A DNA stretch of 18,425 bases from a virus, in UHGV virus genome UHGV-2152132; one strand, given 5' to 3'. How positions within the stretch are numbered: the first letter of the stretch is position 1; every line of letters begins with the position of its first letter. The position numbers were made by a program, and so were the translations under genes. The notes under the pieces are model-generated. The model saw only the letters and a program-made list of their open reading frames with translations. It did not search any database and was not told the origin of the DNA. This document shows positions 1 to 18,425 of the stretch, in pieces.

Positions 1-897
1 CTATGACTTGCTGTTTTCAGTAAGAGTCTTATCATCCAAAGAATTTATTCTAGAAATTCTTTTTAACTCATTAAGATAATCAACCTCGTTTTCTAAGAAC
101 CAATGAAGAACTTTAGAATTGCCAAGTAATTTATTAATATATGACTGGATTATAACGAATTTCAACATATCTGAACCATACTCGGTTTGAAGCTTTTTCG
201 TTTCTTCCGAAGTTGTTGCCATTTCTTGTTCCAGACGAAGTATGGTTTTTTTTATGTCCTTTTTATAGGGAGTGTTTTTCCCTTTATTTACTATCATCGA
301 TGCCGGTGTTGCATCCAAGATGCTCATTGCAAATTTTTTACTATAATTATCAAAATTAATCATTGTACCGACTGCTTCAATTTGGCGAATTGGCTTCATT
401 TTCCTCAAAACGTCAAATGTAGCCTTAGGTATAGGTTTATCAGAAAGTTTCGCAATTACACTTGAATCTATGCCGTTCATCACATTCGCTTTATCTTTTA
501 TGGCATCAACAGATATGCCCAAAGCAGCACTAAGTTTTTCAATTGATACTTTTGCCAGAGACTTAATTATCATTCTATGTTCTTCAACTACATTTATATG
601 ATTCACTTGTTTGTTAGGAGTGAAAGCATCATCTATGCTCGAAAGTATACATGGAGCTTTTTCTATACCTAAGTCTTTTAAAGCCTCAACCCTTAAATGG
701 CCATCAAGTATCTTAGTGACATCTTTATCTTTGTCATAGAATACTATTATTGGTTCAATAATACCTAAGCTTTCGATAGAGGTAACTATTTGATGATATT
801 TATGGCTTCGCTTTACGTTTTCTAATAATTCCTTAGATGGAATTAACTTATTAGTTTCCAGGTAAATAAAATTATCGCCAAAACGTATCTGAATCAT
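1..897 (-). CDS. ParB/Srx-fold (ParB N-terminal domain-like) protein, distal gene of AT-rich three-gene operon
   Basis: 298-aa ORF complete in window (stop at 1-3). ParB-box-like segment SIESLGIIEPIIVFYDKDKDVTKILDGHLRVEALKDLGIE. Start ATG overlaps the upstream gene stop (ATGA, 894-897); AAGAGG RBS about 7 nt upstream. Very low GC versus flanks. Family assignment is by motif, not search. Confidence 0.55.
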   Translation of the reverse strand: MIQIRFGDNFIYLETNKLIPSKELLENVKRSHKYHQIVTSIESLGIIEPIIVFYDKDKDVTKILDGHLRVEALKDLGIEKAPCILSSIDDAFTPNKQVNHINVVEEHRMIIKSLAKVSIEKLSAALGISVDAIKDKANVMNGIDSSVIAKLSDKPIPKATFDVLRKMKPIRQIEAVGTMINFDNYSKKFAMSILDATPASMIVNKGKNTPYKKDIKKTILRLEQEMATTSEETKKLQTEYGSDMLKFVIIQSYINKLLGNSKVLHWFLENEVDYLNELKRISRINSLDDKTLTENSKS

Positions 898-1790
898 TTT
901 AATACCTCTTTGTTTACTGGGGTTAATATCTGAGATGGTAGTTCTGAAAGATTCTCTTGTTCAAGTATATGTTGAAAGCTTTTATTCATCATTATGATGT
1001 TAAAAATCTCATTTACTATTAGTAGGTTGGTTTTTATGAATTTTGAGTTGTTATAAACAGATTTATGTTCAGCGATACTATTTTCATAAAGCTCAATCAA
1101 CTCCTCTGCAGTCATCCTTTTTGATGGTTTGTGATAATAAAATCCGGCTGCTTTTGCACCTTTATTCCCAACTGTTCTTTGATTTAGAATGTGTTTTATC
1201 TTTATAATGTCCCGACTTTTTATTAATTTTTTATCATATGCTTCGGTAAGAATATCTTGTGCTTCCTCAGTTTCACATCTTGCAAATTGCACTGCGAGAT
1301 ACAGAGGCAAATTACCCCGTTCGACTGCTGAGAGAAGTTTATGCTCTCCCTTATCAAGTAGCATATTAATACTGCTCACCCAGTTCGATGAATATCCAGT
1401 AATCTCACTTATTTCGGAGTCTGAAAGTCCTCTGATTTTCATGTCTTTAATCACCTGTAATAACTCATTAGAACGTGGTCTTCTCCTTGCAATGTTTTCA
1501 ACTAAACTCATAACGTAAGCATCTTCTTCTGATACATCTCTTATAATTGCTGGAATAATAGTTTCACCTAATGCAACGAGAGCCTCTATTCTCCCTTGAC
1601 CACAAATTAAAGCATATTTGAAATCGCCTTCATCAATAGCTCTTACGCTTATAGGCTTGCTTAATCCTCTTTTTTTTATGCTTTCCTTTATTTCTTCATG
1701 CACTACCTTATTTCTTGTTCGTGGGTTAAGAAATTTTATTTTTGCAATCTCAATTTGAATTATTGGGAATTCATTTTTTTCAGGCAGCAT
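894..1790 (-). CDS. ParB-like nuclease/partition-family protein (ParB N-terminal domain plus HTH-like segment)
   Basis: 298-aa ORF. ParB box II-like motif KYALICGQGRIEALVALGETIIPAIIRDVSEEDAYVMSLVENIARR, followed by HTH-like GLSDSEISEITGYSSNWVSSINML. GAGGGA RBS 5-6 nt upstream. First 11 nt overlap the end of the upstream recombinase gene. Confidence 0.6.
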   Translation of the reverse strand: MLPEKNEFPIIQIEIAKIKFLNPRTRNKVVHEEIKESIKKRGLSKPISVRAIDEGDFKYALICGQGRIEALVALGETIIPAIIRDVSEEDAYVMSLVENIARRRPRSNELLQVIKDMKIRGLSDSEISEITGYSSNWVSSINMLLDKGEHKLLSAVERGNLPLYLAVQFARCETEEAQDILTEAYDKKLIKSRDIIKIKHILNQRTVGNKGAKAAGFYYHKPSKRMTAEELIELYENSIAEHKSVYNNSKFIKTNLLIVNEIFNIIMMNKSFQHILEQENLSELPSQILTPVNKEVLK

Positions 1791-3336
1791 ATAGTTCCCT
1801 CACTTTCATGCGAGTAATAATTTGTAGAAGTTTATCAAGATTATCAAATCTATAGAGATCTAATCGAATGTTGTTTGTTTCCGTCATGCACATTTTATTA
1901 TATTCGTTTTCAATCTTTGGTATGATATAAAAATCAAGAGGTGAAATATTTTGTGAATTCATTCGTATAACAATTGTTATGTCTGCTTTCTGTGAGTTAT
2001 CAAACCGGACTTTCCATCTAAGTTTACCTGATTTCATATGTATGCATTTAGTAACAAGGACGGAAATTAAAAACTCATCATTGATGTAAAGCATTGGGGC
2101 ATATTTATACTCGTCTATATGACAGTTGCTTTTTAAAATTTCACCCTTAAAATCCTCAATTATCTCTGAGTAAAATGATCTTAGTGCTTCATTTATTTTG
2201 AGATAGCTGTAATCATGTTCTGGCTTATAACCAATCAAAGTATATGCTCTTAAAAGACCACCAAATCGGGTTCTATAAACAGAAGATGAAGGGCCTGTAT
2301 CATCTTCATCAATGATAAAGCCTGATAGTTTTCCATTAGATTCTAATTTTTGTTTTAGTTTTTCTAATAGATCTTCATTAGTCAAATGAATGGATCGGAG
2401 CTGAATTATTTCTTGAGCTTTATTGTATTTTTTCTTTGAAATAATAGGTTTATATGCCTTGTCACATCTAACCCATTCATGTTTGGGGTTTTTTACAAGC
2501 CTACTTTTTAATTTAGATGAGGTTTTGTTATATATGTTGTTTCCAATATATTTTTCATTTGTCAAAATTTGATGTATTTTTGCACGAGTCCATAATGTAC
2601 CATTTTCTGCAGGTATGTTCTGTTCATTTAATCTCTCAGCAATAATGAATTCTGGGACGTTATTATCTATAAAGAGATCATATATTCTATTTACAATTTT
2701 TATTTCATTTTTTGGTCCCGGAATTAATATTACCCTATCTGTTTGAATACTCTTTCTTTTGCGGAAACTCAATATTTCTTTAGCTATGCCATTTTCGTCT
2801 ACTAAAAGACGTCTCAGCCCATAACCAGCCATACCGCCTTGATGATAACCAAGCTTTATTAAATTTACTTGCCCTATAAATACCTTTTCAGATAGATTCC
2901 TGCTGTGATATGCAGCACTAGATCTTTTTATATTCAGTATAACAGAGGACTCTAAAGGGAAATCTTTAGTGGGTATAGGTTCGGAACAATATATAAGATC
3001 TACACCATTTCTCTCAAATAGAAAGGAATAATATGCCGCTTCATCACTATTTTGAAAACGACCAAAACGGCTCACATCATAAAATAATACAGCCTGTATA
3101 TCTATTTTCTTTTGTTCTACATCGCTAAGTAACTGCTGCAAAGAATGCCTGCCTACGATACTGACTCCGCTCTTACCTGAATCATCGTAGGTATAAGCGA
3201 TTTCCATATTGTTCTTTTCAGCATAATCTTTGATATATTCGGACTGATTATGTAAAGAATATTGCTGATGGTCGGTAGACATCCTCAAGTACTGCGCGAC
3301 CCTAACTCTATGATTTTTGTCATTTTCGCTAGCCAT
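1780..3336 (-). CDS. Large serine recombinase family protein (resolvase-type catalytic domain plus recombinase domain, long C-terminal extension)
   Basis: 518-aa ORF. N-terminal catalytic signature RVAQYLRMSTDHQ (Ser nucleophile context) and DDSGKSG; recombinase-domain-like GQVNLIKLGYHQGGMAGYGLRR. First gene of the operon, GAGG RBS upstream. AT-rich codon usage. Confidence 0.75.
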   Translation of the reverse strand: MASENDKNHRVRVAQYLRMSTDHQQYSLHNQSEYIKDYAEKNNMEIAYTYDDSGKSGVSIVGRHSLQQLLSDVEQKKIDIQAVLFYDVSRFGRFQNSDEAAYYSFLFERNGVDLIYCSEPIPTKDFPLESSVILNIKRSSAAYHSRNLSEKVFIGQVNLIKLGYHQGGMAGYGLRRLLVDENGIAKEILSFRKRKSIQTDRVILIPGPKNEIKIVNRIYDLFIDNNVPEFIIAERLNEQNIPAENGTLWTRAKIHQILTNEKYIGNNIYNKTSSKLKSRLVKNPKHEWVRCDKAYKPIISKKKYNKAQEIIQLRSIHLTNEDLLEKLKQKLESNGKLSGFIIDEDDTGPSSSVYRTRFGGLLRAYTLIGYKPEHDYSYLKINEALRSFYSEIIEDFKGEILKSNCHIDEYKYAPMLYINDEFLISVLVTKCIHMKSGKLRWKVRFDNSQKADITIVIRMNSQNISPLDFYIIPKIENEYNKMCMTETNNIRLDLYRFDNLDKLLQIITRMKVRELYAA

Positions 3337-3618
3337 GCACGAAACCTCATGGATGATTCAATACAATGTAGTGGATAAAATTGATCAAATTTTAACCGAA
3401 TTCAACTGTTTTATCATTGATTAGAGCGAATTTGGTAGATCTTCGAGGTGTATGATAATCGAGAAGAGATGTGAATTATTTAGCTGATATGACCGACAGC
3501 TTTCGTTATGTGGACTCAATGTCCCCATTTGTAAATGGCTATGCTTAGTCCACATAGGTTAATGGTGTGATTATTAATTCTTTAACTAAATCAAGATAGT
3601 TAATCCATCATGGGAGAG
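3337..3618 (-). promoter_or_regulatory. AT-rich leader/promoter region of the recombinase-ParB-ParB operon, containing a nested palindrome
   Basis: 282-bp non-coding gap between the integrase stop and the recombinase start. Perfect 9-bp inverted repeat ATGTGGACT (3508-3516) / AGTCCACAT (3547-3555) enclosing CCATTT-GT-AAATGG (3524-3537). No promoter hexamers confidently assigned. Confidence 0.35.
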
Positions 3619-4848
3619 TTATGCGGCAATAACTTTGCATTTTTGAGACGAAACATAGTCACTCCACCATTGCATGAGAACCACCCGTTCAGTGAGATAC
3701 TCTGCACGATTGTAGGCTGCAATTATTTCATCTTTCTTCGAGTGGGCAAGGGCGGCTTCTAAGACATCAGTCCTAAACTTGCCAGACTCCTCAGCAGCCG
3801 TTCTAGCAATGGATCGCATACCGTGAGCTACAAGCTCACCTCCGAAACCCATACGGATTATGGCCGCATTAGCTGTTTGTTCATGCATGTGATTGAGTGG
3901 AGCTTTGATACTGGGGAACACCCACTCTCTATGCCCGCTGATGACTTTCATTAAATCCAAAACTCGCAAAGCTTCTTTGCTCAGTGGAACTTTGTGAGGC
4001 TTCTTCATTTTCATAAACTCCGCCGGGATGTTCCACATGCCAGTTTCAATATCAATATCTGACCATCTTGTGCGAACAGCTTCACCTGGGCGAACCCATG
4101 TGAGAAGTTGCCACTCAATCAGTAGCCTTGTTTCCAAACGGATAGAAGCATTGTTTAGAGCAACCAAGAAGCGAGGGAGTTCGGAAGGGGGTAATGCTGG
4201 CATATTCTGTTTTTTTGGCTTGCTGAACCGTTGCCCCAGGTTGTCTGCCGGGTTGAATTCTATGAGTTCTTCTGTTGCTGCATAGCGGAAAATTTCATTC
4301 AGGCGGGATATGATGCGGCGAAGTGTTTCAAGGACACCTCGTTTTTCTATGGGTTCTAAATGCTGTTTAAGCATTTTAGGGCGAATCTCCTTAATTGGGG
4401 TATCACCCAATGTGGAAAAGATATTTCTCTCTAGGCTTCGCCAGATGTCGTTAGCATGATCTTGGGAGATGCCTGACGTTTTGACTTTCTCATCAAGCCA
4501 CTTCTTGGCTACTGCTTGAAATGTATGTTCCGTGGCATCTTTCAGTGCATTGGCTTTTTGGTTGTTATGAACTTGGGGGTCTATACCATTTGTAAGCAAC
4601 GACAAGTATTCATCACGTAAAGCTCGTGCCTTCGCAAGTGTAAGGTGAGGATAGGTTCCTAAGCTCACCTTAGTTCGCTTTTTGGTCACAGGCACTGCAT
4701 ATCTGAAATACCAATTTTTCTTCCCTCCCTTCGCCAGGGGAGCGATTCGCAACAGCAAACCATCGCCGTCAAAAAGGTTAACCTCTTTTTCGGCAGGTTT
4801 GGTGCTTTTGATTTCAGTGTCAGTGAGCTTCTTAGCGATTTTGGCCAT
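3619..4848 (-). CDS. P4-type (IntA/SlpA-like) tyrosine integrase
   Basis: ORF track gives 3619..4929 (436 aa). The probable true start is the internal Met of MAKIAKKLTDTEIKSTKP (about 4848), the typical P4-family integrase N-terminus. C-terminal catalytic residues: AHGMRSIARTAAE (H-x-x-R) and IIAAYNRAEY (Tyr nucleophile). Lies next to the ssrA 3'-end repeat, same orientation as ssrA. Confidence 0.85.
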   Translation of the reverse strand: MAKIAKKLTDTEIKSTKPAEKEVNLFDGDGLLLRIAPLAKGGKKNWYFRYAVPVTKKRTKVSLGTYPHLTLAKARALRDEYLSLLTNGIDPQVHNNQKANALKDATEHTFQAVAKKWLDEKVKTSGISQDHANDIWRSLERNIFSTLGDTPIKEIRPKMLKQHLEPIEKRGVLETLRRIISRLNEIFRYAATEELIEFNPADNLGQRFSKPKKQNMPALPPSELPRFLVALNNASIRLETRLLIEWQLLTWVRPGEAVRTRWSDIDIETGMWNIPAEFMKMKKPHKVPLSKEALRVLDLMKVISGHREWVFPSIKAPLNHMHEQTANAAIIRMGFGGELVAHGMRSIARTAAEESGKFRTDVLEAALAHSKKDEIIAAYNRAEYLTERVVLMQWWSDYVSSQKCKVIAA

Positions 4849-4944
4849 GTTTGGGACCCTCGATTTTAGGACCCATCTTCGTGGGTCCCATTCAGGGTGC
4901 CATAACTCGTAGTTCTCAGCAATTCTCACTAGACTACAATAGAC

Positions 4945-4986
4945 GTAAAAAAGCCCGCAGAGCTTGTGCTGTGCGGGCTTAGTAGA
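4945..4986 (-). terminator. Rho-independent terminator (minus strand) just downstream of the partial ssrA 3' copy
   Basis: 9-bp stem AAGCCCGCA (4951-4959) / TGCGGGCTT (4972-4980), 12-nt loop. On the minus strand the hairpin is followed by a T-run (complement of AAAAAA at 4945-4950). Confidence 0.55.
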
Positions 4987-5010
4987 CTTTACTGAACTTC
5001 AGTACATCAA

Positions 5011-5059
5011 TATTTGGTGGAGCTGGCGGGAGTTGAACCCGCGTCCGAAATTCCTACAT
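5011..5059 (-). repeat. att core: 49-bp exact direct repeat of the ssrA 3' end (partial tmRNA copy)
   Basis: tatttggtggagctggcgggagttgaacccgcgtccgaaattcctacat is identical at 5011-5059 and 17362-17410. It contains the 3'-terminal 45 nt of tmRNA; flanking bases differ. Confidence 0.9.
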
Positions 5060-5144
5060 ACCATTTTTAGTATAGTAAAAATAGTAATTTATGTTTTAAA
5101 ACAAAGAATTAGTTTTTTGTTGTGTTTGCCCGTTTTATACATTT

Positions 5145-6404
5145 TTAACTCTCCGCCGCCAAATTGCCGCCATCAGGTAGATGCTCATGCTTCATCATTT
5201 GGTGGATAAGAACTTCTACTTTTCTGAAGGTCGTATTGTCATAGTACTCAACAAGTGATTCATCGAAATCCTCTATCCAACCTTTTGCTGGGCCATTTGT
5301 TTGATATCTGACGGCAGTTGGTGAGTGGAAGTTGGGAGTAGCCTTTAAAGTGCTAAACACAGCCCATGATACTGGGTTAGTCACTTTAAATATTCTCTTC
5401 AATTCAGGGCAGTACAACGTGTTTGGTACAGTTATTCGTTCCATTTTAGGGGGTAAGATTACATTAATACCGATGTCACTATCTTTTTGATTAAGTATTT
5501 TTGTCGAACGATACGATATTCCAGAAATATCCTTGTTGCTATCACTGCTAATCCATTGCATTAATAGGTTTGGAATAATGTATTCTTTGTGAAAATTTGC
5601 ATGTTCATGATCTTTTGTATAGTTACAGGCCAATACTAAAGGCCATGCGATTAGTTTTGAAACCTTATCATTAATCGGGTCTGAGAAATCACTATAATTT
5701 TCATTGTTGTATTCATCTATGCGTTCAGGCTCAAATGAAAATGAATGCTCACTTGGAGTGGAACGTAGTGCTGACGTTAGGTTGTATCCGAGGTCTAGTA
5801 TTCTAATTTGTGATGATTCGTCTTCAGTAATAAATGATGATATATACAGCTTATCGAAATCTGGTTTTCCCATCTCTTGCCAGCAAACAAATATTGATGT
5901 CCCAAGATATAGACATGGTAAACCTGAAACTGAGAAGCGTTGTGCGCTTACCAAATGTCTTTGACTAAAAGGAATGTGGAATAATTCTTCTCTATTTTTT
6001 AGTATGTTTTCACTTTTCCTAACCCGAAATAACGGAGTTCGTCTATTACAAAGTTTTGTTAACGGAACCGTCATTTGATAAATGTGGTTCTTCATTGCTG
6101 GTGAACCTATTATAGCTTGGTTGAAAGTATTATAGGCTTCTTTAATATTACCGTTAAGATAATGGGTTAACGTTTCAGATATTTTATTGGAGAATGTTGT
6201 GATTGAAATCGATCTTTTTTTTACCTCTTTTATTGTTTCGTTGTCTGGATAGTCCTTTCTTATTTTATCAATAGCTTCAAGATAACAATCAATCCTGTTT
6301 TTAAAGTTGGATACAATGTCGCCATTGGCCTTGAATGGGGGTTGAAGTAGTTCATATTGTAATAATGAATCTGATATTTCTTTCAGTTCTGAATATTTGC
6401 GCAT
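5145..6404 (-). CDS. RES-domain-like protein (putative NAD+-targeting toxin/abortive-infection-type effector); prophage cargo between att and int
   Basis: 419-aa ORF, AT-rich relative to neighbouring phage genes. Central segment LFRVRKSENILKNREELFHIPFSQRHLVSAQRFSVSGLPCLYLGTSIFVCWQEMGKP resembles the RES-domain core (R ... G.P.LY..S....E). Starts 10 nt after the integrase stop, weak RBS, so probably co-transcribed with int. Domain call by pattern only. Confidence 0.45.
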   Translation of the reverse strand: MRKYSELKEISDSLLQYELLQPPFKANGDIVSNFKNRIDCYLEAIDKIRKDYPDNETIKEVKKRSISITTFSNKISETLTHYLNGNIKEAYNTFNQAIIGSPAMKNHIYQMTVPLTKLCNRRTPLFRVRKSENILKNREELFHIPFSQRHLVSAQRFSVSGLPCLYLGTSIFVCWQEMGKPDFDKLYISSFITEDESSQIRILDLGYNLTSALRSTPSEHSFSFEPERIDEYNNENYSDFSDPINDKVSKLIAWPLVLACNYTKDHEHANFHKEYIIPNLLMQWISSDSNKDISGISYRSTKILNQKDSDIGINVILPPKMERITVPNTLYCPELKRIFKVTNPVSWAVFSTLKATPNFHSPTAVRYQTNGPAKGWIEDFDESLVEYYDNTTFRKVEVLIHQMMKHEHLPDGGNLAAES

Positions 6405-6414
6405 GAGAATTATT

Positions 6415-7431
6415 TCAATTAAGGTTGATTAATGGATTCTTAGTCACAGCATCTTCGAGATGTTCTGGAGAAAAATGTGCATATATCATTGTCATTTTAA
6501 TATCAGTGTGACCCAAGATTTCTTTAAGTACCAGTATGTTTCCGCCGTTCATCATAAAGTGACTGGCGAATGTATGACGCAGAACGTGGGTACATTGACC
6601 TTCCGGCAGCTCAATACCGGCCCTCTTTACTGCTCGTTCAAAAGCTTTTCTGCATGGAGTGAATAATTTTCCTCTCTTTTTGGGGAGTTCGTCATACAGA
6701 TCCTGTGATATTGGCACTGTTCTGTTTTTCTTGCCCTTAGTCTTGGTGTAAGTGATGCGGTATTTTGACAACTGGTGTCCCTGTAGGTTTTCGGCTTCAC
6801 TCCATCGCGCGCCGGTGGCCAGGCAGATTTTTGTAATCAAAAGCAGGCTGGGGCTTTGAGAATCAGCGCAGGCATCCAGCAGACGTTTAATTTCTTCCGG
6901 GGTCAGGAACGCCAGTTCACCCTCAGCAATTTTAAATGTTGGCAGCCCGGCAAGTGGGTTGGGGGCTGACCAATGGCCCAGCTTTTTCAGTGTACCAAAT
7001 ACCGATGATAGGTTACGCTGTTCAAGGTTTACCGTGCGGGGCTTAACGGGCGACATAAGCGTGCCATCTTCATTTCGCACTTCACCTTTTAGCCGTGCTT
7101 CGCGGTATTTCGTAAAGTCACCGGCTGTCAGTTCTGAGGCGATGGGATCGCCTAGACCATTACAGATAATTTTAAGTTTCGCCATGAGGCGCTTGGGGTC
7201 TGCGAGTGTCTGACCGTACAGGGAATACCAAAGCTCAATTAATTCTGATAGGCGTCGCCGATCATCCTTTTCTCCTAACCACGGTTTTTTGTTCACTTCT
7301 TCCATTGTGAAGCTTTCAAACGCAATAGCTTCGCCTTTGGTAGCAAATTGCTTACGCACGCGCTTGCCATTGCGTCCATTGGGATAGCACTCACACAACC
7401 ATTTTCCGTTCGGCTGTTTTCTGATGGTCAT
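6415..7431 (-). CDS. int: P2/186-family tyrosine integrase
   Basis: 338-aa ORF with catalytic motifs ATGARWSEA (Arg), HVLRHTFASH (His-x-x-Arg) and MIYAHF (Tyr). Position next to the CI-type repressor is typical of P2-like phages. Confidence 0.88.
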   Translation of the reverse strand: MTIRKQPNGKWLCECYPNGRNGKRVRKQFATKGEAIAFESFTMEEVNKKPWLGEKDDRRRLSELIELWYSLYGQTLADPKRLMAKLKIICNGLGDPIASELTAGDFTKYREARLKGEVRNEDGTLMSPVKPRTVNLEQRNLSSVFGTLKKLGHWSAPNPLAGLPTFKIAEGELAFLTPEEIKRLLDACADSQSPSLLLITKICLATGARWSEAENLQGHQLSKYRITYTKTKGKKNRTVPISQDLYDELPKKRGKLFTPCRKAFERAVKRAGIELPEGQCTHVLRHTFASHFMMNGGNILVLKEILGHTDIKMTMIYAHFSPEHLEDAVTKNPLINLN

Positions 7432-7432
7432 T

Positions 7433-8065
7433 TCAAAGGCTCTTAATGATTTTCAGTGCGCGGCCTACTACCTCAATGTCATCCAGGCCGCACTCAAACG
7501 ATGAATCATCCTGATGCACTACTAATTTGTTTCCCGGGAGTCGAGTCAATTTAACGATGCTTTTTATCCCGTCGATATCGACTAACCACATACCATTTAC
7601 TGGTGGTGTTTGGTTGCGATCTATTAAATAAGAATCACCAGAAGTAGTCACCAGCAGTAGGTTGCTTGAGTCTGAGGGGAGTATGCTGCTATCAATGATT
7701 GCTTTTCCAGCATCGACCAATAAACCACCGTTGAGAGTCGCCTTGTCAATTTCAGGAGATACTAGTTCAGAAAGAGGTACAACCTTGCTGGAGTTCACGG
7801 AATTGATATTTTTTTTAGGTTCAATGTTTGGACCTGGCTCCCCCTGTCCGGTGGTTAGCCACAGTAAAGAAACTCCTGTTTCCAAGGCGCACTGAATCAC
7901 CCACTCTGCAGGAAAACTATCTCTTAAGTATCTGTTTGCCATGGTGCTTTTTGATGCGCCTAAGTGATCGCAAAGTTGCTGTCTGGACTTGAAATCATAG
8001 GCTGCCATTAGTCTATGGATAGCCTCTCTTCCCCCTGTATTCTCTCCAACCTTTACCTGTATCAT
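7433..8065 (-). CDS. 186-type CI immunity repressor
   Basis: 210-aa ORF. N-terminal HTH region SRQQLCDHLGASKSTMANRYLRD and the segment QCALETGVSLLWLTTGQGEP, characteristic of phage 186/PSP3/Fels-2 CI. Divergent from the apl/cII-like genes across an operator-bearing gap. Confidence 0.75.
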   Translation of the reverse strand: MIQVKVGENTGGREAIHRLMAAYDFKSRQQLCDHLGASKSTMANRYLRDSFPAEWVIQCALETGVSLLWLTTGQGEPGPNIEPKKNINSVNSSKVVPLSELVSPEIDKATLNGGLLVDAGKAIIDSSILPSDSSNLLLVTTSGDSYLIDRNQTPPVNGMWLVDIDGIKSIVKLTRLPGNKLVVHQDDSSFECGLDDIEVVGRALKIIKSL

Positions 8066-8184
8066 TTTTTAATCCTGTTGACGTATCAAATATTGGATCG
8101 TAGTATCTCGATGTATCAAATATTGAATCAAGTAAAACGAGATAAAACGACGTAAACCAAACCTTAATCGGGAGATACTGCACT
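8066..8184. promoter_or_regulatory. Divergent switch region (pR/pL-like) with direct-repeat operator candidates
   Basis: 17-bp direct repeat GTATCAAATATTG(G/A)ATC at 8083-8099 and 8113-8129, 30 bp centre to centre. Rightward sigma70-like promoter TTGACG (8077-8082), 18-bp spacer, TAGTAT (8101-8106); the first repeat overlaps its spacer. Confidence 0.5.
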
Positions 8185-8427
8185 ATGAGCACTGATATTT
8201 CAATTCGTGTACCAAAAGAGATGGCTACGCCTGCAGAGTTCGCGGAATGGGAAGGTATCTCCCGCGGCTCCGTGTATCAAAAAATTCACCATGGTCAGCT
8301 TGCTAAATACATGGTCAAGAAAGAAAAAAACAAAGGCCGCGTAAGCCTGCGTTATTTAATGTACAAAACCGATCAGGTCCGTGAATCCCTCGGTCATTCC
8401 AACTTCCGCGTCATTGTTGGTAAGTAA
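8185..8427 (+). CDS. Apl/Cox-like small HTH protein (excisionase/transcriptional regulator)
   Basis: 80-aa ORF, first gene rightward from the switch region. HTH-like ATPAEFAEWEGISRGSVYQKIHHGQL. GGAG RBS about 10 nt upstream. Confidence 0.5.
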   Translation: MSTDISIRVPKEMATPAEFAEWEGISRGSVYQKIHHGQLAKYMVKKEKNKGRVSLRYLMYKTDQVRESLGHSNFRVIVGK

Positions 8428-8459
8428 GTTCAATTATGAGAACTTTCTAAGGGGGTAGC

Positions 8460-8855
8460 ATGTTTGATTATAAGATTTCCAAACACCCGCATTTTGATGA
8501 AGCCTGTAGAGCTTTTGCACTTCGTCACAATATGGCGAAGCTGGCAGAACGTGCAGGAATGAATGTCCAGACTCTGCGAAACAAACTCAACCCAGATCAA
8601 CCGCATCAGCTCAATGCGCCAGATATCTGGCTACTTACCGATCTGACGGAAGATTCAACGCTGGTAGACGGTTTTCTGGCACAGATTCACTGCCTGCCAT
8701 GTGTACCGATTAATGAGGTGGCAAAAGAGAAACTGCCACATTACGTCATGAGTGCAACCGCAGAGATCGGGCGTGTTGCTGCAGGTGCGGTATCCGTTCC
8801 GACGTTCCTCGTTGCCGCTTCTCCCAAACCAACGTTTAAGAAAATGCAGAGGTAA
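8460..8855 (+). CDS. CII-like phage regulatory protein (186 CII family), possibly C-terminally altered
   Basis: 131-aa ORF. N-terminal MFDYKISKHPHFDEACRAFALRHNMAKLAERAGMNVQTLRNKLNPDQ resembles 186-type CII. AAGGGGG RBS. Gene ends 38 bp before the invertase, where the normal early-region genes are missing. Confidence 0.55.
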   Translation: MFDYKISKHPHFDEACRAFALRHNMAKLAERAGMNVQTLRNKLNPDQPHQLNAPDIWLLTDLTEDSTLVDGFLAQIHCLPCVPINEVAKEKLPHYVMSATAEIGRVAAGAVSVPTFLVAASPKPTFKKMQR

Positions 8856-8899
8856 CAGCTAACTGGCATCATCTCCGGTTTTTATTCAGGGGGATGATC

Positions 8900-9466
8900 A
8901 TGCTTATTGGCTATGTACGCGTGTCAACAAATGACCAGAACACCGATTTGCAACGTAATGCACTGAACTGCGCGGGATGTGAGCAGATTTTTGAGGACAA
9001 AATCAGTGGCACTAAGTCCGACAGACCGGGGCTGAAAAAACTACTCAGGACACTATCGGCAGGAGACACGCTGGTTGTCTGGAAGCTGGACAGGTTGGGG
9101 CGCAGTATGCGGCATCTTGTTACGCTGATAGAAGAGTTGCGCCAGCGTGGTGTGAATTTCAGAAGCCTGACTGACAGTATTGATACCAGTACCCCAATGG
9201 GCCGTTTCTTTTTTCATGTCATGGGTGCCCTGGCTGAAATGGAACGCGAACTGATAGTTGAACGTACCAGGGCAGGGCTGGCTGCAGCTCGTGCCAAAGG
9301 CAGAGTAGGTGGACGCCGTCCTAAGTTGACCACCGAACAGTGGGCACAGATTGGGCGTTTACTCGAGGCCGGAGAATCAAGACAGCGTATTGCACTGATT
9401 TTTGATGTAGGCGTTTCTACCATTTATAGAAAATTTCCGGCAAATAAGATCAATGAATCCCCCTGA
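8900..9466 (+). CDS. Site-specific DNA invertase, Gin/Pin/Cin/Hin family (small serine recombinase)
   Basis: Starts MLIGYVRVSTNDQNTDLQRNAL...GDTLVVWKLDRLGRSM...SPMGRFFFHVMGALAEMERELI, the canonical invertase sequence, with C-terminal HTH. ORF track starts at 8894 (MIM...); ATG 8900 has better spacing from AGGGGG (8888-8893). Confidence 0.92.
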   Translation: MLIGYVRVSTNDQNTDLQRNALNCAGCEQIFEDKISGTKSDRPGLKKLLRTLSAGDTLVVWKLDRLGRSMRHLVTLIEELRQRGVNFRSLTDSIDTSTPMGRFFFHVMGALAEMERELIVERTRAGLAAARAKGRVGGRRPKLTTEQWAQIGRLLEAGESRQRIALIFDVGVSTIYRKFPANKINESP

Positions 9467-9514
9467 ATCAGCATTATGTTGATTATCCCTGCAAGCAGAC
9501 AAATACCGTTATTT

Positions 9515-9532
9515 TGTGTGAATAACGACACA
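9515..9532 (+). promoter_or_regulatory. P2-type late promoter activator site (TGT-N12-ACA dyad) upstream of FI
   Basis: TGT (9515-9517), 12 nt, ACA (9530-9532), inside a near-perfect dyad TTGTGTG...GACACAA, about 85 bp upstream of the FI start. P2-family late promoters carry this Ogr-dependent element near -55. Confidence 0.5.
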
Positions 9533-9608
9533 ACTGCGCTTAGCTGTTTGTCAGGCACAATCACTTCAACATAGGGCGAAGCCTAATCCAATCAGGAGGT
9601 TCGCCACT

Positions 9609-10781
9609 ATGGCTCAGGATTACCACCACGGGGTGCGCGTTGTTGAAGTCAACGAAGGCACCCGATCTATTACCACGGTGAGCACCGCCATCGTGGGTAT
9701 GGTCTGCACGGGCGATGATGCCGATGCAAAAATGTTTCCTCTTAATAAACCCGTGCTGATCACTGATGTGCTGACTGCCAGCGGTAAAGCGGGTGAGTCA
9801 GGTACTCTGGCCCGTTCGCTGGATGCCATCGCTGACCAGGCAAAACCCGTGACCATTGTTGTGCGTGTGCCGCAGGGTGAAACGGAAGACGAAACCACGA
9901 CCAATATCATCGGCGCAGTGACTGCTGAAGGTAAAAAAACAGGTATGAAAGCCCTGTTATCTGCCCAGTCACAGCTCGGCGTTAAACCGCGCATTCTCGG
10001 CGTGCCAGGCCACGACACCAAGGCGGTAGCTACTGAGTTGCTGAGCGTGGCGCAAAGCCTGCGTGGATTTGCTTACCTGTCAGCGTATGGCTGCAAGACA
10101 GTGCAGGAGGCGATCACTTACCGCGAAAACTTCAGCCAGCGCGAAGGGATGCTGATCTGGCCTGACTTTACTGGCTGGGACACGGTGCTGAATGCCGAAG
10201 CAACGGCATATGCCACCGCCCGTGCGCTTGGTCTGCGCGCCAAAATTGACGAGCAGACCGGATGGCACAAAAGCCTGTCCAACGTGGGCGTGAACGGTGT
10301 CACCGGAATTTCTGCAGATGTGTTCTGGGATCTGCAGGACCCGGCAACCGATGCAGGTCTGCTGAACCAGAACGACGTCACCACGCTTGTGCGTAAAGAC
10401 GGTTTCCGCTTCTGGGGTTCCCGCTGCCTGAGTGATGACCCGCTCTTTGCCTTCGAAAACTACACCCGCACGGCGCAGGTGCTGATGGACACGATGGCAG
10501 AAGCACACATGTGGGCGGTGGATAAACCGCTTAACCCGTCGCTGGCCCGCGACATTATCGAAGGTATCCGCGCCAAAATGCGCAGCCTGGTCAGTCAGGG
10601 CTATCTCATTGGTGGTGATTGCTGGCTGGATGAGTCGGTGAACGACAAAGACACGCTGAAAGCCGGAAAACTCACCATCGACTACGACTACACGCCAGTG
10701 CCGCCACTTGAAAACCTGATGCTGCGTCAGCGCATCACCGATCAGTACCTGGTGAATTTCGCCAGCCAGGTCAGCGCGTAA
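9609..10781 (+). CDS. FI: Contractile tail sheath protein (P2 gpFI homolog)
   Basis: 390-aa ORF starting [40 protein letters not shown], typical gpFI N-terminus. CAGGAGG RBS. Followed by FII-E-T-U-D in P2 order. Confidence 0.9.
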
Positions 10782-10790
10782 GGGGACAAC

Positions 10791-11306
10791 ATGGCTTTAC
10801 CACGCAAATTAAAACACCTGAACCTGTTTAACGACGGGAACAACTGGCAGGGGATCGTTGAATCGCTGACGCTGCCGAAATTTACCCGCAAATATGAGAA
10901 GTATCGCGGCGGCGGAATGCCGGGTGCGGTGGATGTGGATCTGGGGCTTGATGACAGTGCGCTGGACACAGAATTTTCCATTGGTGGTACTGAATTGCTG
11001 CTGTTTAAACAGATGGGTAAAGCCACGGTGGATGGCATCCAGCTGCGCTTTACCGGCTCTATTCAGCGTGACGATACCGGGGAAGTGCAGGCCGTGGAGC
11101 TTGTCGTGCGTGGACGTCACAAAGAAGTGGATTCCGGCGAGTGGAAGACGGGCGAAAGCAACACCACCAAAGTGACCAGTACCAACAGCTACGCGAAGCT
11201 GACCATCAATGGTGAGGTGCTCTATGAAGTGGACCTTATCAACATGGTGGAAATTGTGGACGGTGTGGACCTGATGGAAGCGCACCGCAACGCCCTCGGC
11301 CTCTGA
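10791..11306 (+). CDS. FII: Tail tube protein (P2 gpFII homolog)
   Basis: 171-aa ORF, MALPRKLKHLNLFNDGNNWQG...RFTGSIQRDDTGE, immediately after FI. Confidence 0.9.
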   Translation: MALPRKLKHLNLFNDGNNWQGIVESLTLPKFTRKYEKYRGGGMPGAVDVDLGLDDSALDTEFSIGGTELLLFKQMGKATVDGIQLRFTGSIQRDDTGEVQAVELVVRGRHKEVDSGEWKTGESNTTKVTSTNSYAKLTINGEVLYEVDLINMVEIVDGVDLMEAHRNALGL

Positions 11307-11360
11307 TATATCTGAACGGCGCGGGATACCGCGCCAGAACCCAATTGACAGGACAGCAAA

Positions 11361-11663
11361 ATGAGCGATAAGCAGACTGAAAAGACCATTCAACTGGATA
11401 CCCCCATCAAGCGCGGTAAAACAGAAATCACCGAAATTGTGCTGCGTAAACCGCAGTCCGGTGCGCTGCGCGGTACACGCCTGCAGGCCATTATGGATAT
11501 GGATGTAAACGCGATGATGACCGTGATCCCCCGCATCTCCAGTCCGGCACTGACTGCACAGGAAATTGCAGAGATGGACCCGGCAGATCTCACTGCCATG
11601 TCGGTTGAGGTTGTCACTTTTTTGTTGAAGAAGTCGGTGCTTGCCGGTTTACCGACAGCCTGA
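11361..11663 (+). CDS. E: Tail assembly chaperone gpE (unshifted product)
   Basis: 100-aa ORF between FII and T. Contains the slippery heptamer T TTT TTG near its 3' end. Confidence 0.8.
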   Translation: MSDKQTEKTIQLDTPIKRGKTEITEIVLRKPQSGALRGTRLQAIMDMDVNAMMTVIPRISSPALTAQEIAEMDPADLTAMSVEVVTFLLKKSVLAGLPTA

Positions 11664-11797
11664 CGGTTGACGATCTGGTGGCAGATATCGCCACCATTTT
11701 TCACTGGCCGCCATCCGTTACTGACGTTATGCCGCTGACCGAAGTGCTGGAATGGCGGTATAAAGCGATTCAGAGAAGCGGGGCCAACGATGAGTGA
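11361..11797 (+). CDS. Tail assembly chaperone E+E' (predicted -1 programmed frameshift product)
   Basis: Slippery site TTTTTTG at about 11618-11624. The -1 frame is open from there to TGA at 11795-11797, giving an extension ...DDLVADIATIFHWPPSVTDVMPLTEVLEWRYKAIQRSGANDE that overlaps the T start by 8 nt. Confidence 0.6.
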
Positions 11798-14700
11798 TAA
11801 CAACCTGCGTCTGCAGGTCATTCTTAATGCGGTTGACAAGCTCACCCGCCCATTTCGATCTGCGCAGGCCAGTTCAAGAGAACTGGCTGCTGCTGTCAAA
11901 AAATCCCGCGATGCAATAAAGCAGCTTGATCAGGCCGGGAGCAGTCTGGACAGCTTCCGAAAGCTGCAGGCAGAAAATCAGAAATTAGGCGACAGGCTGA
12001 ACTATGCCCGCCAGCGTGCAAATTTGCTCAGTCAGGAACTGGGAGCGATGGGGCCGCCTTCGCAACGTCAGGTTGTTGCTCTGGGCCGTCAACGGCTGGC
12101 TGTTCAGCGCCTGGAAGAACGCCAGAAAAAGCTGCAGCAGCAGACGGCGCTTGTGCGTGCTGAACTGTACCGGGCGGGAATTTCTGCGAAAGACGATGCG
12201 GGAGCAACTGCCCGTTTAGCCCGTGAAACATCACGTTATAACCAGGAACTTTCGAAACAGGAGGCGCGGCTGAAGCGACTGGGGGAAGCTCAGCGCAGGA
12301 TGAATGCAGCGCGTGCCAGTTATGCCCGTTCGCTGGAGGTGCGTGATCGTATTGCAGGTGCCGGAGCCACCACCACGGCTGCAGGGCTGGCAATGGGTGC
12401 GCCAGTGATGGCGGCAGTAAAAAGCTATACCAGCATGGAAGATGCCATGAAAGGTGTGGCAAAGCAGGTCAATGGTCTGCGTGACGATAATGGCAACCGC
12501 ACTGCACGTTTTTATGAAATGCAGGATGCCATCAAGGCTGCCAGCGAACAGTTGCCGATGGAAAACGGTGCGGTGGACTTCGCTGCACTGGTTGAAGGTG
12601 GTGCGCGCATGAACGTCGCAAACCCTGACGACAGCTGGGAAGATCAGAAACGTGACCTGCTGGCCTTCGCCAGTACGGCAGCAAAGGCGGCAACAGCCTT
12701 TGAGCTGCCAGCGGATGAACTGTCAGAAAGTCTGGGGAAAATCGCCCAGCTCTACAAAATCCCCACCCGCAATATTGAACAGCTCGGTGATGCGCTGAAC
12801 TATCTGGATGATAACGCCATGTCGAAAGGGGCAGACATCATTGATGTGATGCAACGTCTGGGCGGTGTGGCTGACCGTCTGGATTATCGTAAAGCGGCGG
12901 CGCTGGGTTCCACCTTCCTGACACTGGGCGCTGCGCCAGAGGTTGCAGCCAGTGCAGCAAACGCGATGGTGCGTGAATTGTCCATTGCCACCATGCAAAG
13001 CAAGAGTTTCTTTGAAGGGATGAATCTGCTGAAACTCAATCCTGAAGTGATTGAAAAGCAGATGACGAAGGATGCGATGGGAACCATCCAGCGCGTGCTG
13101 GAGAAGGTAAACGCGCTGCCGCAGGACAAGCGCCTGTCTGCCATGACTATGTTGTTTGGTAAAGAGTTTGGCGATGACGCGGCGAAACTGGCAAACAACC
13201 TGCCGGAACTGCAGCGTCAGTTAAAACTGACAGCGGGCAATGATGCGCTTGGCTCCATGCAAAAAGAATCCGACATTAACAAGGATTCACTTTCTGCGCA
13301 GTGGTTGCTGGTCAAAACCGGAGCGCAGAACACCTTCAGCAGCCTGGGCGAAACGCTGCGCCAGCCGCTGATGGATATTCTGTACACGGTGAAAAGCGTC
13401 ACGGGGGCGTTGCGTCGCTGGGTGGAAGCTAACCCGGAACTGACAGGCACACTGATGAAAGCATCGGCTGTTGTGGCTGCGGTTACCGTCGGCCTCGGCA
13501 CCTTAGCGGTGGCGCTGGCTGCAGTGCTGGGGCCGCTGGCAGTGATCCGTCTGGGATTCTCTGTGTTGGGTATCAAAACGTTATCTTCCGTTACGGCAGC
13601 AGTAACTCGAACCAGCAGCGCGTTGTCCTGGCTGGCTGGCGCACCACTGGCACTGCTGCGACGCGGGCTTGCTTCATCGGGCAACGCCGCAGGTTTACTT
13701 ACTGCGCCGTTGTCGTCTTTGCGCCGCACGGCATCACTGACGGGAAATGTCCTGAAAACTGTAGCAGGTGCGCCGGTTGCACTTTTGCGGTCTGGATTAT
13801 CCGGTTTACGTGCTGTTGCTGTGATGTTTATGAATCCTCTGGCGGTACTGCGCGGTGGACTGGCCGCCGCAGGCACGGTGCTGCGAGTACTGGCATCTGG
13901 TCCACTGGCGATGCTGCGCGTTGCCCTGTATGCCATATCTGGTCTGTTAGGTGCTCTGCTCAGTCCGATAGGTCTTGTGGTTACTGCACTGGCGGGCGTG
14001 GCGCTGGTTGTCTGGAAATACTGGCAACCCATCACCGCATTTCTCGGTGGCGTGGTGGAAGGATTCAAAGCGGCGGCAGGTCCCATCAGTGCAGCGTTCG
14101 AACCGCTTAAGCCCGTGTTCCAGTGGATTGGCGACAAAGTGCAGGCGCTGTGGGGCTGGTTTACTGATCTGCTGACGCCCGTTAAGTCGACCTCTGCCGA
14201 ACTGCAGAGCGCAGCGGCAATGGGGCGGCGATTCGGGGAGGCACTGGCGGAAGGGCTGAATATGGTCATGCATCCGCTGGACTCCCTGAAATCCGGCGTT
14301 TCCTGGTTGCTGGAGAAGCTCGGCATTGTCAGTAAAGAGGCCGCAAAGGCAAAACTGCCGGAAAGCGTGACGCGTCAGCAACCTGCGACGGTGAATGCAG
14401 ACGGTAAAGTGATGATGCCATCGGGTGGTTTTCCATCATGGGGATATGGCTTTGCGGGGATGTATGACAGCGGCGGGTATATCCCGCGCGGGCAGTTTGG
14501 CATCGTCGGTGAAAACGGGCCGGAAATTGTTAACGGCCCGGCAAATGTGACCAGCCGGAGAAATACAGCTGCACTGGCTGCCGTTGTTGCCGGAATGATG
14601 GGCGTTGCTGCCGCGCCAGCAGAGCTTCCACCGTTGCACCCCTTGGCACTTCCCGCGAAAGGTGGAGAAGCAATTGTGAGTCGCGCAGCCACTGTGCCAC

Positions 14701-14867
14701 TCGTTCAACGGATTGAGGCACCGACGCAGATCATCATTCAGACGCAGCCAGGACAAAGTGCGCAGGATATTGCGCGGGAGGTGGCACGCCAGCTTGATGA
14801 ACGTGAACGCAGGCTGAAGGCAAAAGCCAGGAGTAACTACAGCGATCAGGGGGGATACGACGCATGA
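11790..14867 (+). CDS. T: Tail tape measure protein (P2 gpT homolog)
   Basis: 1025-aa ORF in the expected position. N-terminal coiled-coil-like region, central Ala/Gly/Leu-rich hydrophobic region with tandem PLAxLRxGL-type repeats, C-terminal Gly-rich region. Confidence 0.9.
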   Translation: MSDNNLRLQVILNAVDKLTRPFRSAQASSRELAAAVKKSRDAIKQLDQAGSSLDSFRKLQAENQKLGDRLNYARQRANLLSQELGAMGPPSQRQVVALGRQRLAVQRLEERQKKLQQQTALVRAELYRAGISAKDDAGATARLARETSRYNQELSKQEARLKRLGEAQRRMNAARASYARSLEVRDRIAGAGATTTAAGLAMGAPVMAAVKSYTSMEDAMKGVAKQVNGLRDDNGNRTARFYEMQDAIKAASEQLPMENGAVDFAALVEGGARMNVANPDDSWEDQKRDLLAFASTAAKAATAFELPADELSESLGKIAQLYKIPTRNIEQLGDALNYLDDNAMSKGADIIDVMQRLGGVADRLDYRKAAALGSTFLTLGAAPEVAASAANAMVRELSIATMQSKSFFEGMNLLKLNPEVIEKQMTKDAMGTIQRVLEKVNALPQDKRLSAMTMLFGKEFGDDAAKLANNLPELQRQLKLTAGNDALGSMQKESDINKDSLSAQWLLVKTGAQNTFSSLGETLRQPLMDILYTVKSVTGALRRWVEANPELTGTLMKASAVVAAVTVGLGTLAVALAAVLGPLAVIRLGFSVLGIKTLSSVTAAVTRTSSALSWLAGAPLALLRRGLASSGNAAGLLTAPLSSLRRTASLTGNVLKTVAGAPVALLRSGLSGLRAVAVMFMNPLAVLRGGLAAAGTVLRVLASGPLAMLRVALYAISGLLGALLSPIGLVVTALAGVALVVWKYWQPITAFLGGVVEGFKAAAGPISAAFEPLKPVFQWIGDKVQALWGWFTDLLTPVKSTSAELQSAAAMGRRFGEALAEGLNMVMHPLDSLKSGVSWLLEKLGIVSKEAAKAKLPESVTRQQPATVNADGKVMMPSGGFPSWGYGFAGMYDSGGYIPRGQFGIVGENGPEIVNGPANVTSRRNTAALAAVVAGMMGVAAAPAELPPLHPLALPAKGGEAIVSRAATVPLVQRIEAPTQIIIQTQPGQSAQDIAREVARQLDERERRLKAKARSNYSDQGGYDA

Positions 14868-15349
14868 TGATGGTGCTGGGATTGTACGTGTTTATGCTGC
14901 GCACCGTTCCGTATCAGGAACTGCAGTATCAACGCAGCTGGCGACATGCGGCAAACAGTCGGGTAAACCGACGTCCGTCCACGCAGTTTCTGGGACCGGA
15001 AAACGACATGCTGACGCTTTCCGGTGTTCTTATGCCGGAAATAACAGGCGGCAGGCTGTCGTTGCTGGCACTGGAGCAGATGGCAGAACAGGGGAAAGCA
15101 TGGCCCCTGATTGAAGGCAGCGGCACGATTTACGGCATGTATGTGATTGAGGGACTGAATCAGACTAAAACGGAGTTTTTCCGCGACGGTATGCCGCGCC
15201 GGATTGAGTTCACCCTGTCGCTCAAACGAGTGGATGAATCCCTGTCCGATATGTTCGGTGATCTCAGTGCGCAACTGAATAATCTGCAGGACACGGCAAC
15301 GTCTGCCTTAAGCGATATCAGTAAAACGGTGGGAGGGCTGCTGTCGTGA
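14864..15349 (+). CDS. U: Tail protein gpU homolog
   Basis: 161-aa ORF, MMMVLGLYVFMLRTVPYQELQYQRSWRH..., ATGA-type overlap with the T stop. Confidence 0.88.
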   Translation: MMMVLGLYVFMLRTVPYQELQYQRSWRHAANSRVNRRPSTQFLGPENDMLTLSGVLMPEITGGRLSLLALEQMAEQGKAWPLIEGSGTIYGMYVIEGLNQTKTEFFRDGMPRRIEFTLSLKRVDESLSDMFGDLSAQLNNLQDTATSALSDISKTVGGLLS

Positions 15350-16446
15350 ATTTCAGCTCTGAACTGCTTAACAAAGGCAACAAAACTCCCGCATTCAGCA
15401 TCAGTATTGAGGGCAGGGATATCACCACTGTGCTGGATAACCGCCTGATGAGTTTGACGCTGACGGATAACCGGGGCTTTGAAGCGGACCAGCTTGATCT
15501 GGAGCTGGATGACGCTGACGGAAAAATCGTGCTGCCGCGCCGTGGTGCGGTTATTACGCTGGCGCTGGGCTGGAAGGGGCAGCCGCTTTTCCCGAAAGGG
15601 GCATTCACAGTGGACGAGATTGAACACACTGGCGCACCGGACCGCCTGACTATCCGGGCGCGAAGTGCTGATTTTCGGGAAACGCTGAATACCCGCCGTG
15701 AAAAATCGTGGCATAAGACCACCGTCGGGGAAGTGGTGAAGGAAATAGCCGCGCGGCACAAGCTGAAGATGGCCCTGGGTAAAGACCTGTCGGATAAGCC
15801 CGTGGAGCATATAGACCAGACTAATGAGAGTGACGGCAGTTTTCTGATGCGGCTGGCGCGACAGTACGGTGCCATCGCGTCGGTGAAAAATGGCAATCTG
15901 TTATTCATCCGGCAGGGGCAGGGCAAAAGCGCCACTGGTAAACCTCTGCCAGTGATCACTATCACACGCAAGGACGGCGACAGTCACCGATTTACCCTGG
16001 CAGATCGCGGAGCCTACACGGGCGTAATTGCCAGCTGGTTGCATACCCGCGAACCTGCGAAGAAAGAAAGCACCACGGTGAAGCGTAAGCGCAGAACTAA
16101 GAAGCAGAAGAAAGAGCCGGAAGCGAAGCAGGGCGATTACCTGGTGGGTACGGATGAAAACGTGCTGGTACTTAATCGCACTTATGCCAACCGGAGCAAC
16201 GCTGAACGGGCAGCGAAAATGCAGTGGGAACGCCTGCAACGCGGCGTTGCGTCATTCTCGCTACAACTGGCGGAAGGGCGGGCAGATCTTTACACGGAAA
16301 TGCCAGTGAAAGTTAGTGGCTTTAAACAACCGATAGATGATGCGGAATGGACCATTACGACTCTGACTCATACCGTCAGCCCGGATAATGGTTTTACGAC
16401 CAGTATTGAACTCGAAGTGAAGATTGATGATCTTGAAATGGAATAA
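15346..16446 (+). CDS. D: Tail protein gpD homolog (late gene D)
   Basis: 366-aa ORF following U with a 4-nt overlap, matching P2 gene order. Confidence 0.88.
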   Translation: MNFSSELLNKGNKTPAFSISIEGRDITTVLDNRLMSLTLTDNRGFEADQLDLELDDADGKIVLPRRGAVITLALGWKGQPLFPKGAFTVDEIEHTGAPDRLTIRARSADFRETLNTRREKSWHKTTVGEVVKEIAARHKLKMALGKDLSDKPVEHIDQTNESDGSFLMRLARQYGAIASVKNGNLLFIRQGQGKSATGKPLPVITITRKDGDSHRFTLADRGAYTGVIASWLHTREPAKKESTTVKRKRRTKKQKKEPEAKQGDYLVGTDENVLVLNRTYANRSNAERAAKMQWERLQRGVASFSLQLAEGRADLYTEMPVKVSGFKQPIDDAEWTITTLTHTVSPDNGFTTSIELEVKIDDLEME

Positions 16447-16514
16447 AGTGTTCTCAATATTGATATTTTGTGTATCATTACAATGATTCTGATAGCAAAG
16501 GTAGGGATCTGGAT

Positions 16515-16733
16515 ATGATGAATTGTCCAAAGTGTGGTCATGCGGCACACACAAGGAGCAGTTTTCAAGTAACTGAAAGCACCAAAGAGCGTTACTGCCA
16601 GTGCCAAAATATTAACTGCGGGAGCACTTTTGTTACCCATGAAACAGTGGTCCGGTTTATTGTGACACCCGCACTGATTGCTACTGCTCCTCCACATCCA
16701 TTGCCAGGTGGTCAGGGGCATATGAATTTTTGA
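16515..16733 (+). CDS. ogr: Ogr/Delta-family zinc-finger late transcription activator
   Basis: MNCPKCGHAAHTRSSFQVTESTKERYCQCQNINCGSTFVTHETVVRFIVTP, with the four-Cys C-x2-C ... C-x4-C arrangement of P2 Ogr. ORF track starts at 16470; the ATG at 16515 (MMNCPKC) fits Ogr length. Confidence 0.85.
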   Translation: MMNCPKCGHAAHTRSSFQVTESTKERYCQCQNINCGSTFVTHETVVRFIVTPALIATAPPHPLPGGQGHMNF

Positions 16734-16741
16734 GAAAGAGA

Positions 16742-16763
16742 ACCTGCTACGGCAGGTTTTTAT
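16742..16763 (+). terminator. Rho-independent terminator after ogr
   Basis: Stem ACCTGC (16742-16747) / GCAGGT (16752-16757), 4-nt loop, followed by TTTTTAT on the plus strand. Confidence 0.6.
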
Positions 16764-17242
16764 TCATCTGGGATCTCACCCGTTTCAAGAAAATGTATAA
16801 AGCCAGGCTCATCTATGATGATTGTGCCTTTCATCCTGGCTGCCGATACTTTTGATGGGCCTGCATTGTAACCGCAACAGAGCATCTGAAGGCTTTGGGT
16901 TACAGAGGTTCTTACCGTTAATCCTTGTTCATTCGCCTTATCAACCAATCTTTCTTTATCTGCTTTCTTAAATCCGGTGAAACACACATCGAATGTATTT
17001 TTTTTCGGACCAGACTGCTTAGTGAGATGTGAGTAGTTTTCGGGGAGGAATGACGCGCATTCCTGAATGGCTTGTTCTGGTGAATCGTACTGTTTAAGAA
17101 TGCGGTCTTTTCGGAAGGTTTTTATTCGATCGGTGTTCTTACAAATGCCCTGTATATGATTTTCGCTATAACTGATGCTCTGTATTGAGTGAACTCCGAT
17201 ACGACCATTTGCATTGATGTAAACAAAGTGAAGTTCTTCCAT
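16760..17242 (-). CDS. Small WYL-like / BRCT-like two-domain protein; prophage cargo between ogr and ssrA
   Basis: 160-aa ORF, AGAGG RBS 6 nt upstream. N-terminal HFVYINANGRIGVHSIQSISYSENHIQGICKNTDRIKTFRKDRI resembles a WYL domain. C-terminal FDVCFTGFKKADKERLVDKANEQGLTVRTSVTQSLQMLCCGYNAGPSKVSAARMKGTIIIDEPGFIHFLE resembles a BRCT domain. Pattern-based only. Confidence 0.45.
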   Translation of the reverse strand: MEELHFVYINANGRIGVHSIQSISYSENHIQGICKNTDRIKTFRKDRILKQYDSPEQAIQECASFLPENYSHLTKQSGPKKNTFDVCFTGFKKADKERLVDKANEQGLTVRTSVTQSLQMLCCGYNAGPSKVSAARMKGTIIIDEPGFIHFLETGEIPDE

Positions 17243-17320
17243 GTGAAACCTCTTTGCATGATTTCAAGAGGGCGACAGGCAAGATAGACGCAAAAGTCTG
17301 TCGCCATTTTGCCGCCACTA

Positions 17321-17360
17321 CCAAAGAAAAAGGGGCTACGCTTTCACGTAACCCCTTGTT
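17321..17360 (-). terminator. ssrA rho-independent terminator (prophage-supplied side of att)
   Basis: On the minus strand, just 3' of the tmRNA end: hairpin GGGGTTACG / CGTAGCCCC with 6-nt loop (plus-strand 17332-17355, one mismatch), followed by TTTTTCTTT. Confidence 0.65.
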
Positions 17361-17361
17361 T

Positions 17362-17410
17362 TATTTGGTGGAGCTGGCGGGAGTTGAACCCGCGTCCGAA
17401 ATTCCTACAT
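17362..17410 (-). repeat. att core at the intact ssrA 3' end (partner of 5011-5059)
   Basis: 49 bp identical to 5011-5059; covers the last 45 nt of ssrA plus 4 nt downstream. Confidence 0.9.
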
Positions 17411-17728
17411 CCTCGGTACTACATGCTTAGTCAGTCTTTATATTCGCTTGCCAGCTGCGGACGGACACGCCACTAACAAACTAGCCTGATTAAGTTTTAA
17501 CGCTTCAACCCCAGGCAGGGCTTCCACGCGATCTCTTTTGGGTTTGACCTCTCTTGATCCCCGTCCTAAGAGCGGAGGCTAGGGAGAGAGGGCTCTAAGC
17601 AGGTTATTAAGCTGCTAAAGCGTAGTTTTCGTCGTTTGCGACTATTTTTTGCGGCTTTTTACGAGGCCAACCGCCCCTCGGCATGCACCTTGGGTTTCGC
17701 AAATCCCGTCGAATCCAGAATCAGCCCC
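17366..17728 (-). ncRNA. ssrA: tmRNA (transfer-messenger RNA, SsrA)
   Basis: Reverse complement reads GGGGCTGATTCTGGATTCGACGGGATTTGCGAAACCC...GGTTCAACTCCCGCCAGCTCCACCA, 363 nt, matching enterobacterial tmRNA end to end, including the tRNA-like 3' end with CCA. Confidence 0.95.
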
Positions 17729-17742
17729 AATGTGTAAAGGTA

Positions 17743-17748
17743 AGTATA
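17743..17748 (-). promoter_or_regulatory. Candidate -10 hexamer of the ssrA promoter
   Basis: TATACT on the minus strand, about 14 nt upstream of the mature tmRNA 5' end. No convincing -35 identified. Confidence 0.35.
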
Positions 17749-17942
17749 CCAGATTTATGAGCGCCATGACCAGCCTCAATGGCGTTATCGTTAAAGATTT
17801 AGCACCCATGTAGCCTGATTTTTATTCGATTAAGCAATGGGATGGCAACATTTGTGTCGGATGTGATAGCCAATAAGATGTTCATTCGCGCCGCCGGAGA
17901 GGGAGGCGCGGTGAGGAACTGGTCAATAATTGGAGTGCAGGT

Positions 17943-18425
17943 TTAACGGTGGGCGTTTTTCATGATACGTGCTTTATCCACCTGCCATTCGCGCTCTTTG
18001 ATATCTGAACGTTTATCGTGCTGTTTCTTACCTTTGGCGACGCCGATTTTCACTTTGCACCAGGCATTTTTCCAGTACAGGGAGAGCGCCACTACGGTAT
18101 AGCCTTCTCGATTGACGCGACCGTACAATGAGTCCAGTTCGCGCTGGTTGAGAAGTAACTTGCGGGTACGGGTAGGATCGCACACCACATGCGTGGAGGC
18201 CACGGCCATTGGCGTGATGTTAGCGCCAAACAGAAATGCCTCTCCGTCACGCAGAAGGACGTAGCTGTCGCTGATATTGGCTTTTCCTGCGCGCAGGGAT
18301 TTAACTTCCCAGCCTTGCAGGGCAAGTCCCGCTTCGAACTCTTCTTCGATAAAGTATTCGTGACGGGCGCGCTTGTTAAGCGCGATGGTCGCTGAACCAG
18401 GTTTATGTGCTTTTTTCTTCGTCAT
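17943..18425 (-). CDS. smpB: SsrA-binding protein SmpB
   Basis: 160-aa [67 protein letters not shown]..., recognised as enterobacterial SmpB; start codon at the window edge. Upstream of and co-oriented with ssrA. Confidence 0.95.

Follow-up and report, generated by a model that had tools for sequence, protein, structure and literature searches.

The analysed DNA, referred to below as the window, is the whole stretch of 18,425 nt from the virus genome UHGV-2152132. Three minus-strand genes (together referred to as the trio) occupy its left end and are followed by a leader and an integrase gene (Table 1). The genes are translationally coupled; gene 1 and gene 2 overlap by 11 nt (1780-1790) and gene 2 and gene 3 by an ATGA (894-897), and a ribosome-binding site of the GAGG type is located 7-8 nt 5' of every start. 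The GC content rises from 0.328 at positions 1-3336 to 0.458 in the integrase gene and to 0.54 in prophage DNA farther to the right. These values agree with a preliminary description of three coupled ORFs with ribosome-binding sites in a block that is AT-rich relative to its flanks, and the protein motifs quoted there were all found in the translations.

Table 1. Features at the left end of the window, with positions numbered from its first nucleotide
Feature	Position (nt)	Strand	Description
Gene 3	1..897	minus	ParB/Srx-type protein, 298 aa; stop codon is the first triplet of the window
Gene 2	894..1790	minus	ParB-type protein, 298 aa
Gene 1	1780..3336	minus	Serine recombinase, 518 aa
Gene 1, catalytic domain	3297-2881	minus	Residues 14-152; Pfam Resolvase PF00239, E=9e-22
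Gene 1, Recombinase domain	2709-2401	minus	Residues 210-312; Pfam PF07508, E=6e-22
Gene 1, atypical C-terminal region	2391-1783	minus	Residues 316-518; predicted helical segment and beta-rich PD-(D/E)xK-like fold
Leader	3337..3618	minus	282 nt between the integrase stop codon and gene 1
Promoter-like site in leader	3417-3389	minus	Promoter scan
Imperfect palindrome in leader, 50 bp	3507-3556		TATGTGGACT..CCATTTacAAATGG..AGTCCACATA; repeat search
Tyrosine integrase	3619..4848	minus	Pfam Arm-DNA-bind_3, Phage_int_M, Phage_integrase; P4/CP4-57-type

The Pfam search that had been proposed for the three proteins supported resolvase and ParB folds, with PF00239 and PF07508 in gene 1 and ParB_N in gene 2. 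In gene 1, residues Y16, R18, S20, D87, R90 and R93 are invariant among 38 diverse homologs, and judged by these residues the recombinase is predicted to be catalytically intact. Its Recombinase domain superposes on the structures of SprA, Bxb1 and PhiC31, and Foldseek matches to large serine integrases reach E-values down to 1e-15 over ~330 residues. Gene 1 shares with the large serine recombinases (SPbeta SprA, Bxb1, PhiC31, TP901-1 and TnpX) the Ser nucleophile, the Arg/Asp set, the long alpha-E helix and PF07508. The structural matches end at about residue 330, and the Pfam search returned no match beyond residue 312. In serine integrases, the zinc-ribbon and coiled-coil serve att-site binding and directionality control; unlike those enzymes, gene 1 lacks both elements according to Pfam and structure comparison. 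In the structure model its C-terminal region matches PD-(D/E)xK nucleases, so the usual zinc-ribbon/coiled-coil appears to be replaced by a helical segment and a restriction-endonuclease-like fold, which is a new finding. Gene 1 further differs from large serine recombinases in that it is always followed by two ParB-like genes, and no attL/attR or common att sequence was found. Assignment of gene 1 to the small res-type resolvases (Tn3, Sin, RP4 ParA) was rejected on the basis of its length of 518 aa and the recombinase domain; the module flanks contain no res-like repeated dimer-binding subsites.

Gene 2 has an N-terminal nucleotide-switch domain, a helix-turn-helix region in its centre and a C-terminal part that resembles RepB. 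Pfam places ParB_N at residues 11-100 (E=1.6e-13) and RepB (PF07506) at residues 102-214, the protein scores above the cutoff for NCBIfam TIGR00180, and residues 8-211 match the solved structures of Spo0J, ParB, Noc and KorB by sequence. The family motifs, taken from a conservation profile of 68 orthologs, are LNPRxRN, CGQGR and ENxARR, and the GxxR and ENxxR motifs of the ParB nucleotide switch are retained. The N-terminal domain, the helix-turn-helix and the GxxR/ENxxR-type motifs are common to gene 2 and the ParB-CTPase family (ParB/Spo0J, Noc, KorB, VirB). In gene 3, RepB (PF07506) is matched over residues 98-270 (E=6e-24), the ParB_N match is weak and lies below the curated cutoff (25.8 vs 26.3 bits), and NCBIfam gives sub-threshold matches to ParB, Noc and SerK. 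Gene 3 carries a DGHxR motif, its family conservation being derived from 64 orthologs, and this variant is typical of the Srx/SerK-like branch, unlike the ParB-CTPase family. Alignment of gene 2 with gene 3 is confined to the ParB core (30% over 63 aa, E=0.001). Since this core aligns collinearly and the two proteins have equal length and a common PF07506 region, they are distant paralogs. In one record they are fused as a single ORF of 594 aa.

The integrase belongs to the P4/CP4-57 type of ssrA-island integrases, which accompanies the trio in every Enterobacteriaceae case, and BL21 carries an identical integrase gene according to RefSeq annotation. Integrase alleles that are at least 95% identical were found in ~629 genomes, compared with 660 for the trio, and the two have diverged in parallel, inherited as one unit in Enterobacteriaceae. 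Integrases that are 78-84% identical lose homology at the stop codon, which indicates that the leader is part of the trio-linked lineage; it travels with the trio. The right arm of the leader palindrome differs between close relatives. The BL21 island is a 5-kb stump cut by IS1, and fuller versions of the island contain a relaxase, an Hxs system or ThiF/UvrA-like genes. A variable cargo slot beside the integrase had been proposed and is borne out by a sister ssrA island (integrase 79% identical), in which the slot holds a three-component ABC system and a SIR2-family gene. The accompanying view of the island as a P4-like satellite was not supported: the integrase is P4-type, yet, as read from annotation, none of the P4 core genes (psu, delta, sid, alpha primase, epsilon) is present in the BL21, FDAARGOS_1250, AST85 and ETEC4088 islands, and no family among the Pfam calls for a Cronobacter island points to a P4 core gene.

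The trio is found in Proteobacteria, Myxococcota, Bdellovibrionota and Acidobacteriota, and also on plasmids and Tn7-like transposons. The gene 1-gene 2-gene 3 order is kept at 135 of the 140 loci with enough sequence to test, which shows that the association is more than chance. Among 5426 complete E. coli genomes, 660 (12%) contain the trio, including BL21(DE3), REL606 and E. coli C, always in a single copy beside one P4-type integrase at ssrA. More than 600 of the E. coli genomes have intact copies, and frameshifts and partial deletions are occasional. Within Enterobacteriaceae, the dN/dS of all three genes is 0.06-0.12, i.e. they are under purifying selection. The cross-phylum synteny, the sharp unit boundaries described below and this selection substantiate the suggestion that the trio is a conserved unit and a horizontally acquired, functional, self-contained module. 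Its neighbors include ParDE, AbiEi/AbiEii, Fic, WYL, an SNF2-like helicase, a DUF6361/PLD-like/helicase set and Tn7-like cargo adjoining TniQ. The trio is absent from verified phage genomes (50,697 phage records), where the sole full-length match was an unverified 7.5-kb faecal contig.

The possibility of further components past the window edge, raised in the preliminary description, was confirmed in relatives, in which an RNA follows gene 3 and a small regulator gene lies 5' of gene 1. The RNA is ~130 nt long, shows strong covariation and is present 3' of gene 3 in at least 47 relatives. When the motif was used alone, 65 of 68 metagenome matches were located after gene 3. This structured RNA is previously uncatalogued and almost exclusively linked to the trio genes: no Rfam family matched at gathering thresholds in 8 loci or, within the 421-nt region, at E<=10, and ARAGORN identified no tRNA or tmRNA there. 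In a betaproteobacterial clade, the conservation of the RNA ends exactly at the unit boundary. A recombinase with a conserved structured RNA at one end of the unit is also characteristic of IS607 and IS200/605 elements (serine-recombinase TnpA, TnpB, omega RNA) and of IS110 (bridge RNA). Unlike those elements, the trio has no TnpB, IscB or DEDD recombinase, in Rhodobacterales copies a terminator-like hairpin, not a flank-derived guide, comes after the RNA, no complementarity between the RNA and local flanks was found, and the RNA is not detectable in the E. coli lineage.

The trio had been described as matching no named system, and searches of PADLOC-DB 2.0, NCBIfam and the literature gave the same outcome. 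In PADLOC-DB 2.0, genes 1 and 2 had no match, and the only match, of gene 3 to a type II methyltransferase model, was confined to the ParB-like N-terminus of that model; the NCBIfam matches are generic, with no model naming the system, and the literature search yielded no description of it. The XisF protein of Anabaena is a large serine recombinase that requires two accessory proteins, XisH and XisI, and excises a defined developmental element. The trio likewise consists of a serine recombinase and two small co-encoded accessory proteins, but the accessory families are unrelated and no developmental element is evident here. In TIGR-TasA loci with operonised tasParB, a ParB-like protein is encoded alongside an RNA-dependent DNA-binding module on mobile elements, which sets a precedent (PMC12045711). 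TIGR-TasA differs from the trio in its Nop-domain Tas partner, its tandem guide array RNA and the absence of a recombinase.

The best explanation of these data is that the trio is neither the integrase of the island nor a partition system. Its strict conservation as a translationally coupled unit at 135 of 140 testable loci indicates that the three proteins most likely work together. In the reading that we favor, with a probability of roughly 35%, the trio is a self-contained module for DNA manipulation that is exchanged horizontally and forms cargo of the ssrA island; in it, a ParB clamp would license the recombinase in conflicts between mobile elements and the host. We infer that the gene 2 and gene 3 proteins would assemble as a hetero-oligomeric, nucleotide-gated DNA clamp. 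The clamp would recognize or load on particular DNA and would then recruit the gene 1 protein and license it to break that DNA, with or without rejoining; in many relatives, the structured RNA and the small upstream regulator may modulate module activity. The role in host-mobile element conflict would be exclusion of, or defence against, incoming DNA, the latter being suggested by genomic context. This reading is supported by the gene 2-gene 3 fusion, the invariant catalytic residues and the PD-(D/E)xK-like fold in place of the zinc-ribbon, and by the ParB switch motifs of gene 2 and its alignment to solved ParB and Noc. It is also in line with the cargo and defence-island contexts, the single copy in 660 E. 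coli genomes, the lack of a ParA-like gene, the rarity on plasmids and absence from verified phages, and purifying selection even with the BL21-type island reduced to an immobile stump.

A possible and close rival is that the trio is a self-inserting, hitch-hiking cassette, with gene 1 as its own integrase or transposase. The ParB-like pair, together with the RNA where one is present, would be accessory, either architectural, directionality-controlling or keeping the excised circle, and the cassette would land in or beside the 3' ends of mobile-element genes (integrase, tniQ), bringing a replacement gene end. The catalytic and recombinase domains are homologous to those of large serine integrases, with the catalytic residues intact. 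The trio forms units that measure 4-5.5 kb, lie in unrelated contexts and have sharp, reproducible ends; three loci have an identical right end, which terminates in CAGCGGCAC. In four lineages the module is bracketed by diverged direct repeats of the 3' end of the gene upstream. The repeats derive from the int 3' end in E. coli AST85 and ETEC4088 (262-333 bp, 79-84% identity), from the tniQ 3' end in L052 (242 bp, 88%) and from a helix-turn-helix gene in L042; L074 has a short repeat. The preliminary description considered the serine recombinase unlikely to be the island integrase, the tyrosine integrase being present. That gene 1 is no mobility enzyme holds only locally, however: outside Enterobacteriaceae, a tyrosine integrase lies within 4 kb at only ~11 of 150 loci, so that more than 90% of these loci are without one. 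This scarcity and the bracketing repeats keep the cassette a live rival. The trio is also frequently located at the edge of predicted proviruses, and in several assemblies it occupies its own contig of 3-6 kb. However, the edges of IMG/VR proviruses are presumably set at integrase-like genes by the geNomad pipeline, and the short contigs have no terminal overlap such as a circle would give. At three independent junction pairs, neither a common target sequence nor a target-site duplication nor terminal repeats were seen, and no empty site was found. In 660 E. coli genomes the trio remains at the same locus in a single copy, and the one fragment found elsewhere had relocated along with its flanks. 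That purifying selection is strong in a copy that seems immobile further suggests that selection acts at the level of the host or island.

It is unlikely that the trio is a maintenance device of its carrier, acting in multimer or cointegrate resolution, excision control, or segregation of an excised island or plasmid. Resolvase-plus-partition cassettes on plasmids offer a parallel, as the trio joins an enzyme of the resolvase family to DNA-binding proteins of the ParB family; it is present on large plasmids (e.g. pAtC58 and a P. aeruginosa megaplasmid), directly adjoins mobility genes of islands and Tn7-like elements, and is co-inherited with the integrase in Enterobacteriaceae. Unlike ParABS systems, however, it comprises two diverged paralogs and a recombinase and has no ParA partner: no ParA-like gene was found among 702 neighboring ORFs (KGGxGK[ST] motif), in the window or in annotated relatives. 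Plasmids are not enriched in the trio (71 of 72,556 records, 0.1%), and neither repeated res-like sites nor parS-like sites were identified; no palindrome is common to the loci, and the E. coli leader contains the 50-bp imperfect one. Most loci have no integrase or replication genes nearby, and selection persists in a 5-kb stump not plausibly able to excise and replicate. A decaying, functionless remnant or a simple DNA-inversion (phase-variation) switch is very improbable. The IS1-truncated island of laboratory strains and the occasional frameshifts and partial deletions would fit decay, but a functionless remnant is contradicted by the dN/dS values, the intact copies in more than 600 genomes and conservation of the unit across phyla; for a switch, no inverted repeats flank the module or neighboring segments.

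In a quite unlikely extension of the clamp reading, the trio and the structured RNA would form a new ribonucleoprotein recombination or targeting machine, in which a recombinase devoid of the zinc-ribbon is positioned or licensed by the ParB-type clamp and an RNA cofactor, and the RNA of the E. coli copy was lost or has diverged too far to be detected. Should the RNA contribute specificity, the enzyme would be the first resolvase-type recombinase that depends on RNA.

Several observations weigh against the favored conflict module. PADLOC models match nothing beyond the ParB-like N-terminus, no binding or loading site was found, and the bracketing direct repeats and sharp ends suit an insertion cassette at least as well. 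A full set of conserved catalytic residues in the recombinase is not obviously required for defence. E. coli B, BL21 and C, classic strains that are broadly permissive for phages, all carry an intact module, so defence, if any, would be narrow, silenced or not aimed at common coliphages.

The joining of a serine recombinase and a ParB nucleotide switch is an arrangement outside the known biology of both families. Whether it is a defence/exclusion system, an insertion cassette that targets genes of other mobile elements or an RNA-assisted recombinase, it would represent a new mechanism for mobile DNA biology and might supply genome engineering with a new recombinase scaffold. Since the trio is present in BL21(DE3), REL606 and E. 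coli C, among the most widely used laboratory and production strains, its genetics is feasible at once.

The trio at the left end of the window, a serine recombinase (gene 1) followed by two ParB/Srx-type proteins (genes 2 and 3), agrees exactly in coordinates and lengths with the three minus-strand reading frames of the preliminary description. The 11-nt and ATGA overlaps between the genes are both real, and the good ribosome-binding sites proposed for them correspond to a GAGG-type site located 7–8 nt before all three starts. The block is AT-rich as claimed, with a GC content of 32.8% (45.8% in the integrase gene and 54% in prophage DNA further right). Pfam agrees with the serine-recombinase and ParB domain calls, and the view of genes 2 and 3 as diverged paralogs is supported by their equal length, common domain order and 30% identity over the ParB core.

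Features of the window and of related loci (L-numbers denote individual loci of relatives that carry the trio)
Feature	Coordinates	Strand	Description
Gene 3	1-897	minus	298 aa; strong RepB and borderline ParB_N (Pfam)
Gene 2	894-1790	minus	298 aa; ParB_N and RepB (PF07506) (Pfam)
Gene 1	1780-3336	minus	518 aa; Resolvase and Recombinase domains (Pfam)
Imperfect palindrome, 50 bp	3507-3556		trio leader; outer arms TATGTGGACT/AGTCCACATA, inner CCATTT-ac-AAATGG
P4/CP4-57-type tyrosine integrase	3619-4848	minus	adjoins trio (Pfam)
419-aa ORF	5145-6404	minus	AT-rich, GC 0.36; between P2-type integrase and older island
P2-like prophage remnant	6415-16750		between ssrA and integrase-trio island
Hin-type invertase	8894-9466		within P2-like remnant
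ssrA	17366-17728		
RNA, ~130 nt	L025:13359-13487, L104:10880-11008, L161:5760-5894		directly past gene 3 stop codon
~190-nt region	L021:9115-9318, L046:13333-13536, L066:13334-13537, and five IMG/VR loci		after gene 3, betaproteobacterial clade
Diverged direct repeats	L090:14661-14970 and L089:14661-14970 (E. coli AST85, ETEC4088); L052 (tniQ repeat); L042 (helix-turn-helix-gene repeat); L074 (short repeat)		72–88% nt identity

In the catalytic set of gene 1, residues Y16, R18, S20, Q24, D87, R90, G92, R93 and E99 are invariant among 38 diverse homologs. The AlphaFold2 model of the protein (pLDDT 86) superposes on the SPbeta SprA, Bxb1 and PhiC31 integrases over the first ~330 residues only. 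Past residue 312 there are no Pfam matches, and the modeled C-terminal region appears to be PD-(D/E)xK-like, with matches to MepB, archaeal Hjc resolvases and several restriction enzymes. The family-conserved residues of this nuclease-like domain are W441, D452, R458, D468 and P473, a set that includes two acidic residues and lacks the canonical lysine. Because its C-terminal region is built in this way, as judged from Pfam and the model, gene 1 is without the zinc-ribbon/coiled-coil that defines large serine integrases. Gene 2 aligns with the solved structures of Spo0J, ParB, Noc and KorB across the nucleotide-binding and helix-turn-helix domains. Its motifs LNPRxRN, CGQGR and ENxARR, kept in 68 orthologs and likened by us to ParB box II and box III, are compatible with nucleotide binding. 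Gene 3 retains LLDGHxR, an Srx/SerK-like variant. No ParA-like gene was found in 702 neighboring ORFs, and the trio is not a partition system.

Among 1.84 billion representative proteins, gene 1 had matches in 1351 clusters at E<1e-30, and the 150 listed among them are mostly full-length (~520 aa) with 32–51% identity. Scanning one genome per species gave at least 586 confirmed matches. In the fetched loci, also one genome per species, a gene 1 homolog was present in 80 of 80, and orthologs of gene 2 and then gene 3, usually overlapping, followed in 70 of the 71 with sufficient downstream sequence; in the IMG/VR viral collection the order was kept in 55/58 and 6/6 cases. The hosts include Alpha-, Beta- and Gammaproteobacteria, Desulfosarcina, Myxococcales, Bdellovibrionaceae and one metagenome-assembled Acidobacteriota genome. 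Within Enterobacteriaceae, dN/dS values of 0.12, 0.06 and 0.06 for genes 1, 2 and 3 indicate strong purifying selection, which, together with a gene order kept across phyla, substantiates the proposal that the trio is a module. Gene 2 orthologs match gene 2 alone and gene 3 orthologs essentially gene 3 alone (one weak cross-match), so the duplication that produced the pair is ancient. The unit is found on pAtC58 of Agrobacterium fabrum C58, on a P. aeruginosa megaplasmid and on a Piscinibacter plasmid, where it immediately follows tniQ of a Tn7-like element, but it is rare on plasmids (71 of 72,556 records). No verified phage genome carries it: among 50,697 phage records the only occurrence is an unverified 7.5-kb fecal contig, and the trio was rejected as a prophage gene set. 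It is often located at the edges of predicted proviruses, a position that we presume to result from boundary-calling at integrase-like genes by the prediction pipeline. In plasmid plas1 labeled Lactiplantibacillus plantarum (L006, NZ_CP110863.1), genes 2 and 3 form one 594-aa ORF; this record is probably a contaminant or misassigned, since it combines 64.6% GC with a proteobacterial-type trio. A Halothiobacillus-labeled genome bin (L025:8396-20261) and two Rhodobacterales (L040 and L045) have in common a 12-kb segment with 92–97% nt identity. It contains ParDE, a helix-turn-helix gene, the trio, the RNA described below and a DUF6361/PLD-like/helicase three-gene set, and in L025 it is flanked by IS3- and IS66-family transposases.

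The main new finding is an uncatalogued RNA that in relatives lies beyond the position of the window's left edge, where the preliminary description had allowed for further components. In 45 of 47 loci, a conserved element on the same strand begins 2–104 nt past the stop codon of gene 3; in the other two, the element is 3.9 kb downstream (L078) or the end of gene 3 is miscalled (L080). Its core of ~130 nt is better conserved than the proteins, and nearly identical copies occur at loci whose genes share <80% nt identity. Across 45 distinct copies, standard pairs occupy 93% of cells (28–43% with slid partners), compensatory double changes occur in 21 of 35 pairs (4–12 in slid controls), and none of 500 shuffles attained the observed pairing and covariation values. 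G-U pairs are abundant, which makes the structure strand-specific, and the element is therefore a structured RNA of the sense strand. A metagenome scan with a 32-nt motif of the RNA alone gave at least 120 matches. In 65 of the 68 listed matches with at least 400 nt upstream, a gene 3 homolog ends 93–160 nt ahead of the motif, and contigs that extend far enough also contain genes 2 and 1 upstream of it. The RNA is thus linked almost exclusively to the trio. ARAGORN and Rfam were negative, so it was rejected as a tRNA, tmRNA or member of a known family, and a guide function was rejected as no systematic 10-mer identity or complementarity to 20 kb of flank was observed.

With default filters, a covariance-model search over 1.68 Mb for the RNA in the E. 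coli lineage had no match, and with the filters off there were only chance-level matches, none beside gene 3. The leader and the downstream region in E. coli fold with ordinary energies (z ~ -0.65), a weak test given that the genuine RNA is unexceptional too. The E. coli island variants have only ~50 nt past the gene 3 stop codon in common. In a betaproteobacterial clade, gene 3 is followed by another conserved region, ~190 nt long, that has compensatory pairs and no apparent sequence similarity to the ~130-nt RNA. The end of this region coincides exactly with the sharp right boundary of a shared 5.5-kb unit (Fic, Zn-ribbon gene and trio), and the region was also undetected in the E. coli lineage. 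In another betaproteobacterial clade (L073, L079, L114, L130, L133, L135, L137 and L138), a conserved protein-coding gene directly follows gene 3 where other loci have an RNA. An enterobacterial variant from IMG/VR (L100:13334-13380) has six tandem copies of TATGGTT directly past the gene 3 stop codon.

The window is E. coli DNA. An insertion of a P2-like prophage with deletions (6415 to ~16750) separates ssrA from an older island, whose first genes are the P4-type integrase and the trio. The remnant retains int, CI repressor, a cox-like gene, the invertase, tail sheath, tube, tape-measure, gpU, gpD and an ogr-like gene; it has no apparent genes for the head or for replication. The 419-aa ORF matches PHROG families without known function and, very weakly, RES, and nothing else. 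In FDAARGOS_1250 the same slot beside the P2-type integrase is occupied by an annotated anti-phage dCTP deaminase, and the slot looks like a P2 cargo/defense slot adjoining int. The prophage is absent in BL21(DE3), REL606, C41/C43, T7 Express and E. coli C, in which the order is ssrA, integrase, trio, ~340 bp, IS1 and glaH; the BL21-type island is therefore a 5-kb stump. Fuller versions continue with UvrA-like and ThiF genes and a methyltransferase in Cronobacter, and with TIGR04141, HxsABCD and a relaxase in AST85. None of the annotated genes of the stump, Cronobacter or AST85 islands has a P4-satellite function, and the P4-like satellite identity suggested previously is consequently not supported. 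The broader notion that variable cargo occupies the position next to integrases of this family held up: another strain has an integrase of 79% identity at ssrA, and next to it come a three-component ABC system and a SIR2-family gene. Of 5426 complete E. coli genomes, 660 carry the trio, always single-copy and chromosomal, and it co-occurs with one integrase lineage (alleles at least 95% identical in ~629 genomes). The trio is absent from K-12.

The trio is without a name as a system, as was suspected. PADLOC gave no matches for genes 1 and 2 and only a ParB-like N-terminus for gene 3, NCBIfam matches were generic or below cutoff, genes 2 and 3 match PHROG families with no assigned function, and in a full-text literature search the gene set was undescribed, with loose precedents at best. 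It cannot be assigned to large serine integrases, ParABS, known defense systems or known RNA families, because one defining feature of each class was tested and found missing. In the reading that we prefer, with a probability of about 0.35, genes 2 and 3 would form a nucleotide-gated heteromeric ParB-type clamp on particular DNA, the clamp would position and license the atypical serine recombinase, and both would serve in host versus mobile-element conflict. The neighbors of the trio are typical of cargo and defense regions (ParDE, AbiEi/AbiEii, Fic, PIN, WYL, SNF2-like and PLD/helicase genes, and IS elements). The main caveat to the conflict reading is that the trio is intact in E. coli B and C, which are phage-permissive, and defense is a candidate role only. 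Its occurrence in standard laboratory strains makes the function directly testable there. A maintenance device of an island or plasmid is improbable, an RNA-dependent recombinase complex of trio and RNA is a still more doubtful proposition, and a remnant or an inversion switch is effectively excluded.

Only slightly less likely than the preferred reading is that the trio is a self-inserting cassette aimed at genes of other mobile elements. This would account for units of 4–5.5 kb with reproducible ends in unrelated contexts, for a tyrosine integrase within 4 kb in only ~11 of 150 non-enterobacterial loci, and for diverged direct repeats, derived from the 3′ end of the gene upstream, that flank the module in four lineages. 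The gene concerned is the integrase in two E. coli strains (AST85 and ETEC4088), tniQ in a Tn7-like element of Paracoccus, and a helix-turn-helix gene in a genome of Parvibaculum; in an Accumulibacter contig the repeat is short. The tblastx search was noisy in GC-rich genomes and gave a clear signal in four lineages only. Such repeats could stem from an insertion that supplied a surrogate gene end or, alternatively, from tandem islands that recombined. However, the 660 E. coli genomes have one copy at a fixed locus, and no empty site was found: in 61 of 61 genomes that combine the TIGR04141 gene with an integrase remnant, the variant appears to be one that carries the trio, and none of these matches contained an intact second integrase. 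Common target sequences, duplications and terminal repeats are likewise missing. In three contexts compared, the 5.5-kb unit has sharp ends, no target-site duplication and no common target. Exact direct or inverted repeats of at least 11 nt between the two 700-bp flanks of the trio in ~70 loci were scattered chance matches that yielded no common att-like site, and perfect palindromes upstream of gene 1 were in some cases lineage-specific and never common to the loci. The short contigs are without terminal overlap or other sign of circularity.

In many loci a small gene precedes gene 1. It is divergent, of ~130 aa and with a helix-turn-helix signature in 34 loci, and co-oriented, Cys-rich, basic and of ~148 aa in 14. 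E. coli has neither type, and a 282-nt leader at 3337-3618, belonging to the trio-linked lineage, takes this place. The imperfect palindrome in the leader could be an operator or a recombinase site. In strain MLI105, an IS1 junction falls within this palindrome.

Follow-up and report, generated by a model that had tools for sequence, protein, structure and literature searches.

The window, i.e., the whole stretch of 18,425 nt analysed here, is very probably part of an Escherichia coli C-type chromosome in which two decayed integrative elements, the older one an island, are arranged in tandem at the tmRNA gene ssrA. In the proposed course of events, the older element, an island with a P4-type integrase, would have contributed from its own DNA a terminator and the final few nucleotides of ssrA, followed by its integrase gene, and IS1 would later have removed the far end of the island in the lineage of the window. 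A Fels-2-type temperate phage (186-like, P2 family) would then have recombined its attP, about 230 bp made up of a core of 45-47 nt between a P′ arm and a P arm that contains a terminator hairpin, with the regenerated ssrA. Because the core of attP is identical to the 3′ end of ssrA, the tmRNA sequence would have been left unchanged by this integration, which would have put the phage terminator 9 nt past the CCA end and shifted the former ssrA 3′ end, together with the island terminator, 12.3 kb away. A deletion of about 20 kb, beginning inside cII and ending shortly before the invertase gene, would next have turned the prophage into a non-viable remnant. Descriptions of tandem arrays at ssrA date back to 2003, and an arrangement of this kind with element-supplied terminators is already known, ordinary and well documented.

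The bacterial genes and the two att copies are located in the window as follows.

17943-18425, minus strand: smpB, the chromosomal gene upstream of ssrA (Pfam SmpB, E 1.5e-57; 100% identical to E. coli C)
17366-17728, minus strand: intact ssrA, encoding tmRNA (ARAGORN, tag ANDENYALAA; Rfam RF00023)
17362-17410: ssrA-proximal att copy, a 49-nt core with the bacterial side at its 5′ and the phage side at its 3′ end (same core in attP of the phages Cartapus, SEN8 and MLG42)
5011-5059: distal att copy, the displaced, intact 45-nt 3′ end of ssrA plus 4 nt (exact repeat)

The match of ssrA to RF00023 scored 296.6 bits (gathering score 47) and covered the full model (1-374). The segments 5011-5059 and 17362-17410 form a direct repeat with identity at 49 of 49 nt, which breaks off abruptly at either end. 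This is the sole long repeat of the window, and chance occurrence of its 23-mers is not expected according to shuffled sequences. A preliminary description of the window, made from the sequence alone, had reported exact 49-bp repeats composed of the last 45 nt of ssrA and 4 further nucleotides; the identity and the tmRNA boundaries given by ARAGORN and Rfam bear this out, the additional 4 nt being AATA (ssrA strand) past the CCA end. The final 45 nt of the present gene (17410-17366) are now phage-derived or shared core. The repeat pair encloses 12.3 kb of P2-like DNA (5060-17361). As the distal copy retains CGCCAGCTCCACCA, excision would give back the wild-type ssrA found in E. coli C.

Regarding the native attB, as seen at the unoccupied ssrA of 2524 genomes, CCA is followed by ATCA and not by AATA, so that a lysogen at an empty site would show a repeat of 46 nt. 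At the equivalent junction of strain PEC1011, the island flank reads AAAAG where the window has ATATT, which indicates that the 4 nt past CCA are incidental. Judging by these flanks, the length of 49 nt is due to 4 nt that the neighbouring island shares by chance; they do not belong to native attB.

The empty site was observed in E. coli strain C. Window positions 4700-5059 joined to 17411-17800 are identical to strain C at 750 of 750 nt. Over the entire flanks, strain C matches window positions 1-5059 at 5059/5059 nt and 17362-18425 at 1064/1064 nt; both matches are adjacent in its genome and overlap by exactly the 49-nt core. The order in strain C is ssrA, island terminator, P4-type integrase, serine recombinase, two ParB-like genes, IS1 and glaH. 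The independently assembled gut-metagenome contig k127_96695 (ENA ERZ918205), retrieved through the exact protein sequence of the truncated CII, shows 100% identity to window positions 1-14062 and continues to the left for another 468 nt, reaching the IS1 junction also present in E. coli C. Of the complete E. coli assemblies, none covers more than 81% of the window. In a set of 5426 complete genomes of E. coli, ssrA is unoccupied in 2524 (47%), and the island family of the window abuts ssrA in 965 (18%). The ogr-ssrA junction of a Fels-2-type lysogen was found in 165 (3%), and the hybrid junction of the tandem form (island terminator, core and P′ arm) in 82 (1.5%).

The arms of the phage attachment site and the integrase of the phage are listed below.

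5060-5173: P′ arm of attP with two GCCGCCA repeats (5155-5161 and 5166-5172), colinear with attP of Cartapus, SEN8, MLG42 and Fels-2
17300-17318: two GCCGCCA-like repeats of the P arm with 11-nt spacing, conserved in every attP site aligned
6415-7431, minus strand: full-length tyrosine integrase of the P2 family, 338 aa (Pfam Int_N and Phage_integrase)

A predicted attP was built by joining window positions 16760-17410 to 5060-5700. Its first 765 nt are present as one block, at 94.9% identity, in the genome of Escherichia phage Cartapus (33.4 kb), between the ogr-side genes and the integrase. In a three-way alignment, the left arm of Cartapus corresponds to the ssrA-side flank with its hairpin, the 49-nt core is identical, and the right arm corresponds to the sequence flanking the distal copy. 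The attP layout of Cartapus recurs in Salmonella phage SEN8 and Yersinia phage MLG42, and in the Fels-2 record attP is annotated at the identical boundary, between …CCTACAT and ACCATTTTTAGTATAG. Homology between the phages extends over the core, with about 64 nt of P arm on one side and 114 nt of P′ arm on the other, and ends at 5173. Since attP is contiguous in phage genomes, the phage brings with it the 45-nt ssrA 3′ end and a terminator, and, judged from these alignments, the insert is the product of attP × attB recombination. The earlier claim of two elements in tandem, with the P2-like one adjoining the intact ssrA, is upheld by this contiguous attP together with the empty site of E. coli C.

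Pairs of GCCGCCA motifs with 11-nt spacing lie in both att arms (17300-17318 and 5155-5172), the second pair marking the end of the inter-phage homology; these pairs are candidate arm-type Int sites. The integrase of the window is 92% identical to that of Fels-2 and 93% identical to that of Cartapus. Both Fels-2 and SopEPhi are published ssrA integrators with an intact displaced fragment (PMC3448106; PMC10107115, Table 1).

A predicted terminator follows each att copy.

17323-17357, minus strand: phage-supplied predicted intrinsic terminator of ssrA (12-bp stem 17357-17330, GAAA loop, UUUUUCUUU tract)
4945-4981, minus strand: island-supplied predicted intrinsic terminator (GC-rich hairpin, stem about 4981-4951, then UUUUUU)

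Folding agreed with the initial observation that a different minus-strand hairpin with a T-tract follows each copy: the two hairpins differ from each other, and each is GC-rich with a U-tract, on the minus strand after its own att copy. The ssrA-proximal hairpin (-19.8 kcal/mol, z -2.8) sits in the conserved P arm of the contiguous attP in Cartapus, SEN8 and MLG42. One position of its stem is U·G or U-A in the ssrA-sense RNA of the aligned attP sites and a C·A mismatch on the opposite strand; pairing in the ssrA sense only fits a function in the direction of ssrA. The island hairpin (-27 kcal/mol for an 81-nt stretch, z -4.1) is homologous to the hairpin that follows ssrA in CP4-57 of strain K-12, and shows a compensatory change in strain RIVM_C039629 (GCCCGCA/TGCGGGC vs GGCCGCA/TGCGGCC). 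Both hairpins are predicted to act as Rho-independent terminators. The native ssrA flank, ATCATGATTGG..., is unlike the island sequence; the native downstream sequence, CCACCA followed by ATCATGATTGGACGG, is seen at the far ends of CP4-57 and of the RIVM_C039629 island and in the 2524 genomes with unoccupied ssrA, and another hairpin lies about 150 nt further on in the native flank, beside ypjA. The proposal that each element donates a replacement 3′ end and a terminator holds in both parts for the phage, with the 45 nt and the hairpin in attP, and for the island as regards the hairpin, with its homologue in CP4-57. As read from these junctions, neither element alters the tmRNA sequence.

To the left of the distal att copy lies the island, whose features in the window are the following.

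3619-4848, minus strand: P4-type (IntA-like) tyrosine integrase, 409 aa (Pfam Arm-DNA-bind_3, Phage_int_M and Phage_integrase)
1-3336, minus strand: island cargo, 32% GC, with a large serine recombinase (1780-3336) and ParB/RepB-like ORFs (894-1790 and 1-897)

A P4-type integrase right after the distal copy had been recognized from the outset; the ORF starts at 4848, 163 nt beyond that copy and on the same strand as ssrA, and the assignment is confirmed by its three Pfam domains and by NCBIfam PRK09692 (444.6 bits, cut-off 434). The protein is 48% identical to IntA of K-12. A reading of the island as a P4 satellite was rejected, int being its sole P4 gene. That the island is an integrated element is suggested by analogy, from its homology to CP4-57-type islands and from relatives with an attR. 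The serine recombinase has 518 aa and the two ParB/RepB-like paralogues 298 aa each; the trio is conserved in GPEC1054 as well as in E. coli C and may constitute a mobile or defence module nested within the island.

Regarding the far ends of related islands, CP4-57 (integrase 48% identical) ends in ACTCCGCCAGC-CCACCA and the island of RIVM_C039629 (integrase 85% identical) in CGCCAGC-CCACCA, both adjoining the native flank. The displaced ssrA fragment of the P4-type family is therefore 13-19 nt long and imperfect, vs a core of 45-47 nt in the Fels-2 type. By comparison of these fragments, different integrases use different, nested cores in ssrA. Nested cores in one gene reportedly agree with the sublocation picture of Williams. 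Strain GPEC1054 carries another prophage at ssrA (389-aa integrase, DarT/NADAR cargo) in a 99%-identical island background; its identity block comprises only 34 nt (19011-19044 of the GPEC1054 locus), which points to a third att sublocation within ssrA.

The preliminary description had anticipated a third att copy to the left of the island. The region from the island up to glaH was scanned with a 19-nt probe, allowing up to 3 edits (Sellers edit distance), and no third ssrA fragment was found in E. coli C, GPEC1054, PEC1011 or strain 571; such a copy is probably absent. In all four genomes the island is cut by IS elements. The missing third fragment is attributed to decay of the island and is no argument against tandem integration. 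In the lineage of the window, the far end of the island appears to have been lost to IS1, as suggested by the gut contig identical over 14,062 nt.

The DNA between the att copies contains the following features of a phage.

5060-17361: Fels-2/186-type (Peduoviridae) prophage remnant, 12.3 kb (gene content; missing in the otherwise 100% identical E. coli C)
5145-6404, minus strand: cargo ORF, 419 aa, in a variable slot between att and int (phrog_7835, function unknown, sole match)
7433-8065, minus strand: 186-type CI repressor (Pfam Phage_CI_repr and Phage_CI_C)
8185-8427, plus strand: Apl/Cox-like excisionase and repressor (phrog_6912; phrog_575, excisionase)
8460-8855, plus strand: truncated cII, 131 aa vs 169 aa when intact (Pfam CP76, positions 1-111 of 146)
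8894-9466, plus strand: Hin/Pin-type DNA invertase (Pfam Resolvase and HTH_7)
9609-16446, plus strand: tail module FI, FII, E(+E′), T, U and D (Pfam; all ORFs intact, with lengths as in relatives)
16470-16733, plus strand: ogr, late activator (Pfam Ogr_Delta), the final phage gene before att
16760-17242, minus strand: BRCT/ligase-like cargo ORF, 160 aa, between ogr and att (phrog_2561, E 2e-77)

The 186-type lysis-lysogeny switch was found in the form of CI (Pfam), CII (CP76, truncated) and Apl/Cox (PHROG). A full-length relative in PEC1011 has the same left end and continues via fil, a replication gene, portal, terminase, capsid and lysis genes. Compared with this relative, portal, terminase, capsid, lysis, baseplate, fibre and replication genes are missing from the prophage of the window. 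The missing replication, head, lysis, baseplate and fibre genes, together with the truncated cII, indicate a deletion remnant rather than a complete phage. The designation 'P2-like phage' in the preliminary description is thus appropriate as to the P2-like genes between the repeats, but what they represent is only a 12.3-kb deletion remnant.

According to alignments to the cII gene of PEC1011 and to DNA from upstream of the invertase gene, the deletion junction lies just after 8794, and it is identical in the gut-metagenome contig. The crossover site of the invertase (TTCTCCCAAACCAACGTTTAAGAAAA) is present in one copy in the window (8819-8844) and in two inverted copies in an intact relative, strain 503440. 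An internal deletion made by the invertase at this site was considered and found unsupported, the junction being located about 25 nt left of the site and off the crossover dinucleotide.

The 419-aa ORF has a GC content of 32-35% and yielded no match in Pfam, NCBIfam, PADLOC or PDB sequence searches. Elsewhere, the slot between att and int is occupied by a RES-domain protein (Cartapus) or by a DarT/NADAR pair (GPEC1054); with such differing genes it resembles a hotspot of variable cargo or defence genes. The 160-aa ORF, whose counterparts in relatives carry a BRCT domain annotation, gave a weak match to PADLOC PDC-S48; it is kept in Cartapus and many lysogens and is located directly behind the phage-supplied predicted terminator of ssrA.

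As regards the order of insertion, an arrival in reverse, i.e., of the Fels-2-type phage in an empty ssrA and only later of the P4-type island in the displaced distal core copy, is improbable, although it would yield the same final structure. The distal copy has an intact CGCCAGCTCCACCA, including the last approximately 14 nt used by the P4-type integrase, and the att overlap of the P4 type is short; with this short core present in both copies, the arrival order is not fixed by the structure itself. The island-first order is favoured because the island with the same IS1 truncation occurs, 100% identical, in E. coli C, which lacks the phage, and because the island family is found directly at ssrA in 965 genomes vs 82 with the tandem form. 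Furthermore, once the island had entered, the full 45-nt core of the Fels-2 type would have been present only in the proximal copy, so that the observed arrangement would be predicted uniquely by this order. It is also conceivable that E. coli C has been cured of the phage and does not represent the ancestral state.

The preliminary description had assigned the same att specificity to both elements, which would share one 49-bp site with a third 49-bp copy at the far end of the island. Both elements do target the 3′ end of ssrA, and AATA beyond CCA is common to both flanks; the integrases, however, belong to unrelated subfamilies, and islands with an 85% or 48% identical integrase end in the short imperfect fragment next to the native flank, vs the 45-47-nt core of the phage. 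Against the same reading stand the lack of any fragment of at least 19 nt (at most 3 edits) up to glaH in the four related genomes, the native ATCA in place of AATA, and the AAAAG in place of ATATT at the PEC1011 junction. The reading of a shared 49-bp att is thereby largely refuted and must be rated as very improbable. Hardly any credence attaches to a single composite element, a duplication or an assembly artefact: such an origin is suggested by the adjacency of two integrase genes and by nothing more, whereas the parts occur apart, with attP in virion genomes and the island by itself in E. coli C and the 965 genomes, and the same structure was assembled independently from a gut metagenome.

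Among known systems, Fels-2 and SopEPhi of Salmonella (Felsduovirus, P2/186-like) share with the prophage of the window the attP boundary, the 45-47-nt core and the intact displaced fragment, as well as the orientation, with the ogr end at ssrA and int at the far end, and the 186-type CI/Apl/CII switch. The element of the window differs from them in its occurrence in E. coli, in being a 12.3-kb deletion remnant and in the cargo beside att. Cartapus (Peduoviridae, Elveevirus, NC_070909) has the same terminator, 49-nt core and P′ arm as the window, with about 96% DNA identity in the tail, ogr and BRCT-like genes; in contrast to the remnant it is a complete phage of 33.4 kb, and a RES-domain gene takes the place of the 419-aa ORF. 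The island resembles CP4-57 of K-12 (P4-type IntA at ssrA) in having int directly after ssrA and on its strand, in supplying a homologous GC-rich terminator and in the integrase family (PRK09692, 48% identity). Unlike CP4-57, it carries a serine recombinase and two ParB-like genes as cargo, with no alpA in the window; CP4-57 retains a short mutated attR (psaA), whereas in the lineage of the window that end has apparently been deleted by IS1.

Tandem arrays at tDNAs are a standard category of Islander, with the tmRNA gene as the most enriched target (PMC4383910). In these arrays, integrase-bearing elements are stacked, each regenerating the gene and displacing a fragment, and the window is the same in principle, each of its elements having its own integrase gene (6415-7431 and 3619-4848). 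It differs in that both members are decayed and only the phage remnant keeps its own tDNA fragment (5011-5059); that of the island has probably been deleted.

With intact int, apl and cI and two perfect att sites, precise excision of the remnant is predicted and should remain possible. The displaced ssrA fragment being intact, loss of the remnant should not inactivate tmRNA, in contrast to the excision of CP4-57 in K-12, which does so (PMC10107115). There is a slight chance that the remnant is a maintained, excision-competent element and not inert debris, a reading based on the intact int, apl and cI, the two perfect att sites, the unbroken tail module, the two cargo genes, the toxin or defence genes found in relatives in the slot that holds the 419-aa ORF, and the unchanged persistence of the remnant in gut strains resembling E. 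coli C. If maintained, it might serve as an island for defence or cargo, or provide incoming P2-like phages with tail genes, and its excision or re-entry would alter the 3′ trailer and the terminator of tmRNA.

The results matter mainly for annotation, as the prophage remnant and the island remnant at ssrA can now be correctly delimited. They also provide a worked example of attP × attB giving attL and attR in which attP, the empty site and the occupied site are all natural sequences, and the E. coli frequencies may help as background for island-mapping tools.

Two Fels-2-type prophages stand in tandem at ssrA in E. coli 503440 (…D, ogr, att, cargo, int…); a '12-kb element' considered in this strain is in fact the junction of these two full-length prophages. 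This double lysogen indicates that polylysogeny via one core occurs naturally.

Follow-up and report, generated by a model that had tools for sequence, protein, structure and literature searches.

Among the closest described relatives of the element analysed here is Escherichia phage Cartapus (NC_070909; prophage 4 of AIEC strain LF82; Peduoviridae, Elveevirus), which likewise integrates in ssrA and shares with it the contiguous order D, ogr, 160-aa gene, attP, RES-family gene, int and CI. The 160-aa protein of Cartapus is 98.8% identical to ours, its gene has been reported as a moron expressed in the lysogen, and the attP arms, the terminator and the core are the same. Cartapus differs in having another allele of the RES-family gene (401 aa, 37.5% identity), and it is a complete virion-producing phage, whereas the element studied here is a 12.3-kb deletion remnant. 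The ssrA-integrating Salmonella phages RE2010, SopEPhi and Fels-2 (Felsduovirus) have the same att core and terminator and related int and CI genes, and RE2010 and SopEPhi also carry a RES-family gene behind int; however, the 160-aa BRCT gene is missing from all three, and att comes immediately after ogr in RE2010.

At the protein level, the 419-aa product of our element is to be compared with the Xre–RES toxins (MbcT, NatT, ParT, Res of P. putida and VPA0770). It is approximately twice as long as these, adding an N-terminal helical bundle of approximately 120 aa and a C-terminal extension, its gene has no upstream Xre/COG5642 antitoxin gene and it scores under the Pfam RES threshold. With regard to genomic position, the int–att interval of P2 has been described as a minor defence hotspot in a 2026 survey (PMC13586616). 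Papers of 2024–2026 report an attP-proximal hotspot and, in the passages available to us, treat it as a single one, naming no RES or BRCT cargo in it.

Organization of the prophage remnant

The window, i.e. the whole 18425-nt stretch of virus genome UHGV-2152132 that was analysed, contains a decayed ssrA-integrated P2/186-like prophage, kin to the Felsduovirus and Elveevirus phages. The remnant of 12.3 kb is bounded by an exact 49-bp direct repeat (5011–5059 and 17362–17410), which is the ssrA 3′ end, and the att copies proposed in a preliminary description of this DNA are therefore real. Its features are as follows.

5011–5059, unstranded: distal att core copy (displaced ssrA 3′ end), exact repeat of 17362–17410
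5060–5172, unstranded: P′ arm of attP, conserved in the attP of Cartapus and MLG42
5145–6404, minus strand: 419-aa divergent RES-domain protein with an N-terminal helical bundle and a RES/ART-fold core; cargo of the int–att slot (slot 1)
6415–7431, minus strand: tyrosine integrase (Pfam Int_N and Phage_integrase), 100% identical to the PEC1011 integrase
7433–8065, minus strand: CI repressor (Pfam Phage_CI_repr and Phage_CI_C), 1 nt from the int start
8185–8427, plus strand: Cox/Apl-like excisionase-repressor (PHROG 6912 and 575)
8460–8855, plus strand: cII, truncated by the deletion (Pfam CP76, profile positions 1–111 of 146 only)
8894–9466, plus strand: Hin/Cin-type DNA invertase (Pfam Resolvase and HTH_7)
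9609–16446, plus strand: retained tail genes, with FI sheath and gpD recognized by Pfam sheath and GPD domains
16470–16733, plus strand: ogr/Delta late activator (Pfam Ogr_Delta), convergent with the 160-aa gene
16760–17242, minus strand: 160-aa protein, WYL-like plus BRCT domain; occupies the ogr–att slot (slot 2)
17297–17317, unstranded: P-arm motif GCCGCCAnnnTGCCGCCA (family D13), conserved in the attP of Cartapus and MLG42
17330–17357, minus strand: phage-supplied intrinsic terminator taking the place of that of ssrA, a 12-pair stem and then a T-run, conserved in the attP of Cartapus and MLG42
17362–17410, unstranded: proximal att core copy, the functional ssrA 3′ end, exact repeat

The 3′ end of an intact tmRNA gene (17366–17728, minus strand) falls within the second att copy, smpB was found beyond this gene, and an older displaced terminator lies near 4951–4965, after the distal core on the minus strand. 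An internal deletion has fused cII to the invertase region, the joint lying at approximately 8795–8813, between the point where similarity to the prophage of E. coli PEC1011 stops (8794) and that where similarity to the prophage of strain 2011C-3911 begins (8814). The invertase gene is preceded at 8821–8846 by what we take to be a cix-like site. The tail-gene stretch (9609–16446) is 99.87% identical to the 2011C-3911 prophage, and the ORFs between the FI sheath gene and gpD would correspond to FII, E, T and U; a hairpin (16741–16758) lies between ogr and the 160-aa gene. The tight spacing of CI, int and the RES gene suggests that they form one operon. Being a 12.3-kb deletion remnant, the element could not replicate as a phage from its excised circle.

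Arrangement of the two genes around attP

The preliminary description had drawn attention to two minus-strand ORFs, both of which were recovered at 5145–6404 (419 aa) and 16760–17242 (160 aa), and had argued that, once the element was circular, they would lie next to each other across attP and point the same way. This is indeed the arrangement obtained on joining the element at its att sites, and the Cartapus record shows the same. The genes are then 253 bp apart (85 bp, the 49-bp core and 119 bp). The core and the terminator are present in this gap as had been supposed, but they are not its only contents, as the conserved attP arms also lie inside it. The joined ends of the element align collinearly with the attP of the Cartapus genome record and with that of Yersinia phage MLG42. 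The motif GCCGCCAnnnTGCCGCCA occurs both at 17297–17317 and at 5152–5172 (repeat family D13), and these copies are putative arm-binding sites of Int. The copy at 5152–5172 falls on the final codons of the RES gene, and MLG42 keeps the P′ arm though it has no RES gene.

Because the conserved P′ arm separates it from the core, the RES gene is internal to the phage and was not gained by imprecise excision. As attP sits between them, the RES and BRCT genes are neighbours in the circle only, and in prophages they are approximately 12–32 kb apart. The terminator stretch adjoins ssrA in 770 of 5426 E. coli genomes.

The RES-fold gene behind int

The 419-aa protein adopts the RES/ART three-dimensional fold, which supports the earlier RES-like assignment, and this fold resembles that of toxins of toxin–antitoxin systems. 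Against Pfam RES (PF08808) the protein scores 14.1 bits, below the gathering cut-off of 23.2, and 17 of 42 homologues match this profile, weakly only. Arg156, Ser158, Tyr166 and Glu177 are invariant among the 42 homologues and Ser300 is nearly so, which makes them candidate counterparts of the catalytic Arg, Glu, Ser and Tyr of RES proteins such as MbcT. There is no Xre/COG5642 antitoxin gene immediately upstream; the gene in that position is int, whose stop codon precedes the RES start codon by 10 nt, a spacing from which we infer co-transcription with CI in the lysogen. Indeed, no antitoxin gene adjoined the RES-family genes in any context examined. Orphan members of the family, found on Pectobacterium and Serratia chromosomes and in Bacillus phage SPbeta, have no int, Xre antitoxin or BRCT gene beside them, nor any co-oriented neighbour encoding an HTH antitoxin.

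To place this gene among its relatives we surveyed 80 IMG/VR loci with an int at least 90% identical to that of the window. Slot 1 was determinable in 64 of them, where it held a RES-family gene (23 loci), nothing (15) or other cargo (26); cargo between the conserved int and att is thus variable in related phages. The RES family is the commonest single occupant family of this slot, its alleles in the survey being 37–72% identical to that of the window, and every slot-1 occupant is a lone gene that follows int in the same direction. The RES gene is one among several alternative single genes appended to the CI–int operon. Among complete E. coli genomes (5426), the window allele was found in one and the Cartapus allele in 11. 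PADLOC 2.0 returned no match for the RES protein or for the 343-aa (slot 1) and 237-aa (slot 2) alternatives, and for a 222-aa slot-1 protein it gave only a marginal Cas2_II match (E 0.0073).

The BRCT gene beside ogr

Both fold and sequence profile identify a BRCT domain in the 160-aa protein; the profile of its family, in which a TGF motif is invariant, matches the DNA-binding BRCT domains of the NAD+-dependent ligase LigA and of RFC1. The BRCT half of the earlier domain assignment was thus supported, whereas the WYL half is tentative: PF13280 was matched by five of 48 homologues (best E = 1.5e-5), and a search of the PDB with the N-terminal profile of the family found no WYL chain. The predicted model has five β-strands in residues 3–52. 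Unlike LigA, RFC1 and the WYL sensors, the 160-aa protein has no catalytic or HTH domain, so that it is not a ligase, and not a WYL transcription factor either. The annotations ‘DNA ligase’ and ‘exonuclease’ that this gene carries are misnomers for a WYL-like/BRCT protein. PADLOC matched it only to the C-terminus of the candidate PDC-S48.

A promoter search for the BRCT gene found none. In LF82, the host of the Cartapus prophage, the BRCT homologue was transcribed at 107 fpkm compared with 33 for CI and 12 for int, making it the highest of the prophage genes among the LF82/Cartapus rows listed and approximately 9-fold higher than int; int is the gene just upstream of RES, which is itself absent from the table. 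The gene is present in 171 of 5426 complete E. coli genomes. In related loci slot 2 is either empty (approximately 123 bp) or occupied by the BRCT gene, by a gene of 237 or 257 aa or by a small ORF. In other genera the family is found in the orders CI–BRCT–int (Xenorhabdus and Vibrio) and HTH–Flk_N–BRCT–int (Serratia) and directly after CI (Mannheimia), and no RES gene was seen in the examined stretch of these BRCT-bearing prophages. Given this CI–int position in other P2-like lineages, the BRCT gene is better regarded as a semi-conserved gene of the lysogeny module than as sporadic cargo. P2-like phages of several genera keep it in that module, and in the LF82 lysogen it is strongly expressed.

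Independent assortment of the two genes

The preliminary description suggested a functional link between the two genes as an accessory module, a view to be given up should they turn out to be independent insertions with different distributions. The comparative survey largely refutes the module, since the genes do differ in distribution and assort independently, all four combinations of presence and absence having been found. In E. coli PEC1011 the RES gene (99.9% identical to that of the window), int and CI (99.8–100% for the three) face a different, 237-aa gene beside an ogr 62% identical to ours, whereas in strain 2011C-3911 the right arm is 99.87% identical to the window over 9.6 kb and the int–att slot holds an unrelated, non-RES 343-aa gene. 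RE2010 has a RES gene with an empty ogr–att slot; conversely, the int–att slot is empty in MLG42 and in strain EC23HZZ201, both of which carry the BRCT gene.

In contigs readable at both ends, which were paired by contig name and by hand, the BRCT gene occurred with RES in five, with other cargo in three and with an empty slot in two; one further BRCT contig has a non-RES locus whose slot limits are indefinable. A spread sample of BRCT-bearing E. coli prophages gave RES in five, the 343-aa gene in two, the 222-aa gene in two and an empty slot in one. Approximately half of the sampled BRCT-bearing prophages thus carry a RES-family gene, and no significant enrichment over background was detected (Fisher p = 0.47) in these small samples, uncorrected for phylogeny. 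A loose association may nevertheless exist, and three very small remnants (L043, L053 and L055) retain both genes.

The two genes also differ in their conservation. The BRCT gene is 98–100% conserved, whereas its RES partners are alleles of 37–70% identity or are replaced by unrelated genes; a near-identical BRCT gene faces no fewer than four RES alleles and, in other elements, three or more unrelated single genes. The strong 12-pair terminator between the genes in the joined form, their distance in prophages and the LF82 transcript levels likewise give no sign of co-transcription or shared regulation.

Interpretation

Taken together, these data make it likely that two separately variable single-gene slots flank attP and that their occupants are not a functional pair, the RES gene being a probable defence effector and the BRCT gene a lysogeny-module gene. 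As attP is flanked by such slots, integration puts one accessory gene at each prophage end. The RES protein would be a self-contained NAD+-consuming or ADP-ribosylating effector, inactive until triggered, and its fold and hotspot position point to abortive infection or superinfection defence as its likeliest role. The BRCT protein would bind DNA ends or ssDNA and might act in lysogeny control or exclusion.

Canonical RES toxins require a partner protein, which could be supplied by a module that joins, across attP, an effector with its regulator or antitoxin. The adjacency and co-orientation in Cartapus, the co-occurrence in five of 10–11 contigs and in five of ten sampled E. coli prophages, and the three remnants that keep both genes all favour such a module. 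We nevertheless consider it very unlikely: the RES gene occurs without the BRCT gene in PEC1011 and RE2010, its orphans are partnerless, BRCT-family genes belong to the CI operon of other phages, where no RES gene was seen, and the occurrence of every combination, the intervening terminator, the lack of enrichment and the contrast in conservation all argue the same way. The variety of partners could instead suggest that WYL–BRCT is a common DNA-end or ssDNA sensor, split off by attP, that serves any slot-1 effector (RES alleles or the 343-, 222- and 513-aa proteins), as would the single, co-oriented state of slot-1 genes. This is highly improbable given that the BRCT gene also faces an empty slot 1, that slot-1 cargo occurs without it and that in Xenorhabdus, Serratia and Mannheimia it forms part of the CI operon. 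We give equally little credence to a variant in which WYL–BRCT is a lysogeny-module sensor of DNA ends or ssDNA whose expression is rewired when integration swaps the promoter Pc for the strongly transcribed host ssrA upstream, and which might pair with a slot-1 effector, RES being one option; attP would then have come to separate the BRCT gene from the CI–int operon in ssrA-integrating phages.

The role of the RES protein may also be read otherwise, namely as a prophage addiction or stabilization toxin, or as a lysogenic-conversion factor acting on host physiology, with the N-terminal helical domain or a distant factor as the antidote. Its toxin-like fold, its place at the extreme prophage end, its retention in decayed remnants (the window and the three mini-remnants) and the lack of a known defence signature by PADLOC are consistent with this, but it appears unlikely, as no antitoxin gene adjoined it in any context examined, as defence hotspots typically show such extreme allelic diversity and such exchange for unrelated single genes at one slot, and as the slot is listed as a minor defence hotspot in the part of the 2026 survey available to us (PMC13586616). 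This large, highly diverse family of long, antitoxin-less RES-fold proteins is missing from defence catalogues and may reasonably be put forward as a candidate abortive-infection factor that targets NAD+ and is encoded by a single gene.

The site is distinct from Z/fun and tin/old, as had been stated at the outset, and it is the same genomic interval as the published int–att hotspot. The 80 loci surveyed here confirm variable single-gene cargo behind int, although the cargo of the window differs in that PADLOC does not recognize it as a defence system. The element is thus an example of a known phenomenon, accessory cargo near attP in P2-like phages, and not a new system; what the comparison contributes is that the attP hotspot consists of two single-gene slots, located on opposite sides of attP, that assort independently of each other.

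Organization of the element

The element is delimited by two exact 49-bp repeats and spans 12.3 kb. Read from ssrA, it and its flank comprise the following features:

17943-18425, minus strand: smpB, at the right end of the window
17366-17728, minus strand: intact tmRNA gene, also at the right end
5011-5059 and 17362-17410: exact 49-bp att direct repeat, comprising the ssrA 3′ end
17357-17330, minus strand: strong intrinsic terminator, a 12-pair stem followed by a T-run
17242-16760, minus strand: 160-aa ORF (the BRCT gene)
Plus strand, in this order: ogr, D, U, T, E, FII and FI (names FII to U presumptive)
8894-9466, plus strand: Hin/Cin-type invertase, beyond FI
Plus strand, beyond the invertase: truncated cII, then cox/apl
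8065-7433, minus strand: CI
7431-6415, minus strand: int
6404-5145, minus strand: 419-aa ORF (the RES gene), ending 85 bp short of the distal att copy

As the spacing is 1 nt between CI and int and 10 nt between int and the 419-aa gene, the latter would most simply be the last gene of the CI–int transcript.

Alignment with relatives identifies the element as a deletion remnant. Window positions 3652-8794 match the left arm of the E. coli PEC1011 prophage, which is full-length, and 8814-18425 match the right arm of the E. coli 2011C-3911 prophage with 99.87% identity. Between cII and the invertase region approx. 21 kb is absent, and with it the genes for replication, capsid, lysis and baseplate. 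The deletion joins the truncated cII to sequence immediately left of positions 8821-8846 (TTCTCCCAAACCAACGTTTAAGAAAA), which we take to be a cix-like inversion site upstream of the invertase. Invertase action at this site as the cause of the deletion is unproven, because the joint (8795-8813) lies approx. 8-25 bp outside the site and consists of approx. 19 bases that match neither parental arm.

A second island lies in tandem at ssrA (window 1-4985), left of the displaced att copy:

3619-4929, minus strand: P4/CP4-57-type integrase
1780-3336, minus strand: large serine recombinase, 518 aa
894-1790 and 1-897, minus strand: two ParB-like ORFs
Near 4951-4965: older displaced terminator, left of the distal att copy

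In PEC1011, too, the att copy is directly preceded on the left by a P4-type integrase, but the remaining left flank differs.

Adjacency of the two genes across attP

The preliminary description placed a RES-like gene at 5145-6404 and a WYL/BRCT-like gene at 16760-17242, both on the minus strand, and proposed that excision brings them together across attP, separated by the core and a phage-supplied terminator hairpin. Coordinates, strands and hairpin are all correct. To model attP, window 17200-17410 was joined to 5060-5200 and compared with the record of Cartapus, an Escherichia phage resident in E. coli LF82, and with the circular genome of Yersinia phage MLG42. Both phages have an attP region collinear with the joined sequence, with core, terminator and both arms in common, and the gene order in Cartapus is ogr, a 160-aa gene (98.8% identical with that of the window), attP, a RES-family gene, int and CI; the predicted adjacency is therefore real. 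A direct-repeat motif, GCCGCCAnnnTGCCGCCA, is found on both attP arms (17297-17317 and 5152-5172), is conserved in Cartapus and MLG42, and probably represents Int arm-type binding sites. Its copy at 5152-5172 encodes the final residues of the RES protein (...GGNLAAES).

Acquisition of the 419-aa gene by imprecise excision, or a host origin, was considered and rejected, because the conserved P′ arm, which is also present in MLG42 without that gene, sits between the gene and the core. The gene is thus phage-internal cargo.

The 419-aa protein has a RES fold

The 419-aa protein had no match in Pfam, NCBIfam or PADLOC at normal thresholds, and a RES-profile sequence search of the PDB gave nothing useful; its RES identity came only from a fold search, by which it is a long, divergent RES-fold protein. 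It is a member of PHROG 7835 and has at least 285 homologues, the best 120 of which come from Enterobacterales and metagenomes and are without exception unannotated. YopC of Bacillus phage SPbeta is a relative with 28% identity. No antitoxin gene was found beside the RES gene in the window, nor beside orphan copies in Pectobacterium and Serratia chromosomes. Fold and context together suggest a putative NAD+-targeting abortive-infection effector. Most of the domain assignments in the preliminary description were right, RES-like by the fold search and BRCT by Pfam, which matched 41 of 48 homologues of the 160-aa protein.

The two slots are filled independently

Among phage records, the RES family occurs in Cartapus, the Salmonella phages RE2010 and SopEPhi, SE479_1PHIH2 and SPbeta, and the BRCT family in Cartapus, 500465-1, CP019275, MLG42 and P2-like phages of Vibrio, Mannheimia, Burkholderia and Pseudomonas; Cartapus alone carries both. 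RE2010 carries RES behind int, with ogr followed directly by att, and MLG42 carries the BRCT gene, with int followed directly by attP.

Across 5426 complete E. coli genomes, the phage arm and terminator lie beside ssrA in 770 and the BRCT gene is present in 171, and megablast recovered the window's RES allele from one (PEC1011, 99.9%) and the Cartapus allele from 11. The near-absence of RES beside BRCT that the last two counts imply is misleading, because the RES alleles are too divergent for a DNA search, and RES presence was re-scored by protein-level checks of fetched loci. BRCT-bearing E. coli genomes were sampled at even spacing, and 80 IMG/VR loci with an int at least 90% identical were surveyed.

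Contents of the int–att slot
BRCT-bearing E. coli sample: RES-family genes (three different alleles), 5 genomes
BRCT-bearing E. coli sample: 343-aa gene, 2 genomes
BRCT-bearing E. coli sample: 222-aa gene, 2 genomes
BRCT-bearing E. coli sample: nothing, 1 genome
BRCT-bearing E. coli sample: slot unread, int end not at the expected 28-37 kb (probably shorter prophages or remnants), 4 genomes
IMG/VR: RES-family gene, 37-72% identical with the window allele, 23/80 loci
IMG/VR: empty, 15/80 loci
IMG/VR: other cargo (343-aa, 513-aa genes and others), 26/80 loci
IMG/VR: content could not be assigned, 16/80 loci

In related loci the ogr–att slot holds the BRCT gene, nothing, a 237-aa gene, a 257-aa gene or a small ORF. 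Cross-tabulation by hand of the IMG/VR contigs with both ends readable gave, as partners of BRCT, RES in five, other cargo in three (plus one non-RES locus with a slot that was not delimited) and an empty slot in two. BRCT–RES pairing was not enriched over background in these contigs (Fisher p = 0.47) or after pooling with the E. coli sample (p = 0.28), both values being without phylogenetic correction.

The two genes had been proposed to form a functionally linked module, a reading that the preliminary description would itself give up if they were clearly independent insertions. The data point to such independence and do not support the linkage, since all four presence/absence combinations of RES and BRCT occur and near-identical genes face different partners. 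The RES, int and CI of PEC1011 are 99.8-100% identical with those of the window, but an unrelated 237-aa gene fills its ogr–att slot and its ogr is just 62% identical; 2011C-3911 has a right arm nearly base-for-base that of the window, and behind int a 343-aa, non-RES gene. The most likely reading is that both are lysogen-associated accessory genes, independent of each other and adjacent solely through the position of attP between them.

The 160-aa protein and its expression

The WYL domain is a tentative assignment: Pfam WYL matched five of the same 48 homologues, and the N-terminal WYL-like profile retrieved nothing useful from PDB sequences. The family is labelled ‘DNA ligase’ (PHROG 2561 and RefSeq phage records) or ‘putative exonuclease’ (Cartapus), names that stem only from the BRCT domain and are misnomers, because the 160-aa protein has no catalytic domain. 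Its fold and context make it a putative factor in lysogeny or exclusion that would bind DNA ends or ssDNA; a literature search found nothing relevant linking BRCT, WYL and prophage.

In published RNA-seq results for the LF82 lysogen, LF82_783 (‘putative exonuclease’), the BRCT homologue of Cartapus, is classed as a moron expressed 15-fold over prophage background, with an fpkm of approx. 107 compared with 33 for CI and 12 for int; the expression table has no RES row (PMC9928086). In the prophage, ssrA and the phage terminator immediately precede the BRCT gene, and a scan for promoters gave no sigma-70-like site in the interval from the terminator to the start codon of the gene. It may be transcribed by read-through from ssrA or from a promoter of its own.

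Alternative cargo

Other occupants of the two slots include:

343-aa gene: L259:5456-6487
222-aa gene: L260:2040-2708
513-aa gene: L024:7014-8555
237-aa gene: L008:13400-14113
257-aa gene: L218

Neither Pfam nor PADLOC matched the 343-aa and 237-aa proteins; for the 222-aa protein there was only a marginal PADLOC match (Cas2_II, E 0.0073). All five represent uncharacterized single-gene candidates at a phage hotspot.

Many of the IMG/VR loci L177-L256, with a D protein 97-99% identical with that of the window, lack an ssrA att core beyond ogr in the sequence available, and many of those end at a contig edge shortly past ogr. If this absence is true, the tail/ogr arm may pair with other integration modules too, and the ogr–att junction would be a mosaic breakpoint.

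Comparison with other P2-like phages

In distant P2-like prophages, BRCT-family genes lie within the lysogenic operon:

Xenorhabdus P2-like prophage: CI-BRCT-int
Serratia P2-like prophage: HTH-Flk_N-BRCT-int
Vibrio PV94: CI-BRCT-gp03-int
Mannheimia PHL101: CI-BRCT
Burkholderia P2-like prophage: XRE-hypothetical-BRCT

In the ssrA-type enterobacterial phages the BRCT gene is still downstream of CI and int and in the same orientation, with attP and the terminator now intervening. This conserved placement argues for BRCT as a semi-conserved lysogeny-module gene, with RES appearing as one of several alternative inserts. The site does differ, as proposed, from the tin/old and Z/fun hotspots of P2, although earlier work had already described the attP-proximal region as a minor P2-like hotspot (PMC13586616). 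To this the present survey adds that the region comprises two independently assorting slots, and that no other single family occupies the int-side slot as often as the long RES-fold proteins.

Follow-up and report, generated by a model that had tools for sequence, protein, structure and literature searches.

Gene Content of the int-att Region

We analyzed the 18,425-nt virus genome UHGV-2152132 (the window), which contains a defective prophage that is P2-like, of the 186/Fels-2 type. The "P2-type" designation of the earlier note, made from the sequence alone, held in so far as the element is P2-like but not for P2 proper, the subgroup being 186/Fels-2. Genes for replication, head, and lysis are gone from the prophage; the gene for a 419-aa RES-fold protein is still intact. 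The following features were located around this gene and at both prophage ends.

4951–4965, minus strand: terminator-like hairpin with a T-run just past the att core, the first terminator candidate downstream of the ORF
5011–5059, no strand assigned: att core copy at the ssrA 3′ end, int-proximal prophage end; perfect 49-nt direct repeat with 17362–17410
5145–6404, minus strand: 419-aa RES-fold protein of the phrog_7835 family (from the ORF list and translation, stop codon included)
5155–5172, plus strand: GCCGCCAAATTGCCGCCA, a probable pair of Int arm-type sites that overlaps the ORF at its 3′ end; second copy at 17300–17317
6405–6414, minus strand: 10-nt int-ORF spacer, AATAATTCTC, read directly from the sequence
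6415–7431, minus strand: tyrosine integrase (int) of the 186/Fels-2 type (Pfam Int_N, 1.2e-29; Phage_integrase, 6.7e-26)
7433–8065, minus strand: 186-type CI repressor, at the head of the leftward lysogenic operon (Pfam Phage_CI_repr, 5.4e-31; Phage_CI_C, 5.6e-28)
8061–8089, minus strand: candidate pL-like sigma-70 promoter directly upstream of CI (TTGATA, 17-nt spacer, AATGAT; 9/12 consensus positions, a consensus match alone, with such sites as numerous in the region as expected from shuffling)
17300–17317, plus strand: matching arm-type site pair in the other attP arm, same sequence as 5155–5172
17362–17410, no strand assigned: att core copy within the intact tmRNA gene, other prophage end; direct repeat with 5011–5059

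The 419-aa gene is flanked by int and the att core, inside the att repeats of the P2-like prophage. The int stop codon is a TGA at 6415–6417, and the ATG start codon of the ORF, at 6404 on the minus strand, follows exactly 10 nt on, so that the coordinates confirmed the position described in the earlier note. The AT-richness of the ORF that had been remarked on there was also borne out, with a GC content of 36% vs. 48–51% in sliding windows centred on int (6501–7500). Where the note had seen a weak RBS, the 10-nt spacer contains no Shine-Dalgarno-like motif or other recognisable ribosome-binding site. In relatives with a phrog_7835-family gene after int, the gap between int and the homologue measures 4–12 nt. 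No promoter-like or terminator-like site was found between CI, int, and the ORF, and the sequence is consistent with the earlier suggestion that the ORF may be expressed from the CI/int transcript. The int-cI region shows 77–88% nucleotide identity to Fels-2, SEN8, and Klebsiella phages.

The tmRNA gene (ssrA) occupies positions 17366–17728 and its 3′ end coincides with the att core copy there. Given the position of the other core copy, the ORF ends within the prophage, with 85 nt between its stop codon and the core. The arm-type pair gave two matches vs. 0.08 expected by chance and was conserved in five of five prophages compared, including one with an empty slot. The att arm DNA, conserved between prophages, encodes the C-terminal tail GGNLAAES, and the last nine codons of the ORF lie in the attP arm. 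An alteration of the C-terminus by excision or integration was considered and rejected, because the stop codon is in the phage arm at the said distance from the core.

Content of the int-att Slot in Related Prophages

In relatives without cargo, int ends near attP, as the earlier note had held to be normal: the slot of E. coli NCTC11023 is empty and its int stop lies ~118 nt from the att core, int of Fels-2 ends 118 nt from the annotated attP part, and SEN8 has no cargo gene at this place. The note had further proposed looking for homologues in the same slot of other P2-like elements. These were found in prophages and phages: a phrog_7835-family gene occupies the slot in Salmonella (4 places within the 3 loci listed; 6108 blocks of the collection index the protein), Klebsiella, E. 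coli PEC1011, and phage Cartapus. In RE2010 and SopEPhi, the homologue comes immediately upstream of int, close to where the record begins. Both orthologues and distant paralogues were seen in the slot, across several enterobacterial genera and inducible phages.

Of the 60 top-ranking E. coli matches, 23 had hypothetical genes in the slot, 14 an anti-phage dCTP deaminase, 12 GapS1, 4 a phrog_7835-family gene, 3 an HNH nuclease, and another 3 nothing; 1 was an unclassifiable partial match. Known defence genes (the dCTP deaminase and GapS1) are thus among the occupants in sister E. coli prophages. The content differs among otherwise near-identical prophages, the flanks of which are 86–94% identical. 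A published study describes the stretch between int and att of P2-like phages as a minor hotspot for defence genes (PMC13586616).

These observations bear on whether the protein could serve the prophage's own lytic cycle or a counter-defence (e.g., by breaking down immune signals derived from NAD+ or by reshaping the metabolism of the host), being expressed after induction and not in the lysogen. Homologues do occur in inducible phages (Cartapus, RE2010, SopEPhi) and in SPbeta (yopC), and ART-fold enzymes are used by both sides in phage-host conflicts. Yet, the gene is co-oriented with cI and int, immediately after both and on the strand opposite to the lytic operon, its slot is common to defence genes, and it has been kept in a remnant no longer able to go lytic. 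We regard such a role as very unlikely.

Assignment of the Protein to the RES Fold

The 419-aa protein matches PHROG 7835 (unknown function) over its full length (E 3.7e-166). A word-indexed search yielded 285 full-length homologues and an exhaustive one 2722 representatives of 50%-identity clusters at E ≤0.001; the family thus comprises ~2,700 such clusters across Proteobacteria, Bacteroidota, and Firmicutes phages. No functional data on the family were found in the literature searched, including that on yopC and DefensePredictor.

To our knowledge, RES enzymes were for years known solely as toxins of toxin-antitoxin pairs. The aRES are standalone RES proteins that protect E. coli from phages: they deplete NAD+ to ADPR-1P, and growth is arrested (Osterman et al., bioRxiv 10.64898/2026.01.28.702374). 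This anti-phage NAD+ phosphorylase, described in 2026, evades the commonest NAD+-rebuilding pathway of phages (bioRxiv 10.64898/2026.01.28.702374).

The Pfam RES model (PF08808) matched residues 140–207 of the 419-aa protein with 14.1 bits (E 0.049) and did not reach its gathering score of 23.2 bits. It was nevertheless the only recurrent family match among homologues, found in 22 of 36 and 34 of 59 sequences (56 of the 95 scanned), with a best E of 1.5e-5 and most members sub-threshold. Comparison by hhalign with a profile of validated aRES proteins (32 homologues) gave a 93.9% probability (E 1.6e-7) over 173 columns covering the RES core, and the experimentally validated UC5 aRES (E. coli) aligned with the protein in BLASTP at 24% identity over 200 residues (E 1e-6). 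Searches of the PDB with family sequence profiles (full length twice and the RES core alone) retrieved no RES chain, just designed helical bundles that matched the N-terminal domain by composition. Foldseek gave nothing significant against the PDB, where ParT was best (E 0.42), and no match among the BFVD viral models; no PADLOC 2023 or NCBIfam model matched the protein. The RES reading of the earlier note, which was to be given up if neither profile nor structure searches produced a significant similarity, is supported by the profile comparison with aRES. All inferences of the note that lent themselves to a computational check turned out as it had suggested. The assignment to the RES/ART fold holds on convergent but individually modest evidence.

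Conservation of Active-Site Residues

The motif quoted in the earlier note is present, with FRVR at residues 126–129 and QRFSVSGLPCLYLGTSIFVCWQEMG at 155–179. The latter carries the conserved R156, Y166, and E177, and the Ser of the R-E-S triad is found downstream of it, at S300. BLASTP pairs R156 (QRFS stretch), Y166, E177, S300, and N314 with R215, Y225, E236, S334, and N349 of aRES. In NatT, the active-site residues are R23, R82, Y93, S184, and N193 (PMC11535050). Judged from motif context and not from a direct alignment with NatT, residues R127/R129, R156, Y166, S300, and N314 would take the roles of these. Among 59 diverse family members, R129, R156, Y166, and E177 are each invariant (59/59), R127 is retained in 57 with Lys in the other 2, N314 is found in 58, and position 300 is Ser in 52 and Thr in 6. 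By this comparison of sequences, all active-site positions known from RES NAD+ phosphorylases are kept in the 419-aa protein.

These data also weigh on whether the ORF encodes a degenerate, non-catalytic RES-like protein or is a chance open frame in AT-rich DNA, as the sub-threshold Pfam score and the lack of a significant Foldseek match might suggest. The numerous homologues and cluster representatives, the full-length PHROG match, a confident AF2 model (see below), and essentially invariant catalytic positions all speak against it. Conservation effectively refutes this explanation, and we give it next to no credence.

Domain Architecture

The 419-aa protein, the AF2 model of which has pLDDT 81.5 and pTM 0.82, divides into three modules.

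6060–6404, minus strand: N-terminal all-helical domain, ~residues 1–115 (AF2 model), a proposed sensor/autoinhibitory module
5445–6047, minus strand: RES/ART-fold catalytic core, ~residues 120–320, with a variable low-confidence insert at 217–240
5148–5444, minus strand: family-specific C-terminal alpha/beta extension, residues 321–419 (conserved C332, P344, W347, Y388, F393)

The N-terminal domain consists of six helices (from H2–14 to H102–110), mostly predicted with pLDDT >90, and contains an invariant G85 within a YLxGxxxxAY motif. It had no match in Pfam, NCBIfam, or PADLOC. The C-terminal extension is absent from aRES and from toxin-antitoxin RES toxins. One phrog_7835-family member was seen to be fused to an LlaMI-type restriction endonuclease domain.

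The aRES are defined by a RES domain combined with an N-terminal HEPN/RES-NTD1 domain (PF18870), the latter including a Cys4 zinc-ribbon (bioRxiv 10.64898/2026.01.28.702374). PF18870 matched neither the 419-aa protein nor, among the 95 family sequences scanned, a single one at E up to 1 (36 members) or up to 0.1 (59 members), while three of three aRES controls were recognized (best E 2.7e-10). An hhalign run with just three aRES sequences stretched the alignment into the N-terminus, and the 32-sequence profile shrank the match to the RES core. Because the match to the larger profile is confined to this core, the identification of the N-terminal domain with the aRES HEPN/RES-NTD1 was rejected as unsupported.

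A RES-Fold Protein Without an Antitoxin Partner

No adjacent Xre, MbcA, or ParS-like antitoxin gene was found: upstream of the ORF is int, and downstream there are 85 nt followed by the att core. This agrees with the earlier note, which saw no Xre-type partner. A partner hidden in antisense inside the gene was considered and rejected, as such ORFs are not conserved, differ in position and length between homologues, and are absent in a distant homologue. Since a partner gene is lacking, the protein is not a RES-Xre toxin. Distant homologues in Pectobacterium and on a Bacteroidota-like contig are solitary as well. Both of these non-prophage contexts examined are not obvious defence islands, which counts against a defence reading, as does the presence of a family member (yopC) in Bacillus phage SPbeta.

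The solitary arrangement also bears on a role in prophage addiction or stabilisation, or as a stress/persistence effector like NatT and MbcT, where the gain would lie in keeping the prophage or in making the host tolerant and not in immunity to phages. Its inhibitor could act in cis (the protein's own extra domains) or in trans (another prophage product). Every RES protein with a solved structure is the toxin of a toxin-antitoxin pair, and the gene, placed at the extreme end of the element, has outlasted the decay of the prophage. On the other hand, there is neither an adjacent antitoxin-like gene nor a conserved overlapping ORF, bona fide anti-phage genes occupy the same slot in sister prophages, and it is anti-phage aRES, not the toxin-antitoxin toxins, that a standalone architecture characterizes. 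We hold this role to be distinctly unlikely.

Proposed Function

We consider it fairly probable that the 419-aa protein is a standalone three-module RES-fold enzyme acting as a lysogen-expressed, autoinhibited, NAD+-depleting anti-phage effector housed in the int-att slot. In a lysogen, the gene would be transcribed together with cI and int from pL, with translation at a low level and possibly coupled to that of int. The N-terminal helical bundle and/or the C-terminal module would keep the enzyme inactive until infection by another phage lifts the inhibition. [quoted passage not shown] Depletion of NAD+ would arrest the cell and abort the infection, so that both the prophage and the population of lysogens are protected. 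We infer the trigger, the autoinhibition, and the lysogenic expression.

NAD+ phosphorolysis cannot be told from protein ADP-ribosylation, as carried out by ParT, on the RES fold by itself. The protein could instead be a ParT-like mono-ADP-ribosyltransferase that moves ADP-ribose from NAD+ onto a host or invading-phage target, either protein or nucleic acid, with no depletion of NAD+; other phages could be excluded or growth arrested all the same. However, the closest detectable relatives with a known product are aRES (ADPR-1P), and the protein retains the R/Y/N constellation by which the phosphorolytic RES clade is typically marked. A ParT-like activity seems to us unlikely.

Apart from the NAD+-depleting effector itself, one may ask what the family as a whole represents. 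It is possible, if rather doubtful, that phrog_7835 constitutes a second, independent, and perhaps larger lineage of single-protein RES immune enzymes, in which the N-terminal bundle (four to six helices) and the C-terminal module form a built-in antitoxin/sensor responding to a trigger unlike that of aRES. Such a lineage might have a different product or an ADP-ribosylated macromolecular target. If this were true, the effective phage countermeasures (NARP1-AP phosphatase, aRad1) would change.

The family is separate from aRES and very widespread, being abundant in P2-like prophages of Salmonella, Klebsiella, and E. coli and present also in SPbeta. The 419-aa protein is missed by defence-finding models (PADLOC 2023) and NCBI naming rules (NCBIfam). 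If it is active, RES-type NAD+ depletion would be used by a larger share of bacteria than estimated, and the int-att slot of Fels-2/186-like prophages would offer a convenient natural cassette site for finding single-gene defences. The differing accessory domains would permit a direct comparison of one catalytic core wired to different triggers.

Comparison With Known Systems

Close precedents exist for the fold assignment, for the hotspot, and for the mechanism, and the results hold no conceptual surprise. With respect to the reported cargo of the P2-like int-att hotspot (PMC13586616), the 419-aa gene occupies the same physical slot, from the int stop codon to the conserved attP arm, and is likewise a single gene interchangeable between closely related prophages. 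The dCTP deaminase and GapS1 found there are proteins unrelated to the RES-fold occupant.

The toxins of RES-Xre, MbcTA, ParST, and NatRT systems (PF08808, COG5654) are single-domain proteins of ~145–250 aa, the active site of which is plugged by an adjoining Xre, MbcA, or ParS antitoxin, whereas the 419-aa protein has two added domains and no antitoxin neighbour.

Enterobacterial phages carry members of the same family (Cartapus, Salmonella phage RE2010, SopEPhi; 37.5–40% identity), known by annotation only. Among them, gp33 of Escherichia phage Cartapus (37.5% identity) is already annotated as a "putative RES protein, NAD+ binding domain", and its gene order is the same: ogr, a small BRCT-like ORF, attP, the RES-like gene, int, and cI. 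YopC of Bacillus phage SPbeta (28.5% identity) belongs to the same family, but comes from a different kind of phage and is not encoded beside an integrase. It is not in the published aRES gene list, which has zero Bacillus subtilis entries.

Sequence comparison indicates that the 419-aa protein is most likely a relative of the aRES anti-phage proteins. Like these, it is encoded by a single gene without an antitoxin and is multi-domain (419 aa here, 300–600 aa in aRES), with a RES core homologous to theirs by the BLASTP and hhalign comparisons above; both groups occur in Enterobacteriaceae, on mobile or defence loci. They share the motifs LFRxR, Y...E, (Q/G)R(F/M)(S/N), G(I/V)S(Y/F)xST, and N(V)(I/V)L, while FHIPF of the phrog_7835 family corresponds to FGPPP in aRES; where alternatives are given, the phrog_7835 residue comes first and the aRES residue second. 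The Pfam RES score is 53 bits for aRES vs. 14 for the 419-aa protein. In contrast to aRES, the phrog_7835 family has an unrelated N-terminal helical bundle and a conserved extra C-terminal module of ~100 residues. Because the HEPN/RES N-terminal domain is replaced and this module is added, the 419-aa protein is not an aRES by the published definition and stands beside that group as its probable relative.

Genomic context of the RES-like gene

The RES-like gene (the ORF) lies in a 12.35-kb element bounded by a perfect direct repeat. Read from the ssrA side, its gene order is BRCT-like ORF, ogr, D, U, T, E, FII, FI, invertase, cII, apl/cox, CI, int and the ORF. The element and the adjoining host DNA comprise the following features:

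5011–5059 and 17362–17410, att core copies (perfect 49-nt direct repeat; ssrA 3′ end duplicated)
5145–6404, minus strand, RES-like ORF, 419 aa
6415–7431, minus strand, int
7433–8065, minus strand, CI
between CI and truncated cII, apl/cox
8460–8855, truncated cII (131 aa here vs. 169 aa)
8894–9466, Hin-type invertase
after ogr, counted from the ssrA side, tail genes D, U, T, E, FII, FI
16760–17242, minus strand, small BRCT-like ORF, 160 aa, between ogr and ssrA/att core
17366–17728, minus strand, ssrA (tmRNA gene), host DNA; tag ANDENYALAA
17943–18425, smpB, host DNA at the right end of the window (Pfam SmpB 1.5e-57)

CI, CII and the order of the genes match the 186/Fels-2 type (Peduoviridae), and the int-cI region shares 77–88% nucleotide identity with Fels-2, SEN8, SopEPhi and Klebsiella phages. 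The match to the complete prophage of E. coli PEC1011 ends at ~8794, within cII, and the sequence beyond is the invertase-sheath junction seen in many P2-like prophages, where the Hin-type invertase and tail sheath usually follow the tail-fibre genes. Because the match stops inside cII and passes into this junction, the element is a deletion remnant devoid of replication, lysis, head and baseplate genes, with ~20 kb lost. The CI-int-RES block is whole despite this deletion. The 160-aa ORF gave a sub-threshold BRCT match (E 0.0011) and matched PHROG 2561 (“DNA ligase”; 2.2e-77); an ORF of equal size, gp32 (“putative exonuclease”), holds the equivalent position in phage Cartapus. The 160-aa ORF lies on the far side of attP, seen from the RES-like gene, and may occupy a second cargo slot beside attP.

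Further left, beyond the att copy at 5011–5059, window 1–4950 (30–37% GC) is a second island, a tandem insertion at this ssrA att copy:

1780–3336, large serine recombinase, 518 aa
3619–4929, P4-type integrase
within 1–4950, two ParB/RepB-like genes

This island is 100% identical to that of E. coli B, BL21(DE3) and C; of 5426 complete E. coli genomes, 622 contain it at a coverage of at least 80%. Its ParB-like proteins gave weak PADLOC matches to a type II methyltransferase model.

Limits and occupancy of the int-att slot

As the earlier note had read it, the ORF encodes 419 aa from an ATG lying 10 nt (AATAATTCTC) after the int stop and is AT-rich (36% GC vs. 48–51% in sliding windows centred on int). 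Between its stop and the att core are 85 nt. Relatives were used to check whether int normally abuts attP, and this holds: the slot is empty in E. coli NCTC11023, with the int stop ~118 nt from the core, Fels-2 has the same spacing, and SEN8 carries no cargo gene there. Alignment of core-proximal DNA from five prophages showed a conserved attP arm of ~125 nt ending in the pair GCCGCCAAANTGCCGCCA (5155–5172), two GCCGCCA motifs 11 nt apart. A second copy of the pair is found on the other attP arm (17300–17317; 2 matches vs. 0.08 expected by chance), and the paired motifs, kept in all prophages compared, are probably Int arm-type binding sites. Divergence between the five prophages starts right after the motif pair and stops at the int stop codon; the slot is therefore bounded by these two elements. 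The conserved arm supplies the final nine codons of the ORF (GGNLAAES, stop), which explains the GGxLAAE tail common to a subset of otherwise divergent homologues. This tail is disordered in the AlphaFold2 model.

Homologues occupy the same slot in other P2-like prophages, a point the earlier note had raised; they follow int by 4–12 nt and precede the att core:

E. coli PEC1011, 99.5% nucleotide identity, complete prophage
E. coli S88, MS7163 and N53, 79% nucleotide identity
Salmonella, 39% amino-acid identity; exact protein indexed in 6108 blocks of the collection
Klebsiella, 57% amino-acid identity
inducible phage Cartapus, gp33, annotated “putative RES protein, NAD+ binding domain”

In RE2010 and SopEPhi the homologues lie directly upstream of int, near the record start. 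The slot is one that the family shares with defence genes.

Occupants of the int-att slot in the 60 best E. coli matches to the att-int-cI-cII region
Anti-phage dCTP deaminase: 14
GapS1: 12
RES-like family (PHROG 7835): 4
HNH endonuclease: 3
Other hypothetical genes: 23
Nothing: 3
Partial match, not classifiable: 1

According to a 2026 survey covering P2-like prophages, the stretch between integrase and att is a minor hotspot for defence, with 3% of P2 systems (PMC13586616). In two settings outside prophages, Pectobacterium and a Bacteroidota-like contig, the RES-like gene stands alone. In four Salmonella and Klebsiella loci (L002, L004, L005, L007), tandem P4-type-integrase islands follow just past the RES-like gene and att copy, with SIR2-like and DUF87, Lamassu-like (LmuB_C), or helicase and PLD genes as cargo. 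At a further locus (L003), QatB, QueC-like, TatD and KAP_NTPase genes come next, and a P4-type integrase was not called. Tandem islands with such genes make the ssrA locus a compound defence region.

Predicted expression

A pL-like promoter (8089–8061, minus strand) ahead of CI stands face-to-face with a pR-like promoter, by consensus match only. Consensus matching found no promoter-like or terminator-like sites between CI, int and the ORF. Downstream, a terminator-like hairpin is first met at 4965–4951, just beyond the att core, likewise only as a consensus match. Lysogens of phage 186 transcribe cI and int together from pL. This co-transcription and the short spacer, in which no Shine-Dalgarno motif was found, suggest that translation of the ORF in the lysogen would be low-level and possibly int-coupled. 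Beside this lysogenic arrangement, a lytic-cycle or counter-defence enzyme appears improbable. The dCTP deaminase in the slot has the opposite orientation, and read-through is thus not required of slot genes. The CI-apl intergenic region contains a 20-nt direct repeat (8080–8099 and 8110–8129; copies 90% identical and 30 nt apart), which overlaps the pL- and pR-like promoters and probably represents CI operator sites.

Protein family and module structure

The window protein is a real, conserved protein. A word-indexed search returned 285 homologues from Escherichia, Salmonella, Klebsiella, Enterobacter, Cronobacter, Serratia, Pectobacterium and others; the 120 that were listed are close to full length. 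An exhaustive profile search gave 2722 50%-identity cluster representatives at E ≤0.001 (1147 of these at ≤1e-30), and PHROG 7835 (unknown function) matched end to end (E 3.7e-166). The RefSeq name is hypothetical, neither NCBIfam nor PADLOC (2023) holds a matching model, and no experimental data on the PHROG 7835 family were found in the literature. Family genes examined all have 32–36% GC, whatever the host. A confident AlphaFold2 model built from 36 homologues (pLDDT 81.5, pTM 0.82) resolved three modules:

residues 1–110, N-terminal bundle of six helices
residues ~120–320, alpha/beta core with a variable low-confidence insert at 217–240
residues ~325–412, conserved C-terminal alpha/beta extension

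yopC of Bacillus phage SPbeta (NC_001884.1 71852–72781) is a member (28.5% identical, tblastn E 5e-36), and the family therefore extends to Gram-positive temperate phages; no literature on yopC function was found. In another member (P0146, 611 aa), recovered in the representative search, the RES-like module (29–322) is followed by an LlaMI/MvaI-BcnI-type restriction endonuclease domain (388–609, E 2.8e-42). Whether a true fusion or a merged gene call, it ties the family to restriction-type genes.

Assignment of the RES fold

The window protein alone falls short of the Pfam RES cut-off (E 0.049, 14.1 bits vs. 23.2), but RES is the sole family recurring across homologues: among close members 22 of 36 matched, among distant ones 34 of 59 (best E 1.5e-5). 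This Pfam model does not capture the PHROG 7835 family because its sequences have diverged too far. For comparison we took three experimentally validated antiphage standalone RES-domain proteins (aRES) from the supplement of bioRxiv 10.64898/2026.01.28.702374. By BLASTP, residues 125–317 align with 180–352 of E. coli UC5 aRES (24% identity, E 1e-6), pairing R156, Y166, E177, S300 and N314 with R215, Y225, E236, S334 and N349. By hhalign, the 59-member family profile aligns with 32 aRES homologues over 173 columns of the RES core (93.9% probability, E 1.6e-7). The active site of NatT comprises R23, R82, Y93, S184 and N193 (PMC11535050), and we infer that R127/R129, R156, Y166, S300 and N314 take these roles. 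Among the 59 diverse members, R129, R156, Y166 and E177 are invariant; position 127 has Arg in 57 and Lys in 2, position 300 has 52 Ser and 6 Thr, and Asn stands at position 314 in 58. Judged by sequence, the RES active site is intact, and a non-functional protein is extremely improbable.

Searches of PDB sequences with family profiles found no RES chain, and BFVD gave zero matches. The best Foldseek hit was a non-significant match to ParT (E 0.42). A ParT-like ADP-ribosyltransferase is an unlikely alternative to the proposed NAD+ cleavage of the kind demonstrated for aRES, NatT and MbcT, which yields nicotinamide and ADPR-1''-phosphate (bioRxiv 10.64898/2026.01.28.702374; PMC11535050). Together, the partly independent positive lines give the RES fold strong support, and we consider it highly probable; the RES interpretation in the earlier note stands as far as computation goes.

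Proposed function

We favour, with some confidence, an autoinhibited NAD+-cleaving abortive-infection effector expressed in the lysogen. The enzyme would be made at low level and held inactive by its own accessory domains until a cue from an infecting phage frees it. It would then split NAD+, most likely to nicotinamide and ADPR-1''-phosphate, and this cleavage would lead to growth arrest and abortive infection.

Comparison with RES-Xre toxins and aRES

As the earlier note had it, no antitoxin gene adjoins the ORF: its neighbours are int and the att core. Among homologues, no conservation was found for the antisense ORFs overlapping the gene, and the protein exceeds RES-Xre toxins two- to threefold in size. 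On these grounds a RES-Xre toxin was rejected; an addiction or persistence toxin seems rather unlikely.

The aRES are defined by RES together with PF18870 HEPN/RES-NTD1 (bioRxiv 10.64898/2026.01.28.702374). By this definition aRES was also rejected, as PF18870 matched none of the 95 family sequences scanned, while aRES controls gave PF08808 at 53 bits and PF18870 up to 2.7e-10. With a proper aRES profile in hhalign the cores align and nothing else, and the N-terminal Cys4 motif of aRES is missing from the family. The published aRES gene list has no Bacillus subtilis entries, although SPbeta YopC is a family member. In the protein database, every aRES relative has PF08808 and bears the name RES family NAD+ phosphorylase, whereas the 120 listed relatives of the window protein all lack a precomputed Pfam domain, and UniRef names only two of them RES domain-containing protein. 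RES NADases, aRES (2026 preprint), the P2 int-att hotspot (2026 paper) and a homologue annotated as putative RES are each already known singly. What is new is a large family overlooked by Pfam thresholds, NCBIfam and PADLOC, whose distinct architecture flanks an aRES-like core with an N-terminal domain unlike that of aRES and with an extra C-terminal module.

Follow-up and report, generated by a model that had tools for sequence, protein, structure and literature searches.

The window, by which we mean the whole 18,425-nt stretch of DNA analysed here, carries the remnant of a P2-like prophage. Its features are the following.

5011-5059: attL of the remnant, read from the sequence as a 49-nt exact direct repeat of 17362-17410; this 49-bp copy of the ssrA 3' end doubles as the boundary to the upstream island
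6415-7431, minus strand: P2-family integrase, 338 aa (ORF; homologues annotated as site-specific integrase)
7433-8065, minus strand: CI repressor, 210 aa (ORF; Pfam Phage_CI_repr and Phage_CI_C)
8185-8427, plus strand: apl/cox-like excisionase-repressor, 80 aa (ORF)
8460-8855, plus strand: chimeric cII' ORF, 131 aa (DNA identity to cII of E. coli H2; Pfam PF06892)
8788-8794: deletion joint with microhomology CGGTATC (three-way comparison of the window, H2 cII and the E. coli A357 fibre segment)
8789-8872, minus strand: remnant of an alternate tail-fibre C-terminal segment (Sv'), first 28 codons
8819-8844: complete 26-bp pix/gix-type crossover site, the right-hand one of the two inverted repeats around the lost invertible segment
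8861-8890, plus strand: conserved leader of the invertase, in which a stem and a T-run resemble a terminator (consensus scan; identity in aligned intact relatives)
8900-9466, plus strand: Gin/Pin-family serine DNA invertase, intact, 188 aa (alternative start at 8894)
9515-9532, plus strand: TGT-N12-ACA upstream of FI, a predicted P2-type late-promoter activator site (read from the sequence)
9609-16446, plus strand: intact tail block from FI to D (ungapped alignment to phage 500465-1), made up of the next seven ORFs, named after the 500465-1 annotation
9609-10781, plus strand: FI, sheath
10791-11306, plus strand: FII, tube
11361-11663, plus strand: E
11678-11797, plus strand: E'
11790-14867, plus strand: T, tape measure
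14864-15349, plus strand: U
15346-16446, plus strand: D
16515-16733, plus strand: ogr/delta-type late activator (ORF; homologue annotated as ogr/Delta-like zinc finger)
16760-17242, minus strand: BRCT-domain cargo gene between ogr and attR (ORF; relatives annotated as BRCT domain-containing protein)
17362-17410: attR, the 3' end of the functional ssrA (direct repeat with attL)
17366-17728, minus strand: ssrA tmRNA (ARAGORN)

On L010, where both the joint and the gene order are those of the window, the integrase counterpart contains the Pfam domains Int_N and Phage_integrase, and the apl/cox-like ORF matches the SEN8 excisionase and 186 apl in size and position. The only tail genes in the window are FI, FII, E/E', T, U and D. 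FI begins 142 bp past the end of the invertase gene, and the FI-D-ogr block aligns to phage 500465-1 over 8587 nt without gaps at 99.87% identity; the ogr homologue sits within a stretch that is 100% identical in E. coli Z1323PEC0012. Of the intact late regulatory circuit that the original prediction had described, ogr lies at 16515-16733 and TGT-N12-ACA at 9515-9532, and the FI-D-ogr block is undamaged. The TGT-N12-ACA motif falls in sequence 99.87% identical to intact phages, and we take it, from established P2 biology, to be the site at which the late activator would act.

Aligning the window to complete relatives, as had been proposed for mapping the breakpoints, yielded both parental sequences and placed the joint at 8788-8794. 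The nearest relative is a near-complete prophage of E. coli Z1323PEC0012 that occupies this same site in ssrA, with the neighbouring genes of the window (flanking island, partial ssrA, int and, further on, ogr, the BRCT gene, ssrA and smpB). Between the two points that meet in the window, Z1323PEC0012 has about 17 kb with a full cII and the replication, packaging, baseplate and fibre genes. The genes expected there from P2/186-like genomes are present in this relative, and the proposed large internal deletion that left a tail-only remnant is borne out. Measured in a complete phage, the deletion would probably come to about 20 kb. The window has none of the genes for replication (A), for packaging and the capsid (Q, P, O, N, M, L), or for lysis, the baseplate and the fibres; these replication-to-fibre genes are all present in Z1323PEC0012, 01G17CRGN001 and C2. 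The right arm (8814-18425) is 99.87% identical both to Z1323PEC0012 and to phage 500465-1, from 8788 rightwards the sequence is identical with the fibre segment of E. coli A357, and the left arm matches intact cII exactly through 8794. Besides fil and the end of cII, the deletion removed the replication genes (A among them), the genes for packaging, capsid, lysis, baseplate and fibres, and most of the invertible segment. The invertase, its right-hand crossover site in full, the predicted late promoter of FI and the FI-D-ogr block are bystanders, native DNA without alteration.

The same adjacency in intact phages had been named as the sign of a different genome architecture. Queries spanning the cII-invertase joint were covered to at least 80% in none of 50,697 phage records and in none of 5,426 complete E. 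coli genomes, so that this refutation fails, and the exact joint is likewise absent from species-representative genomes. Its absence from all complete E. coli and species-representative genomes could also be read as a mark of an assembly chimera, or of a native architecture in which nothing was deleted. We regard this reading as most improbable: the exact 131-aa chimeric protein is recorded on three contigs, including one from a human-gut metagenome on which the genes come in the same order, and the junction is for that reason not an accident of assembly. Moreover, complete prophages contain near-identical copies of both arms with some 17 kb in between, and the remnant has no gene at all for replication, heads, baseplate or lysis. 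Since baseplate, fibre, capsid, replication and antirepressor genes are missing and CI is intact, the remnant is probably silent today and unable to function as a particle.

The joint lies inside the cII' ORF, 61 bp upstream of its stop codon and 24 bp inside the invertible segment, and not in the spacer between cII' and the invertase. The length given for that spacer, 38-44 bp, was correct, with 38 bp to the ATG at 8894 and 44 bp to 8900, the start annotated in homologues. At the DNA level, cII' agrees with the intact cII of E. coli H2 at every position up to nt 8794 (100% identity) and diverges from there on, and the protein is unrelated beyond this point. The divergent C-terminus that had been noticed (...GRVAAGAVSVPTFLVAASPKPTFKKMQR) accordingly reflects a match to the intact 169-aa CII through residue 112 only: residues 1-112 are native 186-type CII, residues 113-131 are the antisense of the fibre segment and crossover site, and the last 57 native residues are gone, so that the product falls short of the full length of about 169 aa although its N-terminal domain still matches PF06892. 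In A357 the fibre segment reads ...CCCGGTATCCGTTCCGACG... at the joint. The minus-strand translation of the Sv' remnant, MMPVSCYLCIFLNVGLGEAATRNVGTDT, matches the N-terminus of the A357 gp53-like protein, and the remnant occupies the position of the minus-strand fibre ORFs of intact relatives. The three-way comparison thus demonstrates the joint, at which cII (codons 110-112) shares the 7-nt microhomology CGGTATC with the alternate fibre segment on the minus strand, at the 5' end of that segment. The crossover took place within these seven nucleotides, linking cII codons 110-112 to the fibre-segment 5' end.

The gene to the right of the joint encodes a 188-aa protein that begins MLIGYVRVSTNDQ and contains the Pfam domains Resolvase and HTH_7. 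Residues 1-184 align to the Mu Gin structures 3UJ3 and 4M6F (E=3e-93, a full-length match), which places it in the Gin/Hin/Pin/Cin family of serine recombinases of about 190 aa with an N-terminal catalytic domain (Ser in the YxRVST motif) and a C-terminal HTH. The gene belongs to the right arm, with its 99.87% identity to phage 500465-1. Its cognate crossover site lies beside it at 8819-8844 and reads TTCTCCCAAACCAACGTTTAAGAAAA, a complete 26-mer with one mismatch to the 12-2-12 family consensus; it occurs as a single exact copy in the 18.4-kb window, with 0 expected by chance. The original prediction had instead seen a resemblance to one half of a gix/hix-type site at 8875-8890. That sequence, CCGGTTTTTATTCAGG, was misidentified: it belongs to the conserved invertase leader, is identical in all aligned intact relatives and overlaps the terminator-like stem and T-run at 8861-8890. 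In phage 500465-1 the 26-mer is one arm of an inverted repeat whose partner lies inside fibre gene H. A search for the partner in the window found no second site matching TTNTCNNAAACCNNGGTTTNNGANAA at up to 3 mismatches besides 8819-8844; rather than two inverted sites flanking an invertible segment there is one, the partner and the segment having been deleted. The position of the invertase directly before FI had been read as part of the joint. The order is as described, but it is native: phage 500465-1 has it, and so do the E. coli prophages of C2, RM10809-3, A357 and Z1323PEC0012; feature names at the matches in Cartapus and KP12 suggest the same order.

An intact Gin-type invertase with one crossover site next to the joint invites the explanation, raised as a possibility in the original prediction, that the enzyme itself made the deletion, here by recombining this site with a pseudo-site in cII, and by eye intact cII does have, about 20 bp downstream of the breakpoint, an AAAAACC that weakly resembles a half-site. 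Exchange by a serine invertase takes place at the central dinucleotide of its crossover site. An invertase-made deletion would consequently show its joint at this dinucleotide and one foreign half-site, whereas 36 bp separate the joint from the core (8831-8832), both half-sites are intact and the 24 bp to their left (8795-8818) are native fibre-segment interior, not derived from cII. In addition, the cII breakpoint sequence has almost nothing in common with the 12-2-12 consensus, and prophages with no invertase beside the joint (BL21, L128-L130) are broken at the same place. The non-involvement of the crossover site is demonstrated by these findings, the likelihood of this explanation is vanishingly small, and the invertase idea can be dropped.

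The unexpected finding is the position of the left breakpoint. It is cII codon 111, GCGG-TA-TCTGG with the break after TA, and the same nucleotide-precise breakpoint recurs in dozens of other prophage remnants. Using a protein search ranked by similarity to residues 1-111, and hence blind to breakpoints upstream of the hotspot and to leftward deletions, we found about 50 distinct cII fusion proteins, with residue 112 the first divergent residue in 38 and divergence scattered over residues 116-168 in the remaining ten or so. Other, independent joints at the hotspot were seen at the DNA level in BL21(DE3) (cII'::A'), in the sheep isolates ECL27977 and ECL27829 and in metagenome and IMG/VR contigs. 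About 4.5% of the cII-bearing complete E. coli genomes are broken at or near the hotspot, and likewise of the scanned metagenome contigs. Intact cII alleles with GTA, GTG and GTT were all found; the phage 186 counterpart of the hotspot sequence is GGTGCGGTATCTGATG. Literature searches found no description of the hotspot.

We mapped 33 right ends, most of them inferred from protein tails placed on reference prophages and not from the actual parents. All 33 lie downstream on the plus strand, with no inversions, and they are spread over the early genes through A, the terminase-scaffold region, the baseplate genes, the invertase, FI, E, T, U and D. The crossover dinucleotide of the partner is TA in 25/33, against a background of 4.1% (p=1.6e-28), and products that carry TT or TG have partners with TT or TG likewise. 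When the TA partners were compared with 1944 background TA sites, G was enriched at +4 (17/25, p=1e-5), as were G at -4 and C at +2 (14/25 and p=0.003 for each); the enriched positions agree with the cII site, GGTATCTG. Matches that reach more than 2 nt leftwards occur at about the chance rate. With these statistics the hotspot is demonstrated, and we describe it as a recurrent, strand-specific site GCGG-T(A/G/T)-TCTGG in 186-type cII, with a break before TCTGG, from which deletions extend rightwards to many different sites that share the crossover dinucleotide.

Taken alone, the joint in the window is an ordinary scar of routine prophage decay. A perfect 7-nt microhomology is typical of RecA-independent illegitimate recombination, and the event could have been a one-off deletion by replication slippage or end joining at CGGTATC that met the hotspot by coincidence, with no site-specific process at work; the hotspot, moreover, resembles neither gpA nick sites, the pix/gix site, Chi nor a hairpin, and no enzyme could be assigned to it. 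We think this improbable. The crossover interval 8788-8794 contains exactly the TA (8791-8792) that is used by the other joints, and 38 of the roughly 50 fusion proteins break at the same codon. An unrelated event would fall within this interval of about 8 nt with a chance of about 1-2% for the 510-nt gene, and with a far smaller one if the entire early region is considered. As the left breakpoint of the window coincides with a recurrent strand-specific hotspot, it is not random. In our judgement, the cII-invertase adjacency is likely the joint of a single deletion within a P2/186/Fels-2-like prophage integrated at ssrA of E. coli, with its left end on the hotspot.

As to how such deletions arise, some activity specific for the cII position may join it to weakly similar downstream G-N-T-A-N-C-N-G sites through the 2-nt overlap, either by a sequence-specific strand break or by strand transfer. 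One possibility that we consider somewhat doubtful is that a site-specific nick or replication arrest fixes a 3' end at ...GCGGTA, which then primes downstream via about 2 nt by template switching, with no recombinase. The exclusively same-strand deletions fit this. So do the filler in ECL27977 (a 129-bp ISEc22 fragment) and the second jump in L125, a pattern that suits template switching better than a recombinase, and the reciprocal arrangement (a foreign left flank with the right half of the site) had no match in IMG/VR. On the other hand, there is no hairpin or other fork-stalling structure (z about 0), longer terminal pairing to the left is not favoured, annealing of a 3' end leaves the non-contiguous enrichment on the far side (+2 C, +4 G) unexplained, and we know of no nickase with the specificity of the hotspot. 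We favour a protein-directed event over simple annealing. More specifically, and only tentatively, we propose that a widely conserved recombinase- or transposase-like enzyme with a 2-bp stagger, or a site-specific nickase, acts at GCGG-TN-TCTGG, codon 111, and so grounds prophages. If true, 186/Fels-2-type prophages in E. coli, Salmonella and relatives would have a dedicated route to grounding, the same activity would have made the BL21 remnant, that in the window and dozens more, and it might perhaps lie behind the A/G/T polymorphism at the crossover base.

Several candidates for the agent were tried and set aside. For gpA, an HUH initiator, acting at a pseudo-origin, the annotated P2 and 186 nick sites and the ori of this group have no meaningful similarity to GCAGGTGCGGTATCTGGCG, and gene A has no second copy of the hotspot. 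Protection of the left end by Chi was rejected, there being no GCTGGTGG within the scanned prophage stretches (the single match, at L007 35011, is flanking host DNA). The Chi-like octamer GCAGGTGC beside the hotspot has 2 mismatches and is too common to account for one hotspot; such 2-mismatch octamers number 7 in cII and 279 in a 26-kb prophage stretch without being hotspots. A hairpin or quasi-palindrome that stalls replication would show in the fold energies, and these are no better than those of shuffles on both strands, phage 186 included. A TA-specific transposase of the IS630/mariner type is disfavoured by the TT and TG joints with their matching partners and intact alleles. No inverted copy of the left flank was found that would mark a cryptic element, and insertion in place of deletion was discarded, as the right flank does not reappear further downstream in any remnant locus. 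By eye, the hotspot has no resemblance to a pix/gix-like site. Staggered cuts of 4 or 6 nt, as by a type II topoisomerase or a tyrosine recombinase with a symmetric overlap, predict products with the partner's base at -3, and on comparison by eye all products keep the G of GCGG. XerC/dif has GGTGCG in common with the site, but the XerD arm is missing and the cleavage position is 2 nt off, again by eye. As a lead rather than evidence concerning phage Int, the carriers span two integrase/att types, yet all have the arm-type motif TGYCGCCAYTT, and the bottom strand of intact cII beside the hotspot reads CATCGCCAGAT.

Prophage domestication is usually pictured as deletion at random followed by selection. 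Here, within one widespread phage family, a substantial fraction of the independent deletions share a starting dinucleotide and a direction and follow a 2-nt matching rule. The hotspot provides a sequence signature for spotting such deletions, and its pattern points to a specific molecular process for which the standard strains BL21 and REL606 could be used. The orphan invertase, in turn, could act in trans on other prophages of its host cell, at their invertible segments or pseudo-sites, because, judging from its gene, it is intact and retains one crossover site.

Like the Gin, Cin, Pin and Hin systems (Mu G, P1 C, e14 P), the invertase of the window has a 26-bp 12-2-12 site, about 55 bp upstream, and the Wadgaonvirus phage 500465-1 has a homologous invertible module, directly before FI as in the window. 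In contrast to Mu G, P1 C and e14 P, the window keeps one of the two inverted sites, and with the segment and the fibre gene gone there is nothing to invert. As in cryptic P2-family remnants and R-type tailocins, a contiguous block of sheath, tube, tape measure, U and D genes is kept together with an ogr-type activator by att; the window nevertheless differs from an R-type tailocin in having no baseplate genes (V, W, J, I), fibre genes (H, G), tail-completion genes (R, S) or lysis genes. The remnant may be comparable to the ogrK-D' remnant of K-12. The hotspot itself has counterparts among deletion hotspots with one fixed end, such as the nick sites of rolling-circle origins (M13, pC194), terB, and the Int-promoted lambda deletions from att, in which one end keeps to a single nucleotide and the others vary, with little homology and in a single orientation. 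The cII hotspot shares with these the fixed endpoint, the variable partners, the scant homology and the one orientation. It differs in being neither a gpA nick site nor an att core, in having no Ter-like or hairpin barrier, and in its allele-matching 2-nt overlap and weak partner consensus, features that to our knowledge have not been described for these cases.

The closest parallel is the defective P2-like prophage of E. coli B. In BL21(DE3) it differs from the remnant described here in integrase, immunity type and integration site, and its deletion is short, with a right end inside the replication gene A and no invertase at the joint. REL606, like BL21, carries a product of the hotspot. At about 875,190 of BL21(DE3) (NC_012971.2), cII is cut at the identical GCGG-TA and joined to same-strand downstream phage DNA at a TA preceded by GCGGG, and int, CI and apl are kept, as they are in the window.

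The coordinates of the original prediction are correct: the cII-like ORF (cII') runs to 8855, the invertase begins at 8894 or 8900 and FI at 9609, and the TGT-N12-ACA site lies at 9515-9532. The deletion joint, which had been placed in the gap between cII' and the invertase, is actually inside the cII-like ORF. The left arm is a 100% match to intact cII genes through nt 8794 and divergent beyond. On the right, 8814-18425 is 99.87% identical both to E. coli Z1323PEC0012 and, in an ungapped alignment, to phage 500465-1; E. coli A357 has another variant of the fibre segment, to which the window is identical from 8788 onward. Across the breakpoint, intact cII reads ...GGTGCGGTATCTGGCG, the A357 fibre segment ...GCCCGGTATCCGTTCC and the window ...GGTGCGGTATCCGTTCC. 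Since cII matches up to 8794 and the A357 segment from 8788, the joint is a 7-nt microhomology, CGGTATC, at 8788-8794. Its position within the ORF explains the foreign 19-residue tail of cII'. The proposal of a large deletion is borne out, as both arms match relatives and Z1323PEC0012, which has the same neighbourhood, holds about 17 kb between the two joined points (full cII, fil, replication genes, portal, terminase, baseplate, fibre H, two assembly genes and an alternate fibre end). The capsid-lysis block is missing from the Z1323PEC0012 prophage itself; the loss from a complete parent would therefore be about 20 kb. Queries spanning the joint reached 80% coverage in none of 50,697 phage records and none of 5,426 complete E. 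coli genomes.

The window derives from E. coli: 16400-18425 (ogr, the BRCT-domain gene, ssrA and smpB) is 100% identical to strain Z1323PEC0012, and 1-5059 to E. coli C. Two 49-bp repeats enclose a P2-family element with the order 419-aa gene, int, CI, apl, cII-like ORF, invertase, FI, FII, E/E', T, U, D, ogr and BRCT gene. The features are as follows.

1-897 and 894-1790: two ParB/RepB-like genes of the left island
1780-3336: 518-aa large serine recombinase of the left island
3619-4929: CP4-57-type integrase of the left island
5011-5059 and 17362-17410: 49-bp sequence repeat of the tmRNA gene 3' end
5145-6404, minus strand: 419-aa ORF between attL and int, no Pfam hit on record
8080-8099 and 8110-8129: direct repeat of 20 nt, GAYGTATCAAATATTGRATC, its two copies 30 nt apart, between CI and apl
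16760-17242, minus strand: 160-aa BRCT-domain gene between ogr and attR
17366-17728, minus strand: tmRNA gene (ssrA), by ARAGORN

To the left of the P2-family element, a separate island (1-5059) sits in the duplicated ssrA end; it is present in the same form in about 22 complete E. coli genomes. The slot of the 419-aa ORF looks like a cargo or defence slot, because related prophages carry different genes there (dCTP deaminase, KAP NTPase or further hypotheticals). The BRCT-domain gene is retained in many ssrA prophages and labelled 'DNA ligase' in the annotation of phage 500465-1; some other relatives have a reverse transcriptase or an IS3 insertion in its place. The 20-nt direct repeats probably serve as operators for the repressor or for Apl.

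Over its full length the invertase is homologous to Gin (E=3e-93 to 3UJ3; Resolvase plus HTH_7). Phage 500465-1 and the prophages of E. coli C2, RM10809-3, A357 and Z1323PEC0012 all show one gene order: H, assembly gene, inverted assembly gene, inverted alternate fibre end, invertase, FI. Invertase-then-FI is therefore the native order, and not, as had been thought, a product of the deletion. The inverted repeat of the invertible segment of phage 500465-1 is TTCTCACATACCTTGGTTTGGGAGAAG / CTTCTCCCAAACCAACGTTTAAGAAAA. Its second arm is intact at window 8819-8844 and is the sole crossover site of this type in the window; the stretch at 8875-8890, taken for half a gix/hix site, belongs to the conserved invertase leader. 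A deletion made by the invertase, as had been suggested, would have its joint at the core dinucleotide (8831-8832), but the real joint is 36 bp further left and the crossover site is whole, with both half-sites and 24 bp of the segment interior still present. The invertase is thus a bystander of the deletion.

As predicted, ogr and the promoter region of FI are undamaged, and so is the tail block. The deletion removed the genes for baseplate, fibres, tail completion, capsid, lysis, replication and antirepressor, but CI is intact. Judged by gene content, the cluster would be unable to form a particle or tailocin alone, and it is probably repressed. The invertase, intact with its own leader and one site, could work in trans on invertible segments of other prophages.

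The breakpoint in cII is recurrent, and the genes of 186 type contain a nucleotide-precise, one-directional deletion hotspot. Its position and the principal named joints are given here.

Window 8791-8792: hotspot, the last two bases of Val111 (cII codon 111); in intact copies, e.g. 4362-4363 of comparison locus L006
ECL27977 (L002), 11030-11505: remnant joint
BL21(DE3) (L131), NC_012971.2 871110-879194: defective P2-like prophage of E. coli B, joint near locus position 4080

From a 90% protein cluster of cII' and a homology search, a protein approach blind to breakpoints upstream of residue 111 and to leftward deletions, we obtained about 50 different cII fusions. The first divergent residue was 112 in 38, 113 in 8 and 114 in 6, with natural linker variants making up part of the last two groups; about 10 fusions had breaks scattered over residues 116-168. 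The tails are read-through, in or out of frame, into downstream phage genes (A, DinI/Tum, the terminase-scaffold region, baseplate genes, invertase, FI, E', T, U and D). We placed 33 distinct right ends on reference prophages or read them straight from contigs, most being deduced from protein tails on related prophages, and all 33 were on the cII strand. In no remnant locus does the right half of cII reappear at a downstream position; these are therefore deletions, and insertion is ruled out. A joint of this kind was present in 5 of about 110 cII-bearing metagenome contigs, and the cII segment was broken at or near the hotspot in 57 of the 1265 complete E. coli genomes carrying it, BL21(DE3) among the 57; the two frequencies are similar. 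Some joints, e.g. the BL21 type, may be identical by descent. The hotspot is undescribed in the literature searched, where coverage of older P2 and 186 papers is thin.

The sheep isolates ECL27977 and ECL27829 harbor a second tail-only remnant at ssrA, with a cII break at most 1 nt from the same position. Here cII runs through TATCT into an internal 129-bp ISEc22 (IS66-family) fragment and then the FI start codon, which in ECL27977 is preceded by about 11 bases of unassigned origin; the ECL27977 remnant has neither the invertase nor the FI promoter, and its joint looks like filler-DNA capture. In BL21(DE3), cII' runs into replication gene A, the joint reading GCGG-TA-GCTGAGCC where the parent of A has GCGGG-TA-GCTGAGCC; the same joint occurs in a metagenome contig (L013) and an IMG/VR contig (L124). 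The E. coli B prophage also holds a retron. In another IMG/VR contig (L125), the sequence jumps again, by about 0.9 kb inside the packaging-capsid region, about 136 nt past the hotspot joint; the two changes may have arisen together in a complex event or one after the other.

The partner dinucleotide 5' of the joint was TA in 25 of 33 cases (TT 3, TG 2, AA 2, GA 1), whereas TA makes up 4.1% of prophage dinucleotides (p=1.6e-28). Loci with TT joints (L127, L128) or a TG joint (L129) had TT or TG partners, the 2-nt crossover agreeing with the local allele (TA, TT or TG). Intact cII alleles of codon 111, as GTA:GTG:GTT, numbered 91:13:4 and 105:10:3 in two sets; in two scans (loci L011-L252), the base at window 8792 was A in 196, G in 23, T in 7 and never C, within otherwise identical 45-nt contexts. 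This polymorphism may be synonymous variation of the usual kind or may be left behind by the hotspot process. Against a background of 1944 TA sites, partners had G at +4 in 17/25 (p=1e-5), and G at -4 and C at +2 in 14/25 each (each p=0.003). The resulting consensus, G-N-T-A-N-C-N-G, is weak; the cII site, GGTATCTG, matches all five specified positions. Leftward matches past the dinucleotide occurred at about chance frequency, and rightward contiguous matches (TC...) appeared, by informal impression, somewhat above it. In all products the -3 base came from cII and the +1 base from the partner, which fits a stagger of at most 2 nt but not a symmetric 4-nt or 6-nt overlap. The window's CGGTATC includes the hotspot TA, and its partner, CGG-TA-TCCG, matches at T, A and C at +2, plus G at -3. 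With good confidence, we regard the window's joint as one more product of the hotspot process; the main rival, an unrelated slippage event at this microhomology, is improbable.

Several candidate agents were rejected. The nick sites of gpA are dissimilar to the hotspot, which has no resemblance to pix/gix either; Chi is absent from the prophage (Chi-like octamers with 2 mismatches are common), and secondary structure at the hotspot is not above background. Integrase and immunity each come in two types among hotspot carriers, and therefore the agent is either supplied by the host or a phage function that is conserved. The non-contiguous partner consensus, together with the lack of gain from longer leftward homology, argues for protein recognition, while the filler DNA of ECL27977 and the double jump of L125 favour template switching that starts at a fixed 3' end; under either, the absence of inversions argues for a strand-specific process. 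A possible lead on the agent comes from tandem arm-type TGYCGCCAYTT motifs near att, which both integrase types use: such motifs, 11 nt apart, lie beside the att sites at window 5154-5175 and 17299-17320 and at 895-916 of the BL21(DE3) locus. One motif of similar sequence, CATCGCCAGAT, abuts the hotspot on the bottom strand of intact cII. The window and BL21(DE3) motifs resemble the annotated arm-type integrase sites of phage 186, YAYCGCCAYTY.

Follow-up and report, generated by a model that had tools for sequence, protein, structure and literature searches.

In canonical phage P2, no ORF lies between the late-gene activator ogr and attP; apart from a terminator and the core, this interval has nothing but one Int arm site and one IHF site. 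In the 18,425-nucleotide stretch of DNA analyzed here (the window), which carries a P2/186-like prophage, this interval is occupied by an ORF encoding 160 aa, hereafter ORF X or simply X, which raises the question of what a gene at the very edge of such a prophage might do. The original prediction had described an ORF with a good ribosome-binding site, opposite in orientation to the late genes and lying in an interval that P2 leaves empty, whose product would pair a WYL-like N-terminus with a BRCT-like C-terminus; the pairing was considered unusual, and a link was proposed with a RES-like gene across attP. The description of the gene and both domain calls agree with our results, while the rarity of the pairing and the RES-like link do not.

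A conserved gene between ogr and ssrA

ORF X is the last phage gene before attR, and it lies in the following surroundings:

16760..17242, minus strand: ORF X, WYL-BRCT protein of 160 aa, ATG start, stop codon at 16760..16762
17249..17255, minus strand: Shine-Dalgarno sequence AAAGAGG, 6 nt before the ATG of ORF X
16515..16733, plus strand: ogr, late-gene activator, convergent neighbour of ORF X
16741..16758, no strand assigned: hairpin between the convergent ogr and ORF X, terminator-like on the minus strand (end of X), bidirectional
17366..17728, minus strand: ssrA (tmRNA), oriented like ORF X, which it directly precedes in the lysogen
17943..18425, minus strand: smpB, at the right end of the window

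When 5.8 billion proteins were searched at E<=1e-3, there were 122 homologues of 32-99% identity, the majority spanning the full length (153-190 aa); their sources are Escherichia, Klebsiella, Citrobacter, Yersinia, Pectobacterium, Serratia, Xenorhabdus and marine bacteria. In a 65-sequence alignment of the family, Y8, T42, T89, G90, F91, L99 and K131 are invariant, and approximately 25 further columns are at least 90% conserved. Therefore, these comparisons confirm at the sequence level that ORF X is a genuine conserved gene and not a chance reading frame. When an RNA gene overlapping the locus was sought in Rfam, tmRNA was the sole match.

As for the prophage itself, its tail genes FI to D are present (9609..16446, plus strand), and it is a deletion remnant. 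Its CII ORF (region 8460..9609) is truncated to 131 aa, covering Pfam positions 1-111 of 146, as compared to 169 aa in phage Cartapus, and is directly followed by a Hin-like invertase (8894..9466) and then by the tail sheath gene FI. The window lacks the replication, head, lysis, baseplate and fibre genes, which are found in E. coli 2011C-3911 and PEC1011. Moreover, a second integrative element (1..5010) lies in tandem at a duplicated ssrA 3' end (attL copy 5011..5059), with genes for a P4-type integrase (3619..4929, minus strand), a large serine recombinase (1780..3336, minus strand) and two ParB/RepB-like ORFs (1..1790, minus strand). The record NC_049342.1 (locus L001, 'Escherichia phage 500465-1'), listed in RefSeq as a complete phage genome, is an over-extended prophage prediction, as the host genes smpB, ratA, bamE, recN, nadK and grpE lie beyond attR.

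A short WYL domain joined to a ligase-type BRCT domain

The protein divides into three parts, with the coordinates given on the window:

17081..17242, minus strand: residues 1-54, five-stranded WYL/Sm-like beta-barrel, with conserved Y8, K41, T42, F43, R44, K45, D46 and R47 (...TFRKDRI motif)
16991..17080, minus strand: residues 55-84, two short helices and a variable, lower-confidence linker
16763..16990, minus strand: residues 85-160, single BRCT domain of the LigA/RFC1 type, with invariant T89, G90 and K131, and K96 always K or R

The assignment of the N-terminal half to WYL domains is transitive, as the matches come through homologues and longer relatives: ORF X itself has no match to Pfam WYL (PF13280) at E<=10, and this family is matched by 4 of 65 homologues (best E 1.5e-5) and by 24 of 60 longer relatives (best E 1.2e-8); the PADLOC WYL model is matched by 27 of these 60. 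Among PDB sequences, the N-terminal profile reaches only PafC and PafBC, and aligns a strand on the pattern ...C....R.FR.DRI that reads LFRFDRI in PafC and NFRLDRV in PafBC. In addition, the structural model of the domain resembles WYL domains more closely than other small barrels, and its top matches include the WYL domains of DriD and CapW, both solved with ssDNA bound. Residues T42, F43, R44, D46 and R47 are invariant or nearly so in the family, and a conserved basic patch formed by K41, R44, K45 and R47 is predicted to bind anions; the eponymous W-Y-L triplet, for its part, reads H-I-Q. On these lines of evidence the call of a WYL-like N-terminus stands.

ORF X nonetheless falls outside the family of HTH-WYL regulators, as it has no N-terminal winged HTH and the barrel begins at residue 3. 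BrxR, CapW, DriD and PafBC are HTH-WYL(-WCX) transcription factors of approximately 290-660 aa, whereas X lacks both the HTH and the WCX dimerisation domain, reduces the WYL domain to approximately 55 residues and carries a BRCT domain as its output module. To our knowledge, every characterised WYL domain is wired to an HTH or to an enzyme, while the one in X is joined only to a ligase-type BRCT domain.

The BRCT-like C-terminus was likewise upheld. The two motifs by which the BRCT call had been illustrated, FTGF... and ARMKGTIIIDE, are both found in the translation, and the C-terminal half has the predicted β-α-β-β-α-β-α fold, a four-stranded parallel sheet between helices. Against Pfam BRCT (PF00533) the protein scores 19.5 bits (E 1e-3), just under the cut-off of 21.3, and the family is matched by 44 of the 65 close homologues and by 49 of the 60 longer relatives. 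The best PDB sequence matches of the family profile, at E of approximately 1e-4, are the BRCT domains of Thermus LigA and of human and yeast RFC1, with T89-G90, K96 and K131 aligned to the TG, R/K and SK positions of these proteins. The phosphate-pocket signature (Ser/Thr-Gly after beta1, Lys in alpha2) thus appears, judging from the 65 aligned sequences, to be conserved in X, and a second conserved patch predicted to bind anions is formed on this side by K92, K93, K96, R111 and K131. The Thr-Gly, Lys/Arg and Lys residues of RFC1 are reportedly the ones by which a recessed DNA end is held at its 5'-phosphate, an observation attributed to Kobayashi et al. in 2006 and 2010. The isolated RFC1 BRCT domain binds recessed 5'-phosphate DNA at approximately 10 nM (PMC9293004), the LigA BRCT domain contributes to nick joining, and certain BRCT domains have poly(ADP-ribose) or NAD+ as their ligand (PMC10386641). 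Since X is net neutral, with a mildly acidic BRCT half (pI 5.3), its charge would suit a small anionic group (phosphate, nucleotide, ADP-ribose or phosphopeptide) as well as DNA. A Foldseek comparison with viral models returned ligase BRCT domains and small unnamed proteins, and nothing more. Overall, X has the pocket residues in common with the LigA and RFC1 BRCT domains, but differs from them in being mildly acidic and in having no ligase or clamp-loader module attached.

Database names tell a different story, and could in principle be correct. ORF X is a full-length member of PHROG 2561, 'DNA ligase' (E 2e-77, positions 2-167 of 167), the family bears the same name in RefSeq phage records, and in Cartapus the gene is annotated as a 'putative exonuclease'. 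However, the LigA and DEDDh exonuclease models of NCBIfam match only the C-terminal BRCT domain, at approximately 11-26 bits against cut-offs of 369-1051, with the LigA matches, at 11-20 bits, confined to the last 70-100 residues, and the adenylation (nucleotidyltransferase) and OB domains of LigA and an exonuclease domain are all absent from X. More broadly, searches of Pfam, NCBIfam and PADLOC found no HTH, WCX, ligase, nuclease or other enzyme domain in it. This domain content, together with a length of 160 aa that leaves no room for a catalytic domain, led us to reject a ligase or exonuclease, a reading that we regard as practically out of the question; to judge by the sequence matches, both names are carried over from BRCT similarity.

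Family distribution and genomic position

The WYL-BRCT pairing turned out to be less exceptional than originally predicted. It makes up a whole PHROG family (2561), and a profile search of a representative library of 1.84 billion proteins matched 202 clusters (50% identity) at E<=1e-30, a number that rises to 875 when the threshold is relaxed to E<=1e-10. Among 5426 complete E. coli genomes, 171 carry the gene, always in the order ogr, X, ssrA. P2 does not have it, and neither do most of the P2-like prophages of E. coli. The architecture was already known, as a WYL+BRCT fusion appears among the WYL architectures listed by Makarova et al. in 2014 (PMC4012209). This listing was all that our literature search on WYL-BRCT proteins, prophage or P2-like BRCT proteins and PDC-S48 returned, with no report of a function or of phage protection; what appears undescribed is the placement beside the repressor in P2-like prophages, the minimal, effector-less form and any function. 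Named GenBank phages matching X are all P2-like temperate Peduoviridae, together with one integrase-bearing Pseudomonas phage. No virulent phage matched at E<=1e-5 among 50,697 records, and X is essentially absent from plasmids; the gene is restricted to temperate phages.

Longer relatives of approximately 400-500 aa carry the WYL-BRCT module at their C-terminus. PADLOC candidate PDC-S48 (PDLC05027) is matched by 49 of 60 of them (best E 1e-44); these relatives match across the full model, whereas X lacks the N-terminal part of approximately 250 aa and matches only positions 335-406 of 411, the BRCT end (E 1.8e-7). No paper mentioning this candidate was found. The additions consist of N-terminal transmembrane segments, a second WYL domain, a whole second module or an uncharacterised domain, and a search for an effector domain among the longer relatives recognised none. 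In the membrane-anchored variants (P0185, P0199, P0209 and others), one to three predicted transmembrane segments and a low-complexity linker precede the module, and such variants fill the repressor-adjacent slot of Pasteurellaceae P2-like prophages (L128:4536-5492, L132:4719-5519). The uncharacterised domain, of 150-300 aa, has the motifs W.F.V...ALDI, WTQG, F.EGDVFY and LQ.G; it is C-terminal in P0133, P0154, P0169, P0181 and P0184 and N-terminal in P0124, P0129 and L104, corresponds to a phrog_36782-type architecture, and matched no Pfam family or PDB sequence.

We then turned to the position of the gene relative to the lysogeny module, for which the following features of the window are needed:

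7433..8065, minus strand: 186-type CI repressor, first gene of the lysogenic operon
6415..7431, minus strand: P2-type integrase (int)
5145..6404, minus strand: variable cargo gene of 419 aa ('RES-like'), between int and attL, adjoining X across attP in the circular phage
5011..5059, no strand assigned: attL, a copy of the 49-bp att identity block that bounds the P2/186-like element on the left
17362..17410, no strand assigned: attR copy of the 49-bp block, at the 3' end of ssrA
17298..17317, minus strand: direct repeat TGGCGGCA-AAA-TGGCGACAG, written whole TGGCGGCAAAATGGCGACAG
17330..17357, minus strand: strong terminator-like hairpin just after ssrA, phage-borne

In the circular phage, the CI operon points through int, the cargo gene and attP towards ORF X. 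The complete genome of Cartapus has CI, int, a 'RES-like' cargo gene, attP and X on one strand, followed by the convergent ogr; in Yersinia phage MLG42 the cargo gene is missing and the order is otherwise identical. In these two genomes X thus comes last in the direction of lysogenic transcription, and integration parts it from the CI operon. In more distant P2-like phages the association is tighter, with X on the strand of the repressor in each case: X begins 4 nt after CI in Mannheimia PHL101, is directly behind the repressor and co-oriented with it in Burkholderia phages, and occurs as CI-X-orf-int in Vibrio PV94, as CI-X-int in a Xenorhabdus prophage and as C-orf-X-int in a Serratia prophage.

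The neighbourhood was surveyed at 49 loci from species-representative genomes, taking two ORFs upstream and two downstream with their Pfam summaries. A co-oriented repressor stands immediately upstream of X at 12 loci and one ORF further away at 4 more, the ssrA-X-ogr-D layout occurs at 6, and 27 are not assignable to a prophage context. Upstream, the dominant families are HTH_3 (11), Peptidase_S24 (9), Phage_CI_repr (7) and SmpB (4); downstream, gpD (8), integrase (7) and Ogr (4) predominate, and KAP NTPase, AbiTii and Mrr turn up sporadically. A marine homologue lies in a P4-integrase island beside Mrr and a DNA methylase. The presence of X with three repressor classes (186-type CI, S24 autocleavable and short HTH_3) points to an autonomous function.

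We also considered the proposal that X is linked with the RES-like gene across attP, in which case it could be the sensor or adaptor of a two-gene system, for instance by binding NAD-derived or ADP-ribose ligands. The two genes do adjoin in the circular genome, the ability of some BRCT domains to bind poly(ADP-ribose) or NAD+ (PMC10386641) is in line with such a role, and the conserved pockets of X would suit small anionic ligands. However, the 419-aa cargo gene is found in 1 of the 5426 E. coli genomes as compared to 171 for X, and MLG42 carries X alone. The RES match of the cargo gene is itself marginal (E 0.049), and the gene has no Pfam family at E<=0.001 and no PADLOC match. The corresponding slot holds a 401-aa gene annotated as 'RES protein' in Cartapus and no gene in MLG42, so that the int-attP interval looks like a variable cargo slot. 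Moreover, neither the Pfam summaries nor per-locus seed searches revealed a conserved upstream or downstream partner across the 49 species loci, and in several prophages X is the sole gene between the repressor and int or gpD. The RES-like gene was consequently rejected as a partner on co-occurrence, and we consider a two-gene system very improbable.

How X is transcribed depends on the layout. Where it adjoins the repressor, operonic expression with it is a simple inference. In the E. coli layout, the terminator at 17330..17357 separates X from every upstream promoter, and a consensus scan of the 88 bp from this terminator to the ATG found no sigma-70 consensus, so that lysogen expression is putative there; read-through from ssrA or from the CI operon, or a non-consensus promoter, are possible routes. 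An alignment of the upstream region shows conserved Int-arm-like repeats followed by a variable stretch of approximately 55 bp before the ATG, and nothing else. The direct repeat at 17298..17317 is kept in relatives with three different att cores, and its conservation even where the core differs makes it probable that the repeat represents two arm-type Int sites of attP, in a position that would be analogous to the P2 P arm. Homology to Fels-2, SopEPhi, RE2010 and Klebsiella P2-like phages starts at approximately 17292-17298 and runs into ssrA. The terminator itself stands outside the 49-bp block and is also present in Cartapus attP, between int/cargo and X; in the lysogen, it is thus the phage that supplies the terminator ending ssrA. 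At the other boundary, the attL copy is followed by another terminator-like hairpin near 4953..4980.

Possible functions of the WYL-BRCT protein

Of the functions considered, the one we favour, tentatively and with less than even confidence, is that X is a non-catalytic accessory binder of ssDNA and 5'-phosphate DNA structures, expressed in the lysogen, that interferes with incoming or replicating foreign phage DNA. X would then be a moron-type accessory gene in the lysogeny module of temperate P2/186-like phages, and its protein would be made in the lysogen. The minimal WYL domain would bind ssDNA, as the WYL domains of CapW, DriD and PafBC do, while the BRCT domain, being of the LigA/RFC1 class, would hold a phosphate in its Thr-Gly...Lys pocket. 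Together they would recognise ssDNA/dsDNA junctions, nicks or cohesive ends with a 5'-phosphate, as displayed by foreign phage DNA on entry or in replication, and their occupancy would block end joining, ligation or replication, resulting in superinfection exclusion or defence, from which its excision as a circle would protect the resident prophage.

We infer lysogen expression, the DNA ligand and the exclusion outcome from the alignment of the conserved T89, G90, K96 and K131 to LigA and RFC1, from the basic patch K41/R44/K45/R47 and from the repressor-adjacent position, to which the restriction to temperate phages, the variable cargo of neighbouring slots, including KAP NTPase, AbiTii and Mrr, and the match of longer relatives to PDC-S48 can be added. 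The membrane-anchored Pasteurellaceae variants fit as well, favouring an action near the site of phage DNA entry. On the other side, X has no effector domain, so that any defence would have to act by occupancy alone, and PDC-S48 is itself only a candidate, which X matches over the BRCT domain alone. The neutral protein with its mildly acidic BRCT domain, the terminator and missing sigma-70 consensus upstream, and the 27 of 49 loci that are not placed also speak against exclusion. A more specific form of this reading, in which X is a non-catalytic, single-protein exclusion factor that caps 5'-phosphorylated cohesive ends or single-strand/double-strand junctions (the WYL domain contacting the single strand and the BRCT domain the 5'-phosphate) and thereby prevents host LigA from circularising incoming phage DNA, with self-immunity through the excised circle and expression by read-through from the highly transcribed ssrA in E. 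coli lysogens, seems to us decidedly unlikely.

The main rival makes X a DNA-damage sensor of the lysis-lysogeny switch, its WYL domain sensing ssDNA and its BRCT domain contacting the repressor, Int or a host factor, thereby promoting or restraining induction or excision. The tight placement beside the repressor, often between CI and int, is in its favour, as are the ssDNA-bound DriD and CapW domains among the top structural matches, and BRCT domains are classic protein-interaction modules in damage signalling. Yet X accompanies three repressor classes that are unrelated to one another, and one of them, the S24 autocleavable repressors, can do without an additional sensor. A full-length E. 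coli prophage with the CI-int-cargo module of the window has a gene for a DinI-like (Tum-type) protein, the means by which SOS canonically triggers induction of 186-like phages. Its absence from P2 and most E. coli P2-like prophages marks X as accessory and not core to the switch, and membrane-anchored variants suit a cytoplasmic repressor partner poorly; a damage sensor is thus possible but unlikely. A modulator of host fitness or DNA repair, binding nicks or gaps and competing with or recruiting LigA or other repair factors so as to alter the damage tolerance of the lysogen, would draw on the fact that the closest BRCT relatives by sequence are those of NAD-dependent ligases, and that the LigA BRCT domain takes part in nick joining (PMC10386641). 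We consider it rather improbable, since a gene confined to temperate phages and lying in a variable cargo slot is more likely to be a conflict gene. It is precisely BrxR/CapW-type regulators that the N-terminal domain resembles, and X could accordingly be an anti-defence decoy, a free WYL domain soaking up the ssDNA signal that derepresses BREX through BrxR or CBASS through CapW, to the benefit of the phage. Such a decoy is highly improbable, however, for a gene that lies in a lysogenic and not an early lytic transcription unit and has no virulent-phage match at E<=1e-5 among the 50,697 records, and it would leave the conserved BRCT pocket unexplained.

Sensing by WYL domains is well established in bacterial immunity and in responses to DNA damage. 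The family of X extends over hundreds of clusters in Proteobacteria and beyond, and the gene would belong to the operon that a prophage keeps on. Knowing its function would account for a common gene that P2-like prophages carry in E. coli, Klebsiella, Yersinia, Vibrio, Burkholderia and Pasteurellaceae, and that is now misannotated there as 'DNA ligase', 'exonuclease' or 'hypothetical'. The role of a stand-alone BRCT domain in bacteria would become clear as well, and a non-enzymatic way of excluding phages, or an additional input into prophage induction, might come to light.

The exclusion reading favoured here has its closest precedents in genes that are expressed in the lysogen and located beside the repressor, such as rexAB of lambda, glo of Vibrio phage K139 and bstA of Salmonella phage BTP1. 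X shows no kinship with these in sequence or fold, and an exclusion role is for X a putative one; nevertheless, all three are accessory genes co-transcribed with or adjoining the immunity repressor, and in this position X is like them.
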